In this document: positions 1 through 64,000 of the stretch, piece after piece | Layout of the letters: the number at the start of each line of letters is the position of its first letter | How positions within the stretch are numbered: position 1 is the first letter of the stretch | NCBI GenBank assembly: GCA_965153455.1 | Contig: OZ234494.1 | Location: forward strand, 10,106,001-10,170,000 | DNA: 64,000 nucleotides | Source: Sphagnum compactum | Lineage: Eukaryota | Reading direction: 5' to 3' | The notes under the pieces: model-generated | The model's database searches: none | What the model saw: only the letters and a program-made list of their open reading frames with translations | What the model was told of the DNA's origin: nothing | Program-made: the position numbers and the translations under genes

Positions 1-2
1 GC

Positions 3-165
3 CCGTTTCAGCGCATTTCTGAACTAGATGTAGGATACATGGCTTTACATTATCCGTTGCTATTTCCTTACGGTGAGGATGGATGGCATCCGAATATTTT
101 GCTCAATGGTGTTGTTGTTGATGTAGATTTGGATGAAGACCATGCGGAAGAATATGAGCTTCAAT
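3..165 (+). mobile_element. Helitron Rep/helicase fragment (truncated by window edge)
   Basis: Frame +3 from nt 3 reads PFQRISELDVGYMALHYPLLFPYGEDGWHPNI, matching the conserved plant Helitron motif QRISELHxSYxALQYPLLFPYGEDGW. Confidence 0.8.
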
Positions 166-214
166 TGCGTTGCTTCGGGGTGACCGATTGTGGCATCAAT
201 GTGTAGCAAAAACA

Positions 215-2096
215 ATTTCTGAAAGATTTGATTATTTTAATTGTAAAAAACCATCTTCCTTTACAATTTGTAAATAGTAGTTAGTTAAAAAGATTTAGTA
301 TGCATTTATGTCTAATAATTATTTTTCCTTTTAAAAATAAAATTTTAATGAATTACTGCCTGAATTAGTGGAAAAAAACTACACAATTATATGTTTTACC
401 AACCTTAATAGAATGTCATTTTGCAACTACAAGTTTTGATATGTGGATGTCAAAAGTTGGACATGATATTTTTGCATTAGTGATTAAATTTTTAGGAGAT
501 GATTGGTAGCCAAAGCACATTACCCTTGGTCTTTTTGAACCAATAGACACTACTCGACAAACTTTGGCTAAAAAATTGACAGATTGTTGGAAGTTATGCA
601 TTGAAGAAAAAAATTATTGTTTATGTCAAGGATGAGGGATCTAATCTGAACACTATGACTATAACCCAAAAATCAATTGTGAGTTGTTATATGTTGGGTT
701 CGGAGGAAAGTTTTCAAAGCGTTTGTTTTGGGCATGCATTTTCCAAGACTTGCCAATATGCTACAAAAGAAGAAAAAGTCTACAAAGACTTACAATATGT
801 GTCAATAAAATCTGTTCAAGGAGATTTGCAAAAATGCATAACTTGGCCAAAAAAAATCTAGAAAGGGTAAGCAAGAATGGGAAAATGCATGTGTAAATTT
901 AGGTCTTCCCCCTCAGAAAATTGTATACTCCAGTGAAGATAAGATAAATTTTTAGTTTTTTAGACTTTTTTATGTGCACATTTTTTGTCAATTTTCACTT
1001 TGCATAAACCTTTTTTCATTGTTTTTCAACTTTTATTGTGCATATTTGAACATTTTCTTTTGCTATTGTAGATTTGTTAGCAAAGTTATCCTTTTCTAGG
1101 AAGCTTTGCAGTTCAAAGAAGTAATTATATTATGTTACAATGGGTAGAATTTTGTGAGATTGAGTGCAAGAGTACCACCTCTTTTGACATGGCACATTTG
1201 TTGCATCATTGTTGATTCTCTTGGCCTTGTTGTGTTTGTTTGTATTTTGAACCATCTAGGGGTCATTGGTGTTAAGTGATGCACTAAATTTTGCCATATC
1301 TATGAGTCTAAAATTCAGGGATGAAATTGATTCTGCAACCTTTGACAACTTCATGGAAGAAGATGGAAATGTTGTTTATAAGTTGTCATGTTTGGCCTCC
1401 AATATAAAGAAGGAAGTTATTTAGGTTTTGGATTCTTTTCTTTCTTTTTTAAAAAAATATGAGGAAAGAAAGGCCCATAATATGCTTTTTTTAATGTTGG
1501 ACCCTAGGTTTAAAACTTTTTGTCTTGTGTCCTCACTTATTGGTCGTGAACAAGGTACGACAATTGTTGAAAAATATGACAAACAATCTTTATTTCTTAT
1601 GCTTCTTAAATGTTATTATCATTTGCATCCATTGATTGAATCTGAAAACGGTGTTGTTGATCAAAAGGTTGAAGATGATAAAAGTTTGGATATCTTTGAG
1701 ATGACAATCAACATAAGTGAACCAACAATAGAATTGGTCAATAGAGAGTTTTTGATTTTGAAGGAGCTTTTGAAAGGGACGAAGTTGTGGAGTTGTAAAT
1801 TTTGAATAATTTTTCCCCCAAATTTCCATGTATTTTTAAATTGTAAAAAAATATTTTAATTAATAAAGGAATTAAATAATTATTAATTTAAATATTAATT
1901 TCCAAAAGAATGAAAACTGGGTTGTGAGAACTAGACAAGAGAACCAACTGTTATCATATATGCAAGAATCGCCCTAATTGAGAATCGGGTGCATTTGGAA
2001 AAAGTAAAAATCTTGAGAACCGATCAGGTTCTCATAGCATAATGTAAGAACTGGAACAGCCGGTTCTCACAAAAAAGTGAGAACCGCCCAACACTG
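215..2096 (+). mobile_element. Decayed hAT DNA transposon (transposase pseudogene plus 3' end)
   Basis: Fragments SFDMWMSK..DIFALVI, YVKDEGSNL, CFGHAFSKTCQY and MLDPRFK are hAT transposase motifs, broken by stops and frameshifts. Subterminal GAGAAC/GTTCTC repeats and the terminus ...GAGAACCGCCCAACACTG at 2096 (TIR CAGTGTT on the reverse strand). Confidence 0.85.
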
Positions 2097-2561
2097 GTAT
2101 TTATCTGAGTGGGAGGGGCAGTCCTCTGCTGGTTGAACTTCTAAGTGGAATGGGCCTTCTTCCACACTCGGTCTCCTTTCCTGTTCCCCTGGCCCATGTT
2201 GGGTAAAGAGCATGCCAATTTTGTTACTTACCAGGGTACGCTATTAATTCTTAGAATCTTCTGCTTTCACATACATTTGGGGAGGGGGGTTTCAGTTCAA
2301 TATAAGATATTTGTTGATTACTTTGGAAAAAAGGTTTATAAAAATTTGGAAAACAAATTAGGCCCTCAAAAAACTCTTGAAGACATTTCCAAAACAAAAA
2401 AAGCACGTGGAAATATACTTAAAGTTCTTTTATTTCATTTAAAAATAAAATCTAGATTTCTATCAATTGTCAAAACTACCATACTTATGAGTAAATAAAG
2501 GTAGATACTAAATAGTAACATTATTCCACTGATGATTAGGTGACAAAATAACACCCTCCAA

Positions 2562-2840
2562 TCAGAGTTTTTGTTTGTGGAGAATTTTCATCACTTGGAA
2601 ACAAAATAAGGGGTTGCAACTTGTACAAAGATTTATTTTTGGAAAAAGTGACCTATAGTTGCCATATTTTGAGGGATTTCTTTTTGAAATTGCTAGATTT
2701 AGACCATAGGTTCTAGCATGTTGCCAAAGTATATAGTGAGGTTCTAAAAGTTTCTGCTTTCCTTTGTGAATTGTAATTAAATTTTGCTAAGTCTTTTGTA
2801 GATTATTGGTAGTTCACTTACCTCCTCAAGAGAAAACAGT
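2562..2840. repeat. Dispersed ~270-bp MITE-like repeat, copy 1
   Basis: Colinear similarity to 4640-4915 and weaker similarity to 30500-30770 and 12020-12200 (shared ...TACAAAG...CCATATTTTGAGGG...ATTTAGAC... blocks). Confidence 0.55.
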
Positions 2841-4639
2841 CCTTTTAAAAGGAAGTTATGTGAATTTTTAAAAAAAGGATCTCATATATTGGTTATTGGA
2901 TAGAAATTATAATTTAAATACTTGTATAATAGGATCTTATTTATTTTTAAAATTGAAATATAATTAATATAGGGCAAACATTATTTTCAAGTACTAGAAT
3001 TTTTAAGAAAATAATATCATATGTACAATGGACTTTGTCAAGTTATTGTTTTGGAAGTAGATGACTTTGGGTGGGAAGCAAGTGACATTATAAACTTACA
3101 CCATTTAAACATAAAACATTTACACCTTTTAAGGAGAAAATAAGGAGATAACATGGAATGCCATGTCAAATTGTGTTGGAGTAAATGTATTTAGAAACAT
3201 TTTATTTTTAAGCATGTTGTCCTTATGATCAAACGAATATTATAATATCTTGGTAGCTTCGATATTAATTACATTATTTTCAGAAATGTTGAATTTTTAG
3301 AAAATATTTTTTCCAAAGACCAAAATTTTGTGAAGGAAATCAGAGAATCTTTGTGAGTATTTTATTTTTTGACATGGAATTTTCAATTTTAATTAATTAT
3401 TTGACAAACATGCATTAAAACTACCTTTGTGCTATGATATGTGTTACCAAATTCAATTCAAACATAAAAATTAAATTTAGTTTAGGGTGGCTTACATATA
3501 TGAATATAATAATATTAATTTTTATAAGTTAGGAAAAATTAATGGTCCTTCACATAATACCTTTTAAACAATATTGTTTTTGAAACATGTAATGGATGAA
3601 AGCATGATTGGGTGATACCATTAAAAATCATTTAACGATTTTTTTTAGGAATGGTTAAGAAATATTTGATAAAATTTGAAAATGTATTATGATTTTTTTC
3701 CCCTATTGTTGCATCCATGTAACCAATGGTTTTGATTATTTTGACAATAAAATGCAAGATATATTTTAAAATTTTGTAGGATGCCATGCATTATCACATC
3801 GAAATCTACAACTATCACTATCGTCACACATACATCATGTACCAAATAAAGCCATGAATGGTACACCATATCCAAACCAAAATGAATTCATTTGCAATAA
3901 CACAAGAATCCAAGCCCCAAACATAAAAACAACACAAACACCATGTACCATGAAAAGTTATGCAAACACAACACAACTTGCAAAGTAGAAACACATTATG
4001 TTTTGTAATCTCAAATCAATAATAAAGATTTAAGATCACAAAATTTGTGTTTTATACCAATTCACAAGTTAACTTGAACTTGTCCATGTTGGAATTGATT
4101 TAAAGCTAAATTACACACTAAATTACATTAGTTTAACTAAGTTAGATTAGGCATAATTAATTTATATTTAACTATATAGTTAATCATAACCACTTGACAA
4201 AGGAAATGGGGTTGAAAAATTTGTGTTCATGAAGATATAGGAATTTTATGAATGCCATAATTCTTGATGGACATCGAGTGTCCATGGCTTTTTTTAAAAA
4301 TTAATAGACATGGAAAACATATACTATTCTTCTTAGACTTAAAGTTATAAAATGCAAACAATATCCACATTGATGCATGTATTGTTAAACTTTAATATTG
4401 AGTCTAAGCCTAAGAAGAAAACACTTTGAATTTTGAGTAATTTCTTTCATTGAAAATTGAAAGTTGGGTAATGAGTTCACACTTGACCCAACGGCACAAG
4501 TCACACTAGTTGGAGATTAGCCAATGCAATGATCCAGGTGCCTGGAAAGTTTGATACTCTCAATTGTGGTGTGTGGATAGTGCCAGTGGTAGTAAGCTAT
4601 TTCATGTGAGAGCGAAGCGAGATCAGCATTGTCCTTTTT

Positions 4640-4915
4640 TTTGTTTCTGGGCGAATTGGGTCCACAAAAAAGAATCTGGTGCAAGGTGTACAAAGGGTAT
4701 TTTTAGAAAGATGTGCAAAAGTCACCATATTTTGAGGGAAAAAAAAGTCAGAAGTCGTCACATTTAGACACTGAGTTCCTGGATCGAGAAGAAGAGGAGA
4801 TCCTAAAAAATTCCTACTTTGCTGGCTGACGTCTAGCCAAATTGGGCTCATTTCCTCTTGTGGAATGATCGCCAGTTCACATCTACTTGACAAAACTGAA
4901 AAAAGAAACTCTGGA
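4640..4915. repeat. Dispersed ~270-bp MITE-like repeat, copy 2
   Basis: Similar to 2562-2840. Ends ...AAACTCTG, the reverse complement of the CAGAGTTT start of copy 1. Confidence 0.55.
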
Positions 4916-5444
4916 GATCAGTTGGTCTAGAATGCAACAAATAAATAAATAAATAAATATTTTGGGAACATTACTTAATTGGCCCATTTCTGTTTACATG
5001 GAGGTTTTGGACTTTGCTTGAAATAATATTTGAGCTTGATTGAATTTAGCTCCAGTGCAAGATCTAAGGTTTCTTAGAAAAAGAACCAGAGAAGAATGCT
5101 AACTAGTATTTGAGCCCTAGTACTTCCCACAGATCAATAACACATGTACATATCAATTCTGCAAAAGCCTCCCTCGAACTGAAGACAATCTGCTCAATAA
5201 CAGCACATACATAAAGACTATACCAGTTGCTTCGTGACATGAATATGTACAAGAGATAGATCTTGAGTGGAGTTAATATATATGTCAGAGAAAGCCAAAT
5301 ATACACTGAAAAGCCAACCCAATTGATCTGCACTGACGTTTAGGGGTTAAATCCATGAGAAGCTGACCAAATGGGTCTGCTCTGACATTTAGGGGTCAAA
5401 TCCATTAATATACAGCTGGGGATCTGAAGAGCTGATTTATTTGA

Positions 5445-6020
5445 TCAGTAAACACTAGTGTCACGCATCAGGTTTTGGAAATCTTTGAAATCAACCAAGC
5501 CATCCCCATCTGTGTCCACAGATCTGATCATGTAATGGCATTCTTCCAAGGTTAGATTGGTATCACCCAAGCTTTTTAGCACACTATGAAGCTCCTCTGC
5601 AGAGATAACTCCATTGCCATCCAGGTCGAAACTATGGAAGGCGGATTCCATGACATCAGAAAAAGCAGCTCCAGTTCCTGCTGTTTCAAGTCCGTCCACC
5701 CCGCTTCCGTGCAAATTCAGGCTAATAAATTCTTGCAAGTTGATGAACCCATCACCGTCCATATCCACTTCCTCTACCATTCTTCTGAGCTCCGCGTTCG
5801 AGGGATTCTCTCCGAGGGCTTGAAGAACGGACCCAAGTTCCGCTTGTGAGATTTTACCATCGCCGTTACGATCGAATACTTTGAAGACTTCTGTCAGCTC
5901 GCTTACCATATGTGCTGATATTCCTGCACATTCTGCGACCTCAATCTCAATCTCGCCTCTTGTTGGCACAGCTTTAATCTCTGTTTTATGAGTAGTTTGG
6001 CTTGAAGACGTAGGTTCCAT
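5445..6020 (-). CDS. Calmodulin-like (CML) calcium-binding protein, 4 EF-hands, intronless
   Basis: 191-aa ORF with EF-hand loops DRNGDGKISQAE, DMDGDGFINLQE, DLDGNGVISAEE and DTDGDGLVDFKD. Confidence 0.95.
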   Translation of the reverse strand: MEPTSSSQTTHKTEIKAVPTRGEIEIEVAECAGISAHMVSELTEVFKVFDRNGDGKISQAELGSVLQALGENPSNAELRRMVEEVDMDGDGFINLQEFISLNLHGSGVDGLETAGTGAAFSDVMESAFHSFDLDGNGVISAEELHSVLKSLGDTNLTLEECHYMIRSVDTDGDGLVDFKDFQNLMRDTSVY

Positions 6021-8054
6021 ATTTTCCTCGACCGGGCCGGTACTGGGAAGATTAATCGGTCAAATGCGTCGCTCCAAACAGCACTTGAGTCGACTCCAAA
6101 AACGTTTGGTGAACCTCAGACTTTAGACCAAAAAATCCAGGAGCTTCTGTTACGATTTAGACCGTATAAAATCAGGACAATTTTGTGGCAAAGAGATAGA
6201 CCCCTAAGACTATTCGACCGAGGAAATTGATCAACTGGGTAACAGCAGCATGTGCAATTGGGAACGGAAGCAATCCAGAAATCAAGCTGCTAAAATTATG
6301 TAACTACTGCTTGAAGAATTTTTTAAAACAAGCGGATCAAGTTCTAAATTGCGAGCACCCGTAAACTTATGGACCTTGAGAGGAAATACTTGCTTACGAA
6401 ACAAAGATGGGAAGTGATGTGAAAAATCAGTTATTCTTGTGCAAGTTGTGAATTGAGTGTCTAGTTCTTATGCACTCACAAGCTCTTACATACATGAGCA
6501 GCTTCGGTTTGAAATCCTTGGTTCTCGTCAAGCTTTTGGTGTCTCGTTTCCGAACAAGCGCGAAGAAGGTGCAAGGCGTGTGCAGGAGCCGGCAGTTCAC
6601 CGTGTAACCTCCTGGAATGAAGACGTCCAGGCAGGAGTGATGATGCCGGGACAGTACCGGATGGTCGACGATCTGCGCGTGATCTATCCGGTTCTTCAAC
6701 GGGGTTTCCGAGTCCTTTCTAGCTCCGACCATAACGAAGTTTTCCCGTGCCGTGAAAGGTCCTTCCGAAATGACGTGCTGTCGCCGACACGCCGCGTGCT
6801 GACGACGTTCCCGATTGCGCCGGGCTGACCGCCCAAAATAACTTACTGTGAAATTTACACCTCCTCCTTGCTTCTTGTTCTGCACTAGGTATGGAAGAAC
6901 GTGGCGAGACCGTTAGAGTGAGCCGTCGTCCTGTTGGGCGGTAACTTGGTTTGTAATGCCCGATAGCTGTTACGTGGTCGGTAAGGCCTGTGCACAGGGG
7001 TGTTACCAAAATAAGTTGCTGCCTGAGGTACTGCCCGACATCAGGGCCTTCGCTTCGCCAATGTGAAGCGCCACTCAGTTCATTACAGTTTTCAACAGTC
7101 AAATAGTGGGCGTCGGTTTTCACTGGCCAAAATCTTCAAGATCTGACGGCCAGAGTTACGGAAGGGTAAAGAGGGTTCTTTTCCCTGTAATGTGTGGAGG
7201 GTGTTTTTACATAATGCCCTCTGTAAGGGCAGAAGAACCTGCTCTCTAGAATGGGGTCTGATTACCCCAAATAAAGGGTACCTTCCCTTACACTAAAAAA
7301 ATGAGGAGTGCTTTACAAAAATGGAAGAGCTTGCCCAGAAACTCCAAGGGCCTTGCTGCATGTAAAAGCGCTATCTCTTTCTTAAATGCAAATTTTTTGT
7401 GATACCCTTTTGGTACCTGGGTAGGAACTTTTAAAACCGGAAAAGCAAAGTAGCTTTCAACAACCCAAAGATGTTCTCCCTTTTTAGGTACCTAGTAACA
7501 TTACAATGCTGTCAAAATACACAATGAAAATTCTGACAGATCCTTAGTAGGTCTACCAAGGCATGTTCTACAGGGTAACCGATTTTCCCTTGCCCACCGG
7601 CATTCACATTTCAAGCACGTTCTCCTTGAGAATTCATGTTACGAGTTAAACTAACTGCACCAGCCTAAATGTGGAACCAGCAAATGACTGCCTGTCCCAC
7701 TTACGAAGAGGCTCAATTCGGCGGCGTTGAAAAACCCCTCATGGACCACCGGGTGTCAGTGTTGCAACTTCTCTGGCGGTCACAAAGATCTGACCAAGGG
7801 TTTGGATTCCTGTCAATCCAAAGTTTAGGGAAGGTAATGTGTCACACTTCTCCTGAGAGGTTGTGAGTTCAAAGTCAGTGAGGAGCGAATGTCCATGCAC
7901 CACATAATTTTTTGTCCTGTGCTTCCCAAGAAAGGTTTTGAACACTAAATAGGAACAAAGGATTAAAGGCAGCATCAGGTTTGATGTTTGTTGTAGGACA
8001 ATGTTAAAGAGGAATTTTTAATTTTTTTCTTTTTATTATTAATCTGAATTATGC

Positions 8055-8910
8055 TTTAATTATTTTTCTTGCACCACCATTTCAAAGAAGAAAATTATGG
8101 TGCAATGGTTAGAATCATCATGTTTAAGCCCAAAGGTTTGATTGTTCTCTCAAATTTTCATTTTTTTTCACAGACATCTCTGAAAATAAATATAGCTCTT
8201 GAGCAATTTCTTCAAGCAAGTTTTCCTCAAAAGTCAAGGGCTTGCAATTTCCTTGGGGAGAAGAGGATTTAATCAAGTTTCCCCCAGTTACCTAGGGGGA
8301 AACGAACTTGCAACTTCTCAACGGCAAATGGGCTAAAGTTTCCTAAGTATATGCGATTCCTTGGGGCAAATGCGCTCAAATCCTCTTGGAAACATGGCTG
8401 CTTGAGACAAATTGGCCCACAAAATGGTTCTTTCAAGTAATGAGCCTAAGTTTCTTGAAGAAACCTGTAAACATGAAGCAAATAGGCCCAAGTTCCCCAT
8501 GGAAACATAAAACATGGTTTCCCAACACATGGGCTCAAATTCTTTAGGGATAATCGATTCCTTGAAGCAAATGGGCCCCATTTCCTCAAGAAACTTCCTA
8601 AGGAGCTTGGGCCCGTTTGCGCTGAGGAAGTTGGAAGAAGAGGACTTGCAACTTTGACTTAACCAAGTTCCCCCAACTTCCCTAGGAGAAGGGAAAGTTT
8701 TGCAGGGTTTTCTCTCTTCTCTTGTCCGGGAAACTTGTTTGAGAACTTGTCAATGGACTAGCCTACATTTTTTTTTTCATCCATGCATGAAGAAAATGAA
8801 AATTTGAAGAAAATAGTCAAACCTTGGACTTTCGGATTAGAGGGGGTGGTTCTTTCCTTCACACTGCACTTTTTTCCCTTAAAATGATGGTGCAAGAATG
8901 ATAATTAACA
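8055..8910. mobile_element. Foldback/MITE-like element with long imperfect terminal inverted repeats
   Basis: TTCTTGCACCACCATTTCAAAG at ~8066 is the inverse of CTTAAAATGATGGTGCAAGAA at ~8878. Inverted similarity continues inward for ~150 bp. The interior has short TTCCT..AGGAA/GGGCCC repeats and no credible ORF. Confidence 0.65.
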
Positions 8911-10789
8911 TGTTTATCATAGTTTGGGTACAATTGTTTTTATTTTTATTTTTTGATTTGAGGGAACGTTAAATGTTAAAATTTTACATTATCTATGTCA
9001 AATAAGATATTTTTTAGGATATTAAACGAGATATCCTTTTTTCCTACCATATTATTTATTTAAAAAAAATGCACATATTTAAACCACCGTAAATATAATA
9101 ATAATAATAATAATATTTTTTGTATTGAATTGAGATATCCTATATTTATTTGAAATTTAAGTTTTAATACTTGATTAAAAAGAAGGGGCACATGATGGCT
9201 CTCATTTTTCAAGGGTTTAAAAAATGTAGTGAAAGGAATACAACCGTTGAAATGAATATAATGATTTGTTTCCTTGAATGGATAAATTATAAATCTTACC
9301 AAATAAATAGCATATAAATATGATGTTTTAAAGCATCAATTGTTCCTCTTCATTCAAAACAAACCAAGGTAAAACACAAATGATGAACATGTGATGGACT
9401 TTAAAAAAAAAAAAAAAAAAAGTCATGTTTGCACTTGTTCTCAAAATTTTCACATAAATGACACATAAATGAGTTCACTTACTAATAATAGTTAATTTAT
9501 TAACTTATTAATTCAATTGAACCTACTAACAATTAATATTTAGCTTCTTTATTACATGTATTGTATTATATTTTTTAATATAAAAAATACATCATATATT
9601 ATTTATAAATAAATTTTCAAAATGAAAATAACCCTGTTACAAAAATAATTAAAGTATGAAATTTAACCAACAACTAATATATGAAACCGTATATTTTCAA
9701 CGAAGAGTGTCCACCTAGGCTTGTTGGGTGTAGTCTTGCAACTACGTCAAGATTAGTGTTATATTTTATTCGTTTCTCCTATTTAGTGCTTGCTCACAAT
9801 GATGTGTGTGACGTTTTGTCTTGCATCATTGGGTGATTTCCATGTGGTTTAAGAATAAATTAATCCTTTTTTTCAACTTTTTAAATAATTCGATTAACAT
9901 TTTGATGGTGTTGTTCTAATAATGGGGTCTTCATATTTATAAATGTTATCATTATTCAAATTTGAGGTCTACGTTTAGAAACAATGCACACAAAAGAATT
10001 GAGCCACAATGACCTTTAACACCAATGCGATCAAAATTTCCATTAACAAATATGTAGCCACTTCCACAAATAAATTTACAACTGTTTGCATATTTGTTGT
10101 GCTAACAAAGCATATGCCAATAAGGATCCAAAAGGTTCCCCCACATCTTTCCAGTCATCATCACCCTTCTCAAGCAAAGAATGTCATTTTACTTCTCTCC
10201 AAAAGATGCCAGCCACATCCAACTTAAACTAAAGTGTGGTGGTAATGGGGTTGCCTACCAATTAAACTCCCCTTATTACCAACTCACATCCAAGTCTCAT
10301 AGCTCACTATATTCGTGATATGGTGTGATTCATATTAAATAGTTGGGGGTGCCTTTCAAAGTTCTTTTTTTTGCAATGAGCCTCTTTGATTGCCCCCATC
10401 ACAATCTTTTTTTGAAAATTTGAAGACAGCCCAATATAAAAGTGTAATCTCCGAACATAGAAACATATAATTCCCAATATTGGCTCACCTGGATATGTTC
10501 CAAGAGGACAATCTTGGGCAAAGCATATGGGACAAAGTAAAGTGCTAATGGAAACATGTTGAAACACATTGGGAACAACAGAATCCAACAAAAACCAACA
10601 CTGGCTAGCTCACGTCAGAACATAGGCAAAGAAAGTCTACACTAAGGTAAGACATAGATTGGTTATTAAACTCTCTGATTTAAGTCCTTTCCTTCTTTCC
10701 TTTTCCATTTTTTCTCTTCTTCTTGTGTTCCCTTGCCAGAATTACATCAGTTTTGAATTTGCCAAAAAGGATCTCTGTTGAAACAAGCA

Positions 10790-11405
10790 ACTAGTTGGGT
10801 AATGTCTCTGGCTTAACACATGACCTTTCCCACACAACTTGATTTTGCAAGAGAATTGAACAGATTCTGCAAAAGAACTGGGGGTTCCTTAACAACAAGC
10901 AACAGTTGAAATGGGAAATGTTCCTGAAAATGTGGGACCAAATGAACTCTACATCAAACTGTAGTCTCTCCATAATCTACCTCTAGTTGATTTTGTAAGA
11001 GAAATGACTCTCTAAAAGAACATCATTCCTTCTTCCAAACCAGAAGCAGTTCAAATAGAAAATGTTCTTAGAAATGTGGGATCAAATGAACTCTACATTG
11101 TTCCCCAGTGTCTCCCTACCTCTAGTTGATTTTGTAAGAGAATTGACTCTCTAAGAGGACCGCTGGTTCCTTCTTCCAAATCAGTAACAGTTCAAATAGG
11201 AAATGTTCCTGAAAAGGTAGGATGAAAAAAAAGTCTACATCGATTCAGAAATGTCTCGTCAGTGAAGTTGATTTTGCAAGAAAACTGGATTCTGTAGTTG
11301 ATTTTGCAAGAAGTGATTCTGTGAGAGAACTGGGTGTACCTTCTTCAAAACTAACAAAAAAACCTTCCTGGAAACTTGCAACCAGATGAACTCGATGTGG
11401 TTCCA
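10790..11405. repeat. Degenerate tandem repeat, ~110-125 bp unit, about 5 copies
   Basis: Recurrent AGTTGATTTTG(C/T)AAGAGAA...TTCCTTCTTCCAAA...AATGTTCCTGAAAA...GAACTCTACATC. Further copies at ~11915-12015 and 17250-17510. Confidence 0.75.
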
Positions 11406-13104
11406 TAAAGAACTGGTAGAATTGTTTTAGTGTATGTGGAGGCAGCCTTACCATTCATTGTTAAGAGTTTGGTGTCACCAGAGGAGGCACCTTAAGCAAA
11501 AGAAATCCTCAAACAACCTTAGATGTAACATTTGTTAGGAACCATGCATGTAAGGTGCCTCCTCTCATTTGCAAACAAAATCAGAACAATTGAAAATTCT
11601 ACCAGATCTTTATGCTTGGTAAGGACATCGTATGAGGCACTCCTGGGATCCAGTGCTCTGCTCCTGCCCTCGCGGTGGGCCCTCATTCCCAGAACAGCCG
11701 CATTCTCAATCCTTACCTTACACATAAAGACCTAGCTGAAATTTGCTACAATATGTGGAAGGCCAGTTATAAGCAGATTTTTGCCTCCACCCAGCGGAGT
11801 AGCAATTCATTTTGCAGGAGGGTTTTCCCATTTTGAAAAGTCTCTGTGCCCCAGTGTGAAGACTGTCACAGACCTTGGCTGAGTGCTTTACCCTCCAAAT
11901 AATTTCTCCTTACCTCTAGTTGATTTTGCAAAATTCAGTAAGAGAATTAGTGGATCCATTTTTCGAAACCAGCAACAGTTGAAATGAGAAAATGTTCACT
12001 AAAATGTTCGACCAAATCAATGTTTTTTTGGATGAAATTTCACCACTTGGTGACAAAAGAAAGGAGGCCTGAAACACCCCCATAGGATTTTTTTTGAAAA
12101 TTTTGATCAAAGTTGACATATTTTGAGATAGAAAGTACAGTTGTGCACCTGCCAGACAAGACTCTAATAAATATGATGTGACTGATGCACCCTGTTTCTC
12201 ATTAGCCAATCATAACGATTGAATGATTGGTCTACGTGGTTTGCTATTAGGGTTGCATAAAAGTAAATAGCCTAACAAAACTTGGATGTGAGAAATATTT
12301 TTGCAGAGCAACATGCTGAGCAAATGGCCTGCACACCATGTCTTCACATCCAAATTTTGTGTTAAATTTTTTCCCCTCCCCAGCCATAAACTGTAAATAC
12401 TAAACATTATACACTGAGGAATTATGTAAAGATCACACGGGGGTCAATTAGTGAGACCAGCCAATGAGTTGCAGTAAGTTTGTCGGCATGGAATGCAAAC
12501 ACCCAACTAGCAGCAGTGTTTATTTTTGTTTTCCCGTGTCTGCTGAAACCCCGGAATCTGGCAACAATTTGGTGTACCTCTTTACCCACTTTCACACCAT
12601 TGTGGTGTATTATTTCATCCAAAAGTGGCGTGCAGGCCAGGTTCCAGTGGACTGGTCGAGCATCTCCACCGGTGCTCAGTATATGACTCCAGACAGTAAA
12701 ATTTATTGTGAAAAAGTCAAAATGTGCCGGTTTAGGTCAGGAAATTGGTTTTTCTGCACCAAATTCGTGCAGCCTGTCGTGGCTGGTAAAAGGCGCCACA
12801 CAGGTGTGCACCTTCAAAAACGAGTGTAATAAATTGGACCTGACTGCGGCTCAGTATTTCTGATTGGTTGATCCTAATGATTGGTCTAGGTGGTTTGCTA
12901 TTAGTAGTTCCCACGTACGTGGAGTTCCAGTACAGTCTTATTGCTGGGGTTGCCAAAAAGAACACAGCTAAACTTAGACATTTAATTTTATTGTCCAAAG
13001 TGACATACTAAGCACTGGTGGAGATGCTCTTAGGGTTCTAAGTTCTGACCTGTAGCCAAATTCCGCTACGCTCTTTTGTACAGGATTACCAACCCACCTA
13101 CATC

Positions 13105-16100
13105 ACAAAATTCAAAAAAATCATCCACCTAATGAACTCTTCTAACTCCTCTTCTACATCTACATGCTTTTCAAGGAATTCCACTAAGTTAGATGGAGAC
13201 TTACAACTTATTCTAGGATCATTAGACCAATTTTTGTTGACAAATATCAACTTCTCTAAATTTTCAATCTACAAACGACATTTCTTAAGGTTGATAAGTA
13301 TACCAACCAAAGAAAAATAAAATTCTATTTCAATTTGAGATCCAACAACACCCAAAATCTGTTGGGCTAAAAATCCAACTATAGGAAACATTGCTTCATG
13401 TTTCTGCCATCACTAAAGAGGACATTTGATGTCCTTACATCCAATTGATATCTCCTGAAAATCAGGAACTCCCTCTTCACAAGCTTTTCTATTGGTTCAC
13501 TTGTGCTTACAGTTTGCTCAAAAATATCTTGGTCAGCACAAATCTGGACTAACCTTACCAAAAGATGCAAATGTTCATGGCATTTGACCAACATAGGATA
13601 CAACGATTTTTAATCATATTTTTTAACAAGAGCAACACCTTGCTCCCTTCCAACAAATGAAGATACTATACGAAGACTGTTAAACCTAAGGTTTAACATT
13701 GAAGAGATCATATTATGAGCTTTCCTATTTTCATATTTTTTCGAGAATGAAAGGAAAGAATCTAACACATTAATTACCTCCCTTCAAATGTTAAAGGCCA
13801 GCAAGGATAACTCATCAGAAATAATGGAATGATCTTCCATTAAGCTTTCAAATGAAAAAATAATTTTGTTTTCCTCTTTCAATTTCAAATTCATGGAAAT
13901 AGCAGAGTGTAAAACATCACTAAGGAGTCAATGTCCACTAGATGGATTAAGTACATAAGCAGAAACAATTGGAGAAAAACAATCCACTATAATTTGATAA
14001 ATCTGCCAAGTTAGAGGTGGAGGCACTCAACTAGTGACTCTTATAGCAGTTTGTTTGCTGTAACATAACACAATGGTAGAACCAAATTGTAAGGCCTCTT
14101 GAAACTTAATGACCTTACTAGCAAACCTACAACACAACCAATAACATAAAAATTAATTATCTTGTATATTTTAGAACCTAAAAAATTGTAAACTATTGAA
14201 ATAATAATGAAACAAAAAAGACTACTTGGTTTTCATTGGAATGTTCAATTTTCTGGGGCGAATGCCAATCTCATGACAAGTCTTGTTCCATTCTTACATT
14301 CCCGTTCCAAATTTTTTAGGCCAAGTGATGCATTTTTATAGATCTTCATGATCAAACTTAATAGAAACATATTTCAAATCCTTACACACACCTTTTCTTC
14401 TGCAGTGCCATATTGACATGCTTTTGAAAAGGCATGCCCAAAGCAAGTGCCTTCAAAGCTTTTTTTAAACTAAGAGGTTCATAATTTACAACAGCTTTCA
14501 ATGCAGTGGTGATTACATTGAGATTTGACCCTTCATCTTTGACATAAATAATGATTTTTTTTCGCAAACCATATTTGTCCAATAATTCTGTCAAACTTCT
14601 AGCCAATGCTTCACCAATAGTTTTTGTCACCTTAAAGAAGCCAATATTTACATGTTTTGGTTGCCAATCACAGCTCAAAAAATTGATCACTAATGCAAAG
14701 ACATCATAAGCTCCCTTAGACATCCAAAGATCAAAGCTCGCTATTGCAGAAAAACAATCTGCTAATGTAAGAAGAACATATTGTTGACTTGTCTTCTCAA
14801 CTAACCTTGGTAATATCTCTTGGGAAAACTACCTTCTGGAAGGGAAATTTAATTTTGGACACAAATGCAAAATTAAACATTTCAGCCACATACTTTCTAC
14901 AAACTAAATTGGTAAATTATTCTTGACAATCAAAAGGCCCAAGTCTTTTAAAAATTCTTTCTATGGCACATCCTCTCTTTTGAAAGAATCTTTAACAAAA
15001 AAAACTTAGAAATTGATCCATTAGATACAATTGTTCTTTCTTTGTTGGTTGTCTTTTCGCATTCCCTTTCAATAAAAAGTTTACTTTTCTTCAAACATTT
15101 TTGCAATAACAGTGTGCTCTGCATTCACATTTTTTTTAAAGAAGTTATTCCATTTTTTTTATAATAAAAAATAAATCCTTTCCTTGCTTGAATTCTCGAA
15201 TTGATTCTTATTATAGGTTCTTGATAACAAAGGATACTATGCATGATTTGTGTATTTTCAAGATCAATATTTGTATTATCATTGACACAATAAAAACTCC
15301 AACACAAAGACAATGATTCATGTGATTGCCAACTTTTTCTTTGTGCATGCAATTTTTAAAGATTTATTTTCATTTTTTCTTCTCTTTCATTTTCTAGATT
15401 CATGCTTGTTTTGGTTTGCACACTTACATTTTCTTCCATGATTTCATCATCATAGAGATTTCAATTGTTTCATTATTTACCATTACAACATTTTCATCTC
15501 TAGAGGACTGTTCCATTGGCAATTTTCACAAGAATATTTATAGAGTTAATTAAGGTACATTATTAATAGATTATTCAAAAAAATTCACAAACAAATAAGA
15601 AAAATAAAATCAAATATTCACAAAGGTTTACGGTTTAGAAAAAACATTTACAAAAACAATGGGTTTAAGGGTAAAGTTTTGAAAAAAAACATTTACAAAC
15701 AATGGGGTTGAAAGTTAGGAAATAAAATAAAATTACTCACTTTTCTCTCATTAAGGTTATAAAAATCTATAATGATAAAAAAAAATTTAAAAAAATCGTT
15801 TGGATTTATGGATATCCTACACATTAACAAACAAAAAATCAAATTACATTTTAAACAACCATATCAAGACTCAAAAAAACAAAACCAAAATAAAAGAGAA
15901 CATAAATTTAAGACAAAACTACTTAACAAAAAAAACAAAAAAACAAAACATAAAACCAAAAAAAGAAAAAACTTACTTTTGTTGGAGAACTCATTTCTCC
16001 CTCCAAGCTCCAAGCTTTTCCCTACAAAAGAAGAAGGAAGAAGGAAGTACCAACTACCAACCAATAGGGCAGCAAGCTAGCAAGGCAATGAGGTAGTGAA

Positions 16101-17039
16101 ATAACAAATTGGGGGAGGAGGGGTCAAAAGGTACCTCGAGGCAACGAGGTAGGGCAGCAAAGCATGGAGGCAGCACACAAGGCAACAAGGCAGTGCGGAA
16201 GAGGCAACAAGGCAATGTGGAAAAGGCAATGAGGCAGCATGGAAGAAGTAAAGAAGCAACGAGGCAGCGCGGAAGAGGCAACAAGGTAAGGAGGTAGTAC
16301 ATGAAGCAGTGAGGCAATGAAGCAAAGCATGAGGCAGGGAGGTGGTGAGTGCACGAGGCAGCATGTGAAGCAACGCGTGCAGCAGGGCGTGAGGTAGCAT
16401 GCGAAGCAATGCATGAGGTAGTGCGCGAGGCAAAAAAGCAAAAAATGTGTGAGGCAATGAAGCAAAGAACGCATGATGAGGCAACAACAAAACAAGAGGC
16501 AAAGGAAAGAAGCAAAAGAGAAAAAAGAAAAATAAAAAACGAGAGTGAGAGAAGTTGAAAGGTGAGGAAAAGAAAAAAATAAAGAGAAAGGGAAAAAATT
16601 AACTATGATCTAAATCTGAACTCCAAAATCTAAACAACACAAAACACTATTAAACACAACGCCCAACCACAACGCCCAACTTATCTAAACACAAGTGAAA
16701 AAATGCAAGAGGAATAACTAGAGTAGAAAAGTGCATTTTATTAAAACAAATTAGGGTTTTCTGGAAGTGGCCGTTGGAATGCAACACCTCCACCTAACCC
16801 TAAGTTTTTCACTTAGGATTCTATTGAGACCCTTACCCAGGTTAGGGGTCAGACCCTAACCGGGTCACACTATTTTTATTTATTTATACTCAACTGGTTA
16901 TCACCATCCGGTTCTCACACAAGTGAGAACCAGTGATCCGGTTTTCAGGAAGGGTATCACTCAATGTGATACCCTGAGAGGTTCAGACTCTGATGCCCGG
17001 CTGATGCCCAGTGGGAGTTGTGATACCCACCAAACACTG
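13105..17039 (-). mobile_element. Decayed hAT DNA transposon, same family as 215-2096
   Basis: Minus-strand fragments MSKGAYDVFALVINFL..YVKDEGSNLN, BED-like region (CWSFYCVND..HSILC) and a C-terminal dimerisation-like region. GAGGCA-rich subterminal repeats at 16060-16520. Terminus ...GATACCCACCAAACACTG at 17039 (TIR CAGTGTT). The 3' TIR was not found. Confidence 0.85.
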
Positions 17040-17779
17040 GTTTCTTCCTGTGATACGTGGTGGGTACCCTCCAGATACTCGCTGGGTATCATGGGAAATT
17101 TTTTCTTTTAAAAACCATGTTGATTTTTAAGCTCAGTATAGCCCTCTGAGCAGGTAGTTCCTCAAAGTAAGTGCCCATCTGAGCCTACGCACACTTACTT
17201 CCGGAACTCCCTCTCTGAGGCTGTTACCCTACACGCGTAATCTGTCCCGAACTCTAGTTAATATTGCAAGAGAACTGGATTGTGTAGCTGATTTTGCAAG
17301 AGAGGCTGTTACCCTACACGTATAATCTGTCCCTAACTCTGGTTAATATTGCAAGAGAACTGGATTGTATAGTTGATTTTGCAAGAGAAGTGACTCTGTA
17401 ATAAGTTACCAAAGAGACCCGGGCCGAACCTTCTTCCAAACCAACAACAGCTAAAATGAAACAGGTTCCTTCTGAAGATGTGGGACCAGATGAACTAAAC
17501 TCTACATCGTTCCATAGGCTCTCCCTCCCTCAGAGAAGGCAGTCCCAACAAAGGTAAAATTTATGAGCAACGTGTCAAGTGAGGAGAAAAAAATTCCTGA
17601 CACGACACGACACGTCTCACAAATGCGGTGCATTCTCACCATCGCTGAAACGCTTCCACGTGACCAGAAAAATGCAAAGAAACTCATCGAAATCATGCTT
17701 TCAGAGGTTATAACATGTTGATGATTTTCGTGGTGAATGAGCAAGGGCAGCTCGGAAGACAGAAGTACATACCTACCTA

Positions 17780-19266
17780 ATGGAGAAGGAGATCCAAACT
17801 CAAGAAGCAACAGCATGGGCTGGGGGTGGAGAAAGTAGACGATTGCCAGTGACTTTTGGATATGCAAGAGTGAAGGGTTTGCGAGATCACCCAATTGAAG
17901 ACTACCATGTCGCGCGAATGCAGTCATTTGAAACTAATGAAATAGGACTATTTGCTGTATATGATGGCCATGCAGGGACTGAGGTAGCAGCTTATCTGGA
18001 GCAAAAACTCTTTGACAGTATTCTGGTTCACCCTGACTTCGCAAAGGATCCCAAAAAATCCATCACCGATGTCTACTTGTCCACTGATGAAAGGTTGGCC
18101 ACCCCATCTCTTTATGTAGCTCTCTTTGCCTACTGCCCTAACTAGGTCTGTATGTTGTACACACATGTAAGAGAGCACCCCCTCTCTCATTTGAACATTG
18201 ACCCATAAAACACATCTATTTTATGTAGCTCTCTTTACCTCTTGCCCTAACTAGGTCTGTATGTTGGACACACATGTAATAAGAGCACCATCTCTCTCGA
18301 TTGCACATGACCCATAAAACACATCTCTTTTATGTAACTCTCTTTACCTCTGCCCTAGCTAGTTCTGTATGTTGGACACATGTAAGAACACCATCTCTCT
18401 TGTTTGCACATTGACCCATCAATCACATTTCAATATCCATCTGTGTTTATGAACCAGCTAGGTGTATACCCCTTTTCTTTATGTTTGTGTAAGAATTGAA
18501 GCTTATCAAATGAGAGGTTCTCTGGTGCAGAATATTGGACAAAGGAGAGACACAGTTGGCATACAGAGCAGGGTCAACTGCAACCACTGCATTTTTGCTT
18601 GATAAAGGCAGACGCCTCATAGTGGCCAATGTGGGCGATTCACGAGCAGTTCTCTCAAGGAATGGGTGTGCCATTGAGCTGAGTGTTGACCACGAGCCTC
18701 AGAAGCCAGAGGAACGCAAAATGGTTTGTTTCTCACACATAACCCACTCTGTAATTTGAAACAGCAGACCCTGAGCCCTGAATTTCAATGTCCAACTGTT
18801 CTTTTTGCCCTTTGCTCTTCTGTGTTGACATGTGAATACTCAGGTCTGCTGGGTGAGGATGAGCATTTTCAAGTTCTTTCCTCAATAATTATACTACATT
18901 CAGGAGGGGCTATAATGTGTGTAGGTAGAATCCAAAGGTGGTGAGGTGAGCATATCAGCTGCTGGTGGGGTTTACCGTGTTGACAAGAGGCTGGCAATGT
19001 CCCGAGCATTTGGAGACTACACAATTAAGGAGCATCTTAGTGTCGAGCCAGACATCTGGGATAGCAGCTTAACGAAGGAGGATGATTTCTTCATAGTTGC
19101 TAGTGATGGATTGTGGAAAGTTATGGACAACCAAGAAGCAGTTGATCATGTCCGGGCCCAAAAAACTGCAGAGGCAGCTGCCAAGGATTTGGCAGCCACT
19201 GCCCTGAAGCGAGGCAGTCGAGATGACATTTCCTGTCTTGTTATCTGTTTTGCACGTCAAGATTGA
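17780..19266 (+). CDS. Protein phosphatase 2C (PPM family); exons 17780-18093, 18531-18723, 18925-19266
   Basis: Motifs IEDYHV, FAVYDGHAG, GSTATTA, VANVGDSRAVL, LAMSRAFGD, VASDGLW and GSRDDISC. GT-AG introns join the exons in frame (phases 2 and 0). Confidence 0.95.
18104..18420. repeat. Three tandem ~108-bp repeats in PP2C intron 1
   Basis: Unit CATCT.TTTATGTAGCTCTCTTT...CTAACTAGGTCTGTATGTTG.ACACA...GACCCAT occurs three times. Confidence 0.9.
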
Positions 19267-22252
19267 ACTCCAGTTGTGTCACAAAATTAGGTCTTTAAGA
19301 GGACATTGAACTGAAGCCAACAGGGATGTCAAGCAAAGAGATAAAAGCAGTGACACAATCTGGATTGAGAGTCTGCACAGCCAGTAAGATTATTTTCTTA
19401 TTCGATGCCTTCTTACACAGGGCTTAACCCATATGTACAATAGGAAGACCTTGTGTTTCTCAGTGGTGAAAACACAGAGAAAGTTGCAGCCCATACATTG
19501 AAGAATTTGACTGTGGTTCCCAGAACTTGGTGATTGGATCATCATCTCTTGCACAATGTGGGTATCATCTACCAACAAACTATATTGTCCAGATCCATTT
19601 ATGTGATCAAATGTATGGAATTGAATGGTGCGACAGTTTCATATGCCACCATAGCCACATTTTGGTAGTGAGCATGATTGAAGTATGTTGGCAAGATTTC
19701 TAGTTGATTGTAACATAATCAAATCATTATTACGGTTTGGTATCTAGACATGTGCCTTTGGGTCAAATAGAGGCTTTCTGGCTCTGGCTCCCCATCCCAC
19801 CGTGCTTTTGATTCACTCCATGTCAAGAAAAATTCCTGGCAAATCACAAGTATCTCTAAATCAATAGAGTTCAGCAATATGTCTATTTCTCCACAACATT
19901 TAGTAGGTCTAATCTGCCTCCTCTTTTTGACCAGGTATGATTCACAAAAATACAGTGCCGTACCATGCACCAGGCAATTTTGATGAGCTCTTTCTCTGTA
20001 GGGTAAAGCCCTAGGGTGGGGGCACTCACAAACTAAGGGCCTAGGACATTCTGGACTTGGCTACCGCATCATTCTAGACCCCCTTATTTTGGGAATGTAT
20101 CCCACCCATGGGTTTTTCTCATTGTAAAGCATAAGGCAACTGCTATAATGCTTGTAAGTAGGTGTAAGATCCATCCTTTTATTATGGAGGGATATTCCCA
20201 GATATGAGGTGTCCTCCAAATGCACTAGAAATTTTCTTGGAGTGCTTTATGTGAGGGGTAAGGCATGTGGACAGGGGCACTACCAAAGTAATGCAGCCTT
20301 GGCCAGGCACTGAATTTTGGTAACACACCCATTCGAGGTCCTTACTGAGCGCAATGACCACTCAACCTTTGATTGCATATCTGACACACAAAGAAAAAAT
20401 GACAAGCCCTTACAAAATGTAACAGCCCGCCCAAAAGCATAAGATGACCTCCTCTGTCATAAGGGAATCTTACAATTTTACAGATTTGAGGCATCCTTCT
20501 AATACACTCCAAAATCTCTGAGAGGTCATTTTGAAGTATTTTTCAGCCCAGGGTCCTCACAATTGTCTGCTAGTATCTCTTTTTTCTATGGTGGAGAGGA
20601 CAATAGTCTACATTGGTTGAAACTGAGAATGTCTATCACAAGTTGATGAATCATTTTCATCAACCAACCTTCTTAGTTATAGAGAAAAATCAGAAACACC
20701 TTGTTCTACAACCTTCTAGAAAAGTCAAAAGGAAATGTTACACATCAACTGAAACACACCTTTCAAAACATGTGCTTGAATGTGAAACTTAAGAATGAAA
20801 ATTCAATTGACACACCCACATATTTGTCCAACATCTAGAGAAATAGACATGTTGAAATTATAAGGAGCAACCCATTTTTCCCATTTTGTGCAATTCTTTG
20901 CAGGTTACTATTGAACCATGGATTGTCTTACTGAGGTAATCAGTTTAACCAATTACAGAAGAGATCCACTTTCCTTATTTGTTTTTGGTTCAAATTTTCT
21001 TAAATTTTATTATTATTATTATTTTGGGCATTCACTAGGTCTGTTCTATTAAAGGATGTGATTTCATGACTATTAAAAGACTGGGAATTAAATTACTTTA
21101 CCCTAGGGTCAGTTTTGTCATTAAGTAATCCTTAAAATAGTGAAATGAATTTTTGTGAAAATATGAAGGTGAGGTGTGGAAAACCATCATAATCATAGCA
21201 GCCTACAATCTGAATAATTTCACTTCTCATATAACAAAATCTTAGTAGATCATGAAAATAATAATAATTTCAAATTTAAACAACAAATTAATCTTTTGAA
21301 AAAAAAACAATTATTTTGTCTTGTCAATGTGAAAGCTAACTCAAGGCTACAGTAATTGATATTCAATATCACATCTTACAATAGGTAAATGTTCATTAGA
21401 ACATGCTTTGTAACCTCCTTGAGGATATAAGGATGTAAGCTTGCATGCATAACATACAAACCAAGTGTTCCAAAAACTCAACACATCAATTGACATTAAA
21501 CAGTTCTTTTCACAACATTTGCAGGAAACATGAAATTTGTCCTAGAGATCCTCAGTATGTCCTCATTGAATTGCAAATTTTTAAACTTCTTGTCCCCTAA
21601 CCCTATCTACCGACAACGATTGGTGGGTCTTCCTTGCACAAATGTAGTTTTATCTTCAAGACCCCAACTTGCAATCTTTGAACAATAACAATTAGGTCAT
21701 GAATTAGTTCATCAACACTTCATTCTTGGAACACAAACTAGCATTCTTGATATAAACAAAACATAAGATGAAAGATAGTTCTATTAACAATGAGAGCAAT
21801 TTTGATATGGATTCCAAAGAGAATTGTGGATGAGTAATTAGTTAAAAGTATTCATGAGGATAATGATGGCAACTAAGTAAATGAGCAATTTCATGAAAAC
21901 ATGAAGATGGAATATGTCCATTTGTTGTCACTTGGAAAACAATACTATGACACTAAAAGGTTCCAGTTTGAAGAATGTGAGTTCTTGAGGATATTCAAAT
22001 AATTTCATTGTAAATCATTTGATATTTTGATGAGATTTTGAAAAATGTTTGGATTCAAGTTTAATGGCAATAAGATAAATGACACGCATGAATTGAACAA
22101 GAAGATCTACCTCAAGATCATGTTGCTTGACTTTTTCAGAATATGGTTTGGAACATGAAGACTGAGTAATTCATCATTTGTCAATTCAAAGGAAAATAAG
22201 CAGAGAAATTTTTTGGTTGCATTTATGATTCTGTAGTTCATATGAGACAACA

Positions 22253-25200
22253 ATGGGTCCCAAAAAAGTTGATTCTAAAGTCAAAGAAGTTGTAATCAAG
22301 CCTGTTATGGTATCGAAAGAACTTCTAGAACCTATCCCAAAGCCTGAACTCCCAAAGGATGGATACCATAAGGAGATTTCGGATGTGCAATTGGAAGGCT
22401 TCTATGATAATGCACTCAAGTCTCAAGAAGAATTGACAAAGTTCGACTTATTAACTCCAAGTTTGTGTACTCTATATTGTTGTTGACATTTATGTATTGA
22501 AAATATGGTGCATGTTTTGTGGTGTAAAATTTGCTCTCCTTTTTGCAATTTAGTTTTCATCCTATTAGGATTTTGATGTATATTTTCTTGTTTTTTTCAA
22601 TGTGAAATGTCCTTGGAATTTCTTTTATTTTGTAAGTTTTTCATCCTTTTGATAACTCCTTTTGCAATGTTGTTGGTATTTTACCATTGACATTGTCCAT
22701 TATAGGGCATGTTGCATTGTAAATACATATCACCAACATGAATCTCGCAGGTATTTGGGAGGTGTGTTGGGATTGCAAAACTTTTCATACAAAGCACAAG
22801 AACGAATCATCATAGACTATTTTTCTGGCTTCCTTTTGTATGTTGAAAATATTCCTCCTCCATTATCTGGATGAACATCTGATATATTATTGTTATTATC
22901 AGAAAAATGACTCATGCACATCTATCAATGAAATATGATTAGATTGAATGTGGATAATTGTAGAAGGAATGCAATAGAACATAAATGGAATAGGCCTAAT
23001 GGCCATTAGCTTGCAAATCATTGTGGTCCAAGCTTCATAAGCATCATAAATTTTGAATTGAATTTCCCTTCTATTGTCATAAATGTAAAACGACAATGCA
23101 GGCTGTTGTATGATCAATAATGTCTAAAGTCGTGAAACCTCCAGGCCTTTGCCTTCATGGGAAAGCCTATTATACATATAACATTATTGCAAGATATAAT
23201 TGTGTATTCCATTTTGTGCATGTTGGGGCTAAAAATATGACACATTAGCAGGTTTGCGAAAGAGGCAGGGTTGAATTTGCAGTCAACAATGCATGCATAT
23301 CAATTGAGCCACAAAGTTTTGGATATGATCAAAAGTATTGTCACCAATGCGATGTATTTCCAATGGTTCTATTTGCATCTACCTTGTTAACATAACTATG
23401 CAGGGTAACTTCAAAAAGTCCAATTATTGTTATATGGGTTCATTTTCTAGGAAACAAAATTTGTCTCAATGGCTATTGACATGTGGATAACAAATCAATA
23501 GTTAACAAGGAAATAACTTTGATGTTTGGAAAGGCTAGACAATGTTCTTACACACATTCCTTTAAAGCAAAAGCAACATGATGATGGACCTCTTTTTGAA
23601 CCCTATATGGGTGTTTTTTCTTTTGCAAAATGGACTTTACTAAATATAATTTATTGAATTGGTGGTTAGTTTAAGGGTCATCTACATTCTACAACCTTTT
23701 CTTCATTCAAGCTATTGTTTCAATAATAATCATGTAACGAAGAATATATTGTGTTTGCCAAAACATAAGTTCCAACTAATTGCATTAACCACATGTAGAT
23801 GGAATGACTTTTGAGGAAGTTGAAAGGAGTTTCAAGAAGCTCCTTCTCAAGTTGAGCATTTCCCAAACAAAAAAAGATGTTCCACCACTTTCTAACATAG
23901 ACATTCAAAAGATTGCACCTTTCTTTACCACCACGTAGGTGAATCAAACCTCAAGAAGTAGAGTTTTAGGTGTAGGATTATGACCATTTGACTAGCATAT
24001 TTAAAACTTGTTTGTAAGCTTTATATCATACAAAGACCCTTACTCCCTACATGGGCAAGCTAGGTGCCCTTATCTTTCCTTCACAATTCCCATGTTTTGG
24101 AGAATTCAACAATTGCAAGCATTTTTGGATTGATTATGATAGTCAAAGCTTACATCTAATGCTCAGGGATGAGATCCCACAATGACAATAAGATGTCCAT
24201 ATCCATAGATTTGGTCATCTTATAACATTTCCACAACATGAAACCATTACTTGTCCATTGGTAGAATGAAGCCATAGGCATTATTGCAAGCCACAAAAAA
24301 ATTGAATATCACTAGAAATTTAAGACAAACATTTTCCTATTAAAGAATAATCTATGTTATAATGGGCAAATATACTGGATCTTTATGTCATTCATTGAAA
24401 GGTTAATGATTGCAAAACAAATATATCATTGATTTATGAATATGCATGTCGATGATGTAAATCACGATCAACCAAATATAGTTAAACATGTAAAAAATGA
24501 GAACTCACATTTTTGAAGTTTGATTCATGTCATTAAACTATAATGAAAGGGGTTCATCATGCATATTTAAAGATTCTATTTATCCTTGGTGGATAACTAT
24601 TATACTAGTATTATATAATTTTTTTTGACCTGTTTTTGGCACTAAATGAGTTTAAGTTTTTTTGATGCAGAATATTTCAACACTTTCCATTATTCAGTTA
24701 TTGTTTTTTACATGACCACACATATTTTTTCTATTCAAAACATGTGTGGTGTGAAACACCTTTACACATTCCTTTAATGGAGTCATTCACTCAAATGGAA
24801 TTAGAAGTTATTCAGGTACACTAATACCAAGACCTGATATGCCATAAGTATTTCTTGTCCAACGAAAAATGAACTTCCAACTTCATGTCAAATTGGTTCA
24901 TGAACATACAATGGAAAACTTAGTTGGAGAAACAATCAGTCCACTGTTATAATTATCAATTGGACTTACAATAAGGATGAATAAATCAATTTGGTAGTTT
25001 ATCAACATTTTTGCAAGTAACATCCACCCATGGTTTGGGTGTTTTCAGAACACTGAATGTCCTGATAAAAAATCAAAATTGCTTAAGCTTGAAGCCTTGA
25101 CCCACTAAATACAAAAACGTTTTTATGTGGCTTTTTATTTGAAAAGTATTTTGTCTGAAGATTATCCATACATAACCAATTCCAAAGAATTTTGAAACAA

Positions 25201-25654
25201 AGTATGTTTGGAAAATCATGCATTTGGAAATAGAAATTCATTTTGAAAACTATAAACTTAGACTCAACCTAACTTCACATTGAACTTCTAGGCCAAAAAA
25301 GAAGAAGTGAAATGTCTGGAAATGGTGGCTGCTTTCTTAAACCACTTGAAAGAAACAGCAATCAACAACATCATAAATGAAAAAGAGGAAAGTGGTGAAG
25401 ATTTCGAATCACCTGATGAATATGTGCGGTTAAGACCTCAAACAATTGACGAAGCAATAGAACGTGCCATAAGGCACAAGATAGAAGAGGCAAAAAAGGT
25501 GTTCCAAGATGATTATAAAAGTCGTGAAAATTGTATCATAAGCAAGCTTGTGGAGTTGGAACAAAAATCAGGCATAATGCCATCACCTACGACAAGTTCA
25601 GTTGCAGGATCAATTCCAGTTGCTACAGTACCTGCTTCATCAAAGAAGAAGTAA
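22253..25654 (+). CDS. CFAP119/CCDC189-like flagellar central-pair (C1a-32) protein; exons 22253-22440, 22751-22837, 23252-23334, [unresolved ~23500-23610], 24671-24815, 25292-25654
   Basis: Spliced translation gives ...IIIDYFSGFLLFAKEAGLNLQSTM...IFQHFPLFSYCF...CETPLHIPLMES..., resembling C1a-32 family motifs (DxYxxxxxFAKExG; FxHYxLYxYxF; ETP). Splice sites are GT-AG and phases fit for the resolved exons. The family call is from recall of motifs, not a database search. Confidence 0.65.
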
Positions 25655-26039
25655 GACTACATTCTCTTCTAAAAGTATGCCCAAAAGCTTAGGCAACCAA
25701 GACATTGTTCATGTTACATAAGTAGAGATTACAATCTATTGCAAAAGTTGTTGCTAAGTTTGATGATGTGGGTGTAACTCCAAATTCATTTTAACAATAT
25801 TACACAAAGTCATATTTGAATGGTTACATAGCAAAACCCTACATGCCTAGTGTGCCATAATCAACCCCAATAATGAAGGCTTGCAAACATCTTGAATGCT
25901 TAGTACAATTGATCCTCCCATGGTGACTAAATTTCTAATAACACGGCAATAATACCTGATTACAAAAGTTGCTTATTAATTCTTGTTAAATAATGATGAA
26001 ACTTCTTAGTAAACAATGGTTTCCCAAGGTTCTGCTTAT

Positions 26040-26835
26040 GGAATGAATATTTGTTGTTAGCCTGTAACCCCTCCCAAGAAAGGGAAAAAAAAACTTGCAA
26101 AGTGCAAAAGAGAAATAGTGCCTTTATGTTGAGATACTTACTTCTTCCATGAAGGTTTGGACTTTGGACAGATGAGCTTGACAGAAAAAGGAAGAAGTCA
26201 ACATGGGCACTAGTACCACCCATTTCTTTCTTTTCCTTCTCTTACTGATCTCACTGAAATTCCCAACATCTGCAACCTACCCATCATCAAAGTGTCATAA
26301 ACAAAACCAACAACAACTTGGAAAGAATGAAAAAAGGATGATGGTCTCTTCACAATGTGATACTTACTTTCCCAAATGAAGAAGGGTTTGGACAGAGAAA
26401 CCTCAAATGCTCCAAAGTTGTCAACATGGAGCACTACTACCACTAGCCATTCCCCTTCTTTGCCTCTCTCACTGCTGATCTTGTTAAAATTCCCAAAACC
26501 TTCCGATCTTCAAAAATTGTTATAACCCGAAAAACAAACAACAACTTGGAAAGAAAGAAAAAGGAGACTCTCTTCACAATGTGGTACTTCCTTTTTCCAA
26601 TGAAGAGTTTTTGGAGAAAGAAGCTCAAAAGCAAAGAATAGTTGTCAAGATGGGCTCGACTAGTACCCATTCCCTTTCTTTCCCTCTCTCACTGATCTAG
26701 CTGAAATTCCCAAAACCTTTCCATCACCAAATTATTGTAACCCGGAAAACAAACAGAGATTGGTCTCTTCACAATGTGATACTTCAACTTTCTCCACTGA
26801 AGCAGGGTTTGGACATAGAAGCTCAAAAGCAAAGA
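26040..26835. repeat. Tandem ~225-bp repeat (3-4 degenerate copies) directly upstream of TIM10
   Basis: CTAG...CCATT.C.TT.CTT...ACTGATCT...GAAATTCCCAA...TCTCTTCACAATGTG.TACTT...GGTTTGGA starts at ~26210, ~26443 and ~26660. Confidence 0.8.
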
Positions 26836-27056
26836 AAGTAGGTACGTAGTGCACGATCACGACACTACCGCTGCTCTAAACGCCGTTGCTGACGTCTTCA
26901 CAAATTTCGCAGTTGACAAGAAAACTTCACTTCATCTCTTGTCTCGTTCTCTTTTCTATCGCGTTGTGCTTTCTCTCTTACTTGACTTGCAGACGTCGTC
27001 GTCGTCGCCTACTTCCTGCATCTCCGTCGCTTTGCTGCATTCAACTGCATATCGCC

Positions 27057-29445
27057 ATGGCTTCTTCTTCGCAGGTGCCGTCTGGTATGCCTGTTGTGGA
27101 CAAGGAACAGGTAAATGTTGTTTTCCCTCCTCCCTCCCTTGCTGTCTGTCGTTTTCTTCGTTTGGGATTATTGTTCCTTTCTTGTCAGATCTGCAATCTG
27201 TGGGTATGTGTGTATTCCTTTAGGATCGGATCTTCTCTCAATTCTTTCGTAACTATGGAGAAGTTCTCAGTTCGGACTGAGAAGTTTTTTCTCCTCCCTC
27301 CCTTGCTGTCTCTCGTTTGGATTTGTTTTCGTTTGGTTGTCAGACCTGCAATTTGCAGGTATGTATGTACTCCTTAGGATCGACTGTTCTCTCAATTCTG
27401 GAGAAGAGTATGGAGAAGTTCTCAGTTCGGACGGACTGACGCGTGTGTGCTGTTACGATCTGATGGAGGAGGCCGGCCGGATTGCAGATCTTTCGGATGG
27501 CGCAACAGGAGATGGAGTATAGAGTCGATCTCTTCAACAAGTGAGTGTTTCTGACTGAGCGATGGCTGCTATCTAGCTTATGTCTTACAGCCGCCATCTC
27601 TTACCTGTGAATCCTTTCCAGGGTTTCAGAGAATACGTTGCAGCGGAGTTGCACTGGAGCAAGCAAGCAAAGCTCCCTTCTAGGCAAGTAATTGACAAAC
27701 AAAGTGGAAGTGTGCAGGCTGACGCAGACATGCTTTGACAAGTGCGTCGAAGAAAGTTCGTGCTCATAACCTCGTTTGTTCTTGTGAGAATATTTCGTTT
27801 GTTTTGTGATACTGCGTTGTTGGAGTTCTTCATTTGCATTTCTGCCTATCCTCTCCAACGCACCTCTACTAGAGTCCTCTACCAAACTTGAAGAAGAAGA
27901 TATAAGACGAGATAAGCTGAGAATGTACTGCAAAAGTGAAGCAGTTTTGCTTAGATCAAGAAGAGATAAAGCAGAGAATGCACTGCAAAAGTGTTGCGGC
28001 TTTCCAATCTAGCTCCTGCTGTGTGATCACCAATGGTGCACACCAGTAGTGCAGAGCAAAGGACCAAATGTTGTTCTTGATGCTCTTATGGAACTATATC
28101 TTGCCCAGGCAGTTTGAAGCAGGTATCAGGATATAAAGAATTGCATTTGTGTTTTGTGTGTGAGGATAAAGTTGTCAGCAAGTGACTTTGGAACTGTTTC
28201 TTGCTCCATTTTCACTGTATGTTGTTGACACTGAATCAATTTTTTTGGCAATCTGTAGGTACAAGGAGGCAGATCTGAATGTGGGAGAAAATAGCTGCAT
28301 TGATCACTGTATTGCCAAATACTGGCAGCTAGATCCCATTTACAACCATGTGTCTGAAGAATGAGCCACAGTTTCCTTGCATTCCTGTAGTCAGCACAAG
28401 ATGTGAAACAATTGCTCCCACTACAAATTGATGGCATTGCTTGCTCTGGATGATACAGAACCATGACATTTGAATGTGTGTGGAAAACAAAGTGTGACAT
28501 AAAACTTGTCCAGACCTGTTGCAAGTTTTCAGAAATGTGTTTGGAGTTGAGGGTGATCTAAGTCTGCGCTAACATGGTGTTAAACTTTGTGCTTGCACCA
28601 TGTTTGCCACTTTGCAAGTCTAAAGAATGTCTGAAGAGGTGATAGCAGTAGGTGGCTAGCCTGTGAGAAACCCTTTGTATCTGATGCTTCACTGCAGCTT
28701 CCACCGTATGGAGATGATGACAGCATGTTGTTGGCTCCCTCTCTTGCCACCTCTATTCTGCATTTTCCTTACATTCTGTTTTGACCTCCTTATTTTTACT
28801 TTATTGCATGACCCTCCGGTGGAGTCCAAACTCCTCACAAATTCTTTATGAGGAAAGGACCTTGTATGATTAAATCCTTAGGATTTAGATAGTGGTGCTG
28901 TGCAGTGGCAGTCTTTCATAGGTAAAAGGCCTTTACTTTCTCCATGTCATCAGAGCTTCATGATTACCATATATCACCATATTGAAGAGAAGATGTTCAT
29001 GTACATATATTTTCATTTGGTGCTGTACTTGAAGCATTGGAGAACAAGCTCAGGCTTGAGATCGTGCTGCTAGTCAGGTCTTTTGGCCAGTCAGGCATAT
29101 ACGTATACGGTAACAAAGAATGTGTAGGACACAATGGACCTGATCACATGACATTGGATCATGGGTCACAGTGTGTGCCTATCATGAAACAGTGTGTTTG
29201 GTGTTCACCTCACCACTGCTGTGTTTTACTTCTTTCTTGCCTCTATTCATCTCTTTAAATTGCTCACTATATCATATTCTGTGATGATACAAGAACATTG
29301 TTGTTGGTACATTAACTGCATGTTTGTGACTTGTACTCTTTGCTATCTGTCTATTCTTTCTGTTTCCTGACCCTGTATATGTTGTGTACAGGTGACAGGA
29401 ATTGTGGGACAGATGCTGGGATCAAATGGACCTCCACTCGAATAG
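27057..29445 (+). CDS. TIM10: Mitochondrial intermembrane-space chaperone TIM10 (twin CX3C); exons 27057-27110, 27488-27540, 27718-~27759, 28259-28328, 29392-29445; possibly pseudogenising
   Basis: MASSSQVPSGMPVVDKEQ-IFRMAQQEMEYRVDLFNK-LTQTCFDKCVE..-YKEADLNVGENSCIDHCIAKYWQ-VTGIVGQMLGSNGPPLE* closely matches plant TIM10. Two expected donor sites are abnormal (see findings). Confidence 0.88.
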
Positions 29446-31384
29446 GCTAGTACAACTGAGCAAATCTTCCTTGCAGCTCTCAGGTGACAAAGTGTTTGCT
29501 AAGTTTAAGAACTGTAACTGCTGAACTTGATTTAACATGGTTCCAGTGTTTTTGCATTTGATCCATCGTAGTTGTTCAGGCATTTTTCATATCAGCAGAG
29601 GTAGCTCCTGTCTAGTGTTTCCCACTGTACACGCAGTTCTTCATCAGACATTAGGGATGTATTAGCCTTTTCCTTTTCCTGCTGGTTACAAGAATCCCAT
29701 TTTGTGCACAGTTGGTGTTTTGATGTTTAACTTGGTTGTGGTGGATCAGGCCCTGAAACTTAAAAACTCTCAAGTTGGAACACAGTGCTTAGTTTTACAC
29801 TGTAATGAGGGCAGAAGCTAGGAATATGAAGACACTGGAGTAATGGTCTTTTCAAAACCAGCTAACAAGGAACATGTAGCATGAGGAAATTCTCAGACCT
29901 GCAAACATCAGACAACTAGTAGCCATGTGTGTCTGAAGTTTGAATCTGTTTGGGGGTGAAAAACACAAGCTGTGCAAAGCTGACCCTCATGTTGCAAATT
30001 AGGTACTGATCAAAGGTCTGTTTACATGCTGTGGATCATCACAGCCTGCTCCAGTATTTGAGTCTTGACTTGCTGTTTGTAAGGCCAGGGTAGGTAGTAG
30101 TCTTTCTTGCTCTTTCAGGATATGACTAATTTTGTGTGCCTTGGATAGCAATTGAGCTCAGAGTGGTGGGTCACCAAACACTTACCTCCAACCTGTCAAA
30201 GCAAAAGGTTGGTTCACACTTCCCACCTGGGGTTGGCATTTGTTGATATCATGAAAATGACATGTCTACATTCAAATGTATAGGTACTTACATTCATATA
30301 GGTAGCTGAAATGTATGCTGATATGGCATACTAACACTAAGCCTATCACTAGGAGATGGGCAGGGTGATAACTAGTAGGCAAACGGGAAAATCAATTCAA
30401 ATATGTAGATTCTTGCTATTATTAGTTCCTATGGGCAGTGGTAGTTTACCAGTTTGAAAACTAAGGTGATGAATAATCTTGGAGATTTGCTGTGGTGTTT
30501 TCTTTTGGTGGTGAAATTTTGACATAAAAGAATAAAAAAGGAATTATTGTGTTACAAAATTTCCTTTCTAATTTTTTTTAATTGTCAATTTTTCAAGGAA
30601 AAAAAAATTGTTAGGAGAAGCTTCTTGATGTTTTGACACAGTTTTTAATTTTGGGGCAGTTGTTTGCCAGTTTTCTAACAGTTTCAATGGTTTTTTGCAA
30701 ACTTTTTGTTTATGGATGCTAAATCTTGTTAGGGATGATTGCCACTGATGCATTAGGAAACTGAAAAATATGCTGGGATTATCCCCAGAGAAGCCTTTTC
30801 CTCACTCTACTATCATCATCTATCATTCTGAATAATGAGATGAATTATCCTGAATGTGATAGTCATCAACAATTTGTTCACACCATAATCATTGGTAACT
30901 ATTAGGTAGCACAGTAACTGTCAGAGTGCTGAAATATCCTGTCAACAGCGATCTGGCTTAACTCTGAGGTACGCCAACCTTGGGTGTCAAGTGACCTTAA
31001 GTGCTCATTTTTAACGTTCATAAAGGGATTTTGTGGCTTTTTAAAGGTTAAGTACAAGAATGCCTTTCAAGGCGAGAGGTTGTCAGTGAAAATGATTTTC
31101 ATTTTGATAGGCTATGATGTTTCAATGCTTCTTTGAAGGATACCAAGCCCTGGAACTAAATCTTGATTACCACTGTCATTGACACAGAATTTGGAATTAT
31201 TGGCTCTTTCAAGGGTGAAAGCCTGAAAGCCTTGAAAAGCCTGTATGAAAGAGCCAAAAAATTCCATATGAAACCCATTAAAAAAATTGTAGGCACCTGG
31301 CAGATATTAGAGTTATCCATAAAGTCACCCTCTCTTTCACCCCCTATCCCCTCTTTGAGTGGTATCCACAAAGTAATGAAATTT

Positions 31385-31605
31385 TTATTAAATCTCAGTA
31401 TGAAATGCTGAAAATCAGCATTTAATGCACAAGGGTCGAGCGTAAGTATAGTAATTGTACAGGTAGGAGTAGTGAAAATATATGTAGGAGCAGTGGAGGC
31501 GCTCAGGAAAAAGGAAAGACAGGATAAAACTCAGTTTACCGCCAAAATTGGTGGAAAAACTAGATTGGGTCCCAGTTATTTTGTTTTGTAAAATTCCCAG
31601 TTTCA
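31385..31605. repeat. ~200-bp dispersed repeat, second copy at 57770-57947
   Basis: AATCTCAGTATGAAATG...CAGCATTTAATGCACAAGG...GCGCTCAGGAAAAAGGAAAGA...CTCAGTTTACC.CCAAAATTG is shared by both loci, and both end in AGTTTCA. Confidence 0.8.
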
Positions 31606-33840
31606 TGTTTGATGCCCTATCATGCTAGTCTATTAACCAAGATGTAGATGGGTTGAGTTGAAACCTATATTGCACTAACCAAAACTAAGACACAAGAGCT
31701 AGGTGGCATGGTGAGATTAACAAGGAAATGGTGCTAGGATGGCATGCCTATGCATTCTTGTGTATCTTAGCTATGGTAGTTTATGTCACTTCCCATCAAG
31801 ACCAGACATACCAAAGGACCCTAAATCTAATGAAGAGCCTGGTGGATCAAAGGATGTGCATGATGACATTAGAGTGTTAGAATATTTATGCATTACCTCA
31901 ACATGTTTGTCAAGGTTACTACCAAAGAGAGATATCAAATGCTACAACAAACCACAAGGTTTAGGTGGGAAGGTAACCATCTATTTTGAGTATGGGAGGA
32001 TGGAAAAGTGAAGATTGTGCTTCACCCTACACAATAACACATTTAGTATGGCATGAGTTCAAGCATTTTGGTGTTAGGTGCACCCATAGTTTATTACAAG
32101 GGTAAAATTGGTGGCAAGGAATGCACATGGATGTGCAACAATTGGTGACAAGATGCATGATATATGTGATAGAATGTAGGCCTCCTTCAATGCTCCTACT
32201 CCACAATTGCAACCTCTTCCCATCATGGGATAAAACTACCATTGAAGTTTGGATTTTGCAAGGCCATTGCCACTAACCATACACCACAATTGGTATGTGT
32301 TAATGATGGTGGAACATTTTCCAAATGGATTGAACTAATATTGTGCAATCGAACAAGTCTAGTGAAAAGGTTGTGTATTCCTTTTTAAATTGAATGTTTA
32401 GTTAGTTTAATGTGCTAGTTGAGGTCTTATTGACCAAGGTAGAGAATTTTAAGGCCTTGTGTGAGTAAGCCTTGATTGACCATCATACTATGTCCCATGA
32501 TCATTTGTAAGTAGGTGGTTTGGCCAAAAGAGTTGTGTAAATAATGAAAAGAAGTTTGCACAAATATGGCCTACAGAAGGGCTATTTGGGTGACTAATGC
32601 CTTCAATTGCTTTAATTGACCATGGGTTACAAGTTGAACAAACAAATGTCACTTGCTTCATTTTCACTATATTTTTTCCTATTTGGTTGTGAGCCAAATT
32701 TGCTTGCATCAATATGCTTAAAGGTTATGGTGACCAATCTCAAACTTAGATGATTTGAATGTTTGGATGTGTGCATGTGATGAAAGAGCAAAGTTGTTCA
32801 AAAAAGTCATACCAATGGCTTGTGAAAAGTTTGCTATGTTCAACATAGAGACACATTGAAGTATGCCATTATTCATGGAGGAAAGTATTAACCCCAAGTT
32901 TGATGGTATAATATAAGGGATTGTGTTTACCTATAACAAACAACACACTGTGATGTTGGATGTTATAACAAGATGTGTAATCTTAAGAATCAAAGAAATG
33001 TATATAATTGGTGTTCCAAGGGTTGGCACATGGGATGTTTAACACTGCTTTTGGAGAAAGTTCCCAATAGGGATGGTTATGCTTTCAACGTCTACACAAA
33101 TAAGCTTAGCCACTTGTAGCTAGATTTAAGCAACATGAATTGTGTCAAGAAACTTCAAATGTGATTAAAATTAGTCAAGGAATTAGGTGGATTACAACTA
33201 GGCAATTAATGATGGGGCTCACATTTGCACCCAAGTTATTTGATTCACTATTTCAAAATTACCAAGTGTCCACTTGTAATGTGCCCATAATGCAAAACTC
33301 CTAAATCTACATAAGATGTGTTATTTGGTTTAGGGACCTTATTCCCAAATAGAGGGCGATTGTTTGTGTGTGTGTGACCTTCATAATAATGTCATGACAT
33401 GTTTATGGTTTGTGACAACGATAGATGTAAACGCTTTGATGTGGTAGCACACAACAACTATTAGTATTATTTGGGAAATTGTTCAAATAGTTGGAACTTT
33501 ATTAAAATAAAAAATAGAAGAAATAGTTAAATAGCATGAGCATGTTTCACATATTTCAACTTTGGAATAGTACTCGAAGTTGTAATGGAAAAGACACATC
33601 TTTTTAAAGTTGCACCATCTTTTGTTTGTCGTGTTTTGTTTTGGAAATTTTATGAAGTTTTCTTGCTTCCAAGTTTATAGGTTGTTTATGCAAGTTTGGT
33701 GTGAGGTGTGGATTATCCCAAAGTGGAGTGTGTAAGATTTTGATTGTGTGTGCGTATGTGAATTTAATAATAATGTTACGACGTGTTTATGGTTTGTGAC
33801 AATGACAAATGTAAGCACCTCAATGTGGTAATACACAACA
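31606..33840 (+). mobile_element. Old, heavily decayed 3' part (integrase + PPT + B-A-B terminus) of a relative of the 43399-53380 element
   Basis: DNA is colinear with 50940-52400 (e.g. CATTTTGGTGTTAGG, TTCAATGCTCCTACTCCACAATTGC, TTGGATTTTGCAAGGCC, AAATGGATTGAACT). AGAGGGCGAT (33351-33360) is followed by direct repeats at 33361-33456 and 33745-33840. Confidence 0.8.
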
Positions 33841-34689
33841 CAATAACAACTTACAACTTTTTGATGGACTTTGTAATTGCACTCTTTATTTACTTCAAAA
33901 AAAATATTTTGTCTCGATAAAAAAAACTTTCAAGTTGTTTAAGGAATTCACAATGGAGTCCAACCACAAAAACAATTGGAGGAAATTTATAAAAATGGAG
34001 TTCAATTACATCTAGCTTATGAACTTGACATTGAGTTTATTAAGAAACTTACACAAGTTTGTGATTAAATATAAATAACAACACAGATTAGTCATTGTAA
34101 GCTATTGAAGCCATTAGTTTAAAGTGTTACCTTCTTTATGACTCAAGGAGATTATTCATTATATATTTTATGATGTGAAATAAAAGTGCATTTTTTATAT
34201 TTTAAAATATCTATTAACATTGAAAATATCTCAAAAATATCTCAAAAATCTTCTCATAATTCAATTCTTGGCACCCTATTTATGTTAAATGAATTATAAA
34301 ATTTACTTTTTTTCATTAAGTTACCCCTTTTTTTTGTCATTTAGAAAAAATTGGAACTAATCTCCCTTGGTTTTACAAAGGTGGAATTATCAATTCGGGG
34401 GGGAAATATGGTGTTATGATGAGCTCTGTTATTAGGTCAAATTATGATTGTATCTTTTTCATTATCATGGCAAATATGATATGTGACCAAAATTGATACA
34501 ACACCTTTTCTTTCCAATACTACCTAAATGTGGAATTTGAATTAAGAAGGTCTTCTCTAACTTTTAGGCCTACATTTCCCCTTAGAGGATACATGTTAAA
34601 GGATGAAACATTTGGTGCTCAGTTGTGTAGTTAAAAGTTTGTTGATACAATAGAATTTTGCATAAAGTCATGTGATTAGGGGGTGAGAA

Positions 34690-37590
34690 TGGCCAGTTTC
34701 AAATCATATTCTTGTAGCATGAGCACCCATGATACATGTTCTCCTCTCAACTTATTTGATTTCATCAACCATTTTAATGGTTGATGATCAATGACTAGGT
34801 GAAAGAGTTGTTTTACAAATAACACTTGAAATGTGTTATAGCCATACTATTACAAAACATTCCCCTTTGTAAAAACTTTACTTGGATTCATTGTTATTAA
34901 TTGTGGGAACAGTTGGCATATGTGACCACAAATTTTCTCTATTCATCATCCACCTACTTAAATATTGTTCCAAGACCTAACATGTTCCATTTTTATGTAA
35001 TTAGAATGGTCACCCTATTATGGGTCATTCAAGATTGTTATTGAGGTCATTTGGGCTTTGAATTCTTCATAGGCATACCCCTATTCATTTTCCATTGCCA
35101 AGCTTGATCCACCTTCTACAACTTGGTGAATGGGTTGGCAATGATATTGAATCCCTTCATAAATCATTGATAGTTGGTTGCCAATCCCATAAAACCTTGA
35201 ACTTGACTAACATCCATAAGGTGTGGAACGTGTGTAATAACATCAACCTTTGTTTGTTGAACCTTTAGTCCTCCAAGGTACATCATATGACCTAGATATT
35301 CAATCCAATCATAGATGAACTTGCATTTTCCTAGATGGAGCTTTAGTCCATGTGTTTGCAAACATTGAAATACCTCATGCTCCCTCACATAAACACTAAA
35401 GATGATGATATCATTTATGTAACAATGTGCAAAATTCAAGCTTAATAAAATCTTGTCCATGACCTTTTGGAATTTTGTGGGTGCATTTTTAATCCAAATG
35501 GCAAAAACTTCCATTGATAAAGGCAATTTGCCATGTTCATCAATTTCCTAAAATGAGGTCTTCTATTTTTTTATATCCTTAATGGGCAATTGGTGATACC
35601 TTGACCTTAGTCCAACATGTTAAACACCTTGGCTTGCCAAATTGCATCAAAAATCTCTTCAAAAAAGGGCATGGCATACCAATCAAACTTGGTTTGATGA
35701 TTCAAAGGTCAAAAATCCTCACACATGTCTTTTAGTTTAGTTGCCAAAGATGTTCTTTTTGGTCAGCATCATAGTAGTTGACTCATATTCTCTTACAAAC
35801 AACTCTACCAACCCAACTTCCTATAATTCTTGGGTTTTGGATTGGATCAATGATTTTTCCAAGTCAATATATTTGTAAGGGTTTCAAAATATGGGCATAT
35901 CATTAGTCAATTCAATGCAAATTTCATGGCCTTTTAAAGGTCCCAAGTCATTCACATTGAAGGCAAACCCATCTTTGTAAGATCTCAAAACTTGTTCAAC
36001 CTACTTCACTCATTCTCGATAACTACAAGTCCAACTTGTGGTTCCCAATTTTTTTCATAACCATAGCCTTGGGCGTACCAAACTTGTCAATAACAATTGA
36101 TGCATTCACTAGCTAGTTGACTATTGCCATCATCAATAGCTCGTATGGATTGTCCCAACATAAATTTTACTAAATTTTCCATCATTAATTAAAGATCTTC
36201 TTTTGTTTTGAAAAAATCTTCCTTCTGAACAACATTCACACATTATTCATCCCATATTTGCCATGGGTGTTTGCATATCTATTCACCCCCAACCTCTGCT
36301 TTCATCATTTCAATAAGTAAAAAATATTGTGAGACTACATTGGTAGGGGTTATGGAAGATTGTAGGTGATGTTGTTCCGCTATACACAAGTTAATGATCC
36401 ATTTCAAGTAGTTGATGTCCATTGGGTGACCTAACGCCTATCAATGCGATGCCTCACCAATGGGAAATCCCATGGCATGTTCTTGTTTGTCAATAGTGGT
36501 TCCACCAATATGTGTTGGTGATGTATCCCAAACAAGTTTTGGCCCATTGTTTCAAAAAACATGGGATGCAAGAAAGTTAAGCACATTGGTAGGGCAAGTC
36601 ATAGTTGTTTCACTTTATTGACAATGACTAATAGTAGTTTGGACCATCATACTGAATAGGTTATGACAATGTCCCTTTATCCAAAATGGAGTCAACAATG
36701 AGTGGTGGTGGTCTGTGCACTCTATCATGTGCTAGTTTGAATAACTATGATGGCATGAGATTGGTCCACCATAACTATGGCCAATGAGCTTTTGAACCCA
36801 TTGTTACTACACCTAGCAAAACAATAGTTCCAATCTAGAATCTAATTTGTTGGACATTAACCATCACGTTGGCTCATGAATGTCGCATGGAGGGTACATT
36901 TTCCAAAATGTAAGCTAGGGGAGGTGTATGATGTAATTGTAAGTATTGTAATAATTGTAGTACTTGTAGCATCTCCCAAAACAAATCATATTTTGATTAT
37001 GTCTTGCAACTTGTTGCCACGGCCTACCAAAAAATGACCTTGGCAAAGGCCATCCTACTGTGACCAAATGAATAGGGCTTTGTTCCAACAACAAAACATC
37101 TCTTGGCGATGCCTTGAAATAATTGAATTACTAATAGTGGAAGCAATTCAAGACATTATTGAGCAAGGTAAACAACTTGTAGTGAAACATATTGAGCAAC
37201 TTCATCATTGTCAACATAAAGGTATTTTTGCACTTGTATTTCGAGTTGCAACACAATAGCCAATTTGGTGTCAATACCTCCAAACAAGTCAAGTCCACAC
37301 AATTTGCTTCTTTTGGACATTGCCAAATAATGATACTGGAGTCCAAAGGAAATAGGGAGATGATGTATGGCCCAAAGAAGTGGCATCCATTGTGGTCAAT
37401 GGCACAAAGGCCCTTAGCCACACTTTTTGCACATAATGTTATGCAATTTTTTGCAAATCTATTGTGGTGCCCCCACCATTATGCCTCTTTATTAATACCC
37501 AAGGGGACAATTGGAATGATGTCCATTTTTTGTTTTCTACCTCCTAAATTGGAACAATGTCTAATGAAAAAACATTGCCAATCTAGGTGT
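34690..37590 (-). mobile_element. Old decayed MTase-RT-RNase H portion of a related Gypsy element
   Basis: Minus-strand remnants GLDLFGGIDTKLAIVLQLEIQVQKYLYVD (MTase motifs I/II), GWPLP, AYILENV, KNAPTKFQKVMD...CYINDIII...KCKF (RT) and WVLMLQEYD (end of RNase H), in the same order as the young copy. Confidence 0.85.
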
Positions 37591-37594
37591 TGTT

Positions 37595-40500
37595 CACTAC
37601 AATGGACCAAAAATGGACAAATATTTAAAAAAATTATTATTCAACTCATGAAATTTGCATTTAAAATTGGGGTATTTAAAAGGCTACATGTGGATATTTG
37701 AAAATTTTAAATACTAACTAAATGCCATGTAAAAAAAATGAAACTTATGTTTTGCATTATGTTTTTATATCTTGAACTTGTCATATTCCCAATTTGAATC
37801 GTCAAAATTCAAATAATTCATATTAATCTATTTGAAATTCTTGTATTAAATTTGATAATGGGGGTGAAAGCACACTACAATGGCCAAAAAATGTTGTCGC
37901 AGATATTTTTTTCGAACATGTGCAACTTTCAACTTTCACCAAGCCAACATTAAGAGAGGTTTTCATAAATGATATTCAAAATAAGATAGTTCAATTGCCA
38001 AATAATGCAATTGTCAAAGGAAACTACATTTTTTGATTAATATTAAATGATTAAAGAGTATATTTGTGAAAAAATAGATGTTGTCACAATACATTACAAA
38101 GTGAAAATATATTCTTAAAATGATTCAAATAATTACAAAACTTGATGAAGCATTTAGTCATATATTGAATATGAATTGAATGTACCATTTCAATTACAAT
38201 CAAAAAATTTGATTCATAACATGAATTTAGTTAATTTTAAATTAAACTATCAATTCTAGATCTTTTCTAACCTAGTGGTGGGATCAAGTTTGAGACCAAA
38301 CATTGTGAACATCTATTTGTTGGATTATCTAGTGAGGCAAAACATTATTAATATTTATTGTTGCATCATTTGGTGGCCCCCAAATGAAAGTTTTTGTTTA
38401 ATTTTCCAACTTCCAAATGGTCAATTATTAATTTTGGACTTTTCAAAAGTTTGGAATTAATTAAATACATGATTAATGTGATTTCATAAAAAACATGTGA
38501 TTTAATAAGTTTTTCATTTGAACAAGCATAAGTGTGTTGAAAAAGACCATTTTGTTGAAAAATCATTTTCATATGAAAGATGACAAGGCTTATGTTGGAG
38601 GCCTTTGTATCAAAATCCATTTTATATATTTATCAAAATGCTAGATGAAATCAAAGAAAAATTGCCCCAAGATATACCCAAATATACCCCAAAAAAGTAC
38701 ATTTTTTTTGCCTAAAGCGGCCCCCCCATAGTGTGTTTTCACCCATGGACATGCATGGATAGTTTCATGGTCACCCTAAAGAACCAAAACCCATCTAAAA
38801 TATCTCCACCACAAACTAACAATCCCAAAGAATGTTGTGAAACTTGGCCTTTTGTGATTCAATAGCCCCTTTCCTACAAAACATACATGAAGGTGTACAC
38901 TCTTGCCATCTTCAAATTGTCATCCCAATTTGTACAATGTCATTTTTCCTTAGAAATCCAAGGTGAAGCTCATGGGGTATAACATAGTTCCATTGAATAA
39001 CACATTGTATGACACAACATTTGTCACAATGATTTTCACCTTCATAATTGACACCTTCATTTGTGGAGTGATAGAGTTGAAGTTTTATACATAGTGGTTC
39101 ACGAATGACTCTATGAACCTTTCCTAATCATCCCAATGAGGTCTATATATGGAATGGACAAGGCTTTAGGGTAAAAACAAAGTCAAAGGAGCCACCCAAC
39201 TGAGTGGACTCTCTTTAAAACTTCATTTTTGTATGTTTGGAAGATTACAAAAAAAGCATAATAGTTTGGATTATCATAATTTTTTTTTATTAATTTCAAG
39301 GTTTACATGTTCAAAACTTGACATAACCAAAAATGTTTTTGCATGTTCAAAACATTCAAATTTCAAATGGATAGTCCTTATTTTTTTCTACCAAATGTGC
39401 ACCATTCCTTTTGAAAATTGGAAAGGATTTTAACATTGATGATTAGAAAATACAAATAGTTTTCAATCCAAGTAGTTAAAAAAATCAATGTAAATAGTCT
39501 TCAAATGAATCATTGATTCCATGTCTTTTTAATTGGGATGCTTGTTGTTGACTTTGAGCTAGTTGGCTCCTTGGATTTTCTTTAATGAACCCAAGAGCCA
39601 CCATTCACATTTTGAGCATGTTTTATTCAATTTGTTTTGTTACGAAAAAAACTTTGGCAATGTTGATTAAATCAGTTGCAATAAAATGGCATCACACAAT
39701 TTTTTTTCAAATTCATGGTCCAAAATTTTGTACCAAAATTGGATTATTTATGCGTTCATGATTCCTTGAGTCATGTTAATCAACCTTTTCATTCAAATAT
39801 AGGTCTCTTGTAAATTTTCATGGGGCTTACATTGAAACTTTTACAAATTTGCAACTTTTTCATGTTGGTAATTCCTTCACAAAGTGTGAAACAATTCTAC
39901 ACAATACGATTGAAAGCAAATTGTGGCCCTTGTGTGTTGGTTGAAGGGTTTATTTATGTATTAATTGAGGGACTTGCCTACATATTAGTTGAAAAACTTG
40001 CTTGTGCATTAATTGAAGGCCCAACATTGCCACCTCAAGTTGAAGAACTATTATTACTATAAGGAATTTGCATATTAATGACTATTTTTGTCACGACCCT
40101 AGCCTTGGGCTCGCAACCAAGGCAAAAGCATGGAAAGGTGCGGGCTGAGAGTGCAATTCAGGAGTCACATTTGCATTCCTGAAAGTGTGAGAAAGTTTGA
40201 GGGAATGAACCCACACACTCCTAAATGGACTCCCATTTTGGGAATTAGAATCCCTATGGAGTCTTGAATTTTCAGAAAAGGATTTTAGGGGTCAAAATTC
40301 ATTGGATTAAAGAGTTTCTTATATCATTGGAAAGCTCTTGAGACGAAAATGTTTAAAATGGGCTCACATGACCCATTAGAGTACTTATAACACAAGTTAT
40401 GGCTGAAAAAAGGGTCGGGAATTAAAGTGCCAATTTGATTCCCAACCATTAAAAATCAAGAATCACCTTGAATTACATGCGTTCAGTTGACGTGCCACAT

Positions 40501-42818
40501 ATAGTTGGAAAGTTCTCAACAAGGGCTAGAACTTTGCTTAAGACCTCACCTTAATCGAAGGTCTGCACAAGAAATTATGAACATCAAAAGATTTGGGAGT
40601 CTTAATTTTTGGAATTTCGGGACTCCCAATTTGCGAGTCCCATGACAAAATAACATTTGGGTGCAGCCCTCATGACTAATCACAAATAATACTATAAAAA
40701 GGGAGGTGGTGGCTTCCCCCAAGTCCGGGCCGTGGTGAGTCTTGTGAACCCACGTATGCTCATAGTTCATTTGTGCACCAAAAGTGTTCCAACTATGCAT
40801 TAACCAACTTGTTGTTTGGTTTGTGTAGGTTCGTGTGAATAGTTGACCCATTTGTCATTCGTTCTAGTCCCCATCCCGGAGCTTTAGCACGTCCTTATTA
40901 CCTTCGAAGTGCTACAAGCTAGGAAGTGTACCCCAATTATTTCTTCCATTGTTTTCACATTCGGATTCCCATTCCATTCTTTCAAGGAGTTTGGGGGTGT
41001 GTCATTTTTTTTAGTTGTAAATGATTTTTTAAAGTTGTGAATGCCACATGTAATTTCTACTAGTGTTTAATTGCCTTGGACAAGTTGCACAAAATTTTAG
41101 TTGCAAAAGATGTGATGGGGCACCTAATTGAAAAATTAATCACATCAAAGTATGTTTAACACCAACTTTTCATCCAGCCAACATGACATGGTCATGTTTA
41201 CAACTAAATTTTGTAATTTCATATGTTTATATGGCATAATCATTTGTGATTAGTTTTATAACTAAAATATGGCTTAAACATTTCAATTTTTTTACTGCTA
41301 AAATGTTGACACGTGACAAGTTCCAAATTGAAAAAATGGCATCATGTGTCCTGCTTAAATTAGCCTAAGTTAAACCACCTAACCTAAAAGCTTAGAGGCT
41401 AACCTAACATGGGTTAAGTAGGTTAACTAAATGCATTCAAGTAGGTTGCAAGTGTGAGGATTTGAACCTTCACCTTCACATTAAAAATCAAGATTTTAAT
41501 AATTACATCATTTTTTCAACAATTGATCATTTTTGTCATTACATCATTATGAACATTTTTTCTTATTCTATTTATGTGACATAACCTACATTTTCTAATT
41601 ATTTAATTACCTTCGACCACTGTAAATTATTATAAACTATTTAACCCTAAATCATTTTAAGTTATTTTTTACTATTCTATCTTAGGTTATTCTAGGTTAT
41701 TCTACCCTTAAGTTGTAGATTCTACCTTAAGCTATTCTTGGCTATTATTCTACAAACCTTGAAAAGGTTATTTCTATTTAACTCCAAATGGTGTGCAAAA
41801 CATATAAGGTGCAACTTATTGAAATATATATATAATTAATTTACTTAAATGTAAATAAGGTGCCTATAATTCATTATGAGGATATACTTAAAAATTATCT
41901 AATTCTTATTTTAAGATATACCTAAAATCTGTTCAAAATATGCCATTATTTCATAGCGAGCTAAAAAAATCCCTTTATTTCAAATGTTTTTAAAAATATA
42001 TAAGTGGTGATTTCTTCAAGCCTTGGGATATTTTAGGCTATTGTAGATTATTTGAATTTAAGTTATTTTAAGTTGTTCTACCTTAGGTTACTTAATTTGG
42101 GTATTTTACTTTAAGTTGCTCTTCATTATTTTTGGTTATTATAACCTAAGCTATTATTGATTATTTTAGGTTATTCTACTCTAGGTTATTCTAAGTTATT
42201 TTAAATTATTTTAAGTTATTATACTTTAAGTATCCTAGGACATCTATAAATATTTTAATATAATTTGCTTGAAGTTATTTTAGGTCATTCTACCTTAAGT
42301 TAATCTTGGTTATTTTACCTTGCATTATTTTAGGCTATTTAACCATAGTAAAAATGTCCATTCATAAAACTACATTATTGTAGTAGTGTGCTTAAACTAT
42401 TTAAGGTACATAATGGTGTACCTAAAGGTTACCCAAACTATTAAAGGTACATAGGGGCTACTTAGGTTGAAGCTAGTTGATGCATGCATTAACATATATA
42501 AATTTACATGTATATAGTCGTAATTCAAATTGCATTGAATGCCACATGTTCAATCACCTATAATTACATTATTAATCACAAAAATAATTAAATTTTCATT
42601 TGATGTTAAACACCATTAGTTGTAAATGATATGAATGCATGTTTCATCTTCATTTTCATCCAAATCACATGTAGTTGCAAATCATAATCACATGTGTGAC
42701 TACAAGTCGTTTTTACCATGGTGCCATGTAGGGTAATTGCATTGGTAGTCACAAAAATGGTTGATTTGGACACAAGTTGTAAATACATGGGTTGGTATGG
42801 ACATGATTCCTTGTAGTG
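37595..42818. mobile_element. Nested CACTA-like / AT-rich insertions splitting the old Gypsy copy
   Basis: CACTACAATGG at 37595 and 37873, and TAGTG ends at 42388 and 42818. The interior is AT-rich with short tandem TTATTCTACCTTAAG-like repeats (~41640-42350). No matching 3-bp TSD found, so boundaries are uncertain. Confidence 0.4.
40089..41004 (+). mobile_element. Solo LTR (TGTCAC...GTGTCA), same family as 46285-47104
   Basis: TG...CA ends. Reverse-complement similarity to 46285-47104 (e.g. GGTGGTGGCTTCCCCCAAGTCCGGGCCGTGGTGAGTC). Flanks ATTTT/TTTTT. Confidence 0.75.
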
Positions 42819-42849
42819 TACTTGCAATAGTTGTTGATGCACATGGAGT

Positions 42850-43200
42850 CATAATGCCCCATGTGATGGAAACATAATTTGGTGATTAGTATACTTGTCA
42901 TTATTTGATCTACTCTTTATGGGCATGCTAGAATTCACGATATTTGTCCATTGGCAACCCTTAATAGTGTTGGGAAAACCCCTTCCATGCCATGAAAGGT
43001 GTAAACATATGGGGATTGGAAATCTATTACATATCATAATAGGTATCAAACTTTTGGATGAAGTTGTTGAGTTTGATGGTGCCAATTGCATTAGAAAACC
43101 AACATGGCCCATTGGTGGTTCTAAACATTTCATCCCTATCCCATAATAATGGAATAACAATGCAGTCTAGCCAATCTTTCAGAATTGGATCTAAATTCCC
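42850..43200 (-). mobile_element. gag remnant of the old related Gypsy element, into which the young copy inserted
   Basis: Reverse strand GGCACCATCAAACTCAACAACTTCATCC...GATATG...GCATGGAAGGGG aligns to 44926-45030 (GGCACCATCAAGTTGGAGGACTTCATTC...GATATG...GCATGGAAGGGA). Confidence 0.8.
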
Positions 43201-43398
43201 TAAAAGATGTTGATGGCATCAATGGTCAAAATCACGCCCCTCAACTTGTATACCCAAATGTTGATGTTGTTTATGCTTGAAAAAAGCTCATGACACTTCT
43301 ATAATGGATGTTAAACTGGTAACATTAGGTGCCCCAAATGAATCTTGTATCTTGTTGTCCAAACCTTAATTCCTAAGCAATGTTGAACCTATGGGCTT

Positions 43399-43713
43399 TG
43401 TCATGACCATATGTGTGTTAGCTATAACATATAGTGTGCTATGGTAGCAAGTAGTGCCTACTTAGGGTTTTTAGGTTTAGGGCTAGAGGAAAGTGGCTCT
43501 TCTGGTAGGACCCACCCTCATGTTGTGAGTGGGGGTATAAAGTGTGAGAGAGGGCTCAGTTGAGCCTAAAGCGTTGGGAGTAATTGGAGTTAGTGGAGCT
43601 TTGAGCTATGGTGTCCCGTTAGCATTGGCTTAAATTCTCTAAGTGGAGTGGGCTTGGTTTGACTGTATGTGTTTACATCACGAGTTTTATGATAGTAGAT
43701 CTTTCTCGTGACA
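43399..43713 (+). repeat. Terminal repeat A1 (315 bp)
   Basis: Direct repeat of 52928-53260. TGTCATGA...TCGTGACA, TATAAA at 43536-43541. Lacks 18 nt present in A2. Confidence 0.95.
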
Positions 43714-43718
43714 TTTTC

Positions 43719-43739
43719 ACTCAAAAAACTATGTTTTTT
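43719..43739 (+). promoter_or_regulatory. Putative self-priming primer-binding site
   Basis: Starts 5 nt after A1 and does not begin with TGG. CAAAAAACTATGTTTTTT (43722-43739) is 17/18 complementary to A2 53087-53104, which lies just downstream of the TATA box. Confidence 0.7.
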
Positions 43740-44816
43740 GGGAGTAGTTAAACCGTGGGGGTTTTGTGATCTTGCTCTCTGGTTGTGTGGCCGAATTGGG
43801 AGTGGGTGGTGTCAAAAGGAGCGCCTTGGCGAGAGCTTTTCAACACACCAAAGAATGTTGGATTTTGTTCAGCGGATCAAAAGTTATGATCATTTGAAGT
43901 TGCTAGTTTAGGGTTTGACAGTTTTTAGTGACGGTTTACCAGCAACGTTAATTTCTCAGATAAGTAGAAATTTCCTTGAAAAAAATTGCTGAAAATTGGT
44001 AGGAGTGTAGCTAGAAAGTCGATCTACAATCTGACAAAGACAGATTGTGTTTTCATTGAACGGTTTATACGTTATGTTTGTTTTTGTGGTGATGTTTTTT
44101 TCTGGTTTGTGCACACCTAGTGCAGAAGCACTGTCGGATTTTTAGCTAAATAACTAGGGAAGATCATGTGCTGCAATTTTTTGAAGTTGTTGCTTGAGGG
44201 CTGAATTACATATGGGAATTGTTTGGGATTTTTTTGGTGGAGCCAATTGGGAGTATTGACCTTCGAAAGTTCTCAAGTTTGTGTAGATTTATGCCCAGGT
44301 TTTTTTCAGCAGTTTTTCATAGGTCATATCTCGGCATACAAACCTTTTTTTCAGTCGAGTTTTGGAGAGAAGGAAGATCTAGTTGTCCTTTACATTCTGG
44401 CCGAAGTAAATTGGCATTTGGTGTAGGAACGGTGGAGATATGGTTGTTTGAGTGCTCGCTGCCCAATTTCGCAACTTTTGGCTATGGCGGATTAAGGATT
44501 TCGCCGGAAATTGAGCTTTTGGCTAGTGGGGAGCACATTTTTTGACTTGTTGTGGTGGGCCGGTTGGACGAGTTGAGCCGCTACTCAGCTAGGTGGTTGA
44601 GTTGAGTATTCGTTTCTGGTAGCAAATCGGGCACGAGGTCGACGGTATTTAGTGGTGATTCAATTTGGGTACTGGGTTTGGTGATTGGGTCATCACGGAG
44701 CAGTTTGGTGGTCCTGTGAGGGACCATGGTGGAAATGGTGGAGTTACACGTAGTGGGTTGAGGTATTGACTACCTTCCCCCACATCATCGGTTGTTGAGG
44801 AGGACGAGGTTATCAT

Positions 44817-47552
44817 GAATAACAAGTTTTCCATATTACCGTCTAGTATTGCGGCCCCATTGATTTGGGATATGGACGGGGGTTCTGGGGCCATGAAGGG
44901 CCCCCGACGTTACTCAGGTGCAGTGGGCACCATCAAGTTGGAGGACTTCATTCACGAGTTTGATTATTGGTGTGATATGTAGATGTTACGTAACGCCAGA
45001 TTGTTCTCACCCTTCTTGGCATGGAAGGGATTGTTTCAGCACTTGGAGGGTCCTCCGATGGATGATTATCATGAGTTTCGGAGAGATCATGCTACTGAGA
45101 TTGAGGAGTGGAGGCAGCATTGGTCTCCATCCTATGTATCTATTACTCACGGTGGTGTTGTTAGTGATGGTATTACTACACCGTCTACTCCTAGTACGAG
45201 CACACATGTTATTCCCCCACCTCTATTTAACCCTATCACGGAGTTCTTTTTGAGGCTGAAGAAGAACTACCAGGCGGTGAAGACGGAAAAGTTGAAGAGT
45301 CTTCAGGAATTTGAGCGGAAGATTAATGAGAGTCTTCGCGAGGCATACACTCGTATGCGACGGTTGATTGCAGTTACCCAGGGGGTGACGGAGGCTCAGG
45401 CATTTCAATTTTGGTATGGATTCTAGATAAGGAGTTGCAACAGAGAGCACGTGATGTGACTCTCATGAGTGACGATTTTCCCACATCGGCCCATGTGTTT
45501 GCTTTGTCTGAGAAGATAGAGCTTAACATGGTGGAGGAGAGGGTGGTGACATCTGGATTCAATAGGGATATAGTTACTACTTCTCGTGGACAGCAGTCCA
45601 CCTCACAACCTCGTACTAGTGGAGGTGGGAGTCGTGGAGGTCAGGTACGACCTCAGTCAGGTTCTGGAGGGACGGGTGCACAAAGACCATTGCCTTCATT
45701 CGCTAGTCAACAGCAAGGACAGTCTTGTTGGACATGTGGTGGTGCTCATATTCGGAGGGATTGTCCACAGGAGAGTGGAGGACAGACTTTGGCTGATGGA
45801 TCTCAGTCGGCACAAGTTTAATGTGATAACTGTGGTCGGGTCAGCCACCCTCGTGAACGTTGTTTTGACCTTTACCCAAAATTGAGATTAGGTCGTGGTG
45901 GAGCGGCTCAAAGAGGTCGTGGTGGTAGAGGTGGTAGAGGTGGTGGGGGTGGTAGAGGTACACCAACACTTAGGGCACCTCCCATGATCACTCCTCACCC
46001 TACGACAGAGGCAGCTATGGCTGCTAGGATTGAGCAGTTGGAGCAAAGGCTTGCTACCATGGCAAGTTTCCAACATCGATCACATTCCAGAGGTGAGGTT
46101 CCCACATCTTATGGGGGAGATGATCTCTTTTATATGGCTAGTGTAGCACAAATTGAGGCATCCGTTGCAATGACGAGAGGCGTCACTCGAGCTCGGAGCC
46201 ACATGGGGCAATTGTGGGGTTGGATCCACAGAGGGGTGAAGCTGGTAGACAGGCTAGGCTTCCCCAATCATTCTTGTTGTCTGATGACGCGCTCCCCAAG
46301 TCCCTTGTTGAACCCACTTGAAGGTCCAACTACGTTGAGTTGCGGAAAGTTGGGACTTGAGGGCCGCTCCCGACTTCCAGCACTAAAGAGGGGTAGAGGG
46401 GCGTGCTAGAAGTCCCGGGATTAGACTAGGAAGAGGACAAGCTTTTCACCTACTCAAATCTACATCAAAACCAACCCCAAGTTGGTTAGAACTCATTCTG
46501 CACCCTTTTGGTGTTGGGACAAGCCACGGGTTAACTCGGACTCACTTGACTCACCACGGCCCGGACTCGGGGGAAGCCACCACCTTCCCCCATATAGTAT
46601 ATTCTGTGTCTCACCGCGGAGGCTACATCCGAATGGCTCTTTTTCCCGGGACTCCCAAGTTGGAGTCCCGAAACTGTCCCGGGTTGGAGTCCCGGAACTT
46701 TGGGAGCTCATATCTCCCGGCTTCGACCTCTGATTGGAGTGAGGTCTCAACCAAAGTTGTAGCTCTCCTCGAGAGCTCTTCAAAACCATGTTGCATTCCT
46801 TCAGGCAACGTCGGGAAAGGGTCGATTCCCGACTTTTAGTGGTCGGGAGTCAAACTGCCAGTTTGACTCCCGGCCCTTCTTTTGCCCATAACTTGGGCTG
46901 CAGATGTCCAAATGGCCAATGCGAGGGCATTTTAGACATTTACACTTCAAGACCTTTCCATTTATATAAAGAACACCTCAAGGCAAGGTGTTTTGACCCC
47001 TTGTAATCGCTTCTGAGTTTTCGGGAGTCCCGGAGGACTCCAACTTCCCACTTTTGGGAGTGTGGGCTTCACCCTCACACTTAGCCAGAAGTGGGGTTGC
47101 GACATTTGAAGTGGTTAGGACTCCTTCCATGGTTCCTACTCCGCCTATTGAGCCAACAGTGGGGCCAACAGCATCGACATCACATGTAGTGGACATTGAT
47201 GTATCATCGAGTGCATTGTCGCGGATGGTGACTTCAGTGTTGGGATCCCCAACATTTTCGGCTAATGATTTGATGGCGTCAGGAGTTGACTTAACTCGTG
47301 TATTTCGACTAGCAGCCACATTGTGTGAACCTGGGAGTGTTGTTGCTACAAGTGCCGAGGTGTGTGAGGGTGTTGATGTGGGGCAACTTGTGGCAGGGGA
47401 TGTTGTTGTGGAGCAATTCGTGGTATCAGGTGTGGATAGTCCTTGGCAGGCAGCGGCGATTAAGATGGATGCATTACAAGCTCGACCAGCCATCGATCGT
47501 GAGAGGCTTACACCTAGTGTATGTATGTTGGATAATCGGAGTGGTATTTTCT
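44817..47552 (+). pseudogene. gag region (two CCHC zinc knuckles, RGG-rich tract), interrupted by a solo LTR
   Basis: Capsid-like ...KLKSLQEFERKINESLREAYTRMRRL; CWTCGGAHIRRDC and CDNCGRVSHPRERC; RGRGGRGGRGGGG. In-frame stops and frameshifts. Confidence 0.85.
46285..47104 (-). mobile_element. Nested solo LTR with 5-bp TSD
   Basis: Minus strand TGTCGCAACC...GCGCGTCA. Flanks TCTGA (46280-46284) and TTTGA (47105-47109). Removing it restores the host frame ...PQSFLLS-EVVRTPSM.... Confidence 0.9.
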
Positions 47553-47554
47553 AG

Positions 47555-47878
47555 TTGGTGAGTCCTACGGGCCAGGTGTATAGACCAGATCGGGTTTTGT
47601 TGGATTCTGGTGCCCAACCCTTGATGTTGGGGAAGGCAGCATGTATTGGTTTGGGTATTCGGAGGTCAGAGCTTGAGCCGTGCCCATTCCAAATTCAGAC
47701 ATCACTTGGTGGAACCAGTGATAGGTCTAACTTCATGACACGTGAGAGATTGTTGGTGCAAATGAAACCGAATCATGTGACAGATAGCTCTAGGTTGGGA
47801 GTGACTGTTATTGTTACAGCAGCTGAGTCGTATGATGTACTAGTTGGAGGTGTCGTGTTGTATCCGATGGGTTTCTAG
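47555..47878 (+). pseudogene. Retroviral-type aspartic protease domain
   Basis: VLLDSGAQPLMLG active-site motif and YDVLVG C-terminal motif. Confidence 0.9.
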
Positions 47879-48329
47879 ATGGATTATTGGACAGAGACAA
47901 CGACTTATCGACCTGGTTGGCAGTCTGGGGATGGACGGATGAGCCACGTGCCTGTGAGATTTATTTCTGGGGTTCGACCAGGAGGGTCTCCCCCAGAGGT
48001 GTTCGCATCAGTTGCTGGTTTTAGTGGAATGGTCACTTGGCCAGGTGACTTGTTGGAGGGCAACATTTCAGCCATTGACACTTCGGTCTACGAGGATATA
48101 GAGGAGGTTTCTAGCTTTGTTGCAGCAGTGTCCTCCTCATTGGATGTTCCACTTTGGCGTTTGAGTGGGGTGTTACGGCAGGATGCCGATTGTTTGGTAT
48201 CACAGGCTTGGCGTGAGGCTTTTGTGCCTGTGGAGGAGGAGGAGGTTCCACAACGGACTCCTATTTTTCGTCCTGTTGGGTTGTCTCCATTGGATACTAC
48301 ACCCATTGCGTGGGAATATCCTTCCGAAG

Positions 48330-49265
48330 GTATTTGCGTGTTGGATCTATTTGGTGGGATCAGCACTGGTTTGGCAGCAGTGCTTCAAGTGGGTATTCTA
48401 GTTTGGAAGTACTTTTACGTGGAGAAAGATGAGACCGCGAGGAGGGTTTCATCGCTCCATCTTGCATTATTGATGCGGCGATATCCTGAGTTGTTGCCGA
48501 GGTCGGCTATTTGAGGATATCAGCGAGCTTTGCCATCAAACATTGCATTGTTTGGGGCGCAAGACTTTGCGAGAGTTGGTCCTATTAATTTGGTGATTGC
48601 TGGATGGCCATGCCAGGGTCATATTTGGGCTGGTCGTGGTGAGGGATTACGTGACCCTCTCGTATGTTTTGGGAGATGTTGCGGGTGTTACATCATCTTC
48701 AAACACATCAGGCACGTGTTCCCGCGTACATTCTGGAGAATGTACCTTTGTTGGGTGATTCTAGGTCTCATGTGATGGCAAGTGTACACCAAATCTGGTC
48801 TTGGATTGGACCAACGGTTTTATTGGATGCAACGAGGGTTGGCTCACGTGCTCATCGTCCCCGATTGTGGTGGACGAACTTGTTGTCGAGGGAGGTGTTG
48901 AAACGGGCATATGAGACAGTACCACGATCTTCTCAACTCATAGTGGATAGTATCTTAGATATTGGGCGATGTTCTCAGGTGGTGAAAGTTGTTGATAGGT
49001 CACCCATGGCAGTGGTGAATTGAGTGGGACAGCCTAGGATGGCGTTACCCACATTTGTCAATTTTCCAGCATCACATGCCTATAGAGAGGGTGGTCCTGG
49101 GCTTGTATGGGATAGTTCTTTGCAGTAATTGGTGGAGCCCAACGTCAATGAGAGAGAGTGTGCAATGGGTTTCTTACAGGAGTGACATTTGTCCCTTTTA
49201 TTTCCGAGGCTTCACGTCAACACGTGTTGGGTCAAGCTATGGACCTGAATTGTTTGACTTGGATT
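48330..49265 (+). pseudogene. C5 cytosine DNA methyltransferase domain, DNMT3-like, embedded in pol
   Basis: Motif I VLDLFGGI, II YVEKD, IV IAGWPCQG (catalytic Cys), VI YILENV, VIII LDATRVGSRAHRPRLWWTNL, IX ERECAMGF and X RQHVLGQAM, in canonical order. A few stops and two frameshifts. Confidence 0.92.
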
Positions 49266-49569
49266 GTTAGCCTTGGTATGGCTGAGCAGCGTCGGCTCAG
49301 AGCCACATTTGTAGTAGTTACACCTCTTGTGAGCTCGCTGTCCACCGTGACGGTAGAAGCATCGACTGGGGGCGAGAAAAGTTGTACATTTCATCCTTGG
49401 AGTACATGGGATGTGTTGGGAGAGCATGTGAAGGTTGTGGCCCATGCTGTTGGAGGAGTTTGTTGCTCCATTGGTGTTCCATTGGGTGACTTGGAGGAGT
49501 GTGTGGCTTTTCCCAAGGTTTTTGCATAGCAACCCATGGCGTCGTCCTCTTCCTCTAGTGTGTCTATCG

Positions 49570-50960
49570 AGGAGACTTGGGAGCCTTTGATGGGGCCCAA
49601 GCTAATAGGAGGAGAAAGGCGACGGTTGATGCAATTCCTAAGAGCTTACAGGAGTTGTTTTGCCTTTAGTATGAAGGAGTTGGGTGCTTTGATTGGACTT
49701 GGTATACGGATTGAGTTGGCTAGTGACACGCCAATCTTCCGTTGTCCTTATAGATATAGTGATATGGAGAGGGACCTGATTCGGAGTCAGACGTTGGATC
49801 TATTAGAGGCTAGATTAGTGGAGTTGTCGCATGGTGAGTATGCATCAGCCACTGTCATGCCTGCCAAAAAGGATGTACATGGCAACTATTCAGATAGGCG
49901 GATGTGTGGAGACTACCGTCCTATCAATTGGCAGACTAAGTTCGATAAGTATGCCATGCCTACACCTGAAAAGATCTTGATGTGTGGGACATGCGAAGGT
50001 TTTTAGTACACTTGATCTTCGAGCAGGGTACCATCAGTTGCCGATTTGAGAGGAGGACAACGCCAAGACCGCATTTTGGGGCATCAACTCTCACGGCAAG
50101 GATTGTTTGTATCAGTGGAAGTTCTTACCCTTTGGGTTGAAGAACGCGCCTGCCGAGTTTCAACGTGTGATGGATAGGATCTTAGCAGGGTTGGATTTTG
50201 TCCGGTGTTATATCGATGATATTGTGGTATATAGTGATATCGTGGAAGAGCACCAAATTCATCTACAAATTGTGTTTGAGCGGTTGAAGGCTCATGGTCT
50301 TCGTTTACATCCTGGGAAGTGTAAGTTTTTCCAGGAGAGTGTGGAGTATCTGGGTCATGTGATCTACACAGGTGGTTTGGGAATGCAACAAGCCAAGGTG
50401 GAGGCTATTGCACGTATTCCGCGTCCCACGGATGTGAGTAGGGTTCGTGCTTTCATGGGATTGACGAACTACTATCGCAGGTATGTCAAAGGCTTTAGTG
50501 CGATGGCAAAGCCTTTGAACATGTTGAAGTTGGATCAGGAGTGGCAGTGGGGTGATGAGCAGGAGCGAGCTTTTGTGGAGCTCAAGACTAGGTTAGTTGC
50601 AGCTCCCATCTTGAGGAGACCTATTAAGGGGCGTCCATTCCAGCTACACATTGATTGGAGTATGTTGGGACTTGGAGCGGTGTTGACACAGTGTGATGAT
50701 GAAGGGAAGGAGTTTGTGGTGGCCTATGCGAGTCGTTCGAACAATGCAGTGGAGTCACGCTATAGTTCTTACGAGGGAGAGTGTTTGGCAGCGGTGTGGG
50801 CTGTTGCACACTTCAGGTGTTACTTGTTTGGCACACAGTTTACCCTTGTCACTGATCACTAGCCGCTCAAGTGGTTGATGGAGTTCGATAAATTTACAGG
50901 AAAGCTTGCACGGTGGGCTCTCATCTTACAGGAGTATGACTTCCAGGTGGTGCATAAACC
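49570..50960 (+). pseudogene. Reverse transcriptase and RNase H
   Basis: RMCGDYRPIN, LPFGLKNAPAEFQR, YIDDIVVYS, KCKFF, LHIDWS, YSSYEGECLA, TDH, WALILQEYDF. Confidence 0.97.
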
Positions 50961-51399
50961 TGGAGTTACAAACCTCGATGCCAATGGATTGAATCGAAAC
51001 CCATGCACTAGCCAAGAGGATAATACTGGACTAGATGGCATGGCGAGGTTGATGAGGAGATGGTGCCAGGTTGGCATGCATCGGCCTTTTTGTGCTTGTT
51101 GGGTGTGGACTCTAGTATGGAGGGCCACGTGACATCTTACTCTAGTCAAAGGGTAGATGGCCAGTCTTCAGATCCTGAGGTTGGGGATGGTAGCATCGGT
51201 CACCATGATGTTCATGATGATACATTAGTGTTGGAGTTTTTACGAACCAGTATGGTGTCAGGCATGGTGAGTGCTAAGGAAAGAGACCGTGTTCTCCAAC
51301 GAGCTAAGAGGTATCGGTTGGAGGGGACACATATACTCCGAGTGTGGGAGGATGGTAAGGTACGGATTGTACCACATCCAGACCAGAGAAGGCGTATTG

Positions 51400-52655
51400 T
51401 GCGGCATGCCCATGAGGAGTTGGGTCATTTTGGAGTAAAGCGGACATATAGTTTACTCCTAGGTCAGTATTGGTGGCGTGGTATACACACCGATGTGCAA
51501 TGATTAGTGTCACATTGCATGGTTTGTGATAGGGTGAGGGCATCGTTCAATACCCCTACACCACAGTTACACCCCTTGCCTATTATGGGGTTGGGTTATC
51601 GCTGGAGTTTGGACTTTGCGGGACCATTACCATTGACGGTATGGCACAACAAATATGTGTTGGTGATGGTGGAGCACTTCTTTAAGTGGATTGAATTGGT
51701 GCCATCCCCTGACAAATCCAGCGAGGGAGTAGCGTATGCATTCCTTAATAGGGTGTTTAGTCATTTTGGTGCACCAGCTGAAGTGTTGACCGATCAAGGT
51801 ACGGAGTTTCAGGGTGAGTTTCAGGTCTTGTGTGACAAGGCGTTGATTGATCACCGAACCACGTCTCGAGATCATCCAGAGGCAGATGGTTTAGCTGAGC
51901 GTGTGGTACAAACGGTGAAGAGGGCATTGCGCAAATATGGCTTACAGAAAGGCCACCTAGGGGATTGGGATATTCAGTCACCATGGTTGGCCATGGGATA
52001 TCGATTCAGTCGTCAGGCATCCTTGGCTTCCTTCTCACCTTATTTTCTATTGTACGGCCCAGATCTAGACTTGCCAACAACGATTCGTCGTGAGTCTAGT
52101 GAGGTGGTGAACCTTGATGACCCGGAGATGTGGTTGAGGGTGTGTTCTCAACGTGAGCTCTTTCGAAGAGTTATGCCAGTAGCGTTTGAAAACCTTGCCA
52201 TTGTTCAACACAGGGATACATTGCGATATGCGATTATCCGGGGTGGAGGTTATCGACCATTGATTCGTAGGTTCCATGTGGGGGACTATGTCTATTTGCA
52301 GCAGACTGCACCAACGACATTGGATGTAATGGCAGGCCGCACTATCTTACGAGTGGGAGAGGTGTTAGCTTCTGGAGTTCTCATGTTGGAGGGTCGTGAT
52401 GGTGTTGTTTGGAAGGACCATGTGCGTAATTATGCGCCATGTCACCTCCCAAATGTGGATGGTATAGTTGACCCAAGTTTGGCAATGGTACGGGCCGGCT
52501 TGAGGTGTATGTTATGTGGGTCTAAAGGTGGAGCAGCCCATATGTTGGTGTGTGATAAATGTTCTAGGGGTTGGCACATGGCGTGCATGACTCCACCTAT
52601 GGATGTTGTTCCCGTTGGACGGTGGATTTGTCCTCGTTGTACTTTGGAGGGGTAG
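51400..52655 (+). pseudogene. DDE integrase with C-terminal PHD finger
   Basis: HHCC (HEELGHFG...CMVC), D (LDFAGP), D (TDQG), E (GLAERVV). C4HC3 PHD CMLC...CDKC...WHMAC...WICPRC at ~52506-52640. Confidence 0.95.
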
Positions 52656-52805
52656 ATGACTTGATCTTCACATGGTATGGATTGCAGATGGGCGACTAAC
52701 GATGGGGCAACATAGCACCCGGCCTTTTGATTTGTGCACCCGCGAAGGTGTATAGCATGTAGAAGATGTATAAGGCTACCTGGAAGTTAGAGGGACCTAA
52801 CCACC

Positions 52806-52821
52806 AGCTAGGGGGGCGAGT
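52806..52821 (+). promoter_or_regulatory. Polypurine tract
   Basis: AGCTAGGGGGGCGAGT immediately precedes the TG of repeat B1. Confidence 0.8.
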
Positions 52822-53380
52822 TGTGGTACACATGTATTTGTGTATGTTCTCGTCCATGTTATGTGTTTGTGTGTGTATGTGAGTATGGTATGTCAGCGAT
52901 GTATGTTGTATGTATTCACACGACAGCTGTCATGACCATATGTGTGTTAGCTATAACATATTGTGTGTTATGGTAGCGAACAGTGCCTACTTAGGGTTTC
53001 TAGGTTTAGGGTTAGAGGAGAGTGGCTCTTCTAGTAGGACCCACCCTCATGTTGTGAGTGGGGGTATAAAGTGTGTGAGAGGGCTCAAAAAACATAGTTC
53101 TTTGAATTGAGCTTAGAGCGTTGGGAGTAGTTGGAGTTAGTGGAGCTTCGAGCTATGGTGTCCCGTTAGCATCGGCCTAGATTCTCTGAGTGGAGTGGGC
53201 TTGGCTTGACTGTATGTGTTTGCATCACGAGTTTTATGATAGTAGATCTTTCTTGTGACATTTTCAGTTGTGGTACACATGTATTTGTGTATGCTCTCGT
53301 CCATGTTATGTGTTTGTGTGTGTATGTGAGTATGGTATGTCAGTGATGTATGTTGTATGACGATATGTATTCGCACGACA
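52822..53380 (+). repeat. 3' terminal repeat block: B1 (52822-52925), GC, A2 (52928-53260), TTTTCAGT, B2 (53269-53380)
   Basis: B1 and B2 are near-identical (TGTGGTACACATG...CACGACA; B2 has 8 extra nt). A2 matches A1. Confidence 0.95.
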
Positions 53381-56300
53381 GCTTAACCTAACCTTAATTC
53401 TAAAGCACCTACACCCATTAAGAACATTCCACATGTTCAAACAAAAGTGGGATTCATTATGAACATAACAATTATGGTCTATTGGCCATCAACCTAATTC
53501 CACCATCACAATAATCAATGGAACACTTTGGTGATCAAATCCAGGAATGTCCACAATAGTCCCAAAATAGATTACAACCTAACCCTTCCCACTAATTCCC
53601 AACCTTGTTTTTGCATTCTTAAGGTTTTGTGCTTTAATGAAGAAAATGCACAAGTTGAACTTGTTTGGTTAACCCAAATGTGGTATTGTTTGGGTTCACA
53701 CATTTGTTACAAGATTACAAGGTATATAACACAAGATTTAAAACTTGGGTCCCACACACTCATTATAGAATTACAAGTGCCAACTAAACCATATGTTCCC
53801 CACACCTATACCTTCACAAATGTGTCAACAAACAAGGTGGAAAATAGATGTTCCCCAATTATAACACACAAGTGGGAATGAAATTTTTCATACCTCATGA
53901 ATTCTTAGTTTTGTAATTCATGTTTGAAAATTACAACAAAACACTTAAATAGAACATCAAAAGTCAACAACATGACATTCCATGGGTGTTAATGATGCAA
54001 CATTCTACCACTTGTGGGTTACAATTATTGATGTTTATTGACATCAACATTAAATTGCCCAAAAACTGGTTTCACATACACCATTGCCCCATGTTAGTGA
54101 AAAAACCCTTAGAAATTTTCCTATTTGAATGGGCTAAACCTCCCACATGTGTAGGATGGCCTACAAATAGAAACTTGGGCATGAATTCAAAACTTGTTGA
54201 CATGATGTGGTTCACATTCAAATACAATAACACATTGTTGTGTGTTATATGCTATTGGCCCACTTGAATGAAAATTTGAATTGAACAATGGCACACCTTT
54301 TTTAAGTCTAAAATCCAATTTTCAAAATTAAAAATTGAAATTTAATTCAATTTCCAAAGACCAAATCTATTTTAAAATCAACGTTTTTCATACCTTAAGA
54401 ATAATCATTATGAAATCACCTCCATAAAACCTTCGTCATTGAAGGTTTTCCAACAATATGAAGAACATGCCTCAATCTATTTAAATTTTTTAATTTCAAT
54501 ATATCGAATTTTCAATGAAAACATTGTTCAATATTCAATATTCCTATATTATAGGTCTAAACAGTATGCAACCATATTGGTGCACCTCTCCTCATTGAGG
54601 GCTTTTCAGTTGGTATCAAGAGTGAGATGGGGGCTACCGTGGTTTGGGAAATTTCAATGTGACAAAAAAAGAAAAAACAAACAAACAAACAAACAACCGT
54701 CCTTGATAAATAGATGCCAAATTTTCACATGATCATGTAAGTGAGAAAAAAATCAAGCTTCTAAATCATTAAGATGGGGCATTAATGTTTGTGTGTGTAA
54801 CCTATAGACACACTTCATTCTTATTTTTATGAAAAGACAAATGTTTTTGGGAATGCACCTTTTCATATATGAGTTATGAAGTAAAACTTTGGGATATGAA
54901 TAATGTCGCCCTTAGGATATATAGTGATGTTCCTGGATTGCACAAGAACATAAGGGGGGCATCACTATTTATTTATCATTGAAAAAAAATGAAATTGTTT
55001 CAATTGTTGCTAAAAGGAGTTTAGGAATCTAACATCCAAAATCTCTTACCTATGAGTGATGTTTCACATTTTTCTATCAAACATTACATTATTTTTAAAG
55101 TGAAATTATGCAATTTCAAATATAATTTTTCAAAATTTCATCATATGAAGAATAACTTTGCAAAGTACACTTTTTGTTATGTATTTGTAATAATAACCCA
55201 ATGGTTTGGACAATAAATAGTTTTTCACAAGTTGGGAGTTCAATTTTCAATAATTTTGACAAAGAATAATATCTATTTTGTCCAACTAGACCTTTTATGA
55301 ATTATTTTGTGCCAAACATTAATTGTAGTTACAATAGCCCACCTAATTGTGCACTCACCCAATGTAAACTTTTTTTATGCAATGATTTTTCAAATCATGG
55401 TGTTGTTGGGAAAATATATTAGGTGCACATTTTGGATACATGTTGCCACCCTTCATTCTTGAGTAGAATTGTTACACCATTTTTTACCTAACCTTTTACA
55501 ATGCATTTTGATTGAATAATATAGACTTAAATGGTTTTACATTTACATGTCCCGTACTAAACACTTACACTTATACTTACATGGATGTAGATGGCCCTTG
55601 TACACTTCCATGGAGTGCAAGTCCTAAACCATATACACACACAACATTGAAAACTACATCTATGAATGAAAAGAACATCATCCACATTTAACTATCTATA
55701 GAGGTGGCTAAATTGCAATGGCCATGCCAACTGTATCTTGAGAGTGTCCAAATTTTGGAAGCTTATATGTTGGGAATGTCCAAAGTGTTGAACCATTTTT
55801 TTTGTGATGGGAAAATCAACAAGGCCCGTCACAAAAAAAAAAGAGAAAAAAGCGAAGGCATGCACAACTAATCAAGAGAAACCAAAAGGTATCACTAATA
55901 CCATATTGGGACCCCACATTCAACCTTGCAGTTCTGTAATGTGTGATTTTGGGAGATGAAATGGAGTCTTTTGAACAATTATTCAAATTGAATTTATTGG
56001 ATTCAGCAAGTGACCTATTTCCAAACGCTTCCAAACTATCCTCTTCAATGAATTATGTGACTCAGCACCCACCACTGAAAACTTGTTATATTCCACGTTG
56101 GTAACCTATCTTGCAAACCCTCTCGCTTCCACCTCACACTACCAAGGTAATTACTTCTATAAGTGGGTAAGTATCCGAGGTAAGTGAGTCCCAAATGCAA
56201 ATGAGTACTATGGAGATAGGTAAGTAAGTAGGCAAGGCACATGGTGGCGACTAGGTACATAGATACTAGATCCATGGGGATGGTAAGGGCATAGGTAACC

Positions 56301-56971
56301 ACCGTGGTCCCTGGGCCATGAAGACAATGAAAAAGTGTTTCCTGTCCATGGACCTTCCAAGCTGCATGGTGCACTGTTGGGTGCTGGTTTGAAAGGGGGG
56401 GAGAGACAAAGGAGTGAAGTTCAGAATCTGAGTTTTTGATGATTGTTCTCTCAATAAAATTTGGCTTCAGATTATACTTGTTATAAAATGACATTTTTTT
56501 GTGTGTTGAATATGGTGCGCCAGATTTTCCAGGTTCTGAAATAATTTTTCATCCACTTGGGAGGCTGTAAGGGTACTGACAAGTATTATATAGTCAGGCC
56601 ACCCAATTCTGTTAGATACTCAACCAGTTGGATGGTAGGGATAAGGGGGGGCTGAGGGGCACTCATTGTAAACCTAGTAAGATGCGCTACGGTACATATT
56701 TCCTGACTTCTTCCAAATCTCAGGGGGCCGGGGGGGGGGGGGGGGGGGAAACTCTGAAAGAAAAAGTGGCAGGAATAATTAAGTATGGGCCCCAAGTTTG
56801 AAGCATGTAAAGTAAGCCCTACAAGCCTCAGTTCGGGAGGTAGGTAGGTAAGTACACTGTTTTTAAGGTACACAAAAGACTCACGTGTGATGACTCGTGA
56901 GGGAGATTGAAAAAGGTCATTAACTTGTAGTGAGCTACTGAAGAAGATGCCGCAAGAGAGATGGTGTGTGT

Positions 56972-57314
56972 CAGGCCAAACGAAATGAATGCAGTCAGTA
57001 CAAAAGTGCTGATGCTATTGTTTCCTCCAGTCTGCCCATTTGCTCCATCCATATTTTCTCAAGTGACACCCAGGCATGTTTTGCAATCGTAGCCTCATAT
57101 AATACGGCATGTTTTGCACTTGTAACCTCCCATAACATGCCAAGTAATATGTTACATACCCCTTTATGCCCCTAGTGTGTTCATAACGTGCATAACATGG
57201 ACTCAAAACATGCCTAGGCGTGAGAAGGTGAAAATTAACTGGGCAAATGGGCAGACTGGAAGAAAAAATCGCAGCAGTACCTTTGTACTTACTGCATTCA
57301 TTTCCTTTGGCCTG
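56972..57314. repeat. Long imperfect inverted repeat (hairpin, ~115-bp arms)
   Basis: CAGGCCAAACGAAATGAATGCAGTCAGTACAAAAGTGCTG...CCAGTCTGCCCATTTGC pairs with GCAAATGGGCAGACTGG...CAGCAGTACCTTTGTACTTACTGCATTCATTTCCTTTGGCCTG. Confidence 0.85.
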
Positions 57315-58949
57315 TTTAATGTTCTCCGTGTCTGGGGGCAGTGCAGAGGATGGTGGAGTAACTGACAAATCAGGGTGGTGCATGCTACGGACCGCTGGTC
57401 CATGTGGTGCATGAAAAGGTCCATGCGAGCTGTGATGATAGCCTTTTATGCCAAGCTTTGCAGGTAAGCTGTAAACGCGGTTAGTGTTCGAAATCATGCA
57501 CACATACATACAATTGCACCTGCTTGTAAATTGCACTTTATTCAGCTGCCAATTCTGCACTGCTCATGTACTTCCTCTGCAGTCATATTAAAATTATTAA
57601 GTACATGAGTTGTAAGTTTTATGTCAATAGTTCTTGGCTAAGTGAATTCATTGAATTGGGTGCAAAAACATTAAGTTACTACAGTTCGGTAAAGTAACCC
57701 TGTCTTTGGGCCTCCTTTCACCCCCTAAACGCTCTTTCAGCGGTATCCGGAAAGTAAAGACATTTTAATTAATCTCAGTATGAAATGATCATACTCAGCA
57801 TTTAATGCACAAGGTTCAGGACTAACTATAGAAGTTGTACAGTTAGCAGCAGTGAAAATATATGTAGCAGCAGTAGTGGCGCTCAGGAAAAAGGAAAGAT
57901 AGGATGAAACTCAGTTTACCACCAAAATTGATGGTTTTCTGAGTTTCATCCCCCCTCGAATGCTAATGTACTGTTTTGCAAGTTCTTTTGAATCTCACCC
58001 TGTGTATGACCAAACTCAGGGTTCAATATGGACAATATGAAAGAAAATGGGAGTCTGAGAACCCATTTTCTTTCAATGTTGGGTCATGGGGTCAATTGTG
58101 TTTAACTGTAAAAGTAGCCTGTTTACTTGTTTCCACTCAGTAGCCCATCCACTCTTTTGATTCCTTTATTGGCATCCTTCATTCAAACCACTATGGAGTG
58201 GTCAAGGCCTTTCCCATTATGTTGGGTACGTAGCAGTGGACCTGTTAGGCTCAGTGAGACATCCAACATAATGGGCATTGGCAAGGCCATTCCAAGACAT
58301 TAAGGTCTGGGGTGACAGATTCAACAATTTAGAAACAAATGTATGTTTGACAGACATATTTCAGTCACACATGTATGATCATCATCAGAAGATTATGTTG
58401 TATAATGCGGTCAAGAAAATGAAATAAGATGCCACCCTCAACAAACAGATTTCAACCATAAGGGTTGGTAAGCCTTTTCAACAGGTGACTTGTTTTACCC
58501 TTTGAATTTTTAAAAAACTACAAAAGTTGTTATTGCAAATCTCTTTTTACCTTGGCTAAGTGTGTTGTGACTAGCGACAGTGGTTGGTTCTCCTCCCAGC
58601 CTGGTACTCCAAGTTGGAGAACTTGGTTGGCCTGTTATCATAGGGACACTCTGCTTCTTATAAATGGACAATCAAAAGTTGACACTTGGACACTTCCTAC
58701 CCCATCACTAAATTGCTTGAAGGTGAAAATGAATGATTATGTTTATTTTAACATTCACATCAAGCCTATGGAGGTGATCTGGTAAACAAAAACTAAAGGT
58801 TCCAAGGTTCCTAGTGAATGGTCATGTGGCACTCTTAATGTACTCCTGACCATGAATAGGTTCTGCCATTTTAAACAACCATGTATGCTTCTTTGTATTG
58901 TTGCACATGTTCCTAGTTAATAGCCACTATTGTATTAACAATGGTGTTC

Positions 58950-60350
58950 CTCCCATTTGTTTCATCTTAGTTGTGTAATTTATATTTGCAGTGATCTTCT
59001 TCATGTTGGATAATTAAGTGGCCGATGATAAGGTTTGTTTGGTGGTAATGGTGGCTTGCCTAGATGCACCATTGTCAATCCAAAATATCTTGGAGGTCCT
59101 GGTGGATCTAAGATGCCTCCTCAATCTGATGGTTGACTAGCAAAAACTTTGTTCACCTCCTAGGGCATATCTTCATGCAAACTCACAAATTTTGTTTCCC
59201 TTGGAATTTGTGGTTTGGATCTGATACCAACAATAGTATTAACTAGTGCTGATATTAACGAAGCTTCAATAACTATAATTATAGATTGGGGCATTGCCAT
59301 ATAATATAATGGCATAGATGTAACTGGTTCCATTCTAAAATTTGAAGTTTTTGCATAGGTTACTCCAATATTGTCTTGATGAAAAGACTTTGTATAGGAG
59401 CTACAAAGATAGGTATTACATATGCCACAGTTTGAGCTCTCATTTTTACTCTATTATCTTTCTAGATCTATTTTCTAAATCTATTTGAAATTCTGACCTT
59501 TTCATGGTATAGATCCTTTGGCTCAATATGTCCATGATTCCCTACTCTTACAGGTTCCAAATTCAAATTTTGGAAATGCTCAACAAATCCTTGCCTCACA
59601 TTTTCTTCAATAAATGGACATTCATTGATATGATGTCCAATCTAATGGTAGTATGTGCAATGTGGAGAATTTGGTCTCGGAACTTTGTTTACATTATGAA
59701 TTCCTTTACTCCAATCCCTTGGAACTCCACTAATAATGCTTCCATTCTGCTAATTAATTCTGGGTTCACTGTACCTCACTCTTACAACCATAGGAACACC
59801 TTCTACCACTATTGGTTCTACTTTTGGTAAGACTATAATTTCTTGTTTAGTTACAAGTATCGATTCAACTCCTCTGGATATTCTAATACCCTGAGTTGTG
59901 GCTTCTTGCTCAACAACATAATGAATCGGAGGTTCAAAATTTTGAGCTCTTTGTTCAAACTTTTCATTTACCTGGCCTTCTCGATAATAAGGAGGTGAAA
60001 CAGATTTGTACCTTGGTACCATTTCCTCCCTTTCTAACTTGTTGAGTCTATGTTGTTCTTCTTGAATCAAAGCATCAAAGTCATGTTGTTGCATTAGATT
60101 TACTAATTCTAGCATAGCTTTTTGTCAAGGTTCAGATTCCCGACTCCTTCGTGTAAACTCAACCTGTGAGTCTGTATTTTCAATCTGACGCCCTATTCTC
60201 CTAGAGTTTTGTTGCAAACTGTTGGTGCCTTTGTGTTTCACCAGTTTGCACTTCACGAGGAATAATCGGTGCTACCTAAAGCATTTTGTGGCCTACATGC
60301 CTCTTTTCTATCCACATATGTTTATGTTCTATCTAAAAAACTTTCTAGGT
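58950..60350 (-). mobile_element. Possible decayed retrotransposon gag-like remnant
   Basis: Fragmented minus-strand ORFs with protein-like composition (MLELVNLMQQHDFDALIQEEQ...; Pro/Gly-rich stretch). No diagnostic motif recognised. Confidence 0.3.
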
Positions 60351-60949
60351 GTTTCAAACCGTTGATCTACCTTATCTGCACTCAAATTTTGCTAATGGCA
60401 ATGCCATTTTTCACTTGTTCATGTAATACAACCTGATTTAATTATCTCCTCAAACTTCTAGTTACAATTTTATTTTCCATCTTTCGACATCCTAATTCAA
60501 ATTTGAACAAACTTTTGCATTAGAGCAAAATTCTCACAGCTAGCTACTTTGCTTAGATCTACTTTTTGAAAAACAAATATGATCAAGATCTGAAAAAAGA
60601 TGCAAAAAACAAAACTAAAGTTCACTATCTATCTATATTAACAAAAATTTCAGCAATAAGCCATTTTGAAATTCAGACCCCAGGATGGTCGCCAAATGGT
60701 AAATACAAAATCTTTAATCTTATATTGTGGTCTAAAATTTGGATTTAAATGCAATAAAACTAATGTTAATAAAGTCTGCTCATTCACATCTATTTAAAAC
60801 TAGTTTTAGAATTAAAATCCAGTAATGAAAGTATGATAAAAACACCAAAACAATAAGCTCTGACTATGGAAACAAAGCTTTTCCAGAAATCAAAGTATAT
60901 TTCTTTCATACTCCATTAGAGCTCCATGTTCTACAATGATTATTAAAAA

Positions 60950-61290
60950 TGACTAAATTAATTTTGATTCAATTAATCATAGTTAAACTAATCATGATTA
61001 AATTATCCATGGTTAGATTAATTAGAAGGTTAAATTTATTAGTTAACTAAGCCATATTTAATTTAGTCATGTTAGTTTACCCATTGTTAGTTTAATTTAA
61101 CCTCCTAACTAGTTTAAATTTTTAGTGAATTTTAACCATAGTTAGTTTAGCCAAAATTAGTTTACCCATGTTGGTTTACCAAAGTTAATTTACACATGGT
61201 TAGTTTACCCAAAGTTAATTTAGCCATGGTTAGTTTAGGCATAATTAGTTGAACCATGGTTAGCCATGGTTAGTTTAACCTTGATTAATG
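60950..61290. repeat. AT-rich ~20-bp degenerate tandem array
   Basis: Repeated TTAGTTTA(A/C)CCAT(G/A)G-like units. Confidence 0.7.
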
Positions 61291-63298
61291 TGGATTTAAT
61301 TTAAATCTAACCAATGTTTTACCAAGTGGGTAGCATCAATTAGGATGGGTTTAGCTTTAGTACTAGAACAATAAAACTGCTATACATAGTTTAGGTAGAT
61401 ATATTGAATATATTAGTGTAGGTATGTATTAGCTTAGGTCATGATTTTTGTGACATGTGTCTATTTTGTACATTATTAATTACATGTTAGTTGCACACAC
61501 AATCATATGGCCCAAAAATTATACATTACCAATTTTGTAGTTACACGCACAACAATGCAATTACAAACAAAACTTAGTTGCATGCAATTGCATAATGATT
61601 GGTTGCAAATGACAAGAATTCAACTAATGTGTCACATGCAACTTGTTCAATGCAAGTACAAGTCATTTTAGTTGCAAATGTCATTTGCAAATAAAGATTG
61701 TTGCAAATTGAAATAAAAAATATGTAGATTTCTTCTAGTGAGATTTCTATGAGTACATAATCATAAACATTTTATTCAAGGGAGCAAAGACTAGTTTTGC
61801 GCACCTTTTGGGATGTAAAACCAACTAATGTAAACATTGTTATTGAGTACACAACTAATTCAATCAAAGGGACAAGGGATGTGCATTCCATGCAATCCAT
61901 TGAGTCCATGGACATTAACAAGCTATTGAAAAGAAACTTGGCTTGTTTCTGTTGTTTTTTTGTGGATTTTAATCTCTTAGCATGTGAGAATTTGTTGTAG
62001 ACTAAACATTAGGAGGTTGAGGTACTAATACTGAATATTGTGGGGTATGTACGTAATGCCATGGAAGTGACCTTTCGAGAAGACAAGTGGGATGAATACA
62101 AAGGGGATGGTGCTAACCTTGTTGCCTACATTTCACTAGGAGACAATTATATTGTGAATGCGAAGGAAGGAAATGAAAAGAAGGTGGGTTTTTACATTGT
62201 ATTATATATGCACACAAACTAGCTTCATGGTTTCCAACCTTTCACTTGCCCATGGGGTAACAATTTTGGGGTTGAAACTAAGTGTTGACTTGTGTGAACA
62301 AGGTCTCATTACTTTGTTGCACAAAAGATTTTTTGTATTTCTTTACCAAGTTGTATGTACCATGTTAATTTATATGCAAACTAAAAGGTATATATATAGT
62401 TTGGACCTTATAGTGGTTAATATCATATAACATTAGACACCAAAAATCCATGATTCATTGTATTAATTGCTTGTACCATGTCTAATTGTTGACCAATTTT
62501 AAGTTTTGCAAGGAAGGTAATCATGCAATAGTTGGTTTACCAACTAGTAGAAGCACAAAGAATACACACTTCAAAACTTCATCTTTTCTAGGAAGAAAAA
62601 ACATGCAAGACCATTTTCCAGGTGTAACAACCAATGTACAAAGACTTTTGTGCAGTTGCATGGATGCATTGACGTTGGTATACACCAAAGGTGGTTAGGA
62701 TTTGAAGTATTTGAACTACCAATGACTAAACGTGGGCAAGGTAGAATGTTTCATGGGTTTGAAGTAGTGTTGCCCACCCTAACACATTTGGTACATTGTG
62801 GTGGGTGAAAGCATACTATGAGGGGGCCAAGACTGTTATCATCTTTTACTCTTTTTCAGGGGTCCCATGTTTGAACTACAACCATGTTATTATTAAAAAG
62901 GATTTTCACAATGTTTTTGCATATTATGGTAGGCCAAAACTTAGAAAAGTAATGCCAAAGAAACTATAATTTTTTATTTCATATGATGTGATGCTAGAGT
63001 ATATTTGTGCCACAAAAATATATGTCACAATGTCTCAAAGAATGTAAATGTATTCAAGAAATGATTGAAATGATTTCTAATCTTTATGAACATTTTTGTA
63101 TCTACTAAACATTATGATTCCATATGATTTGAGTAAGTTTGTGAGCCATGTGAAGAGTTTGATAATTATGATATCACAAATGGGTGTTTCTTATGACAAT
63201 GACTATAGATGGGTGAATGCATGGTAAGGTGGTTCACTTATGGAATCACATTCATATTTCTTCAAGGTATCTTTTGTTTAAATGGATGTGGTGATAAA

Positions 63299-64000
63299 TG
63301 TTAACAAATAGGAGATCTACTCAAGTGCAAACATAAAAAATTTATTGAAAAGAAACTATAACACGATGCTCACAACACAAAACACAACATCAAGAACTCC
63401 TCAAGGTTCTTGTCACAAGAAATACACAAACTTGTGTAATGAAGAAAAAAGAGCCAAACCATCAACACCAAGGTATTTAACTACAAAACCACACCACAAA
63501 TAACCAAACTAAAATAAGTAAAGAAAGTAGTTCAACCTTGTGAAAGTAACCTAGTTATTTTCTTACTCTAGTAACTAAAGAAACCTAACTAGTTGAGCTT
63601 GAATTCTCAACACTCCCCCTCAAGCTCAAATCCACTTCTAGTACACCAAGCATTTTTCGAAACTTCTTTAGCTTGTCTGTACCTAAAGCCTTTGTGAAAA
63701 TGTCAGCAACTTGATCTTCGGTACTGACATGAATAAGGTCAATTCTTTTGCTAGAACTTTTTCTCTAATAAAGTGGTAGTGCACCTCAATGTGCTTTGTC
63801 CTAGCATGATAAACCGGGTTGTTAGCAAGTAGTATGCTACTAATGTTATCACAATAGATGACAACAGGAGCATCCACTGACTGTCCCAAATCTGAAAGTA
63901 GTTTTTGTAACCAAACTACTTCACACGCAGCAATTGCTGCACCTCTGTATTCTGCCTCCGTGCTTGATAATGCAACTGTTGGTTGTTTCTTACTGCTCCA
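63299..64000 (-). mobile_element. Ty1/Copia 3' end: RNase H, PPT and 3' LTR (63299-63612)
   Basis: Minus strand KKQPTVALSSTEAEY...IYCDNISSI...PVYHARTKHIEVHYHFIRE. PPT GAGGGGGAG precedes TGTTGAG at 63612, and the LTR ends ...TTAACA at 63299. Confidence 0.93.

Follow-up and report, generated by a model that had tools for sequence, protein, structure and literature searches.

A Ty3/Gypsy family with split direct repeats whose integration ends may be cut inside the LTR of end-joined cDNA

Layout and coding content of the element

The window, by which we mean the whole 64,000-nucleotide stretch of Sphagnum compactum DNA that was analyzed, contains a retroelement at 43399-53380 with the order A1-PBS-internal-PPT-B1-GC-A2-B2. 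Its outer ends read TGTCATG...CACGACA, and a 4-bp duplication, GCTT, is present on both flanks. The left duplication (43395..43398) and the right one (53381..53384) were read directly at the edges GCTT/TGTCATG (43395-43405) and CACGACA/GCTT (53374-53384), respectively. The empty site was recovered in a 1,789-nt contig (run X8, another organism) in which 43395 is followed, after a single letter, by 53383; because this contig has a lone GCTT, the element was inserted in one piece. A1 (43399..43719, + strand) starts with TGTCATG, contains a TATA box, and ends with TTTTCA; an earlier note on this DNA, made from the sequence alone, had the same start but ended A1 at 43713. At 43719/43720 the TTTTCA is followed by a PBS-like 10-mer, CTCAAAAAAC (43720..43729, + strand), which is complementary to the predicted RNA start within A and is replaced by CTCAAAGAAC in most other copies of the family. 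On the right side, a polypurine tract, AGGGGGGCGA (52810..52819, + strand), conserved across metagenome loci, lies immediately 5' of B1 (52820..52925, + strand), which starts with GTTGTGG at the 52819/52820 junction and ends with CACGACA. B1 meets A2 at a palindromic boundary, CACGACA-GC-TGTCATG (52919..52934), and each half of this palindrome, ACAGCTGT, is the sequence found at an outer (integration) end of the element. A2 (52928..53266, + strand) includes TATAAAG at 53065-53071, a hairpin of the form CTCAAAAAAC-ATA-GTTCTTTGAA at 53084-53106 (+ strand) of which 18 nt are missing from A1, and a predicted RNA start near 53097. B2 (53267..53380, + strand) abuts A2 as TTTTCA/GTTGTGG at 53266/53267, an exact joint of the U5 end to the U3 start, and ends with CACGACA. 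A2 and A1 are 93-94% identical in ungapped blocks and 88% identical over 339 columns with the 18-nt indel, and B2 and B1 are 98% identical over 94 nt, plus an 8-nt indel. By the positions of the PPT and PBS, the LTR of reverse transcription is B+A and the integration ends fall at its B-A boundary, as the earlier note had read it. The opposite reading of the LTR as A+B, the unit defined by the integrase, was rejected, there being no PPT ahead of A2 and no B behind A1. A repeat at 26163-26718 that shares a 447-nt spacing was found to be an unrelated tandem repeat.

The coding region is that of a Ty3/Gypsy element, with RVT_1, RT_RNaseH, Integrase_H2C2, and rve following one another on the + strand. 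Reverse transcriptase (50089-50364; RVT_1, 5e-25), RNase H (50548-50859; RT_RNaseH_2, 2.4e-31), the integrase H2C2 zinc domain (51378-51500; Pfam, 9.5e-12), the integrase rve DDE core (51597-51878; Pfam, 1e-11), and a PHD finger at the integrase C-terminus (52506..52640, + strand; PF00628, 4.5e-10) were identified, with an in-frame stop between the H2C2 and rve domains. Reading of the translation by eye located gag with two CCHC zinc knuckles (45747..45863, + strand) and a protease-like stretch with an LLDSGAQ motif (47555..47878, + strand), neither of which was matched by Pfam. An 825-bp insertion of an unrelated very-high-copy repeat, foreign to the Gypsy family, is nested at 46282..47106; the joint from 46281 to 47107 occurs in 4/4 runs, and the depth of the repeat is ~100x higher. 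A fragment of a DNMT3-like cytosine methyltransferase domain lies at 48655..49020 (+ strand) and is 87% identical to residues 260-378 of ORF L053:6382-7782 in a better-preserved copy. That ORF matches the DNMT3A catalytic domain (E=4e-8); its score for PF00145 (E=0.0019) is below the cut-off, and PF00145 appears in the domain lists of several full-length relatives. The window fragments gave no methyltransferase match in Pfam, and 48655-49020 alone gave no match in the PDB, so the domain is demonstrated in the window only by way of copy L053. The window element is an old, dead copy, in a decayed state, and belongs to a green-lineage Ty3/Gypsy family with the layout gag-PR-DNMT3-like-RT-RNaseH-integrase-PHD.

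The earlier note had reported an rve integrase and no tyrosine recombinase, and our Pfam scan agrees: PF00589 had no match in the 17 ORFs of at least 90 aa that were scanned (of 26 listed; the scanned ones include two on the minus strand), and it is absent from the precomputed domains of the 240 relatives listed. The repeat layout is the one point in favor of a genuine DIRS/PAT-type origin, in which a tyrosine recombinase would mobilize the element and the integrase would merely be carried along. We regard this origin as highly improbable, given that no recombinase domain was found in the scanned ORFs or in the domain lists of relatives and that 4-bp duplications with TG...CA ends are marks of a DDE integrase.

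Recurrence of the architecture across the family

The same family is present in 80 related metagenome loci, from which we compiled a census of 56 right-end rows and 13 left-end rows, with rows of identical flank merged by eye. The right ends comprise 16 insertions reading PPT-B-NN-A-B, 18 in which PPT-B runs directly into the flank, and 2 of a snap-back form described below. At the left, the flank passes directly into A in 10/10 ends, with nothing related and no B upstream. The conventional BA-int-BA form, whose predominance the earlier note had set against its own reading, was thus found at none of 10 left ends, and A-B-A-int-B accounted for 0/9 complete left ends. For the seven insertions with both ends available, a perfect 4-bp duplication was observed in six (GCTT, TCTC, TACA, AAGG, ACTA, and CATA) and a match of 3/4 positions in the remaining one. 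The family therefore shows the TG...CA ends and 4-bp duplications of Gypsy elements, those of plant Gypsy elements being given as 4 or 5 bp (PMC6317226), and does not have two complete identical LTRs at its ends, the left being A only and the right B-A-B or B. The split A...B-A-B layout proposed for this locus accordingly recurs in independent metagenome contigs, and the predicted termini and duplications hold family-wide. The forms A-int-BAB and A-int-B were correctly anticipated, and the third predicted form, ABA-int-B, did not appear. Nothing beyond prior expectation speaks for an ordinary two-LTR Gypsy element that was rearranged once at this locus or misassembled; with 16 independent insertions, with duplications, in independent metagenome assemblies and with the empty-site contig, this account is refuted and we give it practically no weight.

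The joint between A2 and B2 is TTTTCA followed by GTTGTGG or ATTGTGG in 15/16 insertions, one of them with TTTTTA, and its sequence equals the A1 end beside the PBS plus the B1 start beside the PPT. No alignment column separates the B1 from the B2 copies in 14 elements, which is as expected if one template remakes both in each cycle. None of eight elements checked has an intact ORF, and A1/A2 identity in family copies is 91-94%. The G>A change at the joint lies in a CAG context, and the center of the B-A palindrome (GC/AC/AT/GT) is equally variable in the same context; given this shared context, recurrent transitions explain the variation at both sites. The G/A state was mapped on a near-star tree with 22/33 inner branches open, and owing to the tree shape and the recurrent transitions the mapping could not discriminate an inherited joint from a remade one. 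A divergent element of a second family, also in the window, likewise reads PPT-B-AC-A-B. Three more divergent loci on short contigs (L074, L077, and L078) have no B-A-B within ~900 nt downstream of the integrase, which on contigs of this length counts neither for nor against the layout. A search of viral contigs with the integrase-PHD alignment gave two PHD-only matches, on giant-virus contigs, which are irrelevant here.

A proposed route of replication and its alternatives

The 10-mer that follows A1 is complementary to GTTCTTTGAG, located 32 nt past TATAAAG inside A. Minimum-energy folding pairs nt 1-11 of the predicted RNA with the 10-mer in L008/L038 (two contigs, one insertion), and pairs nine of these positions in L039 and eight in L053; no pairing was seen in the fold of L059, in which the PBS is mutated. 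The 10-mer is also a direct repeat within A, where its site forms the hairpin, so complementarity alone is no proof of priming. Two independent snap-back insertions (L025=L027; L054) read A-end/PBS/TAT/GTTCTTTGAG/reverse complement of A 1-160/CATGACA, followed by the flank. A plus strand that ends in the PBS would be expected to give this product by folding onto the R start, with a palindrome half-site cut afterwards.

What is observed directly is the anatomy and its recurrence in the family, the duplications, the exactness of the joint, and the complementarity, and we consider it probable that these reflect a family whose DDE-integrase ends differ from its reverse-transcription ends, with integration proceeding from a cut at the internal palindrome of pre-joined cDNA. 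Reverse transcription would be primed at the PBS just 3' of A, probably by Tf1-like self-priming, and the PPT just 5' of B together with this PBS would define an LTR of B+A. The integrase would cut at the ..CACGACA GC TGTCATG.. palindrome at the B-A boundary inside the LTR, and because of this internal cut the genomic copies would be circular permutations of BA-int-BA, namely A-int-B or A-int-B-A-B. Since A2/B2 in A-int-B-A-B is an exact U5 end to U3 start joint, the cDNA ends would have been joined before the integrase acted, either in a 2-LTR circle or by an end-to-end template switch of the plus strand. A-int-B-A-B may alone be able to serve as a source of new copies, as it is the only form with a 3' copy of R. 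From genomic copies that are old and dead, we infer where the RNA starts, that it primes itself, and that a circular or end-joined intermediate exists.

The earlier note had proposed that the integrase opens a 2-LTR circle. Such a route, hypothetical in itself, is compatible with the data; however, symmetric cutting of a 2-LTR circle with its two identical palindromes should yield A-B-A-int-B as often as A-int-B-A-B, and the chance of observing 0/9 if both forms were equally common is ~0.003 by our own arithmetic. The precision of the joint (15/16) is also tidier than is usual for cellular end-joining, and it would equally fit a joint inherited through RNA.

Inheritance of this kind is the core of a PAT/Ngaro-like templated scheme, in which the transcript extends from A1 as far as B2, the internal B1-A2 region is the template from which the outer ends are restored, and the integrase merely trims at the palindrome CA, so that no ligated circle is required and A-int-B-A-B is the sole product. 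The layout is the A1-B1-A2-B2 of PAT/Ngaro elements as given in PMC4157794, the repeats of a related element were termed DIRS-type by de Mendoza 2018 (PMC5890265), and both the absence of A-B-A-int-B at nine left ends and the uniformity of the joint would be accounted for. This scheme offers no reason, however, for a base-exact joint made of the PBS-side A end and the PPT-side B start, and it sits poorly with the lack of fixed differences between B1 and B2. By our reasoning, B2 would never be copied in standard strand transfers if the PBS follows A1 and R lies in A. The snap-back insertions reveal plus strands that end at the PBS. We judge templated inheritance unlikely.

The abundance of A-int-B, which matches A-int-BAB in frequency (18 versus 16 insertions) and is flanked by perfect duplications in L006 and L044, could instead mean that A-int-B is the only integrase product, formed by cutting both internal palindromes of linear BA-int-BA or by opening a 1-LTR circle, and that the B-A-B forms descend by faithful copying from a single ancestral rearrangement. 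We find this quite improbable: A-int-B lacks a 3' R and would be unable to act as a source, B2 is not transmissible by standard reverse transcription, B-A-B also occurs in the second, divergent family, and B-A-B and B-only copies are intermixed in a tree of 36 rows with 12 class changes. Recombination of B1 with B2 in an already inserted element is another possible origin of A-int-B copies. Their share is 7/14 in the young clade and 11/20 in older copies, and this equality is a weak argument against slow post-insertion decay.

Extension of the pre-joined cDNA route beyond this family is more tentative. It is possible, though we would not yet favor it, that a widespread green-lineage Gypsy clade with integrase-PHD, and often DNMT3, replicates obligatorily via end-joined cDNA that its DDE integrase opens at an intra-LTR palindrome.

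Significance and comparison with known systems

In the textbook case, what an LTR retrotransposon integrates is linear cDNA as reverse transcription leaves it, and for this reason its LTR edges are also its integration edges. In dozens of independent insertions of the present family the integrase-made ends lie inside the LTR, which breaks this coincidence, and the exact U5-U3 joint kept in half of the copies would be a record of cDNA ends joined first. Two questions are raised: whether end-joined or circular cDNA can be the normal substrate of a DDE integrase, and why only one of two identical palindromes is opened. If the clade-wide form of the proposed route is correct, the abandoned idea that retroviruses integrate from a circular precursor would have a counterpart in nature. 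The clade would also match, with a DDE integrase, the split repeats that tyrosine-recombinase retroelements display, and would represent a step in the direction of circular pararetrovirus genomes. The answer to the two questions bears on possible origins of split-repeat retroelements and pararetroviruses. In practical terms, LTR-finding software based on two full LTRs will mis-annotate such elements.

The split-repeat Gypsy architecture is already in print, so the statement in the earlier note that no such Gypsy lineage had been described was too strong. The Fig. 4c legend of de Mendoza et al. 2018 (Nat Commun 9:1341, PMC5890265) assigns DIRS-type repeats (A-coding-B-A-B) to KnitGypsy-Dnmt3 of Klebsormidium nitens, an element with Gypsy domains. 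Like KnitGypsy-Dnmt3, the window family combines a Gypsy pol containing a Dnmt3-type methyltransferase domain with A-coding-B-A-B repeats; it differs in that its host is a bryophyte and all of its copies are dead. Section 9 of that paper and the Fig. 4 legend describe neither termini and duplications nor a PBS/PPT, palindrome, or mechanism for KnitGypsy-Dnmt3, and the mechanism proposed here is to that extent new; the same paper regards the Dnmt3 acquisition as confined to the K. nitens lineage and reports that the family is transcribed in K. nitens. The window integrase-PHD protein is ~50-53% identical to K. nitens proteins that are not necessarily from KnitGypsy-Dnmt3, its closest named relatives among the matches listed are from Marchantia and Calypogeia, and the clade with a DNA methyltransferase and a PHD finger ranges from green algae to mosses. 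Our literature searches returned no account of a Marchantia Gypsy LTR retrotransposon with integrase and PHD and no use of the name KnitGypsy beyond its single source paper; for split direct repeats with retrotransposon and integrase, the texts as retrieved concerned recombinase elements, virophages, and reviews only.

DIRS elements frequently carry a methyltransferase domain, and PAT/Ngaro/DIRS elements are not known to make a target-site duplication on insertion. The window family has split direct repeats of the A1-B1-A2-B2 type in common with PAT/Ngaro (A1...B1-A2-B2 in PMC4157794); those elements encode a tyrosine recombinase, whereas this family is characterized by a DDE integrase together with TG..CA ends and 4-bp duplications. 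With Tf1/Tj1 (PMC4600332) and the plant Tcn1 clade (PMC6317226) it shares the position of the PBS, immediately behind the 5' repeat, and a PBS that is not of the tRNA TGG type and can pair with the first 10-11 nt of the RNA, here a predicted RNA. In contrast to the window family, for which the RNA start is predicted from sequence, Tf1/Tj1/Tcn1 elements are reported to have two full LTRs and to integrate linear ends. Retroviral integrases, those of foamy virus and HIV-1, are described as cleaving palindromic 2-LTR circle junctions (PMC1180852, PMC1905944, PMC4372172), and the likeness lies in the cut of an internal two-end palindrome by a DDE integrase to yield integration-competent ends. In the retroviral reports the circle junction itself forms the palindrome and the reaction is a side route, whereas the window family has its palindrome within the LTR and retains the circle-type joint in the insert, and this would apparently be the only route.

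Repeat structure and insertion site of the window element

Direct reading of the repeat boundaries placed the split direct repeats of the element at 43399-43719 (A1), 52820-52925 (B1), 52928-53266 (A2), and 53267-53380 (B2), which bears out, with slightly corrected repeat coordinates, the layout of A at the left end and B-A-B at the right claimed in an earlier note on this DNA. Reading both ends also confirmed its termini and 4-bp duplication; the unit (43399-53380) begins with TGTCATG, ends with CACGACA, and has GCTT on either side. CTCAAAAAAC lies directly 3' of A1 and the purine run AGGGGGGCGA directly 5' of B1, the B1/A2 junction (CACGACA-GC-TGTCATG) is a near-perfect palindrome, and the A2/B2 junction reads TTTTCA/GTTGTGG. 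Over aligned columns, A1 and A2 are 93% identical and B1 and B2 are 97% identical. The coding region, with numerous in-frame stops and frameshifts, gave Pfam matches to RT, RNase H, an integrase zinc domain, the rve core, and a C-terminal PHD finger, and no tyrosine recombinase was found by Pfam in the 17 ORFs scanned (26 ORFs of at least 90 aa were listed). Signs of gag (two CCHC knuckles) and of a protease (a DSGA motif) were recognized by eye only. The observation made in the earlier note is confirmed, and its interpretation, a 2-LTR circle opened by integrase at an internal LTR site, is partly supported.

Public sequencing runs were queried with sampled words of the element; in 20 of the 24 runs listed, from nine studies and several organisms, a third to half of the words were present. 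Contigs of four runs were aligned to window positions 42900-53900, and their summed depth was hundreds to thousands over the element versus tens to a few hundred over the flanks, so the family is highly repeated. One 1,789-nt contig from one of the public runs (X8) matches 42900-43395, then has one letter, and then matches 53383-53868, representing an element-free site with a single GCTT. With flanks matching the window at about 94% identity, this empty site is orthologous or paralogous, and the element is one insertion. Contigs of all four runs skipped about 825 nt at 46282-47106, where the summed depth exceeded that of the Gypsy family about 100-fold in each run; this segment (825 bp) is an unrelated foreign repeat nested in the window copy. 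It contains recurring GGAGTCCCGG-like motifs, and the left flank of another family insertion (L039) consists of similar sequence. Outside the duplication, the flanks of the element carry a 21-nt direct repeat (43359-43379 and 53387-53407, 86% identical), and the insertion target is locally repetitive DNA. AT-rich arrays of 10-nt period with TTATTTTAGG-like units lie just upstream (41618-42355), and an unrelated tandem repeat of about 225 nt occupies 26163-26718 (26.1-26.8 kb).

Ends of insertions across the family

A scan of metagenome contigs yielded 80 family loci (L-numbers; 674 kb in total), in which A, B, and both 300-380 nt end segments of the internal region were located by BLASTN. The end table comprised 56 right-end and 13 left-end rows, and rows with identical 20-nt flanks were merged by eye; right-end rows were left out if the contig did not extend beyond B (L015, L076), if B was cut short (L051/52/56, L066), or if the internal part alone was present (L045, L047). 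The right end reads PPT-B-NN-A-B in 16 insertions (CA(C/T)(G/A)ACA-type terminus complete in 15, truncated in one), PPT-B followed by unrelated flank in 18 (terminus mutated in one), and a third, snap-back form in two. All 10 insertions with a left end, nine of them complete, pass from flank directly into TGTCATG (TATCATG in one), and neither B nor A occurs within 60 nt upstream in any of the 10. The predicted termini and 4-bp duplications hold across copies: six of the seven insertions with both ends have perfect duplications (GCTT, TCTC, TACA, AAGG, ACTA, CATA), and the remaining one matches at three of four positions. Two of these seven (L006, L044) have the form A-int-B, where int is the internal region. 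We conclude that the permuted architecture is a family trait, not peculiar to the window copy. The right flanks of three insertions (L037/L073, L063, L067) all start with AA(G/A)TCAAT, which may reflect a shared target repeat or target preference. The insertion represented by L050 and L069 has an internal deletion that starts about 190 nt before the PPT and reaches A2 position 160, beside a hairpin within A; the PPT, B1, and the U3 portion of A2 are missing, and internal-A(3' half)-B remains before the flank.

The three right-end classes (B-A-B, B-only, and snap-back) were interspersed across a weakly resolved tree of 36 insertions, with 12 class changes. The share of B-only copies was similar in the sole well-supported young clade (7/14) and outside it (11/20), which suggests that they arise at or near integration, not through slow decay.

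Junctions, priming, and the missing mirror form

The A2/B2 joint reads TTTTCA (TTTTTA in one case) followed by (G/A)TTGTGG in 15 of 16 insertions; in the remaining one (L004 = L010), a 19-nt slipped duplication lies at the joint. Since the joint unites the last A base, as before the PBS, with the first B base, as after the PPT, it runs from the U5 end to the U3 start of the predicted B+A LTR, a putative signature of cDNA ends united head to tail. The halves of the B/A boundary form an imperfect 7-bp inverted repeat, which is the outer-end sequence beside the duplications; the reverse-transcription ends (GTTGTGG... and ...TTTTCA) have no comparable shared inverted repeat. No alignment column distinguishes B1 from B2 copies, as would be expected if one template remakes both every cycle. 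Copies vary at the palindrome centre (52926-52927; GC, AC, AT, or GT) and at the base that opens B2 (53267; G or A). About half of them carry G>A or C>T substitutions at these two sites, and the matching first G of B1 (GAG context) is altered in 1 of 16 copies. Both of the frequently changed sites lie in CAG/CTG contexts, a pattern suggestive of decay through CHG methylation.

In the route of the earlier note, linear BA-int-BA would close into a 2-LTR circle, and opening at one B/A palindrome would give A-int-B-A-B with exactly the joint seen; A-int-B could come from a 1-LTR circle or from linear DNA cut at both palindromes. Palindromic LTR-LTR junctions are reportedly cut by retroviral integrases (PMC1180852, PMC1905944). 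The circle has two identical palindromes, so A-B-A-int-B should be as frequent as A-int-B-A-B. Of the forms foreseen, A-int-B-A-B and A-int-B do occur (16 and 18 right ends), whereas A-B-A-int-B was found at none of nine complete left ends (probability about 0.003 under equal frequencies). The absence of the mirror form is a difficulty for the circle route. One candidate explanation is fast loss of A-B-A through recombination between the 340-bp A copies; another is that the joint is passed on through RNA, as proposed for PAT/Ngaro elements. More speculatively, the plus strand could run off the minus-strand end onto its other end, creating the joint; with one palindrome already broken in this way, a single cut would be enough.

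The 10-mer 3' of A1 is CTCAAAGAAC in most copies and is unlike a tRNA site. The hairpin CTCAAAGAAC-ATA-GTTCTTTGAG lies inside A, 32 nt after TATAAAG, and the first 10-11 nt of an RNA predicted to start at GTTCTTTGAG are complementary to the last A base plus the 10-mer. In minimum-energy folds, this predicted pairing comprised 11 pairs in the insertion represented by contigs L008 and L038, nine in L039, and eight in L053; it was absent from the fold of L059, whose 10-mer is mutated. Because the hairpin makes the 10-mer a direct repeat, the complementarity is suggestive of self-priming, short of proof. The same arrangement is described for Tf1 and Tj1 (PMC4600332), the RNA start here being only predicted, and is itself predicted for the plant Tcn1 clade (PMC6317226). 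Snap-back right ends are represented by two insertions whose flanks differ, L025/L027 and L054. Their sequence order is A end, CTCAAAGAAC, TAT, GTTCTTTGAG, the reverse complement of A from 1 to about 160, and CATGACA before the flank. Such a sequence would arise when a plus strand ending in the 10-mer folds onto the R start in A, extends itself, and is then cut at the first palindrome half-site. This class shows that plus strands end in the 10-mer and that integrase uses any half-site present, and it supports both the self-priming and the half-site cutting ideas. In the window copy, the hairpin is present in A2 (53084-53106) and missing from A1 (at about 43557). Deletions, with different boundaries each time, affect A1 of the window copy, L004, L006, and L044 and A2 of L018; loss is apparently commoner in A1 than in A2, leaving out the shorter A copies of L071/L072, and may reflect palindrome instability or some property of the 5' copy.

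Relatives and published precedent

A second element in the window, divergent and 5'-truncated, has an integrase fragment (32064-32872) about 66% identical in DNA and a right end PPT-B'-AC-A'-B' at 33358-33840. B'1 (33358-33456) follows the PPT, A' (33459-33741) is preceded by AC, and B'2 (33742-33840) is 81% identical to B'1; this layout repeats the permuted architecture in a different family. Close relatives of the integrase-PHD ORF occur in Marchantia polymorpha, Calypogeia fissa, and Sphagnum fallax; the ORF shares about 50% identity with Klebsormidium nitens relatives and is related to long polyproteins of green algae, and the range of the clade is much wider than Klebsormidium and bryophytes. 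Chlorophyte polyproteins of the clade come from Haematococcus, Pleodorina, Tetrabaena, and Chromochloris, with many environmental contigs besides; integrase-PHD polyproteins include P0123, P0151, P0186, and P0190, and PF00145 is found on several. The family carries a DNMT3-like domain as well: the L053 ORF matched the DNMT3A catalytic domain (E=4e-8; weak PF00145 match), and window 48655-49020 is 87% identical to this stretch.

A permuted repeat architecture in a Gypsy element has already been published (de Mendoza et al. 2018, PMC5890265) for KnitGypsy-Dnmt3 of Klebsormidium nitens, which combines DIRS-type repeats with Gypsy domains, and a literature search on the name KnitGypsy found no other paper. 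The window element is a dead copy of this kind, which is known but scarcely described, and its mechanism poses a genuine, testable puzzle. Relative to the portions of PMC5890265 available to us, what is new comprises the termini and duplications, the palindromic B/A site, the exact U5/U3 joint, likely self-priming, right ends of three classes, the absence of the mirror form A-B-A-int-B, and the occurrence of the family in bryophytes.

What the first reader, a model, noticed from the sequence alone, without database searches (positions are those of the whole stretch)
43714..43740. tRNA-independent, Tf1-like self-priming signature
Seen: no TGG-type PBS follows A1. Instead 43722-43739 is 17/18 complementary to AAAAAACATAGTTCTTTG (53087-53104), which starts 22 nt after the first T of the LTR TATAAA, near the expected transcription start. 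Pairing extends by 3 nt using the A1 allele (AGT). Established: S. pombe Tf1 primes with the cleaved 5' end of its own mRNA (11 nt). Inference: self-priming with an unusually long ~18-21 nt primer.
Basis: partly seen in the sequence, partly recalled or inferred. Interest (0 to 1): 0.72.

Follow-up and report, generated by a model that had tools for sequence, protein, structure and literature searches.

The report
Self-priming site, split-repeat moss retrotransposon
A moss jumping gene with unusually rearranged end repeats most likely starts copying itself with the first 12 or so bases of its own RNA instead of a tRNA, as yeast Tf1 does, though this particular copy has lost that starter piece.

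Summary
The 17/18 match is real, and self-priming is well supported, but the primer is most likely about 12 nt, not 18-21. The site follows the 5' repeat of a decayed Gypsy element (RT-RH-integrase-PHD, cytosine-methyltransferase remnant) laid out A-internal-B-A-B with a 4-bp target duplication, like KnitGypsy-Dnmt3 of Klebsormidium. Three families in this genome have different primer sites, each matching its own repeat from TATA+29 to +32 (12-13 nt core). Five rearranged copies break off at about base 12 of the site, and the next base varies freely in the young family. The longer match here comes from a family-specific hairpin at the predicted start. This copy's own 5' repeat has the primer segment deleted. 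No tRNA match among 63 genes (an incomplete set); RNA data did not place the start. Insertion ends lie at an internal palindrome, while the A2|B2 joint looks end-joined anew, suggesting that integrase cuts inside one LTR. Self-priming and the split layout are each in print; I did not find them together. The scan noted this before on other DNA of this genome.

The parts
43395..43398 (+). 5' target-site duplication (GCTT)
   Evidence: repeated at 53381-53384
43399..43718 (+). Repeat A1 (5' end, begins TG; TATAAA at 43536); primer segment and hairpin core deleted (18 nt between 43558 and 43559)
   Evidence: 298 matches and 22 mismatches (20 transitions) to A2
43719..43730 (+). Primer-binding site, 12-nt core (G>A change at 43726 in this copy)
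   Evidence: break points of rearranged copies
43731..43742 (+). Extension that also matches the upstream hairpin arm and folds back on the site itself; probably outside the primer duplex
   Evidence: two fixed G:U positions; diverged in metagenome copies L241, L245
44791..46406 (+). Broken gag-like region with CCHC motifs
   Evidence: translation; weak Retrotrans_gag hit E=0.04, below cut-off
46285..47106 (.). About 820-nt later insertion, not part of the element
   Evidence: absent from sister copies L241, L245, L301, L302
47561..47875 (+). Protease-like segment (LLDSGA motif)
   Evidence: read from translation; no Pfam hit; the intact second family has the domain
48317..49020 (+). Broken C5 cytosine methyltransferase domain
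   Evidence: 46% and 34% identity to the PF00145-bearing part of the second family's polyprotein
49530..50862 (+). Reverse transcriptase and RNase H, with stops and frameshifts
   Evidence: Pfam RVT_1, RT_RNaseH
51024..52655 (+). DDE integrase (H2C2, rve) ending in a PHD finger; no chromodomain
52810..52818 (+). Polypurine tract
   Evidence: sequence; same position in sister copies
52819..52925 (+). Repeat B1 (ends CA)
52922..52931 (.). 10-bp palindrome at the B|A border (CA-GC-TG): the same bases that form the two insertion ends
   Evidence: kept in families 1, 2, 3 and in 5 metagenome loci
52928..53265 (+). Repeat A2 (TATAAA at 53065)
53084..53107 (+). Hairpin around the predicted start site; primer template 53096-53107 (TATA+31)
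53266..53380 (+). Repeat B2 (3' end, ends CA)
53381..53384 (+). 3' target-site duplication (GCTT)

Best explanation
The family primes minus-strand synthesis with the 5' end of its own transcript. Transcription starts about 31 nt after the TATA box in repeat A (inferred, not measured). The first ~12 nt (range 11-14) pair with the 12 nt that follow A1, are cut off (by analogy with Tf1, by RNase H; inferred) and serve as primer. The extra complementarity out to 17-24 nt in this family lies in DNA upstream of the start, which is the other arm of a hairpin, and is not part of the primer. The window's copy is dead for priming: its A1 lost the segment after insertion.
For: Shown: three families with RT identity 55-61% to each other's window query have different sites, each perfectly complementary to its own repeat from an A preceded by a pyrimidine at TATA+31 (L003), +32 (L063), +29 (L115); read without gaps, 8 of 12 positions differ among families and all stay paired. 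13-nt complements in 0 of 20,000 shuffles for families 2 and 3; 4 of 4 usable cross-family controls under 6 nt. Family 2: the base after the 12-nt site is A/C/T in 10/10/2 of 22 5' ends while the opposing base is T in 22 of 22. Family 3: subfamilies diverge right after a 13-nt site in 13 5' ends. Five copies break at base 11-12 of the site: L009, L013, L014, metagenome L191 and family-2 L305, the length that plus-strand strong-stop DNA would carry. No tRNA 3' end match over 2 nt among 63 genes. Predicted pairing probability 0.93-0.99 in all three families. Established: Tf1 uses 11 bases and RNase H cleavage (PMC7175516, passage).
Against: No transcription start was observed: the only raw RNA run gave 0 reads on a young family-2 copy, and the other three runs are contigs. 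Family 1 really does match for 17 nt perfectly in 6 of 8 intact copies and 24 nt with G:U, and folding gives the same pairing for starts from +19 to +31. Break points at base 12 coincide with the loop of the site's own hairpin in family 1, so some could be hairpin-driven (not so for L305, family 2). The tRNA set is incomplete (63 scored of about 26,565 candidates; no nuclear Pro, Cys, and probably no nuclear initiator Met).
Confidence: 0.82

Rival explanations
1. Self-priming with a long primer (17-24 nt) in this family, from a start at TATA+19 to +26.
For: 24-nt match with two G:U pairs conserved in 8 of 8 intact copies at the G:U positions; long duplex is the predicted fold.
Against: Fixed G:U positions would be converted if the primer were copied at each cycle; copies break off at base 11-12; sister families use 12-13 nt; metagenome copies L241 and L245 changed the extension but kept most of the core; plant starts usually lie near TATA+30 (recalled).
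Confidence: 0.07
2. The match is a DNA-level relic or structural element (inverted repeat, hairpin copying), and priming uses something else.
For: Hairpins at the predicted start in families 1, 3 and metagenome locus L204; deletions (L001, L002, L006) and loop flips (L014, L017) show DNA-level rearrangement there.
Against: Family 2 has no such hairpin (z = -1.0) yet keeps the match; the match sits at the LTR edge and at TATA+29..32 in all three families; rearranged copies carry exactly the core.
Confidence: 0.07
3. Priming by a tRNA, half-tRNA or other host RNA not in the set tested.
For: The tRNA set was incomplete.
Against: No TGG; the site changes between families in step with the element's own repeat, which a conserved tRNA could not follow; best run anywhere 9 nt, not at a 3' end or anticodon loop.
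Confidence: 0.04

Closest known systems
KnitGypsy-Dnmt3 of Klebsormidium nitens / streptophyte Gypsy-DNMT3 (de Mendoza et al. 2018, PMC5890265; passages and Fig. 4 legend read, supplements searched as text; lineage name seen in a passage of bioRxiv 10.64898/2026.05.21.726589)
   Same: Gypsy domains with a C5 methyltransferase in Pol and DIRS-like repeats (A-coding-B-A-B). Integrase-PHD relatives labelled K. nitens at 50-53% identity.
   Different: The paper's text has no 'priming', 'target site' or PHD. Here: moss host, self-priming site, 4-bp target duplication, palindromic B|A border. I could not compare with the paper's own sequences or see its figures.
Tf1/Tf2 of Schizosaccharomyces pombe, Tj1 and the Tf1/sushi group (passages: PMC7175516, PMC4600332, PMC11042837)
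   Same: Site directly after the 5' repeat pairs with the predicted RNA 5' end; primer length 11 versus about 12-13; retained primer-site copies and extra untemplated bases at cDNA ends.
   Different: Tf1 has two full LTRs and no methyltransferase; Tf1 priming is shown by experiment, this one by sequence only.
Plant Tcn1 chromoviruses and TAR copia elements (Neumann et al. 2019, PMC6317226, passages; Novikova 2010, PMC2864245, passages)
   Same: Predicted self-priming in moss and plant elements, called by a complement of 10 bp or more starting 0-5 bp after the LTR; this element passes that rule.
   Different: No chromodomain (PHD instead); RT only 37-41% identical to three chromodomain-bearing elements of the same genome and outside their group in an unrooted tree; split repeats that the survey's TG..CA two-LTR filter would not have kept (inference).
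Integrase cleavage of palindromic 2-LTR junctions in foamy virus (PMC1180852, abstract only) and HIV-1 (PMC1905944, search listing only)
   Same: A DDE integrase cutting a CA-nn-TG palindrome inside duplex DNA to give processed ends.
   Different: There the palindrome is made by joining the two cDNA ends; here it is encoded inside the LTR and the end-to-end joint is a different place.

Membership tests
Tf1-type self-primed LTR elements (works like) | Sequence right after the 5' repeat is complementary to the element's own repeat downstream of TATA | tested here: met
   three families; not in the window's own A1 (deleted)
Tf1-type self-primed LTR elements (works like) | No tRNA-type primer site | tested here: met
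   no TGG; best 3' end match 1-2 nt among 63 tRNA genes, set incomplete
Tf1-type self-primed LTR elements (works like) | Compensatory change between the two segments | tested here: met
   between families; within family 1 copies only decay, no compensatory pairs seen
Tf1-type self-primed LTR elements (works like) | RNA 5' end coincides with the segment | tested here: inconclusive
   no reads in the raw run; contigs cannot show starts
Tf1-type self-primed LTR elements (works like) | RNase H cleavage releases the primer | not testable with these tools
   needs biochemistry
Tf1/sushi - Tcn1 chromoviruses (membership) | Chromodomain at the integrase C-terminus | tested here: not met
   PHD, no Chromo hit
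Tf1/sushi - Tcn1 chromoviruses (membership) | Two complete LTRs | tested here: not met
   A-internal-B-A-B; no B before A in 14 of 14 family-1 and 22 of 22 family-2 5' ends
Tf1/sushi - Tcn1 chromoviruses (membership) | RT groups with chromoviruses | tested here: inconclusive
   outside the group (95/91) that holds the genome's chromodomain elements, but tree unrooted, bootstrap unsettled, no named Tf1/Tcn1 reference
Streptophyte Gypsy-DNMT3 (KnitGypsy-Dnmt3 lineage) | C5 methyltransferase inside a Gypsy Pol | tested here: met
Streptophyte Gypsy-DNMT3 (KnitGypsy-Dnmt3 lineage) | DIRS-like repeats A-coding-B-A-B | tested here: met
Streptophyte Gypsy-DNMT3 (KnitGypsy-Dnmt3 lineage) | Methyltransferase falls in the Dnmt3 clade with the K. 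nitens sequences | not tested
   no DNMT tree built; reference sequences not on hand
DIRS/Ngaro/PAT tyrosine-recombinase elements | Tyrosine recombinase, no target duplication | tested here: not met
   DDE integrase; 4-bp duplications
Troyka (PMC12440569, abstract, introduction and part of methods read) | CG..CG termini and 3-bp target duplication | tested here: not met
   TG..CA termini, 4-bp duplication

The most novel reading that the evidence does not exclude
The Gypsy-DNMT3/PHD lineage is a self-priming group separate from Tf1/Tcn1, and it inserts by a route not described for LTR elements: ordinary reverse transcription gives linear B-A-internal-B-A DNA whose ends are not integrase sites; integrase instead cuts the palindrome encoded inside the left LTR, and the original cDNA ends are joined by end-joining before or after insertion, giving A-internal-B-A-B. 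That would explain the split repeats with a DDE integrase, the ragged A2|B2 joints, and the single-B and primer-site-truncated copies.
Probability: 0.5. Interest if true: 0.8.

Novelty: new variant of a known kind. Interest (0 to 1): 0.55.

Why it matters
It extends self-priming to a Gypsy lineage outside the chromodomain elements for which it is predicted in mosses, and so bears on the argument that self-priming marks Tcn1 as a fungal import (Neumann 2019). Knowing where the primer ends fixes the cDNA ends, and these turn out not to be the insertion ends. That makes the unexplained split repeats of KnitGypsy-Dnmt3 testable, and would make cutting of an internal palindrome, a debated side reaction in retroviruses, the normal route of a natural element.

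Tried and rejected
RNA reads: the look-up of sequencing runs gave 4 contig runs with a 0.05-0.06 share and 1 raw run; laying them on a young family-2 copy gave 0 raw reads (about 12% of the run read) and no start or end sites: no test, and no evidence of expression. Folding of transcripts starting at +19, +22, +26, +29, +31 did not separate long from short primers; my expectation that the local hairpin would block a long primer was wrong. Viral contigs: no match. Metagenome scan: 80 loci kept of 455; of 26 with a long upstream flank only L191 and L253 passed the strict TATA-plus-complement scan at the right place, with three chance-like hits elsewhere; L241 and L245 were read by hand; a fourth family (L204, L206) lacks its 5' end, so its site could not be tested. 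The palindrome was found in only 5 of 20 distant loci scanned (many old or short). The family-1 rows of the shuffle and cross-family test began one base early and were redone; the B1/B2 comparison had a wrong end motif and was redone. L016 (B-A-site in an inverted rearrangement inside another copy, with microhomology) was set aside from the 5'-end and break-point counts. Troyka, DIRS/Ngaro and Tcn1 membership rejected (see membership test). L004, L013 and L014 3' ends were not found within about 10 kb.

Full report
Observation. Bases 43722-43739 are 17/18 complementary to 53087-53104, and 53087 is 22 nt after the first T of TATAAA at 53065. No TGG follows the repeat. The match is in fact longer: 43719-43742 against 53084-53107 gives 21 Watson-Crick pairs, 1 G:U and 2 mismatches. 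But the matching segment exists only in the 3' copy of the repeat. The 5' copy A1, from which the transcript would start, has an 18-nt deletion there, and no stretch of the site finds more than 6 complementary bases in A1. A1 and A2 differ at 22 of 320 aligned bases, 20 of them transitions, so this is an old copy, and three G>A changes private to it (43726, 53090, 53106) shape the 17/18 figure.

The element. 43399-53380 is a Gypsy-type retrotransposon: RT, RNase H, H2C2, rve integrase and a C-terminal PHD finger, in broken frames, with a methyltransferase remnant between protease and RT that aligns to the PF00145-bearing part of an intact relative. Its repeats are split: A1-internal-PPT-B1-A2-B2, flanked by GCTT on both sides. 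Integrase relatives carry labels from liverworts, Sphagnum and Klebsormidium; methyltransferase-PHD polyproteins also occur in green algae. The layout is the family rule: 14 of 14 family-1 5' ends (30 loci of 34 matches) and 22 of 22 family-2 5' ends have no B before A; a crude motif test says the same for 13 family-3 5' ends. Four-bp duplications flank 13 of 13 family-1 pairs and solo A-B units tested (two of them share flanks and may be one insertion) and 14 of 15 family-2 pairs by script; the 15th was a motif slip and shows the duplication. De Mendoza et al. 2018 (PMC5890265; passages and Fig. 4 legend) describe KnitGypsy-Dnmt3 with the same repeat layout and Gypsy domains; 'priming' does not occur in its text and its supplements held as text did not describe the element; figures I could not see may bear on this.

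Covariation. The genome holds at least three families (RT 55-61% identical to the window). In named copies the segment and site are: L003 AGTTCTTTGAGT at TATA+31; L063 AGTTTTTCTAGA at +32; L115 ACTTTTGGTGATT at +29; each is the exact complement of the bases after A1. Read without gaps, 8 of the first 12 positions differ among the three and all remain paired. Shuffles: 3 of 20,000 reach 12 nt for family 1, 0 of 20,000 reach 13 nt for families 2 and 3; 4 of 4 usable cross-family controls stay under 6 nt. Metagenome loci L191 and L253 repeat the pattern at +31 and +32. Within family 1 I saw only decay, no compensatory pairs. Among 63 distinct tRNA genes from 50 loci (organellar and apparently foreign ones included; an incomplete set), the best match at a 3' end was 1-2 nt and the best anywhere 9 nt.

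Primer length. For the long reading: in family 1 the first 17 positions are perfect in 6 of 8 intact copies and the match runs to 24 nt with G:U, and folding predicts the duplex equally for starts from +19 to +31. Against it: (a) positions 18 and 23 are G:U in 8 of 8 intact copies; a primer is copied into the site at each cycle (established for LTR elements), so fixed wobbles lie outside it, capping the primer at 17 nt; (b) L009, L013, L014, L191 and family-2 L305 break at base 11-12 of the site; (c) in family 2 the next base is A, C or T in 10, 10 and 2 of 22 copies while its would-be partner is always T; (d) family-3 subfamilies diverge right after 13 nt; (e) L241 and L245 changed the extension. 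The extension is explained by a 10-bp hairpin centred on the predicted start in family 1 (L003 z = -4.4), also present in family 3 and L204 but not in family 2 (z = -1.0). The hairpin is a rearrangement hot spot: deleted in L001, L002, L006, loop flipped in L014, L017. Its role is unknown; one guess is that it keeps plus-strand strong-stop DNA from folding back on itself. The start site itself was not observed.

What the primer end implies. With a 12-nt primer, ordinary reverse transcription yields linear B-A-internal-B-A DNA that starts at the A after the PPT and ends just before the site. These ends are not conserved between families, while the B|A border is: a 10-bp palindrome with CA-GC-TG at its centre, whose CA and TG are the insertion ends (5 of 20 distant loci). 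B1 and B2 of one copy differ by 0.94 bases on average against 6.75 between copies (n = 17), A1 and A2 by 1.87 against 5.32 (n = 15), with no column fixed differently: both repeats are reset at each cycle, as LTRs are. The A2|B2 joint differs in length in 4 of 17 young family-2 copies (two extra A, two short), while B1|A2 keeps its length in 17 of 17 and the A1|site border is the same in 22 of 22; 3 of 12 older family-1 joints differ in length, and one family-3 joint retains a copy of the site (L134). Tf1 cDNA is reported to retain site copies and gain untemplated bases (PMC11042837, passage). One copy has an internal region cut off before the PPT and joined straight to B, with a target duplication (L005/L301); four have a single B (L002, L007, L191, L305; duplication exact in two, 3 of 4 bases in two), two of them with a jump right after the site. 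All this fits integrase cutting the palindrome and the cDNA ends being joined separately (inference; about 0.5). Foamy-virus integrase is reported to cut palindromic 2-LTR junctions (PMC1180852, abstract). Unexplained: the mirror product A-B-A-internal-B was never seen; the left LTR becoming double-stranded first is my guess. Single-B copies could also come from B1 x B2 recombination, and one copy has an extra A-B unit (L050).

Placement and novelty. In an unrooted RT-RH tree of 31 rows, seven other Gypsy rows of this genome, three from chromodomain-bearing elements, form one group (95/91) apart from all methyltransferase/PHD rows; the bootstrap had not settled and no named reference was included. 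Self-priming is shown for Tf1 (PMC7175516, PMC4600332, passages) and predicted for 12% of plant elements, Tcn1 and TAR among them (PMC6317226, passages). I found no paper joining self-priming, or an insertion mechanism, to the Gypsy-DNMT3 lineage in searches; the library lacks most subscription papers and Repbase Reports. Earlier notes of this scan reached a similar reading on other DNA of this genome, after I had formed mine; they are not independent support. Verdict: observation confirmed, self-priming likely (0.82 with a short primer), long primer unlikely, new variant of a known kind, interest 0.55.

Noticed in passing
window 46285-47106; similar arm at 40626-40747: About 820-nt repeat inserted in the element, absent from sister copies and present near or inside several other copies in either orientation; probably another mobile element.
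   Followed up: partly
window 5445-6059, minus strand: Calmodulin-like EF-hand ORF.
   Followed up: no
window 41618-42355 and 60973-61289: Decayed AT-rich tandem arrays with 5/10-nt and 15-nt periods.
   Followed up: no
L141/L145 (G000:C563:28602-32217): Dense cluster of 13 tRNA genes including one with a TCA anticodon; looks like a non-plant mitochondrial genome in the assembly.
   Followed up: no
P0162, P0170, P0149: Gypsy polyproteins with methyltransferase-like region and PHD in Haematococcus and Monoraphidium, and one labelled as a bacterial MAG protein (probably mis-binned); in P0170 and P0149 the methyltransferase lies between RNase H and integrase rather than before RT.
   Followed up: partly
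L061-L068, L075-L076 and others (family 2): A young family of the same lineage with repeats 100% identical within copies and a single frame of about 2,480 codons, so it moved recently.
   Followed up: yes
L272 (G000:C1:3030500-3032500): A complete B-A unit with part of the primer site inserted in reverse inside another copy's RT region, flanked by a duplicated stretch: looks like a template-switch product.
   Followed up: partly
L026 and L028 (G000:C14:201854 and 348106): Two solo A-B units with the same flanks 146 kb apart: a segmental duplication or assembly duplicate.
   Followed up: no
L063, L115 just after the primer site: Families 2 and 3 have a separate hairpin right after the site; family 1 folds the site itself into a hairpin.
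   Followed up: partly

Follow-up and report, generated by a model that had tools for sequence, protein, structure and literature searches.

A DNMT3-type cytosine methyltransferase domain in a degraded Gypsy-type retroelement of the moss Sphagnum compactum and its relatives in bryophytes

Cytosine methylation is the main means by which plants silence transposons, so that the usual roles are reversed when a transposon carries a de novo methyltransferase of its own. Such a case was raised by a stretch of 64,000 nucleotides from Sphagnum compactum (GCA_965153455.1 OZ234494.1:10106001-10170000; hereafter the window, from whose first letter all positions are counted). An earlier note, made from the sequence alone, had recognised at 48330-49265 a DNMT3-like cytosine methyltransferase fused into pol between protease and reverse transcriptase (RT). 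What kind of enzyme is this, does it belong to the element in which it lies, and what might it have done there? We are highly confident that the region is the DNMT domain of a degraded bryophyte Gypsy-type element (type 1 as defined below), in which a first open reading frame, ORF1, encoding Gag, protease and DNMT, is followed by a stop codon and by ORF2 for RT, RNase H, integrase and a PHD finger.

Positions 48338-49526 on the plus strand, the strand of all features below unless stated otherwise, hold a complete and non-permuted C5 cytosine methyltransferase domain that is broken by three in-frame stops and two frameshifts. In stop-to-stop ORFs of this strand the motif strings are spread over three frames. 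When two intact relatives, P0009 and P0010, were compared with the window by tblastn, the whole domain was aligned (48053-49526, frames 2, 1 and 3) at about 80-86% amino acid identity, with a combined E value of 1.9e-173 for P0010. The motifs, which carry the names and numbers in general use for C5 methyltransferases, follow one another in the canonical order from I to X that the earlier note had given: LDLFGGISTG (I), YVEKDE (II), GWPCQG (IV, with the codon of the catalytic cysteine at 48611-48613), ILENV (VI, 48736-48744), GSRAHRPRLWWTNL (VIII), ERECAMGF (IX) and LGQAMDLN (X). They are interrupted by three stops (TGA at 48512-48514 and at 49021-49023, TAA at 49126-49128) and by two deletions, of 4 bases after 48657 and of 1 base after 49166. 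The DNMT3-type domain proper takes up 48338-49345; 49346-49526 encode the C-terminal tail of ORF1, which is predicted to be disordered (in the P0010 model, residues 337-398 have a pLDDT below 50). Both the catalytic cysteine (PCQ) and the glutamate of ENV are present in the window copy, and the intact metagenome copies L001 and L004 have kept every motif.

The earlier note had proposed PF00145 as a check. None of the five DNMT pieces of the window matched this family at E<=0.1 in a Pfam search because each piece is too short, but four of five near-intact relatives scored 31.9-35.6 bits, above the curated cut-off of 22 bits. Relatives at about 80-86% protein identity that exceed this cut-off come from Sphagnum.

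The domain sits within a Gypsy-type retroelement of 9,982 bp (43399-53380) and is colinear with the protease upstream and the RT downstream. The element begins with an LTR-like repeat, A1 (43399-43719, 321 bp, TG...CA). The Gag part of ORF1 (44872-46281) is frameshifted: residues 1-488 of the Marchantia protein P0025 aligned to it by tblastn in three frames at 57-68% identity, and strings for two CCHC knuckles were seen in its ORFs. Nested within the element, an unrelated repeat of about 826 bp follows at 46282-47107. The aspartic protease (47555-47878, LLDSGA) was read from its ORF and from an alignment with the protease regions of P0025 and P0017, and the relatives P0260, P0261 and P0287 carry PF13650/PF13975 in precomputed protease annotation. 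A linker of about 150 residues (47879-48337), conserved with P0009 and matching no Pfam family, leads to the DNMT. Beyond the end of ORF1, RT and RNase H occupy 49530-51030 in a broken ORF2 (PF00078 at 5e-25, PF17919 at 2.4e-31 and PF17917 at 2.2e-24; 80-84% identity to Marchantia P0017). They are followed by the integrase core (rve, 51504-52505, PF00665 at 1e-11) and, at the integrase C-terminus, by a PHD finger (52506-52640, PF00628 at 4.5e-10).

The order of RT, RNase H and DDE integrase (Pfam RVT_1, RT_RNaseH, rve), together with short target duplications, is that of Ty3/Gypsy elements. The ends of the element are unusual. We looked for two identical LTRs forming both ends and found the arrangement A1...B1-A2-B2 instead. 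A2 (52928-53266, 339 bp) is a copy of A1, 88.5% identical with gaps counted. It is flanked by B1 (52820-52927, 108 bp, preceded by a purine run) and by the terminal copy B2 (53267-53380, 114 bp), which ends the element with ...GACA. The array B1-A2-B2 was present in all six related copies having a 3' flank, and B was found ahead of A1 at none of 11 5' ends. The duplicated target GCTT was read by eye at 43395-43398 and 53381-53384. Duplications of 4 bp, likewise read by eye, border four of four complete copies (the window element, L056, L047 and L074). Direct repeats of this kind recall DIRS/Ngaro elements, which use a tyrosine recombinase; no recombinase family was matched in the window by Pfam, and the integrase is of the rve type.

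The window copy is dead. It is inactive because of the stops and frameshifts in the DNMT, the frameshift in Gag with the nested insertion after it, and the divergence of its A repeats. Contigs from all four RNA-library runs join 46279-46282 to 47105-47111 and so skip the nested insertion. The insertion itself is rich in short palindromes, has about 200 times the RNA-library contig depth of the rest of the element and gave no match in Rfam; a repeat related to it is found on the minus strand at 40287-40741. The insertion may be a non-autonomous element, small and abundant.

Two compositional features of the element may be mentioned here. Its coding strand has an excess of G over C, with a GC skew of +0.18 to +0.26 in the window element (43399-53380) and in the metagenome copies L001, L004, L039 and L075; being seen in the near-intact L039 too, the skew looks like a trait of the family and not a product of decay of one copy. 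The CpG observed/expected ratio is 0.61 in the element (about 0.6 in its subfamily), 0.28 in L039 and 0.23-0.37 in the surrounding window, figures that do not separate self-methylation from methylation by the host.

The element is not the only one of its kind in the window. On the minus strand, head-to-head with it, lies a second element (34694-43134) with the same Gag-protease-DNMT-RT layout, far more diverged and degraded. Its DNMT remnant (36249-37302) is about 41% identical to P0009, is riddled with stops and no longer has the PCQ stretch. This one window thus contains two or more old lineages of the family. Within the Gag region of this minus-strand element there is an AT-rich degenerate repeat array with a period of about 10-25 bp (41618-42355). 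A short RNase H/integrase-like fragment on the plus strand (31635-32579), 41-60% identical to P0017 and P0055, represents a third related element.

How is the DNMT joined to the rest of the coding region? The earlier note was right that the domain lies between protease and RT, but the two are not fused. The DNMT closes ORF1 (Gag-protease-DNMT) as its C-terminal domain, and RT, RNase H, integrase and PHD finger form a separate ORF2. In the window ORF1 ends with a TAG followed by CAA CCC ATG in frame with ORF2 (49527-49538), and this context is conserved across copies. A stop was present at this point in 53 of 55 copies (TAG in 37, TAA in 16), the remaining two sharing a 1-base deletion; CAA CCC follows directly in 49 of the 55, with ORF2 in frame. 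Among the type 1 proteins in our domain alignment, 17 of 17 end no more than about 100 residues past the DNMT domain. Diverged lineages keep the same arrangement, with TAG CAA CCA in L039 and TAG CAA CTA in L075, neither of which has an ATG nearby. These two sequences fit UAG-CAR-YYA, given in the text of PMC3542737 as the readthrough signal of tobamoviruses.

Since the in-frame stop-CAA is conserved and fits this signal, ORF2 is probably made by leaky readthrough of the ORF1 stop. It could instead be translated by termination and reinitiation at the ATG two codons past the stop, or from a separate RNA. Nearly all copies of the window's subfamily have stop-CAA-CCC-ATG-G, a good initiation context, and reinitiation at this ATG is possible in that subfamily. 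As a general explanation it seems unlikely to us: L039 and L075 retain the signal with no ATG nearby, the two ORFs stay in frame, and RNA-library contigs run unbroken over the junction (for example 49395-49888) with no sign of splicing. Readthrough therefore remains the preferred reading.

The second question concerns the kind of methyltransferase. In a phmmer search of PDB sequences with P0010, DNMT3A/B/C accounted for 29 of 31 matches. The other two were a chain titled 'DNA methyltransferase' (4onj/4onq), which we take to be tobacco DRM. A profile built from 34 diverged domains, 28-43% identical to P0010, matched DNMT3A/B/C at 2.7e-23 to 2e-16 and, at 1e-14 to 1e-11, 4onj/4onq and four chains named DRM2. 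In these DRM-type chains the match is confined to profile positions 69-202 and lies at the C-terminal end of the chain, the part expected to match in a permuted enzyme. Weaker matches were M.HhaI (about 1e-8), M.HaeIII and DNMT2 (about 1e-6), and DNMT1 appeared neither in the PDB sequence search with P0010 nor in the search with the 34-domain profile. An AlphaFold model of P0010 computed from that alignment had a mean pLDDT of 84.3, with residues 1-336 mostly above 90. When it was compared with the PDB by Foldseek, all listed matches down to rank 50 were DNMT3A/B/C, with a target-normalised TM of about 0.8 for the catalytic-domain chains of DNMT3.

The claim of the earlier note that the domain is DNMT3-like and not a permuted DRM therefore agrees with three rankings, those of the sequence search, the profile and the predicted fold. 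DRM, in which motifs VI-X stand ahead of I-V, was also considered as a candidate and is ruled out by the I-to-X order in the window and its relatives. Judged by similarity and by a model, and among solved structures, the domain appears closer to DNMT3 than to DRM, DNMT1/MET1, CMT, DNMT2 or the bacterial enzymes. In the Protein Atlas a PF00145 cluster from Streptophyta came nearest, ahead of two phage clusters, a result that we treat as a lead only. A homodimer prediction for two copies of the DNMT domain returned 'no answer' with a score of 0.00; run as it was without controls, it speaks neither for nor against binding.

It might be thought that a single copy full of stops and frameshifts is just what would be left of a host gene fragment captured once and then decaying neutrally. 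This explanation is almost certainly wrong, because the same domain occupies the same place in 80 metagenome loci and recurs both in named proteins of Sphagnum and liverworts and in 207 cluster representatives at E<=1e-30. A search with the window DNMT piece gave 60 matches among proteins of Sphagnum, Marchantia, Calypogeia and Riccia, most of them with PF00145. Relatives in Sphagnum troendelagicum, S. tenellum and S. fallax are about 60-90% identical to this piece, those in the liverwort Marchantia polymorpha 60-71%, and those in the liverworts Calypogeia fissa and Riccia sorocarpa 60-70%; relatives in Marchantia paleacea and Closterium sp. were found with the profile search. In metagenomes 91 stretches encode a relative, and the 80 loci were taken from among these. 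A HMMER scan of 1.84 billion cluster representatives gave 2,857 at E<=1e-3, the 207 above being those at E<=1e-30; many of the representatives are polyproteins of 1,000-3,400 residues. The land-plant lineage of such elements suggested by the earlier note is thus real, and it is a multi-copy family of Sphagnum and liverworts.

Two domain orders occur among these relatives. In type 1 the DNMT stands at the end of the Gag-protease ORF, and in type 2 between RNase H and integrase. When six of the long polyproteins were searched with Pfam, five had the order RT, RNase H, DNMT, integrase, in some cases followed by a PHD finger. Named examples of type 2 are P0194 and P0234 from Haematococcus lacustris and P0225 from Tetradesmus deserticola, besides many environmental proteins. 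In a tree of the 34 DNMT domains, a single branch (SH-aLRT 99) separated 16 type 2 rows from 17 type 1 rows; one partial Closterium row was left out of this tree, and most of the environmental type 1 rows are seen as ORF1 only. The remaining row on the type 1 side, P0291, is a protein of 455 residues with a type 1 DNMT labelled at NCBI as a Candidatus Obscuribacterales MAG. Because it nests among eukaryotic retroelement copies, it probably stems from eukaryotic DNA that was assigned to a bacterial genome during binning.

The integrase and PHD finger of the window element align with those of the type 2 algal protein P0089 in the same position (43% identity over 383 amino acids, E 7e-98). These data lead us to infer that green plants have a single old Gypsy lineage bearing a DNMT, and that the DNMT module changed place once within it. 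A PHD finger at the integrase C-terminus is shared by bryophyte and algal forms (window 52506-52640; P0071 and P0089).

Was the methyltransferase kept by selection? The sign that points most strongly to long-term constraint on catalysis is the invariance, in 34 of 34 diverged domains, of the catalytic cysteine, the ENV glutamate and several other positions. Retention of the catalytic residues, on which the earlier note had made its reading depend, thus holds for the diverged domains as well as for L001 and L004. These two are the only loci among the 80 with an intact full-length DNMT. Within the window's subfamily the signal is muddied by decay after insertion: pairwise dN/dS of the DNMT (210 pairs from 21 frameshift-free copies) had a median of 0.86 at dS<0.05 and was about 0.5 at higher dS.

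The ratio of nonsynonymous to synonymous variants (N/S) in the DNMT was 2.02 for variants shared among copies and 3.84 for singletons (Fisher p 0.0014; 32 copies), with 18 shared stop codons contaminating the shared class. These stops show that dead copies had undergone duplication, or that orthologous dead copies were sampled, so that the 'shared' class includes inherited decay. For the RT the corresponding values were 0.85 and 2.50, and in the mid-protease and integrase regions, for which there were few copies, shared and singleton variants did not differ in N/S. In this subfamily the DNMT is thus under modest constraint, less than the RT.

There is a hint that members of the family are transcribed. 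Contigs of four RNA libraries (moss/plant metatranscriptomes, two of which look like one data set) covered the element, at an identity of at least 88%, in 29-30 of 30 bins; such contigs may include DNA and do not show strand or level. The metagenome locus L039, from a diverged lineage, is near-intact: an ORF of 957 residues is followed by one stop, a DNMT ORF of 438 residues, the conserved TAG CAA CCA and an ORF2 that continues for at least 766 residues to the end of the contig. This lineage is a candidate for recent activity.

What could a retroelement gain from a methyltransferase placed in this way? Leaky readthrough of the ORF1 stop would give rise to the ORF2 products, while the DNMT, being encoded in ORF1, would be made in amounts like those of Gag. 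It could then be packaged with Gag into the particle and released by the protease, and the freed enzyme might methylate cytosines in the element's own new cDNA or in the DNA of the insertion site. The PHD finger of the integrase might read histone tails and thereby choose or hold the site. Methylation of cDNA or of the insertion site was also proposed for their DNMT elements by de Mendoza et al. in the text of PMC5890265. We offer this sequence of events, from Gag-like amounts and particle entry to release by the protease and methylation, as a tentative one, argued from the layout and from analogy; it is a real possibility, though distinctly more likely to be wrong than right.

Its main rival is action on RNA, or no activity at all: the DNMT might be kept to methylate RNA, or as a module that has a structural role or binds DNA, with no part in DNA methylation. 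In the text of PMC5890265 a retroelement DNMT of Klebsormidium produced no methylation in yeast, a result that de Mendoza et al. call inconclusive, and they raise RNA methylation for a LINE-borne DNMT. A pseudo-enzyme would not be expected to keep the cysteine, the glutamate and other motif positions without exception in 34 domains, however, and in structure the domain is nearest to DNMT3A/B/C, which act on DNA, with the tRNA enzyme DNMT2 scoring far lower. This alternative is in our view quite improbable. Methylation of DNA, with the reservations just made, remains the reading that we prefer.

One may go further and picture the bryophyte Gypsy-DNMT3 element as a living, self-contained epigenetic toolkit. 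In such an element a DNMT made at the level of Gag would pre-methylate the cDNA in the particle, RT and integrase would be supplied through the leaky stop, the PHD finger would pick the chromatin, a DIRS-like replication would end in integration by a DDE enzyme, and the DNMT module would have moved once between two Pol positions as green plants evolved. We consider this full picture unlikely.

The statement in the earlier note that DNMT retrotransposons had been reported from dinoflagellates and a charophyte alga was accurate: the text of de Mendoza et al. [quoted passage not shown] In passages of later work DNMT3 is said to be embedded in retrotransposons 'in streptophytes' (PMC12344493), and a preprint speaks of 'streptophytes (Gypsy-DNMT3)' (bioRxiv 2026.05.21.726589). 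The words Marchantia, Sphagnum, moss and liverwort are all absent from the main text of PMC5890265, and a search of full-text literature turned up no description of bryophyte retroelements with a DNMT, which supplements and figures may nonetheless show. The kind of element is therefore already known from a streptophyte alga, and the moss and liverwort elements extend it to land plants. To the existing description are added the placement in ORF1 with its leaky-stop context, the two domain orders, the PHD finger of the integrase and the split repeats with target duplications. The two orders, the leaky-stop layout and the combination of split direct repeats with a DDE integrase can serve as markers for classifying such elements. 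The only characterised streptophyte case belongs to an alga that is difficult as an experimental organism. With copies in the genetic model Marchantia, and in Sphagnum, for which transcripts may exist, land plants would allow tests of methylation of the element's own cDNA, of its effect on silencing and of steering of insertion by the PHD finger.

How, then, does the moss element compare with known systems? The catalytic domains of mammalian DNMT3A, 3B and 3C are its best match in sequence and fold and have the same motif order. Identity to them is only 19-23%, however, and the moss domain has a longer insert between motifs VIII and IX and neither PWWP nor ADD on its chain. Chromoviruses are Gypsy elements with a chromodomain on the integrase. 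They share with the moss element the fusion of a chromatin-reader domain to the integrase C-terminus, but the reader of the moss element is a PHD finger, and it also carries a DNA methyltransferase. The type 2 elements of green algae have a homologous DNMT (32-39% identity, profile E down to 1e-156) and a homologous integrase with the PHD finger in the same place; in them the DNMT lies between RNase H and integrase in one Pol ORF, whereas in the bryophyte type 1 it ends ORF1. The split direct repeats, with A1 at the 5' end and B1-A2-B2 past the coding region, are the same as those given in the text of PMC4157794 for PAT/Ngaro tyrosine-recombinase elements, from which the moss element differs in that it has no tyrosine recombinase: it encodes a DDE integrase, and its TG...CA ends are bordered by target duplications of 4 bp.

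The closest counterpart is KnitGypsy-Dnmt3 of Klebsormidium nitens, with which we compared the moss element on the basis of the text and a figure legend of PMC5890265. It too has a non-permuted DNMT3-type domain in the Gypsy-type polyprotein of a streptophyte, and it too combines DIRS-like repeats with Gypsy-like domains. The two might nevertheless have gained their DNMT independently and not form one family by descent. In the text of PMC5890265 the algal DNMT is placed 'into the Pol polyprotein ORF', whereas that of the moss element ends the Gag-protease ORF, after the protease and directly before the conserved stop. Further, no Klebsormidium protein appeared among the 54 rows of one profile search or the best 120 of the 205 rows of another, which is weak evidence since both searches scored only the 8000 candidates sharing most words. 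The unusual pairing of repeats and domains common to both argues against separate origins, as does the span of the present DNMT clade, which already takes in chlorophytes, a zygnematophyte (Closterium), liverworts and Sphagnum, and we think independent gain unlikely. The hosts differ: KnitGypsy-Dnmt3 resides in an alga and the present element in a land plant, a bryophyte.

Follow-up and report, generated by a model that had tools for sequence, protein, structure and literature searches.

A head-to-head joint of integration termini inside a Ty3/gypsy-type element

The 16-mer CACGACAGCTGTCATG at positions 52919–52934 of the window (the whole 64,000-nt stretch of DNA analysed here) is probably the joint at which both integration termini of a Ty3/gypsy-type lineage meet head-to-head, 2 nt apart. 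It reads CACGACA-GC-TGTCATG, was delimited by sequence search and comparison with relatives, and carries no strand assignment. Its exact sequence occurs only once in the 64,000 nt; when up to 3 mismatches are allowed, one further match is found, which is the site's own reverse strand with 2 mismatches (0.32 expected from shuffles). CACGACA matches TGTCATG inverted at 6/7 positions. The site forms the border of two repeats, B1 (52820–52925) and A2 (52928–53266), of a decayed element, and the same two 7-mers are found at the right end (53374–53380) and the left end (43399–43405) of that element. This bears out the proposal of the earlier note that the 16-mer is the right terminus and the left terminus set head-to-head with a 2-nt spacer.

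The element spans 43399–53380 (9,982 bp, plus strand) in the order A1, an internal region of about 9 kb, B1, A2 and B2. The four letters directly to its left, GCTT (43395–43398), recur directly to its right (53381–53384) and, by comparison of the termini, represent a 4-bp target-site duplication. Repeat A1 (43399–43719) opens with the left integration terminus TGTCATG (43399–43405), closes with ...CATTTTCA and is 88% identical to A2, an 18-nt gap included. The gap lies at 43556–43566 of A1, which lacks 18 nt present in A2 (53084–53108) around the predicted RNA start and the self-primer segment; as it covers both, the 5' repeat of the window copy is defective, besides its ORFs. Right behind A1, at the position of a primer-binding site of the self-priming type, we find a leader (43720–43740) that is complementary at 17 of 18 positions to 53088–53105 in A2. 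The internal region (43741–52809), as read from Pfam matches and ORF text, contains gag with CCHC knuckles, protease, DNMT3-like motifs, reverse transcriptase (RT), RNase H, an integrase (H2C2 and rve) and a C-terminal PHD finger, and it is interrupted by many in-frame stops and frameshifts. Pfam placed RVT_1 and RT_RNaseH at 50050–50862, Integrase_H2C2 at 51024–51503, and rve together with PHD at 51504–52655, while the protease motif and the CCHC knuckles are visible in the ORF text. Pfam gave no match to a tyrosine recombinase (Phage_integrase or other) in the 18 ORF pieces of the element.

At the 3' side, a polypurine-tract-like run, AGGGGGGCGA (52810–52819), immediately precedes B1, and a G-run stands at the same place in the listed unique B-A-B copies. 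B1 closes with the right-terminus sequence CACGACA (52919–52925) and is 91% identical to B2, an 8-nt indel included. According to repeat alignment and complementarity, A2 carries a TATAAAG motif (53065–53071) and the leader-complementary segment (53088–53105), which is the predicted RNA 5' end. Finally, the start of B2 (53267–53380) is fused directly to the end of A2, in what would be a junction of the U5 end with the U3 start, and B2 closes with the right integration terminus CACGACA (53374–53380), as placed by repeat alignment and breakpoints. The joint had been described as lying inside the LTR; this stands if the LTR is taken as the reverse-transcription unit B+A, and it does not stand in the canonical sense, no pair of identical LTRs flanking the element.

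Other repeats are found in the window. On the minus strand, 34777–43023 and sequence beyond 53384 apparently make up another related element, the third, which the 43399–53380 element interrupts; CATGACA at 53971–53977 could be its left terminus. An 85-nt tandem duplicate at 17217–17386 belongs to another repeat family, as does a pair of 172-nt repeats, 86% identical and 26 kb apart (31383–31554 and 57763–57934).

The permuted repeat layout recurs in related loci

An integrase-anchored scan of metagenome contigs yielded 80 loci at 44–90% identity, which were compared by means of repeat probes drawn from eight of the loci. Matches were obtained in 61 rows, that is, 60 loci and the window; the other 20 loci come from other lineages or do not extend far enough downstream. 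Downstream of the integrase, the order B-A-B is present in 36 rows (29 unique, once the same insertion seen twice is removed), B-A, ended by a contig end or a deletion, in 2 rows, A-B in 1 row, and a single B followed by unrelated flank in 19 rows (17 unique), while 3 rows have an upstream A only. The tail consisting of polypurine tract, B, A and B is thereby found in 29 unique copies from three groups with 45–87% integrase identity, and within each copy B1 and B2 differ by substitutions. The window itself holds an older and more decayed relative (31698–33840, plus strand) with the same tail: an integrase remnant is followed by GGGCGA, B1' (33358–33456), A2' (33457–33741) and B2' (33742–33840), and its B ends in CACAACA.

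At the 5' side, all 14 rows with a visible end pass from flank into A and the leader, and none begins with B; in 10 unique copies a single A at the 5' end is combined with B-A(-B) at the 3' end. The permutation A-B-A-internal-B was seen in 0 of these 14 rows, and neither this permutation nor a solo A-B unit was found in about 890 kb of loci and the window, where solo units would be detected only by chance in the flanks, since the loci were gathered via the integrase gene. Among the 17 unique copies with a single-B ending (L002, L065 and 15 others, e.g. L015, L016, L040, L045, L058 and L066), two, L002 and L065, are complete in the form A-internal-B and flanked by perfect duplications; A probes gave no match at the 5' ends of two group III copies of this kind, L062 and L070. 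The copies with a single B may have been inserted directly, as a form with one repeat, or may result from later B1×B2 deletions. Every copy examined, including that of the window, is decayed. The layout is a property of the lineage.

Insertion breakpoints coincide with the arms of the joint

We compared the 10 complete copies in which both ends are visible. A perfect 4-bp duplication flanks seven of them (window, GCTT; L002, TACA; L004, AAGG; L023, CATA; L046, ATGT; L065, TTTT; L074, CCTT), three of the four letters agree in two others (L037 and L057), and one copy (L050) has no duplication. The duplications sit exactly outside TGTCATG and CACGACA; in control comparisons, 0/90 perfect duplications were obtained across copies and 3/120 at shifted offsets.

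Independently of these copies, Logan contigs of four public runs (X2, X8, X9 and X17) were aligned to 52500–53700 at 80% likeness, and the figures that follow come from 24 of 250 rows listed. Among the rows listed, contigs break into unrelated flank exactly before 52928 in 12, 17 and 5 cases (X8, X9 and X17, respectively), with flanks that are A/T-rich, mutually unlike and in agreement at only 0.42–0.55. Likewise, 18, 17, 4 and 2 of the listed contigs (X8, X9, X17 and X2) break exactly behind 53380, again into A/T-rich flanks that are unlike each other. A third cluster among the rows listed, behind 53266, shares a consensus that resembles the leader behind A1. A cluster of loose ends in which flank is followed by B-A does not appear among the 24 of 250 rows listed, which is no evidence of its absence. 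Taken together, the perfect duplications in 7/10 copies and the contig breaks at 52928 and 53380 place the insertion breakpoints at the arms of the joint, where the earlier note had expected them.

The contigs also revealed how the copies of the family differ from each other. Over 52500–53700 in runs X8, X9 and X17, C>T and G>A changes are found at 56–63 places each, compared with 1–29 for the other types, an excess that fits methylation-driven deamination of silenced copies.

The joint is conserved between groups with unrelated flanks

Of the 38 rows that contain a B|A border, 36 have the two arms exactly 2 nt apart, the exceptions being L017, which has a 30-nt deletion, and L033, which is decayed. 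Between group I (window, L014 and L049) and group II (L075 and L042) the 16-mer is identical at 16/16 positions, while the integrases of group II (e.g. L075 and L042) are only 45–50% identical to that of the window, and the 80-nt flanks on either side of the joint show an identity of 0.45–0.59 between the two groups, compared with 0.47–0.49 in shuffled controls. In group III, 12–13 of the 16 positions are kept. The conservation of the palindrome in divergent relatives, on which the proposal of an attachment site depended, is in this way found across groups I and II against flanks at random-level identity.

Within the 29 unique joints, the left arm is CACGACA in 17, CATGACA in 4, CACAACA in 4 and another sequence in 4; for the right arm, TGTCATG is counted 21 times, TATCATG 5 times and group III variants 3 times. 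The suggestion that the site had been a perfect palindrome, with TGTCATG derived from TGTCGTG by CpG deamination, is contradicted by these counts, as TGTCGTG is found in 0/29 joints and the left termini are TGTCATG or TGTTATG in 10/10 copies. It is the other arm, CACGACA, that contains the CpG, and CATGACA and CACAACA are its decay forms. Since TGTCGTG is absent from the 29 joints and the CpG belongs to CACGACA, the asymmetry of the arms is a conserved feature. The spacer is GC in 11 joints, AC in 11, AT in 4, and AA, GT and TC in 1 each; because it varies, the centre of the joint is not always palindromic. A copying of the spacer from the flank, as in IS circles, was considered and rejected, for the spacers of L004, L006, L012 and L013 differ from the right flank; the spacer of the window copy, GC, agrees with the first two letters of the GCTT duplication by chance only.

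Two further arrangements were noted in relatives. In a lineage with 68% integrase identity, L024 has a joint-like CACGACA-GT-TGTCACG at about 8653, where the right arm is one base off TGTCATG and no repeat probe matches. In group II (e.g. L075, about 8960–8993) the right arm is duplicated subterminally, as CGTCACGACA, 5 nt and CGTCACGACA, and this duplicate may be a second integrase-binding site.

Reverse-transcription signals delimit a B+A unit

In the listed copies of all three groups, a G-rich polypurine run abuts B1. At the other end, the first 10–18 nt behind A1 can pair with positions ~161–183 of A, with no more than 1 mismatch, in 11 of the 13 copies tested; in L002 the best pairing lies elsewhere and in L037 there is no match. 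This complementarity between leader and A is seen in the window (43720–43740 and 53088–53105) and in L004, L019, L046, L049, L050, L057, L065 and L074, and the complementary segment stands 22–32 nt downstream of the TATA box where a TATA box is recognised. The leader and the A segment differ in sequence between groups I and II while their pairing is kept, so the pairing covaries. Altogether, the primer site looks like one of Tf1-type self-priming and not like a tRNA primer site, and the predicted start of the RNA falls within A, so that the joint, about 160 nt upstream of it, would lie in U3.

The start of B and the end of A, which would be the ends made by reverse transcription, have no inverted-repeat similarity. 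Their border, A2|B2, is imprecise in 8 of the 29 unique copies. B2 of both L006 and L018 includes 3 nt of polypurine tract, and their A2 is shorter by about 22 nt and 2 nt, respectively; L057 has deletions on both sides of the border; 2 nt are missing in L038 and L042 and 1 nt in L059, and 1 nt is extra in L067 and L078. These 8 length variants compare with about 2.2 expected from the gap rate inside B (24 events per 3,211 aligned nt), a modest excess in which several variants are changes of ±1 nt in A/T runs. The pattern suggests that A2|B2 is the U5 end joined to the U3 start, and that end-joining or template switching produces it afresh with every insertion. The conservation of the joint, the breakpoints and the positions of polypurine tract and primer site all support the view, put forward in the earlier note, that an attachment site lies within U3 and that the integration ends are apart from the reverse-transcription ends.

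A bryophyte relative of KnitGypsy-Dnmt3

The ORF that encodes the integrase and PHD finger of the element was compared with known proteins. It is 81–87% identical to proteins of Marchantia polymorpha and Calypogeia fissa, two liverworts that are its closest named relatives, 70% identical to a Sphagnum fallax protein, and about 50–53% identical, in pairwise comparison over 87–99% of the ORF, to proteins of Klebsormidium nitens. With Ty3/gypsy elements the window element shares the pol order protease, RT, RNase H and integrase, the last of these having an rve DDE core; it also shares short inverted repeats that form TG...CA termini, a target duplication of 4 bp, and a polypurine tract ahead of the 3' repeat and a primer site behind the 5' repeat, although the latter two delimit the B+A unit and not the integration ends. 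In place of identical direct LTRs at both ends, its 5' end consists of A only and its 3' end of B-A-B, and in no copy (0/14 visible 5' ends) does a B-A or A-B unit stand at both ends. The split direct repeats, A-internal-B-A-B, are those of DIRS, Ngaro and PAT elements; in contrast to these, it has a DDE integrase instead of a tyrosine recombinase, and 4-bp duplications instead of an insertion without target-site duplication.

The combination of Gypsy domains with a DIRS-like repeat order is that of KnitGypsy-Dnmt3 of Klebsormidium nitens, for which the legend of Fig. 4c of de Mendoza et al. (2018, PMC5890265) gives a DIRS-like repeat arrangement with Gypsy-like domains. The repeat order is in this way already in print for an algal relative, in a figure legend only (PMC5890265). 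In KnitGypsy-Dnmt3, a DNMT3 domain is inserted into a pol of Gypsy type (PMC5890265), and a DNMT3A-like domain is present in L023. In the window element, DNMT-like motifs lie between protease and RT (about 48300–49023) in the ORF text only, and these pieces have no Pfam match at E ≤ 0.01. The close relative L023, which is better preserved, matches the DNMT3A catalytic domain over 6382–7785 (E = 4e-08), with PF00145 at E = 0.0019, below the cut-off. The window element and KnitGypsy-Dnmt3 differ in host, the latter belonging to an alga whereas the nearest named proteins of the former are from liverworts. By the likeness of its sequence the window element is a bryophyte relative of KnitGypsy-Dnmt3, and the pol order of the lineage reads as gag-PR-DNMT3-like-RT-RH-IN-PHD. 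On KnitGypsy-Dnmt3, section 9 and the Fig. 4 legend of PMC5890265 say nothing about abutted termini, target duplications, the positions of primer site and polypurine tract, or a DDE-integrase route to the layout, and its supplements may hold more. In our targeted literature searches on the layout and the lineage, only PMC5890265 bears on the subject, and no description of the abutted-end joint, 4-bp duplications, primer-site and polypurine-tract geometry or a mechanism was retrieved; PMC11982613 proved to have no bearing on it.

A proposed joining of cDNA ends and cleavage at the internal joint

The anatomy is probably best explained if the cDNA ends are joined and the integrase then cuts at the internal abutted-end joint, giving A-internal-B-A-B. 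All steps beyond the anatomy are ones that we infer, with a circular intermediate and its insertion among them. The scheme by which LTR elements are reverse transcribed is established, and following it, reverse transcription would build a linear B-A-internal-B-A molecule, the ends of which are the start of B and the end of A. A2|B2 would then arise through the joining of the U5 end to the U3 start, whether the end-joining machinery of the host fuses the two, as it does in a 2-LTR circle, or the RT switches template from one end to the other. The DDE integrase would nick after each CA of the joint in the repeat proximal to the primer site; as the nicks are 2 bp apart, they would leave recessed CA-3'OH ends with 2-nt 5' overhangs, the normal processed substrate, and strand transfer with a 4-bp stagger would produce A-internal-B-A-B. 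Among four conceivable products, this one alone would be expected to replicate, because it alone retains a 3' copy of R. A precedent for cutting abutted ends exists, the integrases of PFV and HIV-1 having been reported to cleave the palindromic LTR-LTR junction (PMC1180852, PMC1905944). Against a circle stands the fact that two identical joints predict A-B-A-internal-B as often as A-internal-B-A-B, whereas the former is seen in 0/14 rows; one idea on this asymmetry is that the left repeat may become double-stranded well ahead of the right one, so that the integrase would assemble there first. To a wider claim we give equal weight for and against, namely that in the whole lineage of DDE-integrase elements, from streptophyte algae to liverworts and mosses, the attachment site has moved from the LTR ends to the internal abutted-end joint, with replicative insertion only after joining of the cDNA ends in a 2-LTR-circle-like intermediate.

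The same final layout, along with a variable A2|B2 border, would result from a route without a closed circle, which we consider unlikely while giving it some weight. Here, the integrase would cut the joint of the left repeat in linear cDNA and insert the long piece starting with TGTCATG together with the short B fragment ending in CACGACA, and host end-joining would then seal the leftover ends (end of A, start of B) within the chromosome. As an alternative, plus-strand RT would jump from the end of A to the start of B before the cut. Such a route could explain the single permutation (0/14 A-B-A), as under the standard scheme the left repeat would become double-stranded well ahead of the right one. 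It would require the integrase to hold a free fragment of 110–180 bp. Sequence data cannot separate it from the cleavage of a circle.

It is very improbable that the element is of the DIRS/Ngaro/PAT type and that the B|A joint is the crossover site of a tyrosine recombinase, to which a DDE integrase would be irrelevant, even though A-internal-B-A-B is the order described for Ngaro (PMC3783388) and for SymbioDIRS-Dnmt3 (PMC5890265). The 18 ORF pieces, which include H2C2, rve and PHD, have 0 recombinase matches, and the termini are TG...CA. Moreover, tyrosine-recombinase elements are not expected to make target duplications, while perfect 4-bp duplications flank 7/10 copies.

A reading in which A alone is an ordinary LTR (TGTCATG...TTTTCA), with B as a 3' untranslated segment recopied by read-through past the 3' LTR and with the end of A as the true right attachment site, accounts for the TG start and CA end of the A of group I and for a primer site that abuts the end of A; we nevertheless regard it as highly improbable. 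The right breakpoint is the end of B, not of A, in all 10 complete copies, and the polypurine tract stands ahead of B and not ahead of A. In addition, the end of A has no inverted match to TGTCATG, in contrast to CACGACA (6/7), and in group II it reads ...TTCAAT. Although the window copy is decayed and tandem LTR structures can arise by unequal recombination, a one-off rearrangement, a product of tandem-LTR recombination or an assembly artefact, with the 16-mer as an accidental junction, is scarcely credible, because the same layout is found in 29 unique copies that belong to three diverged groups and have flanks and duplications of their own, and in a second element of the window, with B1/B2 substitutions within each copy and an invariant joint spacing, and the different flanks of the loci argue against a single segmental duplication.

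Comparison with known systems and meaning

According to the textbook view, the ends that an LTR retrotransposon or a retrovirus integrates are the ones produced by its reverse transcription, and a 2-LTR circle is a dead end; in the retroviral LTR-LTR junction, there are usually 4 nt between CA and TG. Under the preferred reading, in which a DDE integrase cuts an internal joint, the window lineage parts the two sets of ends, with the integrase sites together inside U3 and the reverse-transcription ends, devoid of an inverted repeat, merely joined. The cut site would lie 110–180 bp inside U3, with 2 nt between CA and TG, in every repeat, while the U5|U3 join would be passive and sloppy. Retroviral 2-LTR circles are alike in that a retroviral-type integrase cuts abutted ends at an internal near-palindrome to give processed linear ends (PFV, PMC1180852; HIV-1, PMC1905944); they differ in that the junction there is the U5|U3 join itself and a side route at most.

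With Ngaro, PAT-like and DIRS elements the lineage shares the repeat order A-pol-B-A-B (PMC3783388) and an internal B|A joint that has the sequence of joined element ends, whereas theirs is a tyrosine recombinase and the window lineage has an rve DDE integrase, TG...CA termini and 4-bp duplications. In the minicircles of the IS3, IS30, IS21 and IS256 families, abutted ends with a short spacer are likewise the substrate of DDE-catalysed insertion (PMC3299598). In contrast, these are DNA elements of bacteria and involve no reverse transcription; it is the transposase that makes their circle, and the junction is confined to the circle and absent from an integrated copy. The comparison with IS3 is an analogy and not a membership. 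As for Tf1/Sushi (Tcn1) elements, a primer site right behind U5 pairs with the 5' end of their own RNA and not with a tRNA (Neumann et al. 2019, PMC6317226), but they have ordinary LTRs and a chromodomain (PMC6317226), while the window lineage has permuted repeats and an integrase ending in a PHD finger.

If the wider claim is true, the lineage would be a natural and obligate case of a circle junction serving as integration substrate, an idea long debated for retroviruses, and would represent a convergence with the tyrosine-recombinase elements Ngaro and PAT and with bacterial IS minicircles. If the explanation is true, the lineage would be a natural system in which to ask whether a retroviral-type integrase can have an abutted-end site within U3 as its regular substrate. 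The explanation would also account for a Gypsy-type element with the repeat order of a tyrosine-recombinase element, an oddity recorded but left uncommented in 2018 (PMC5890265). Finally, LTR-finding software that expects two identical terminal repeats would overlook this lineage, or annotate it wrongly, in genomes of bryophytes and charophytes.
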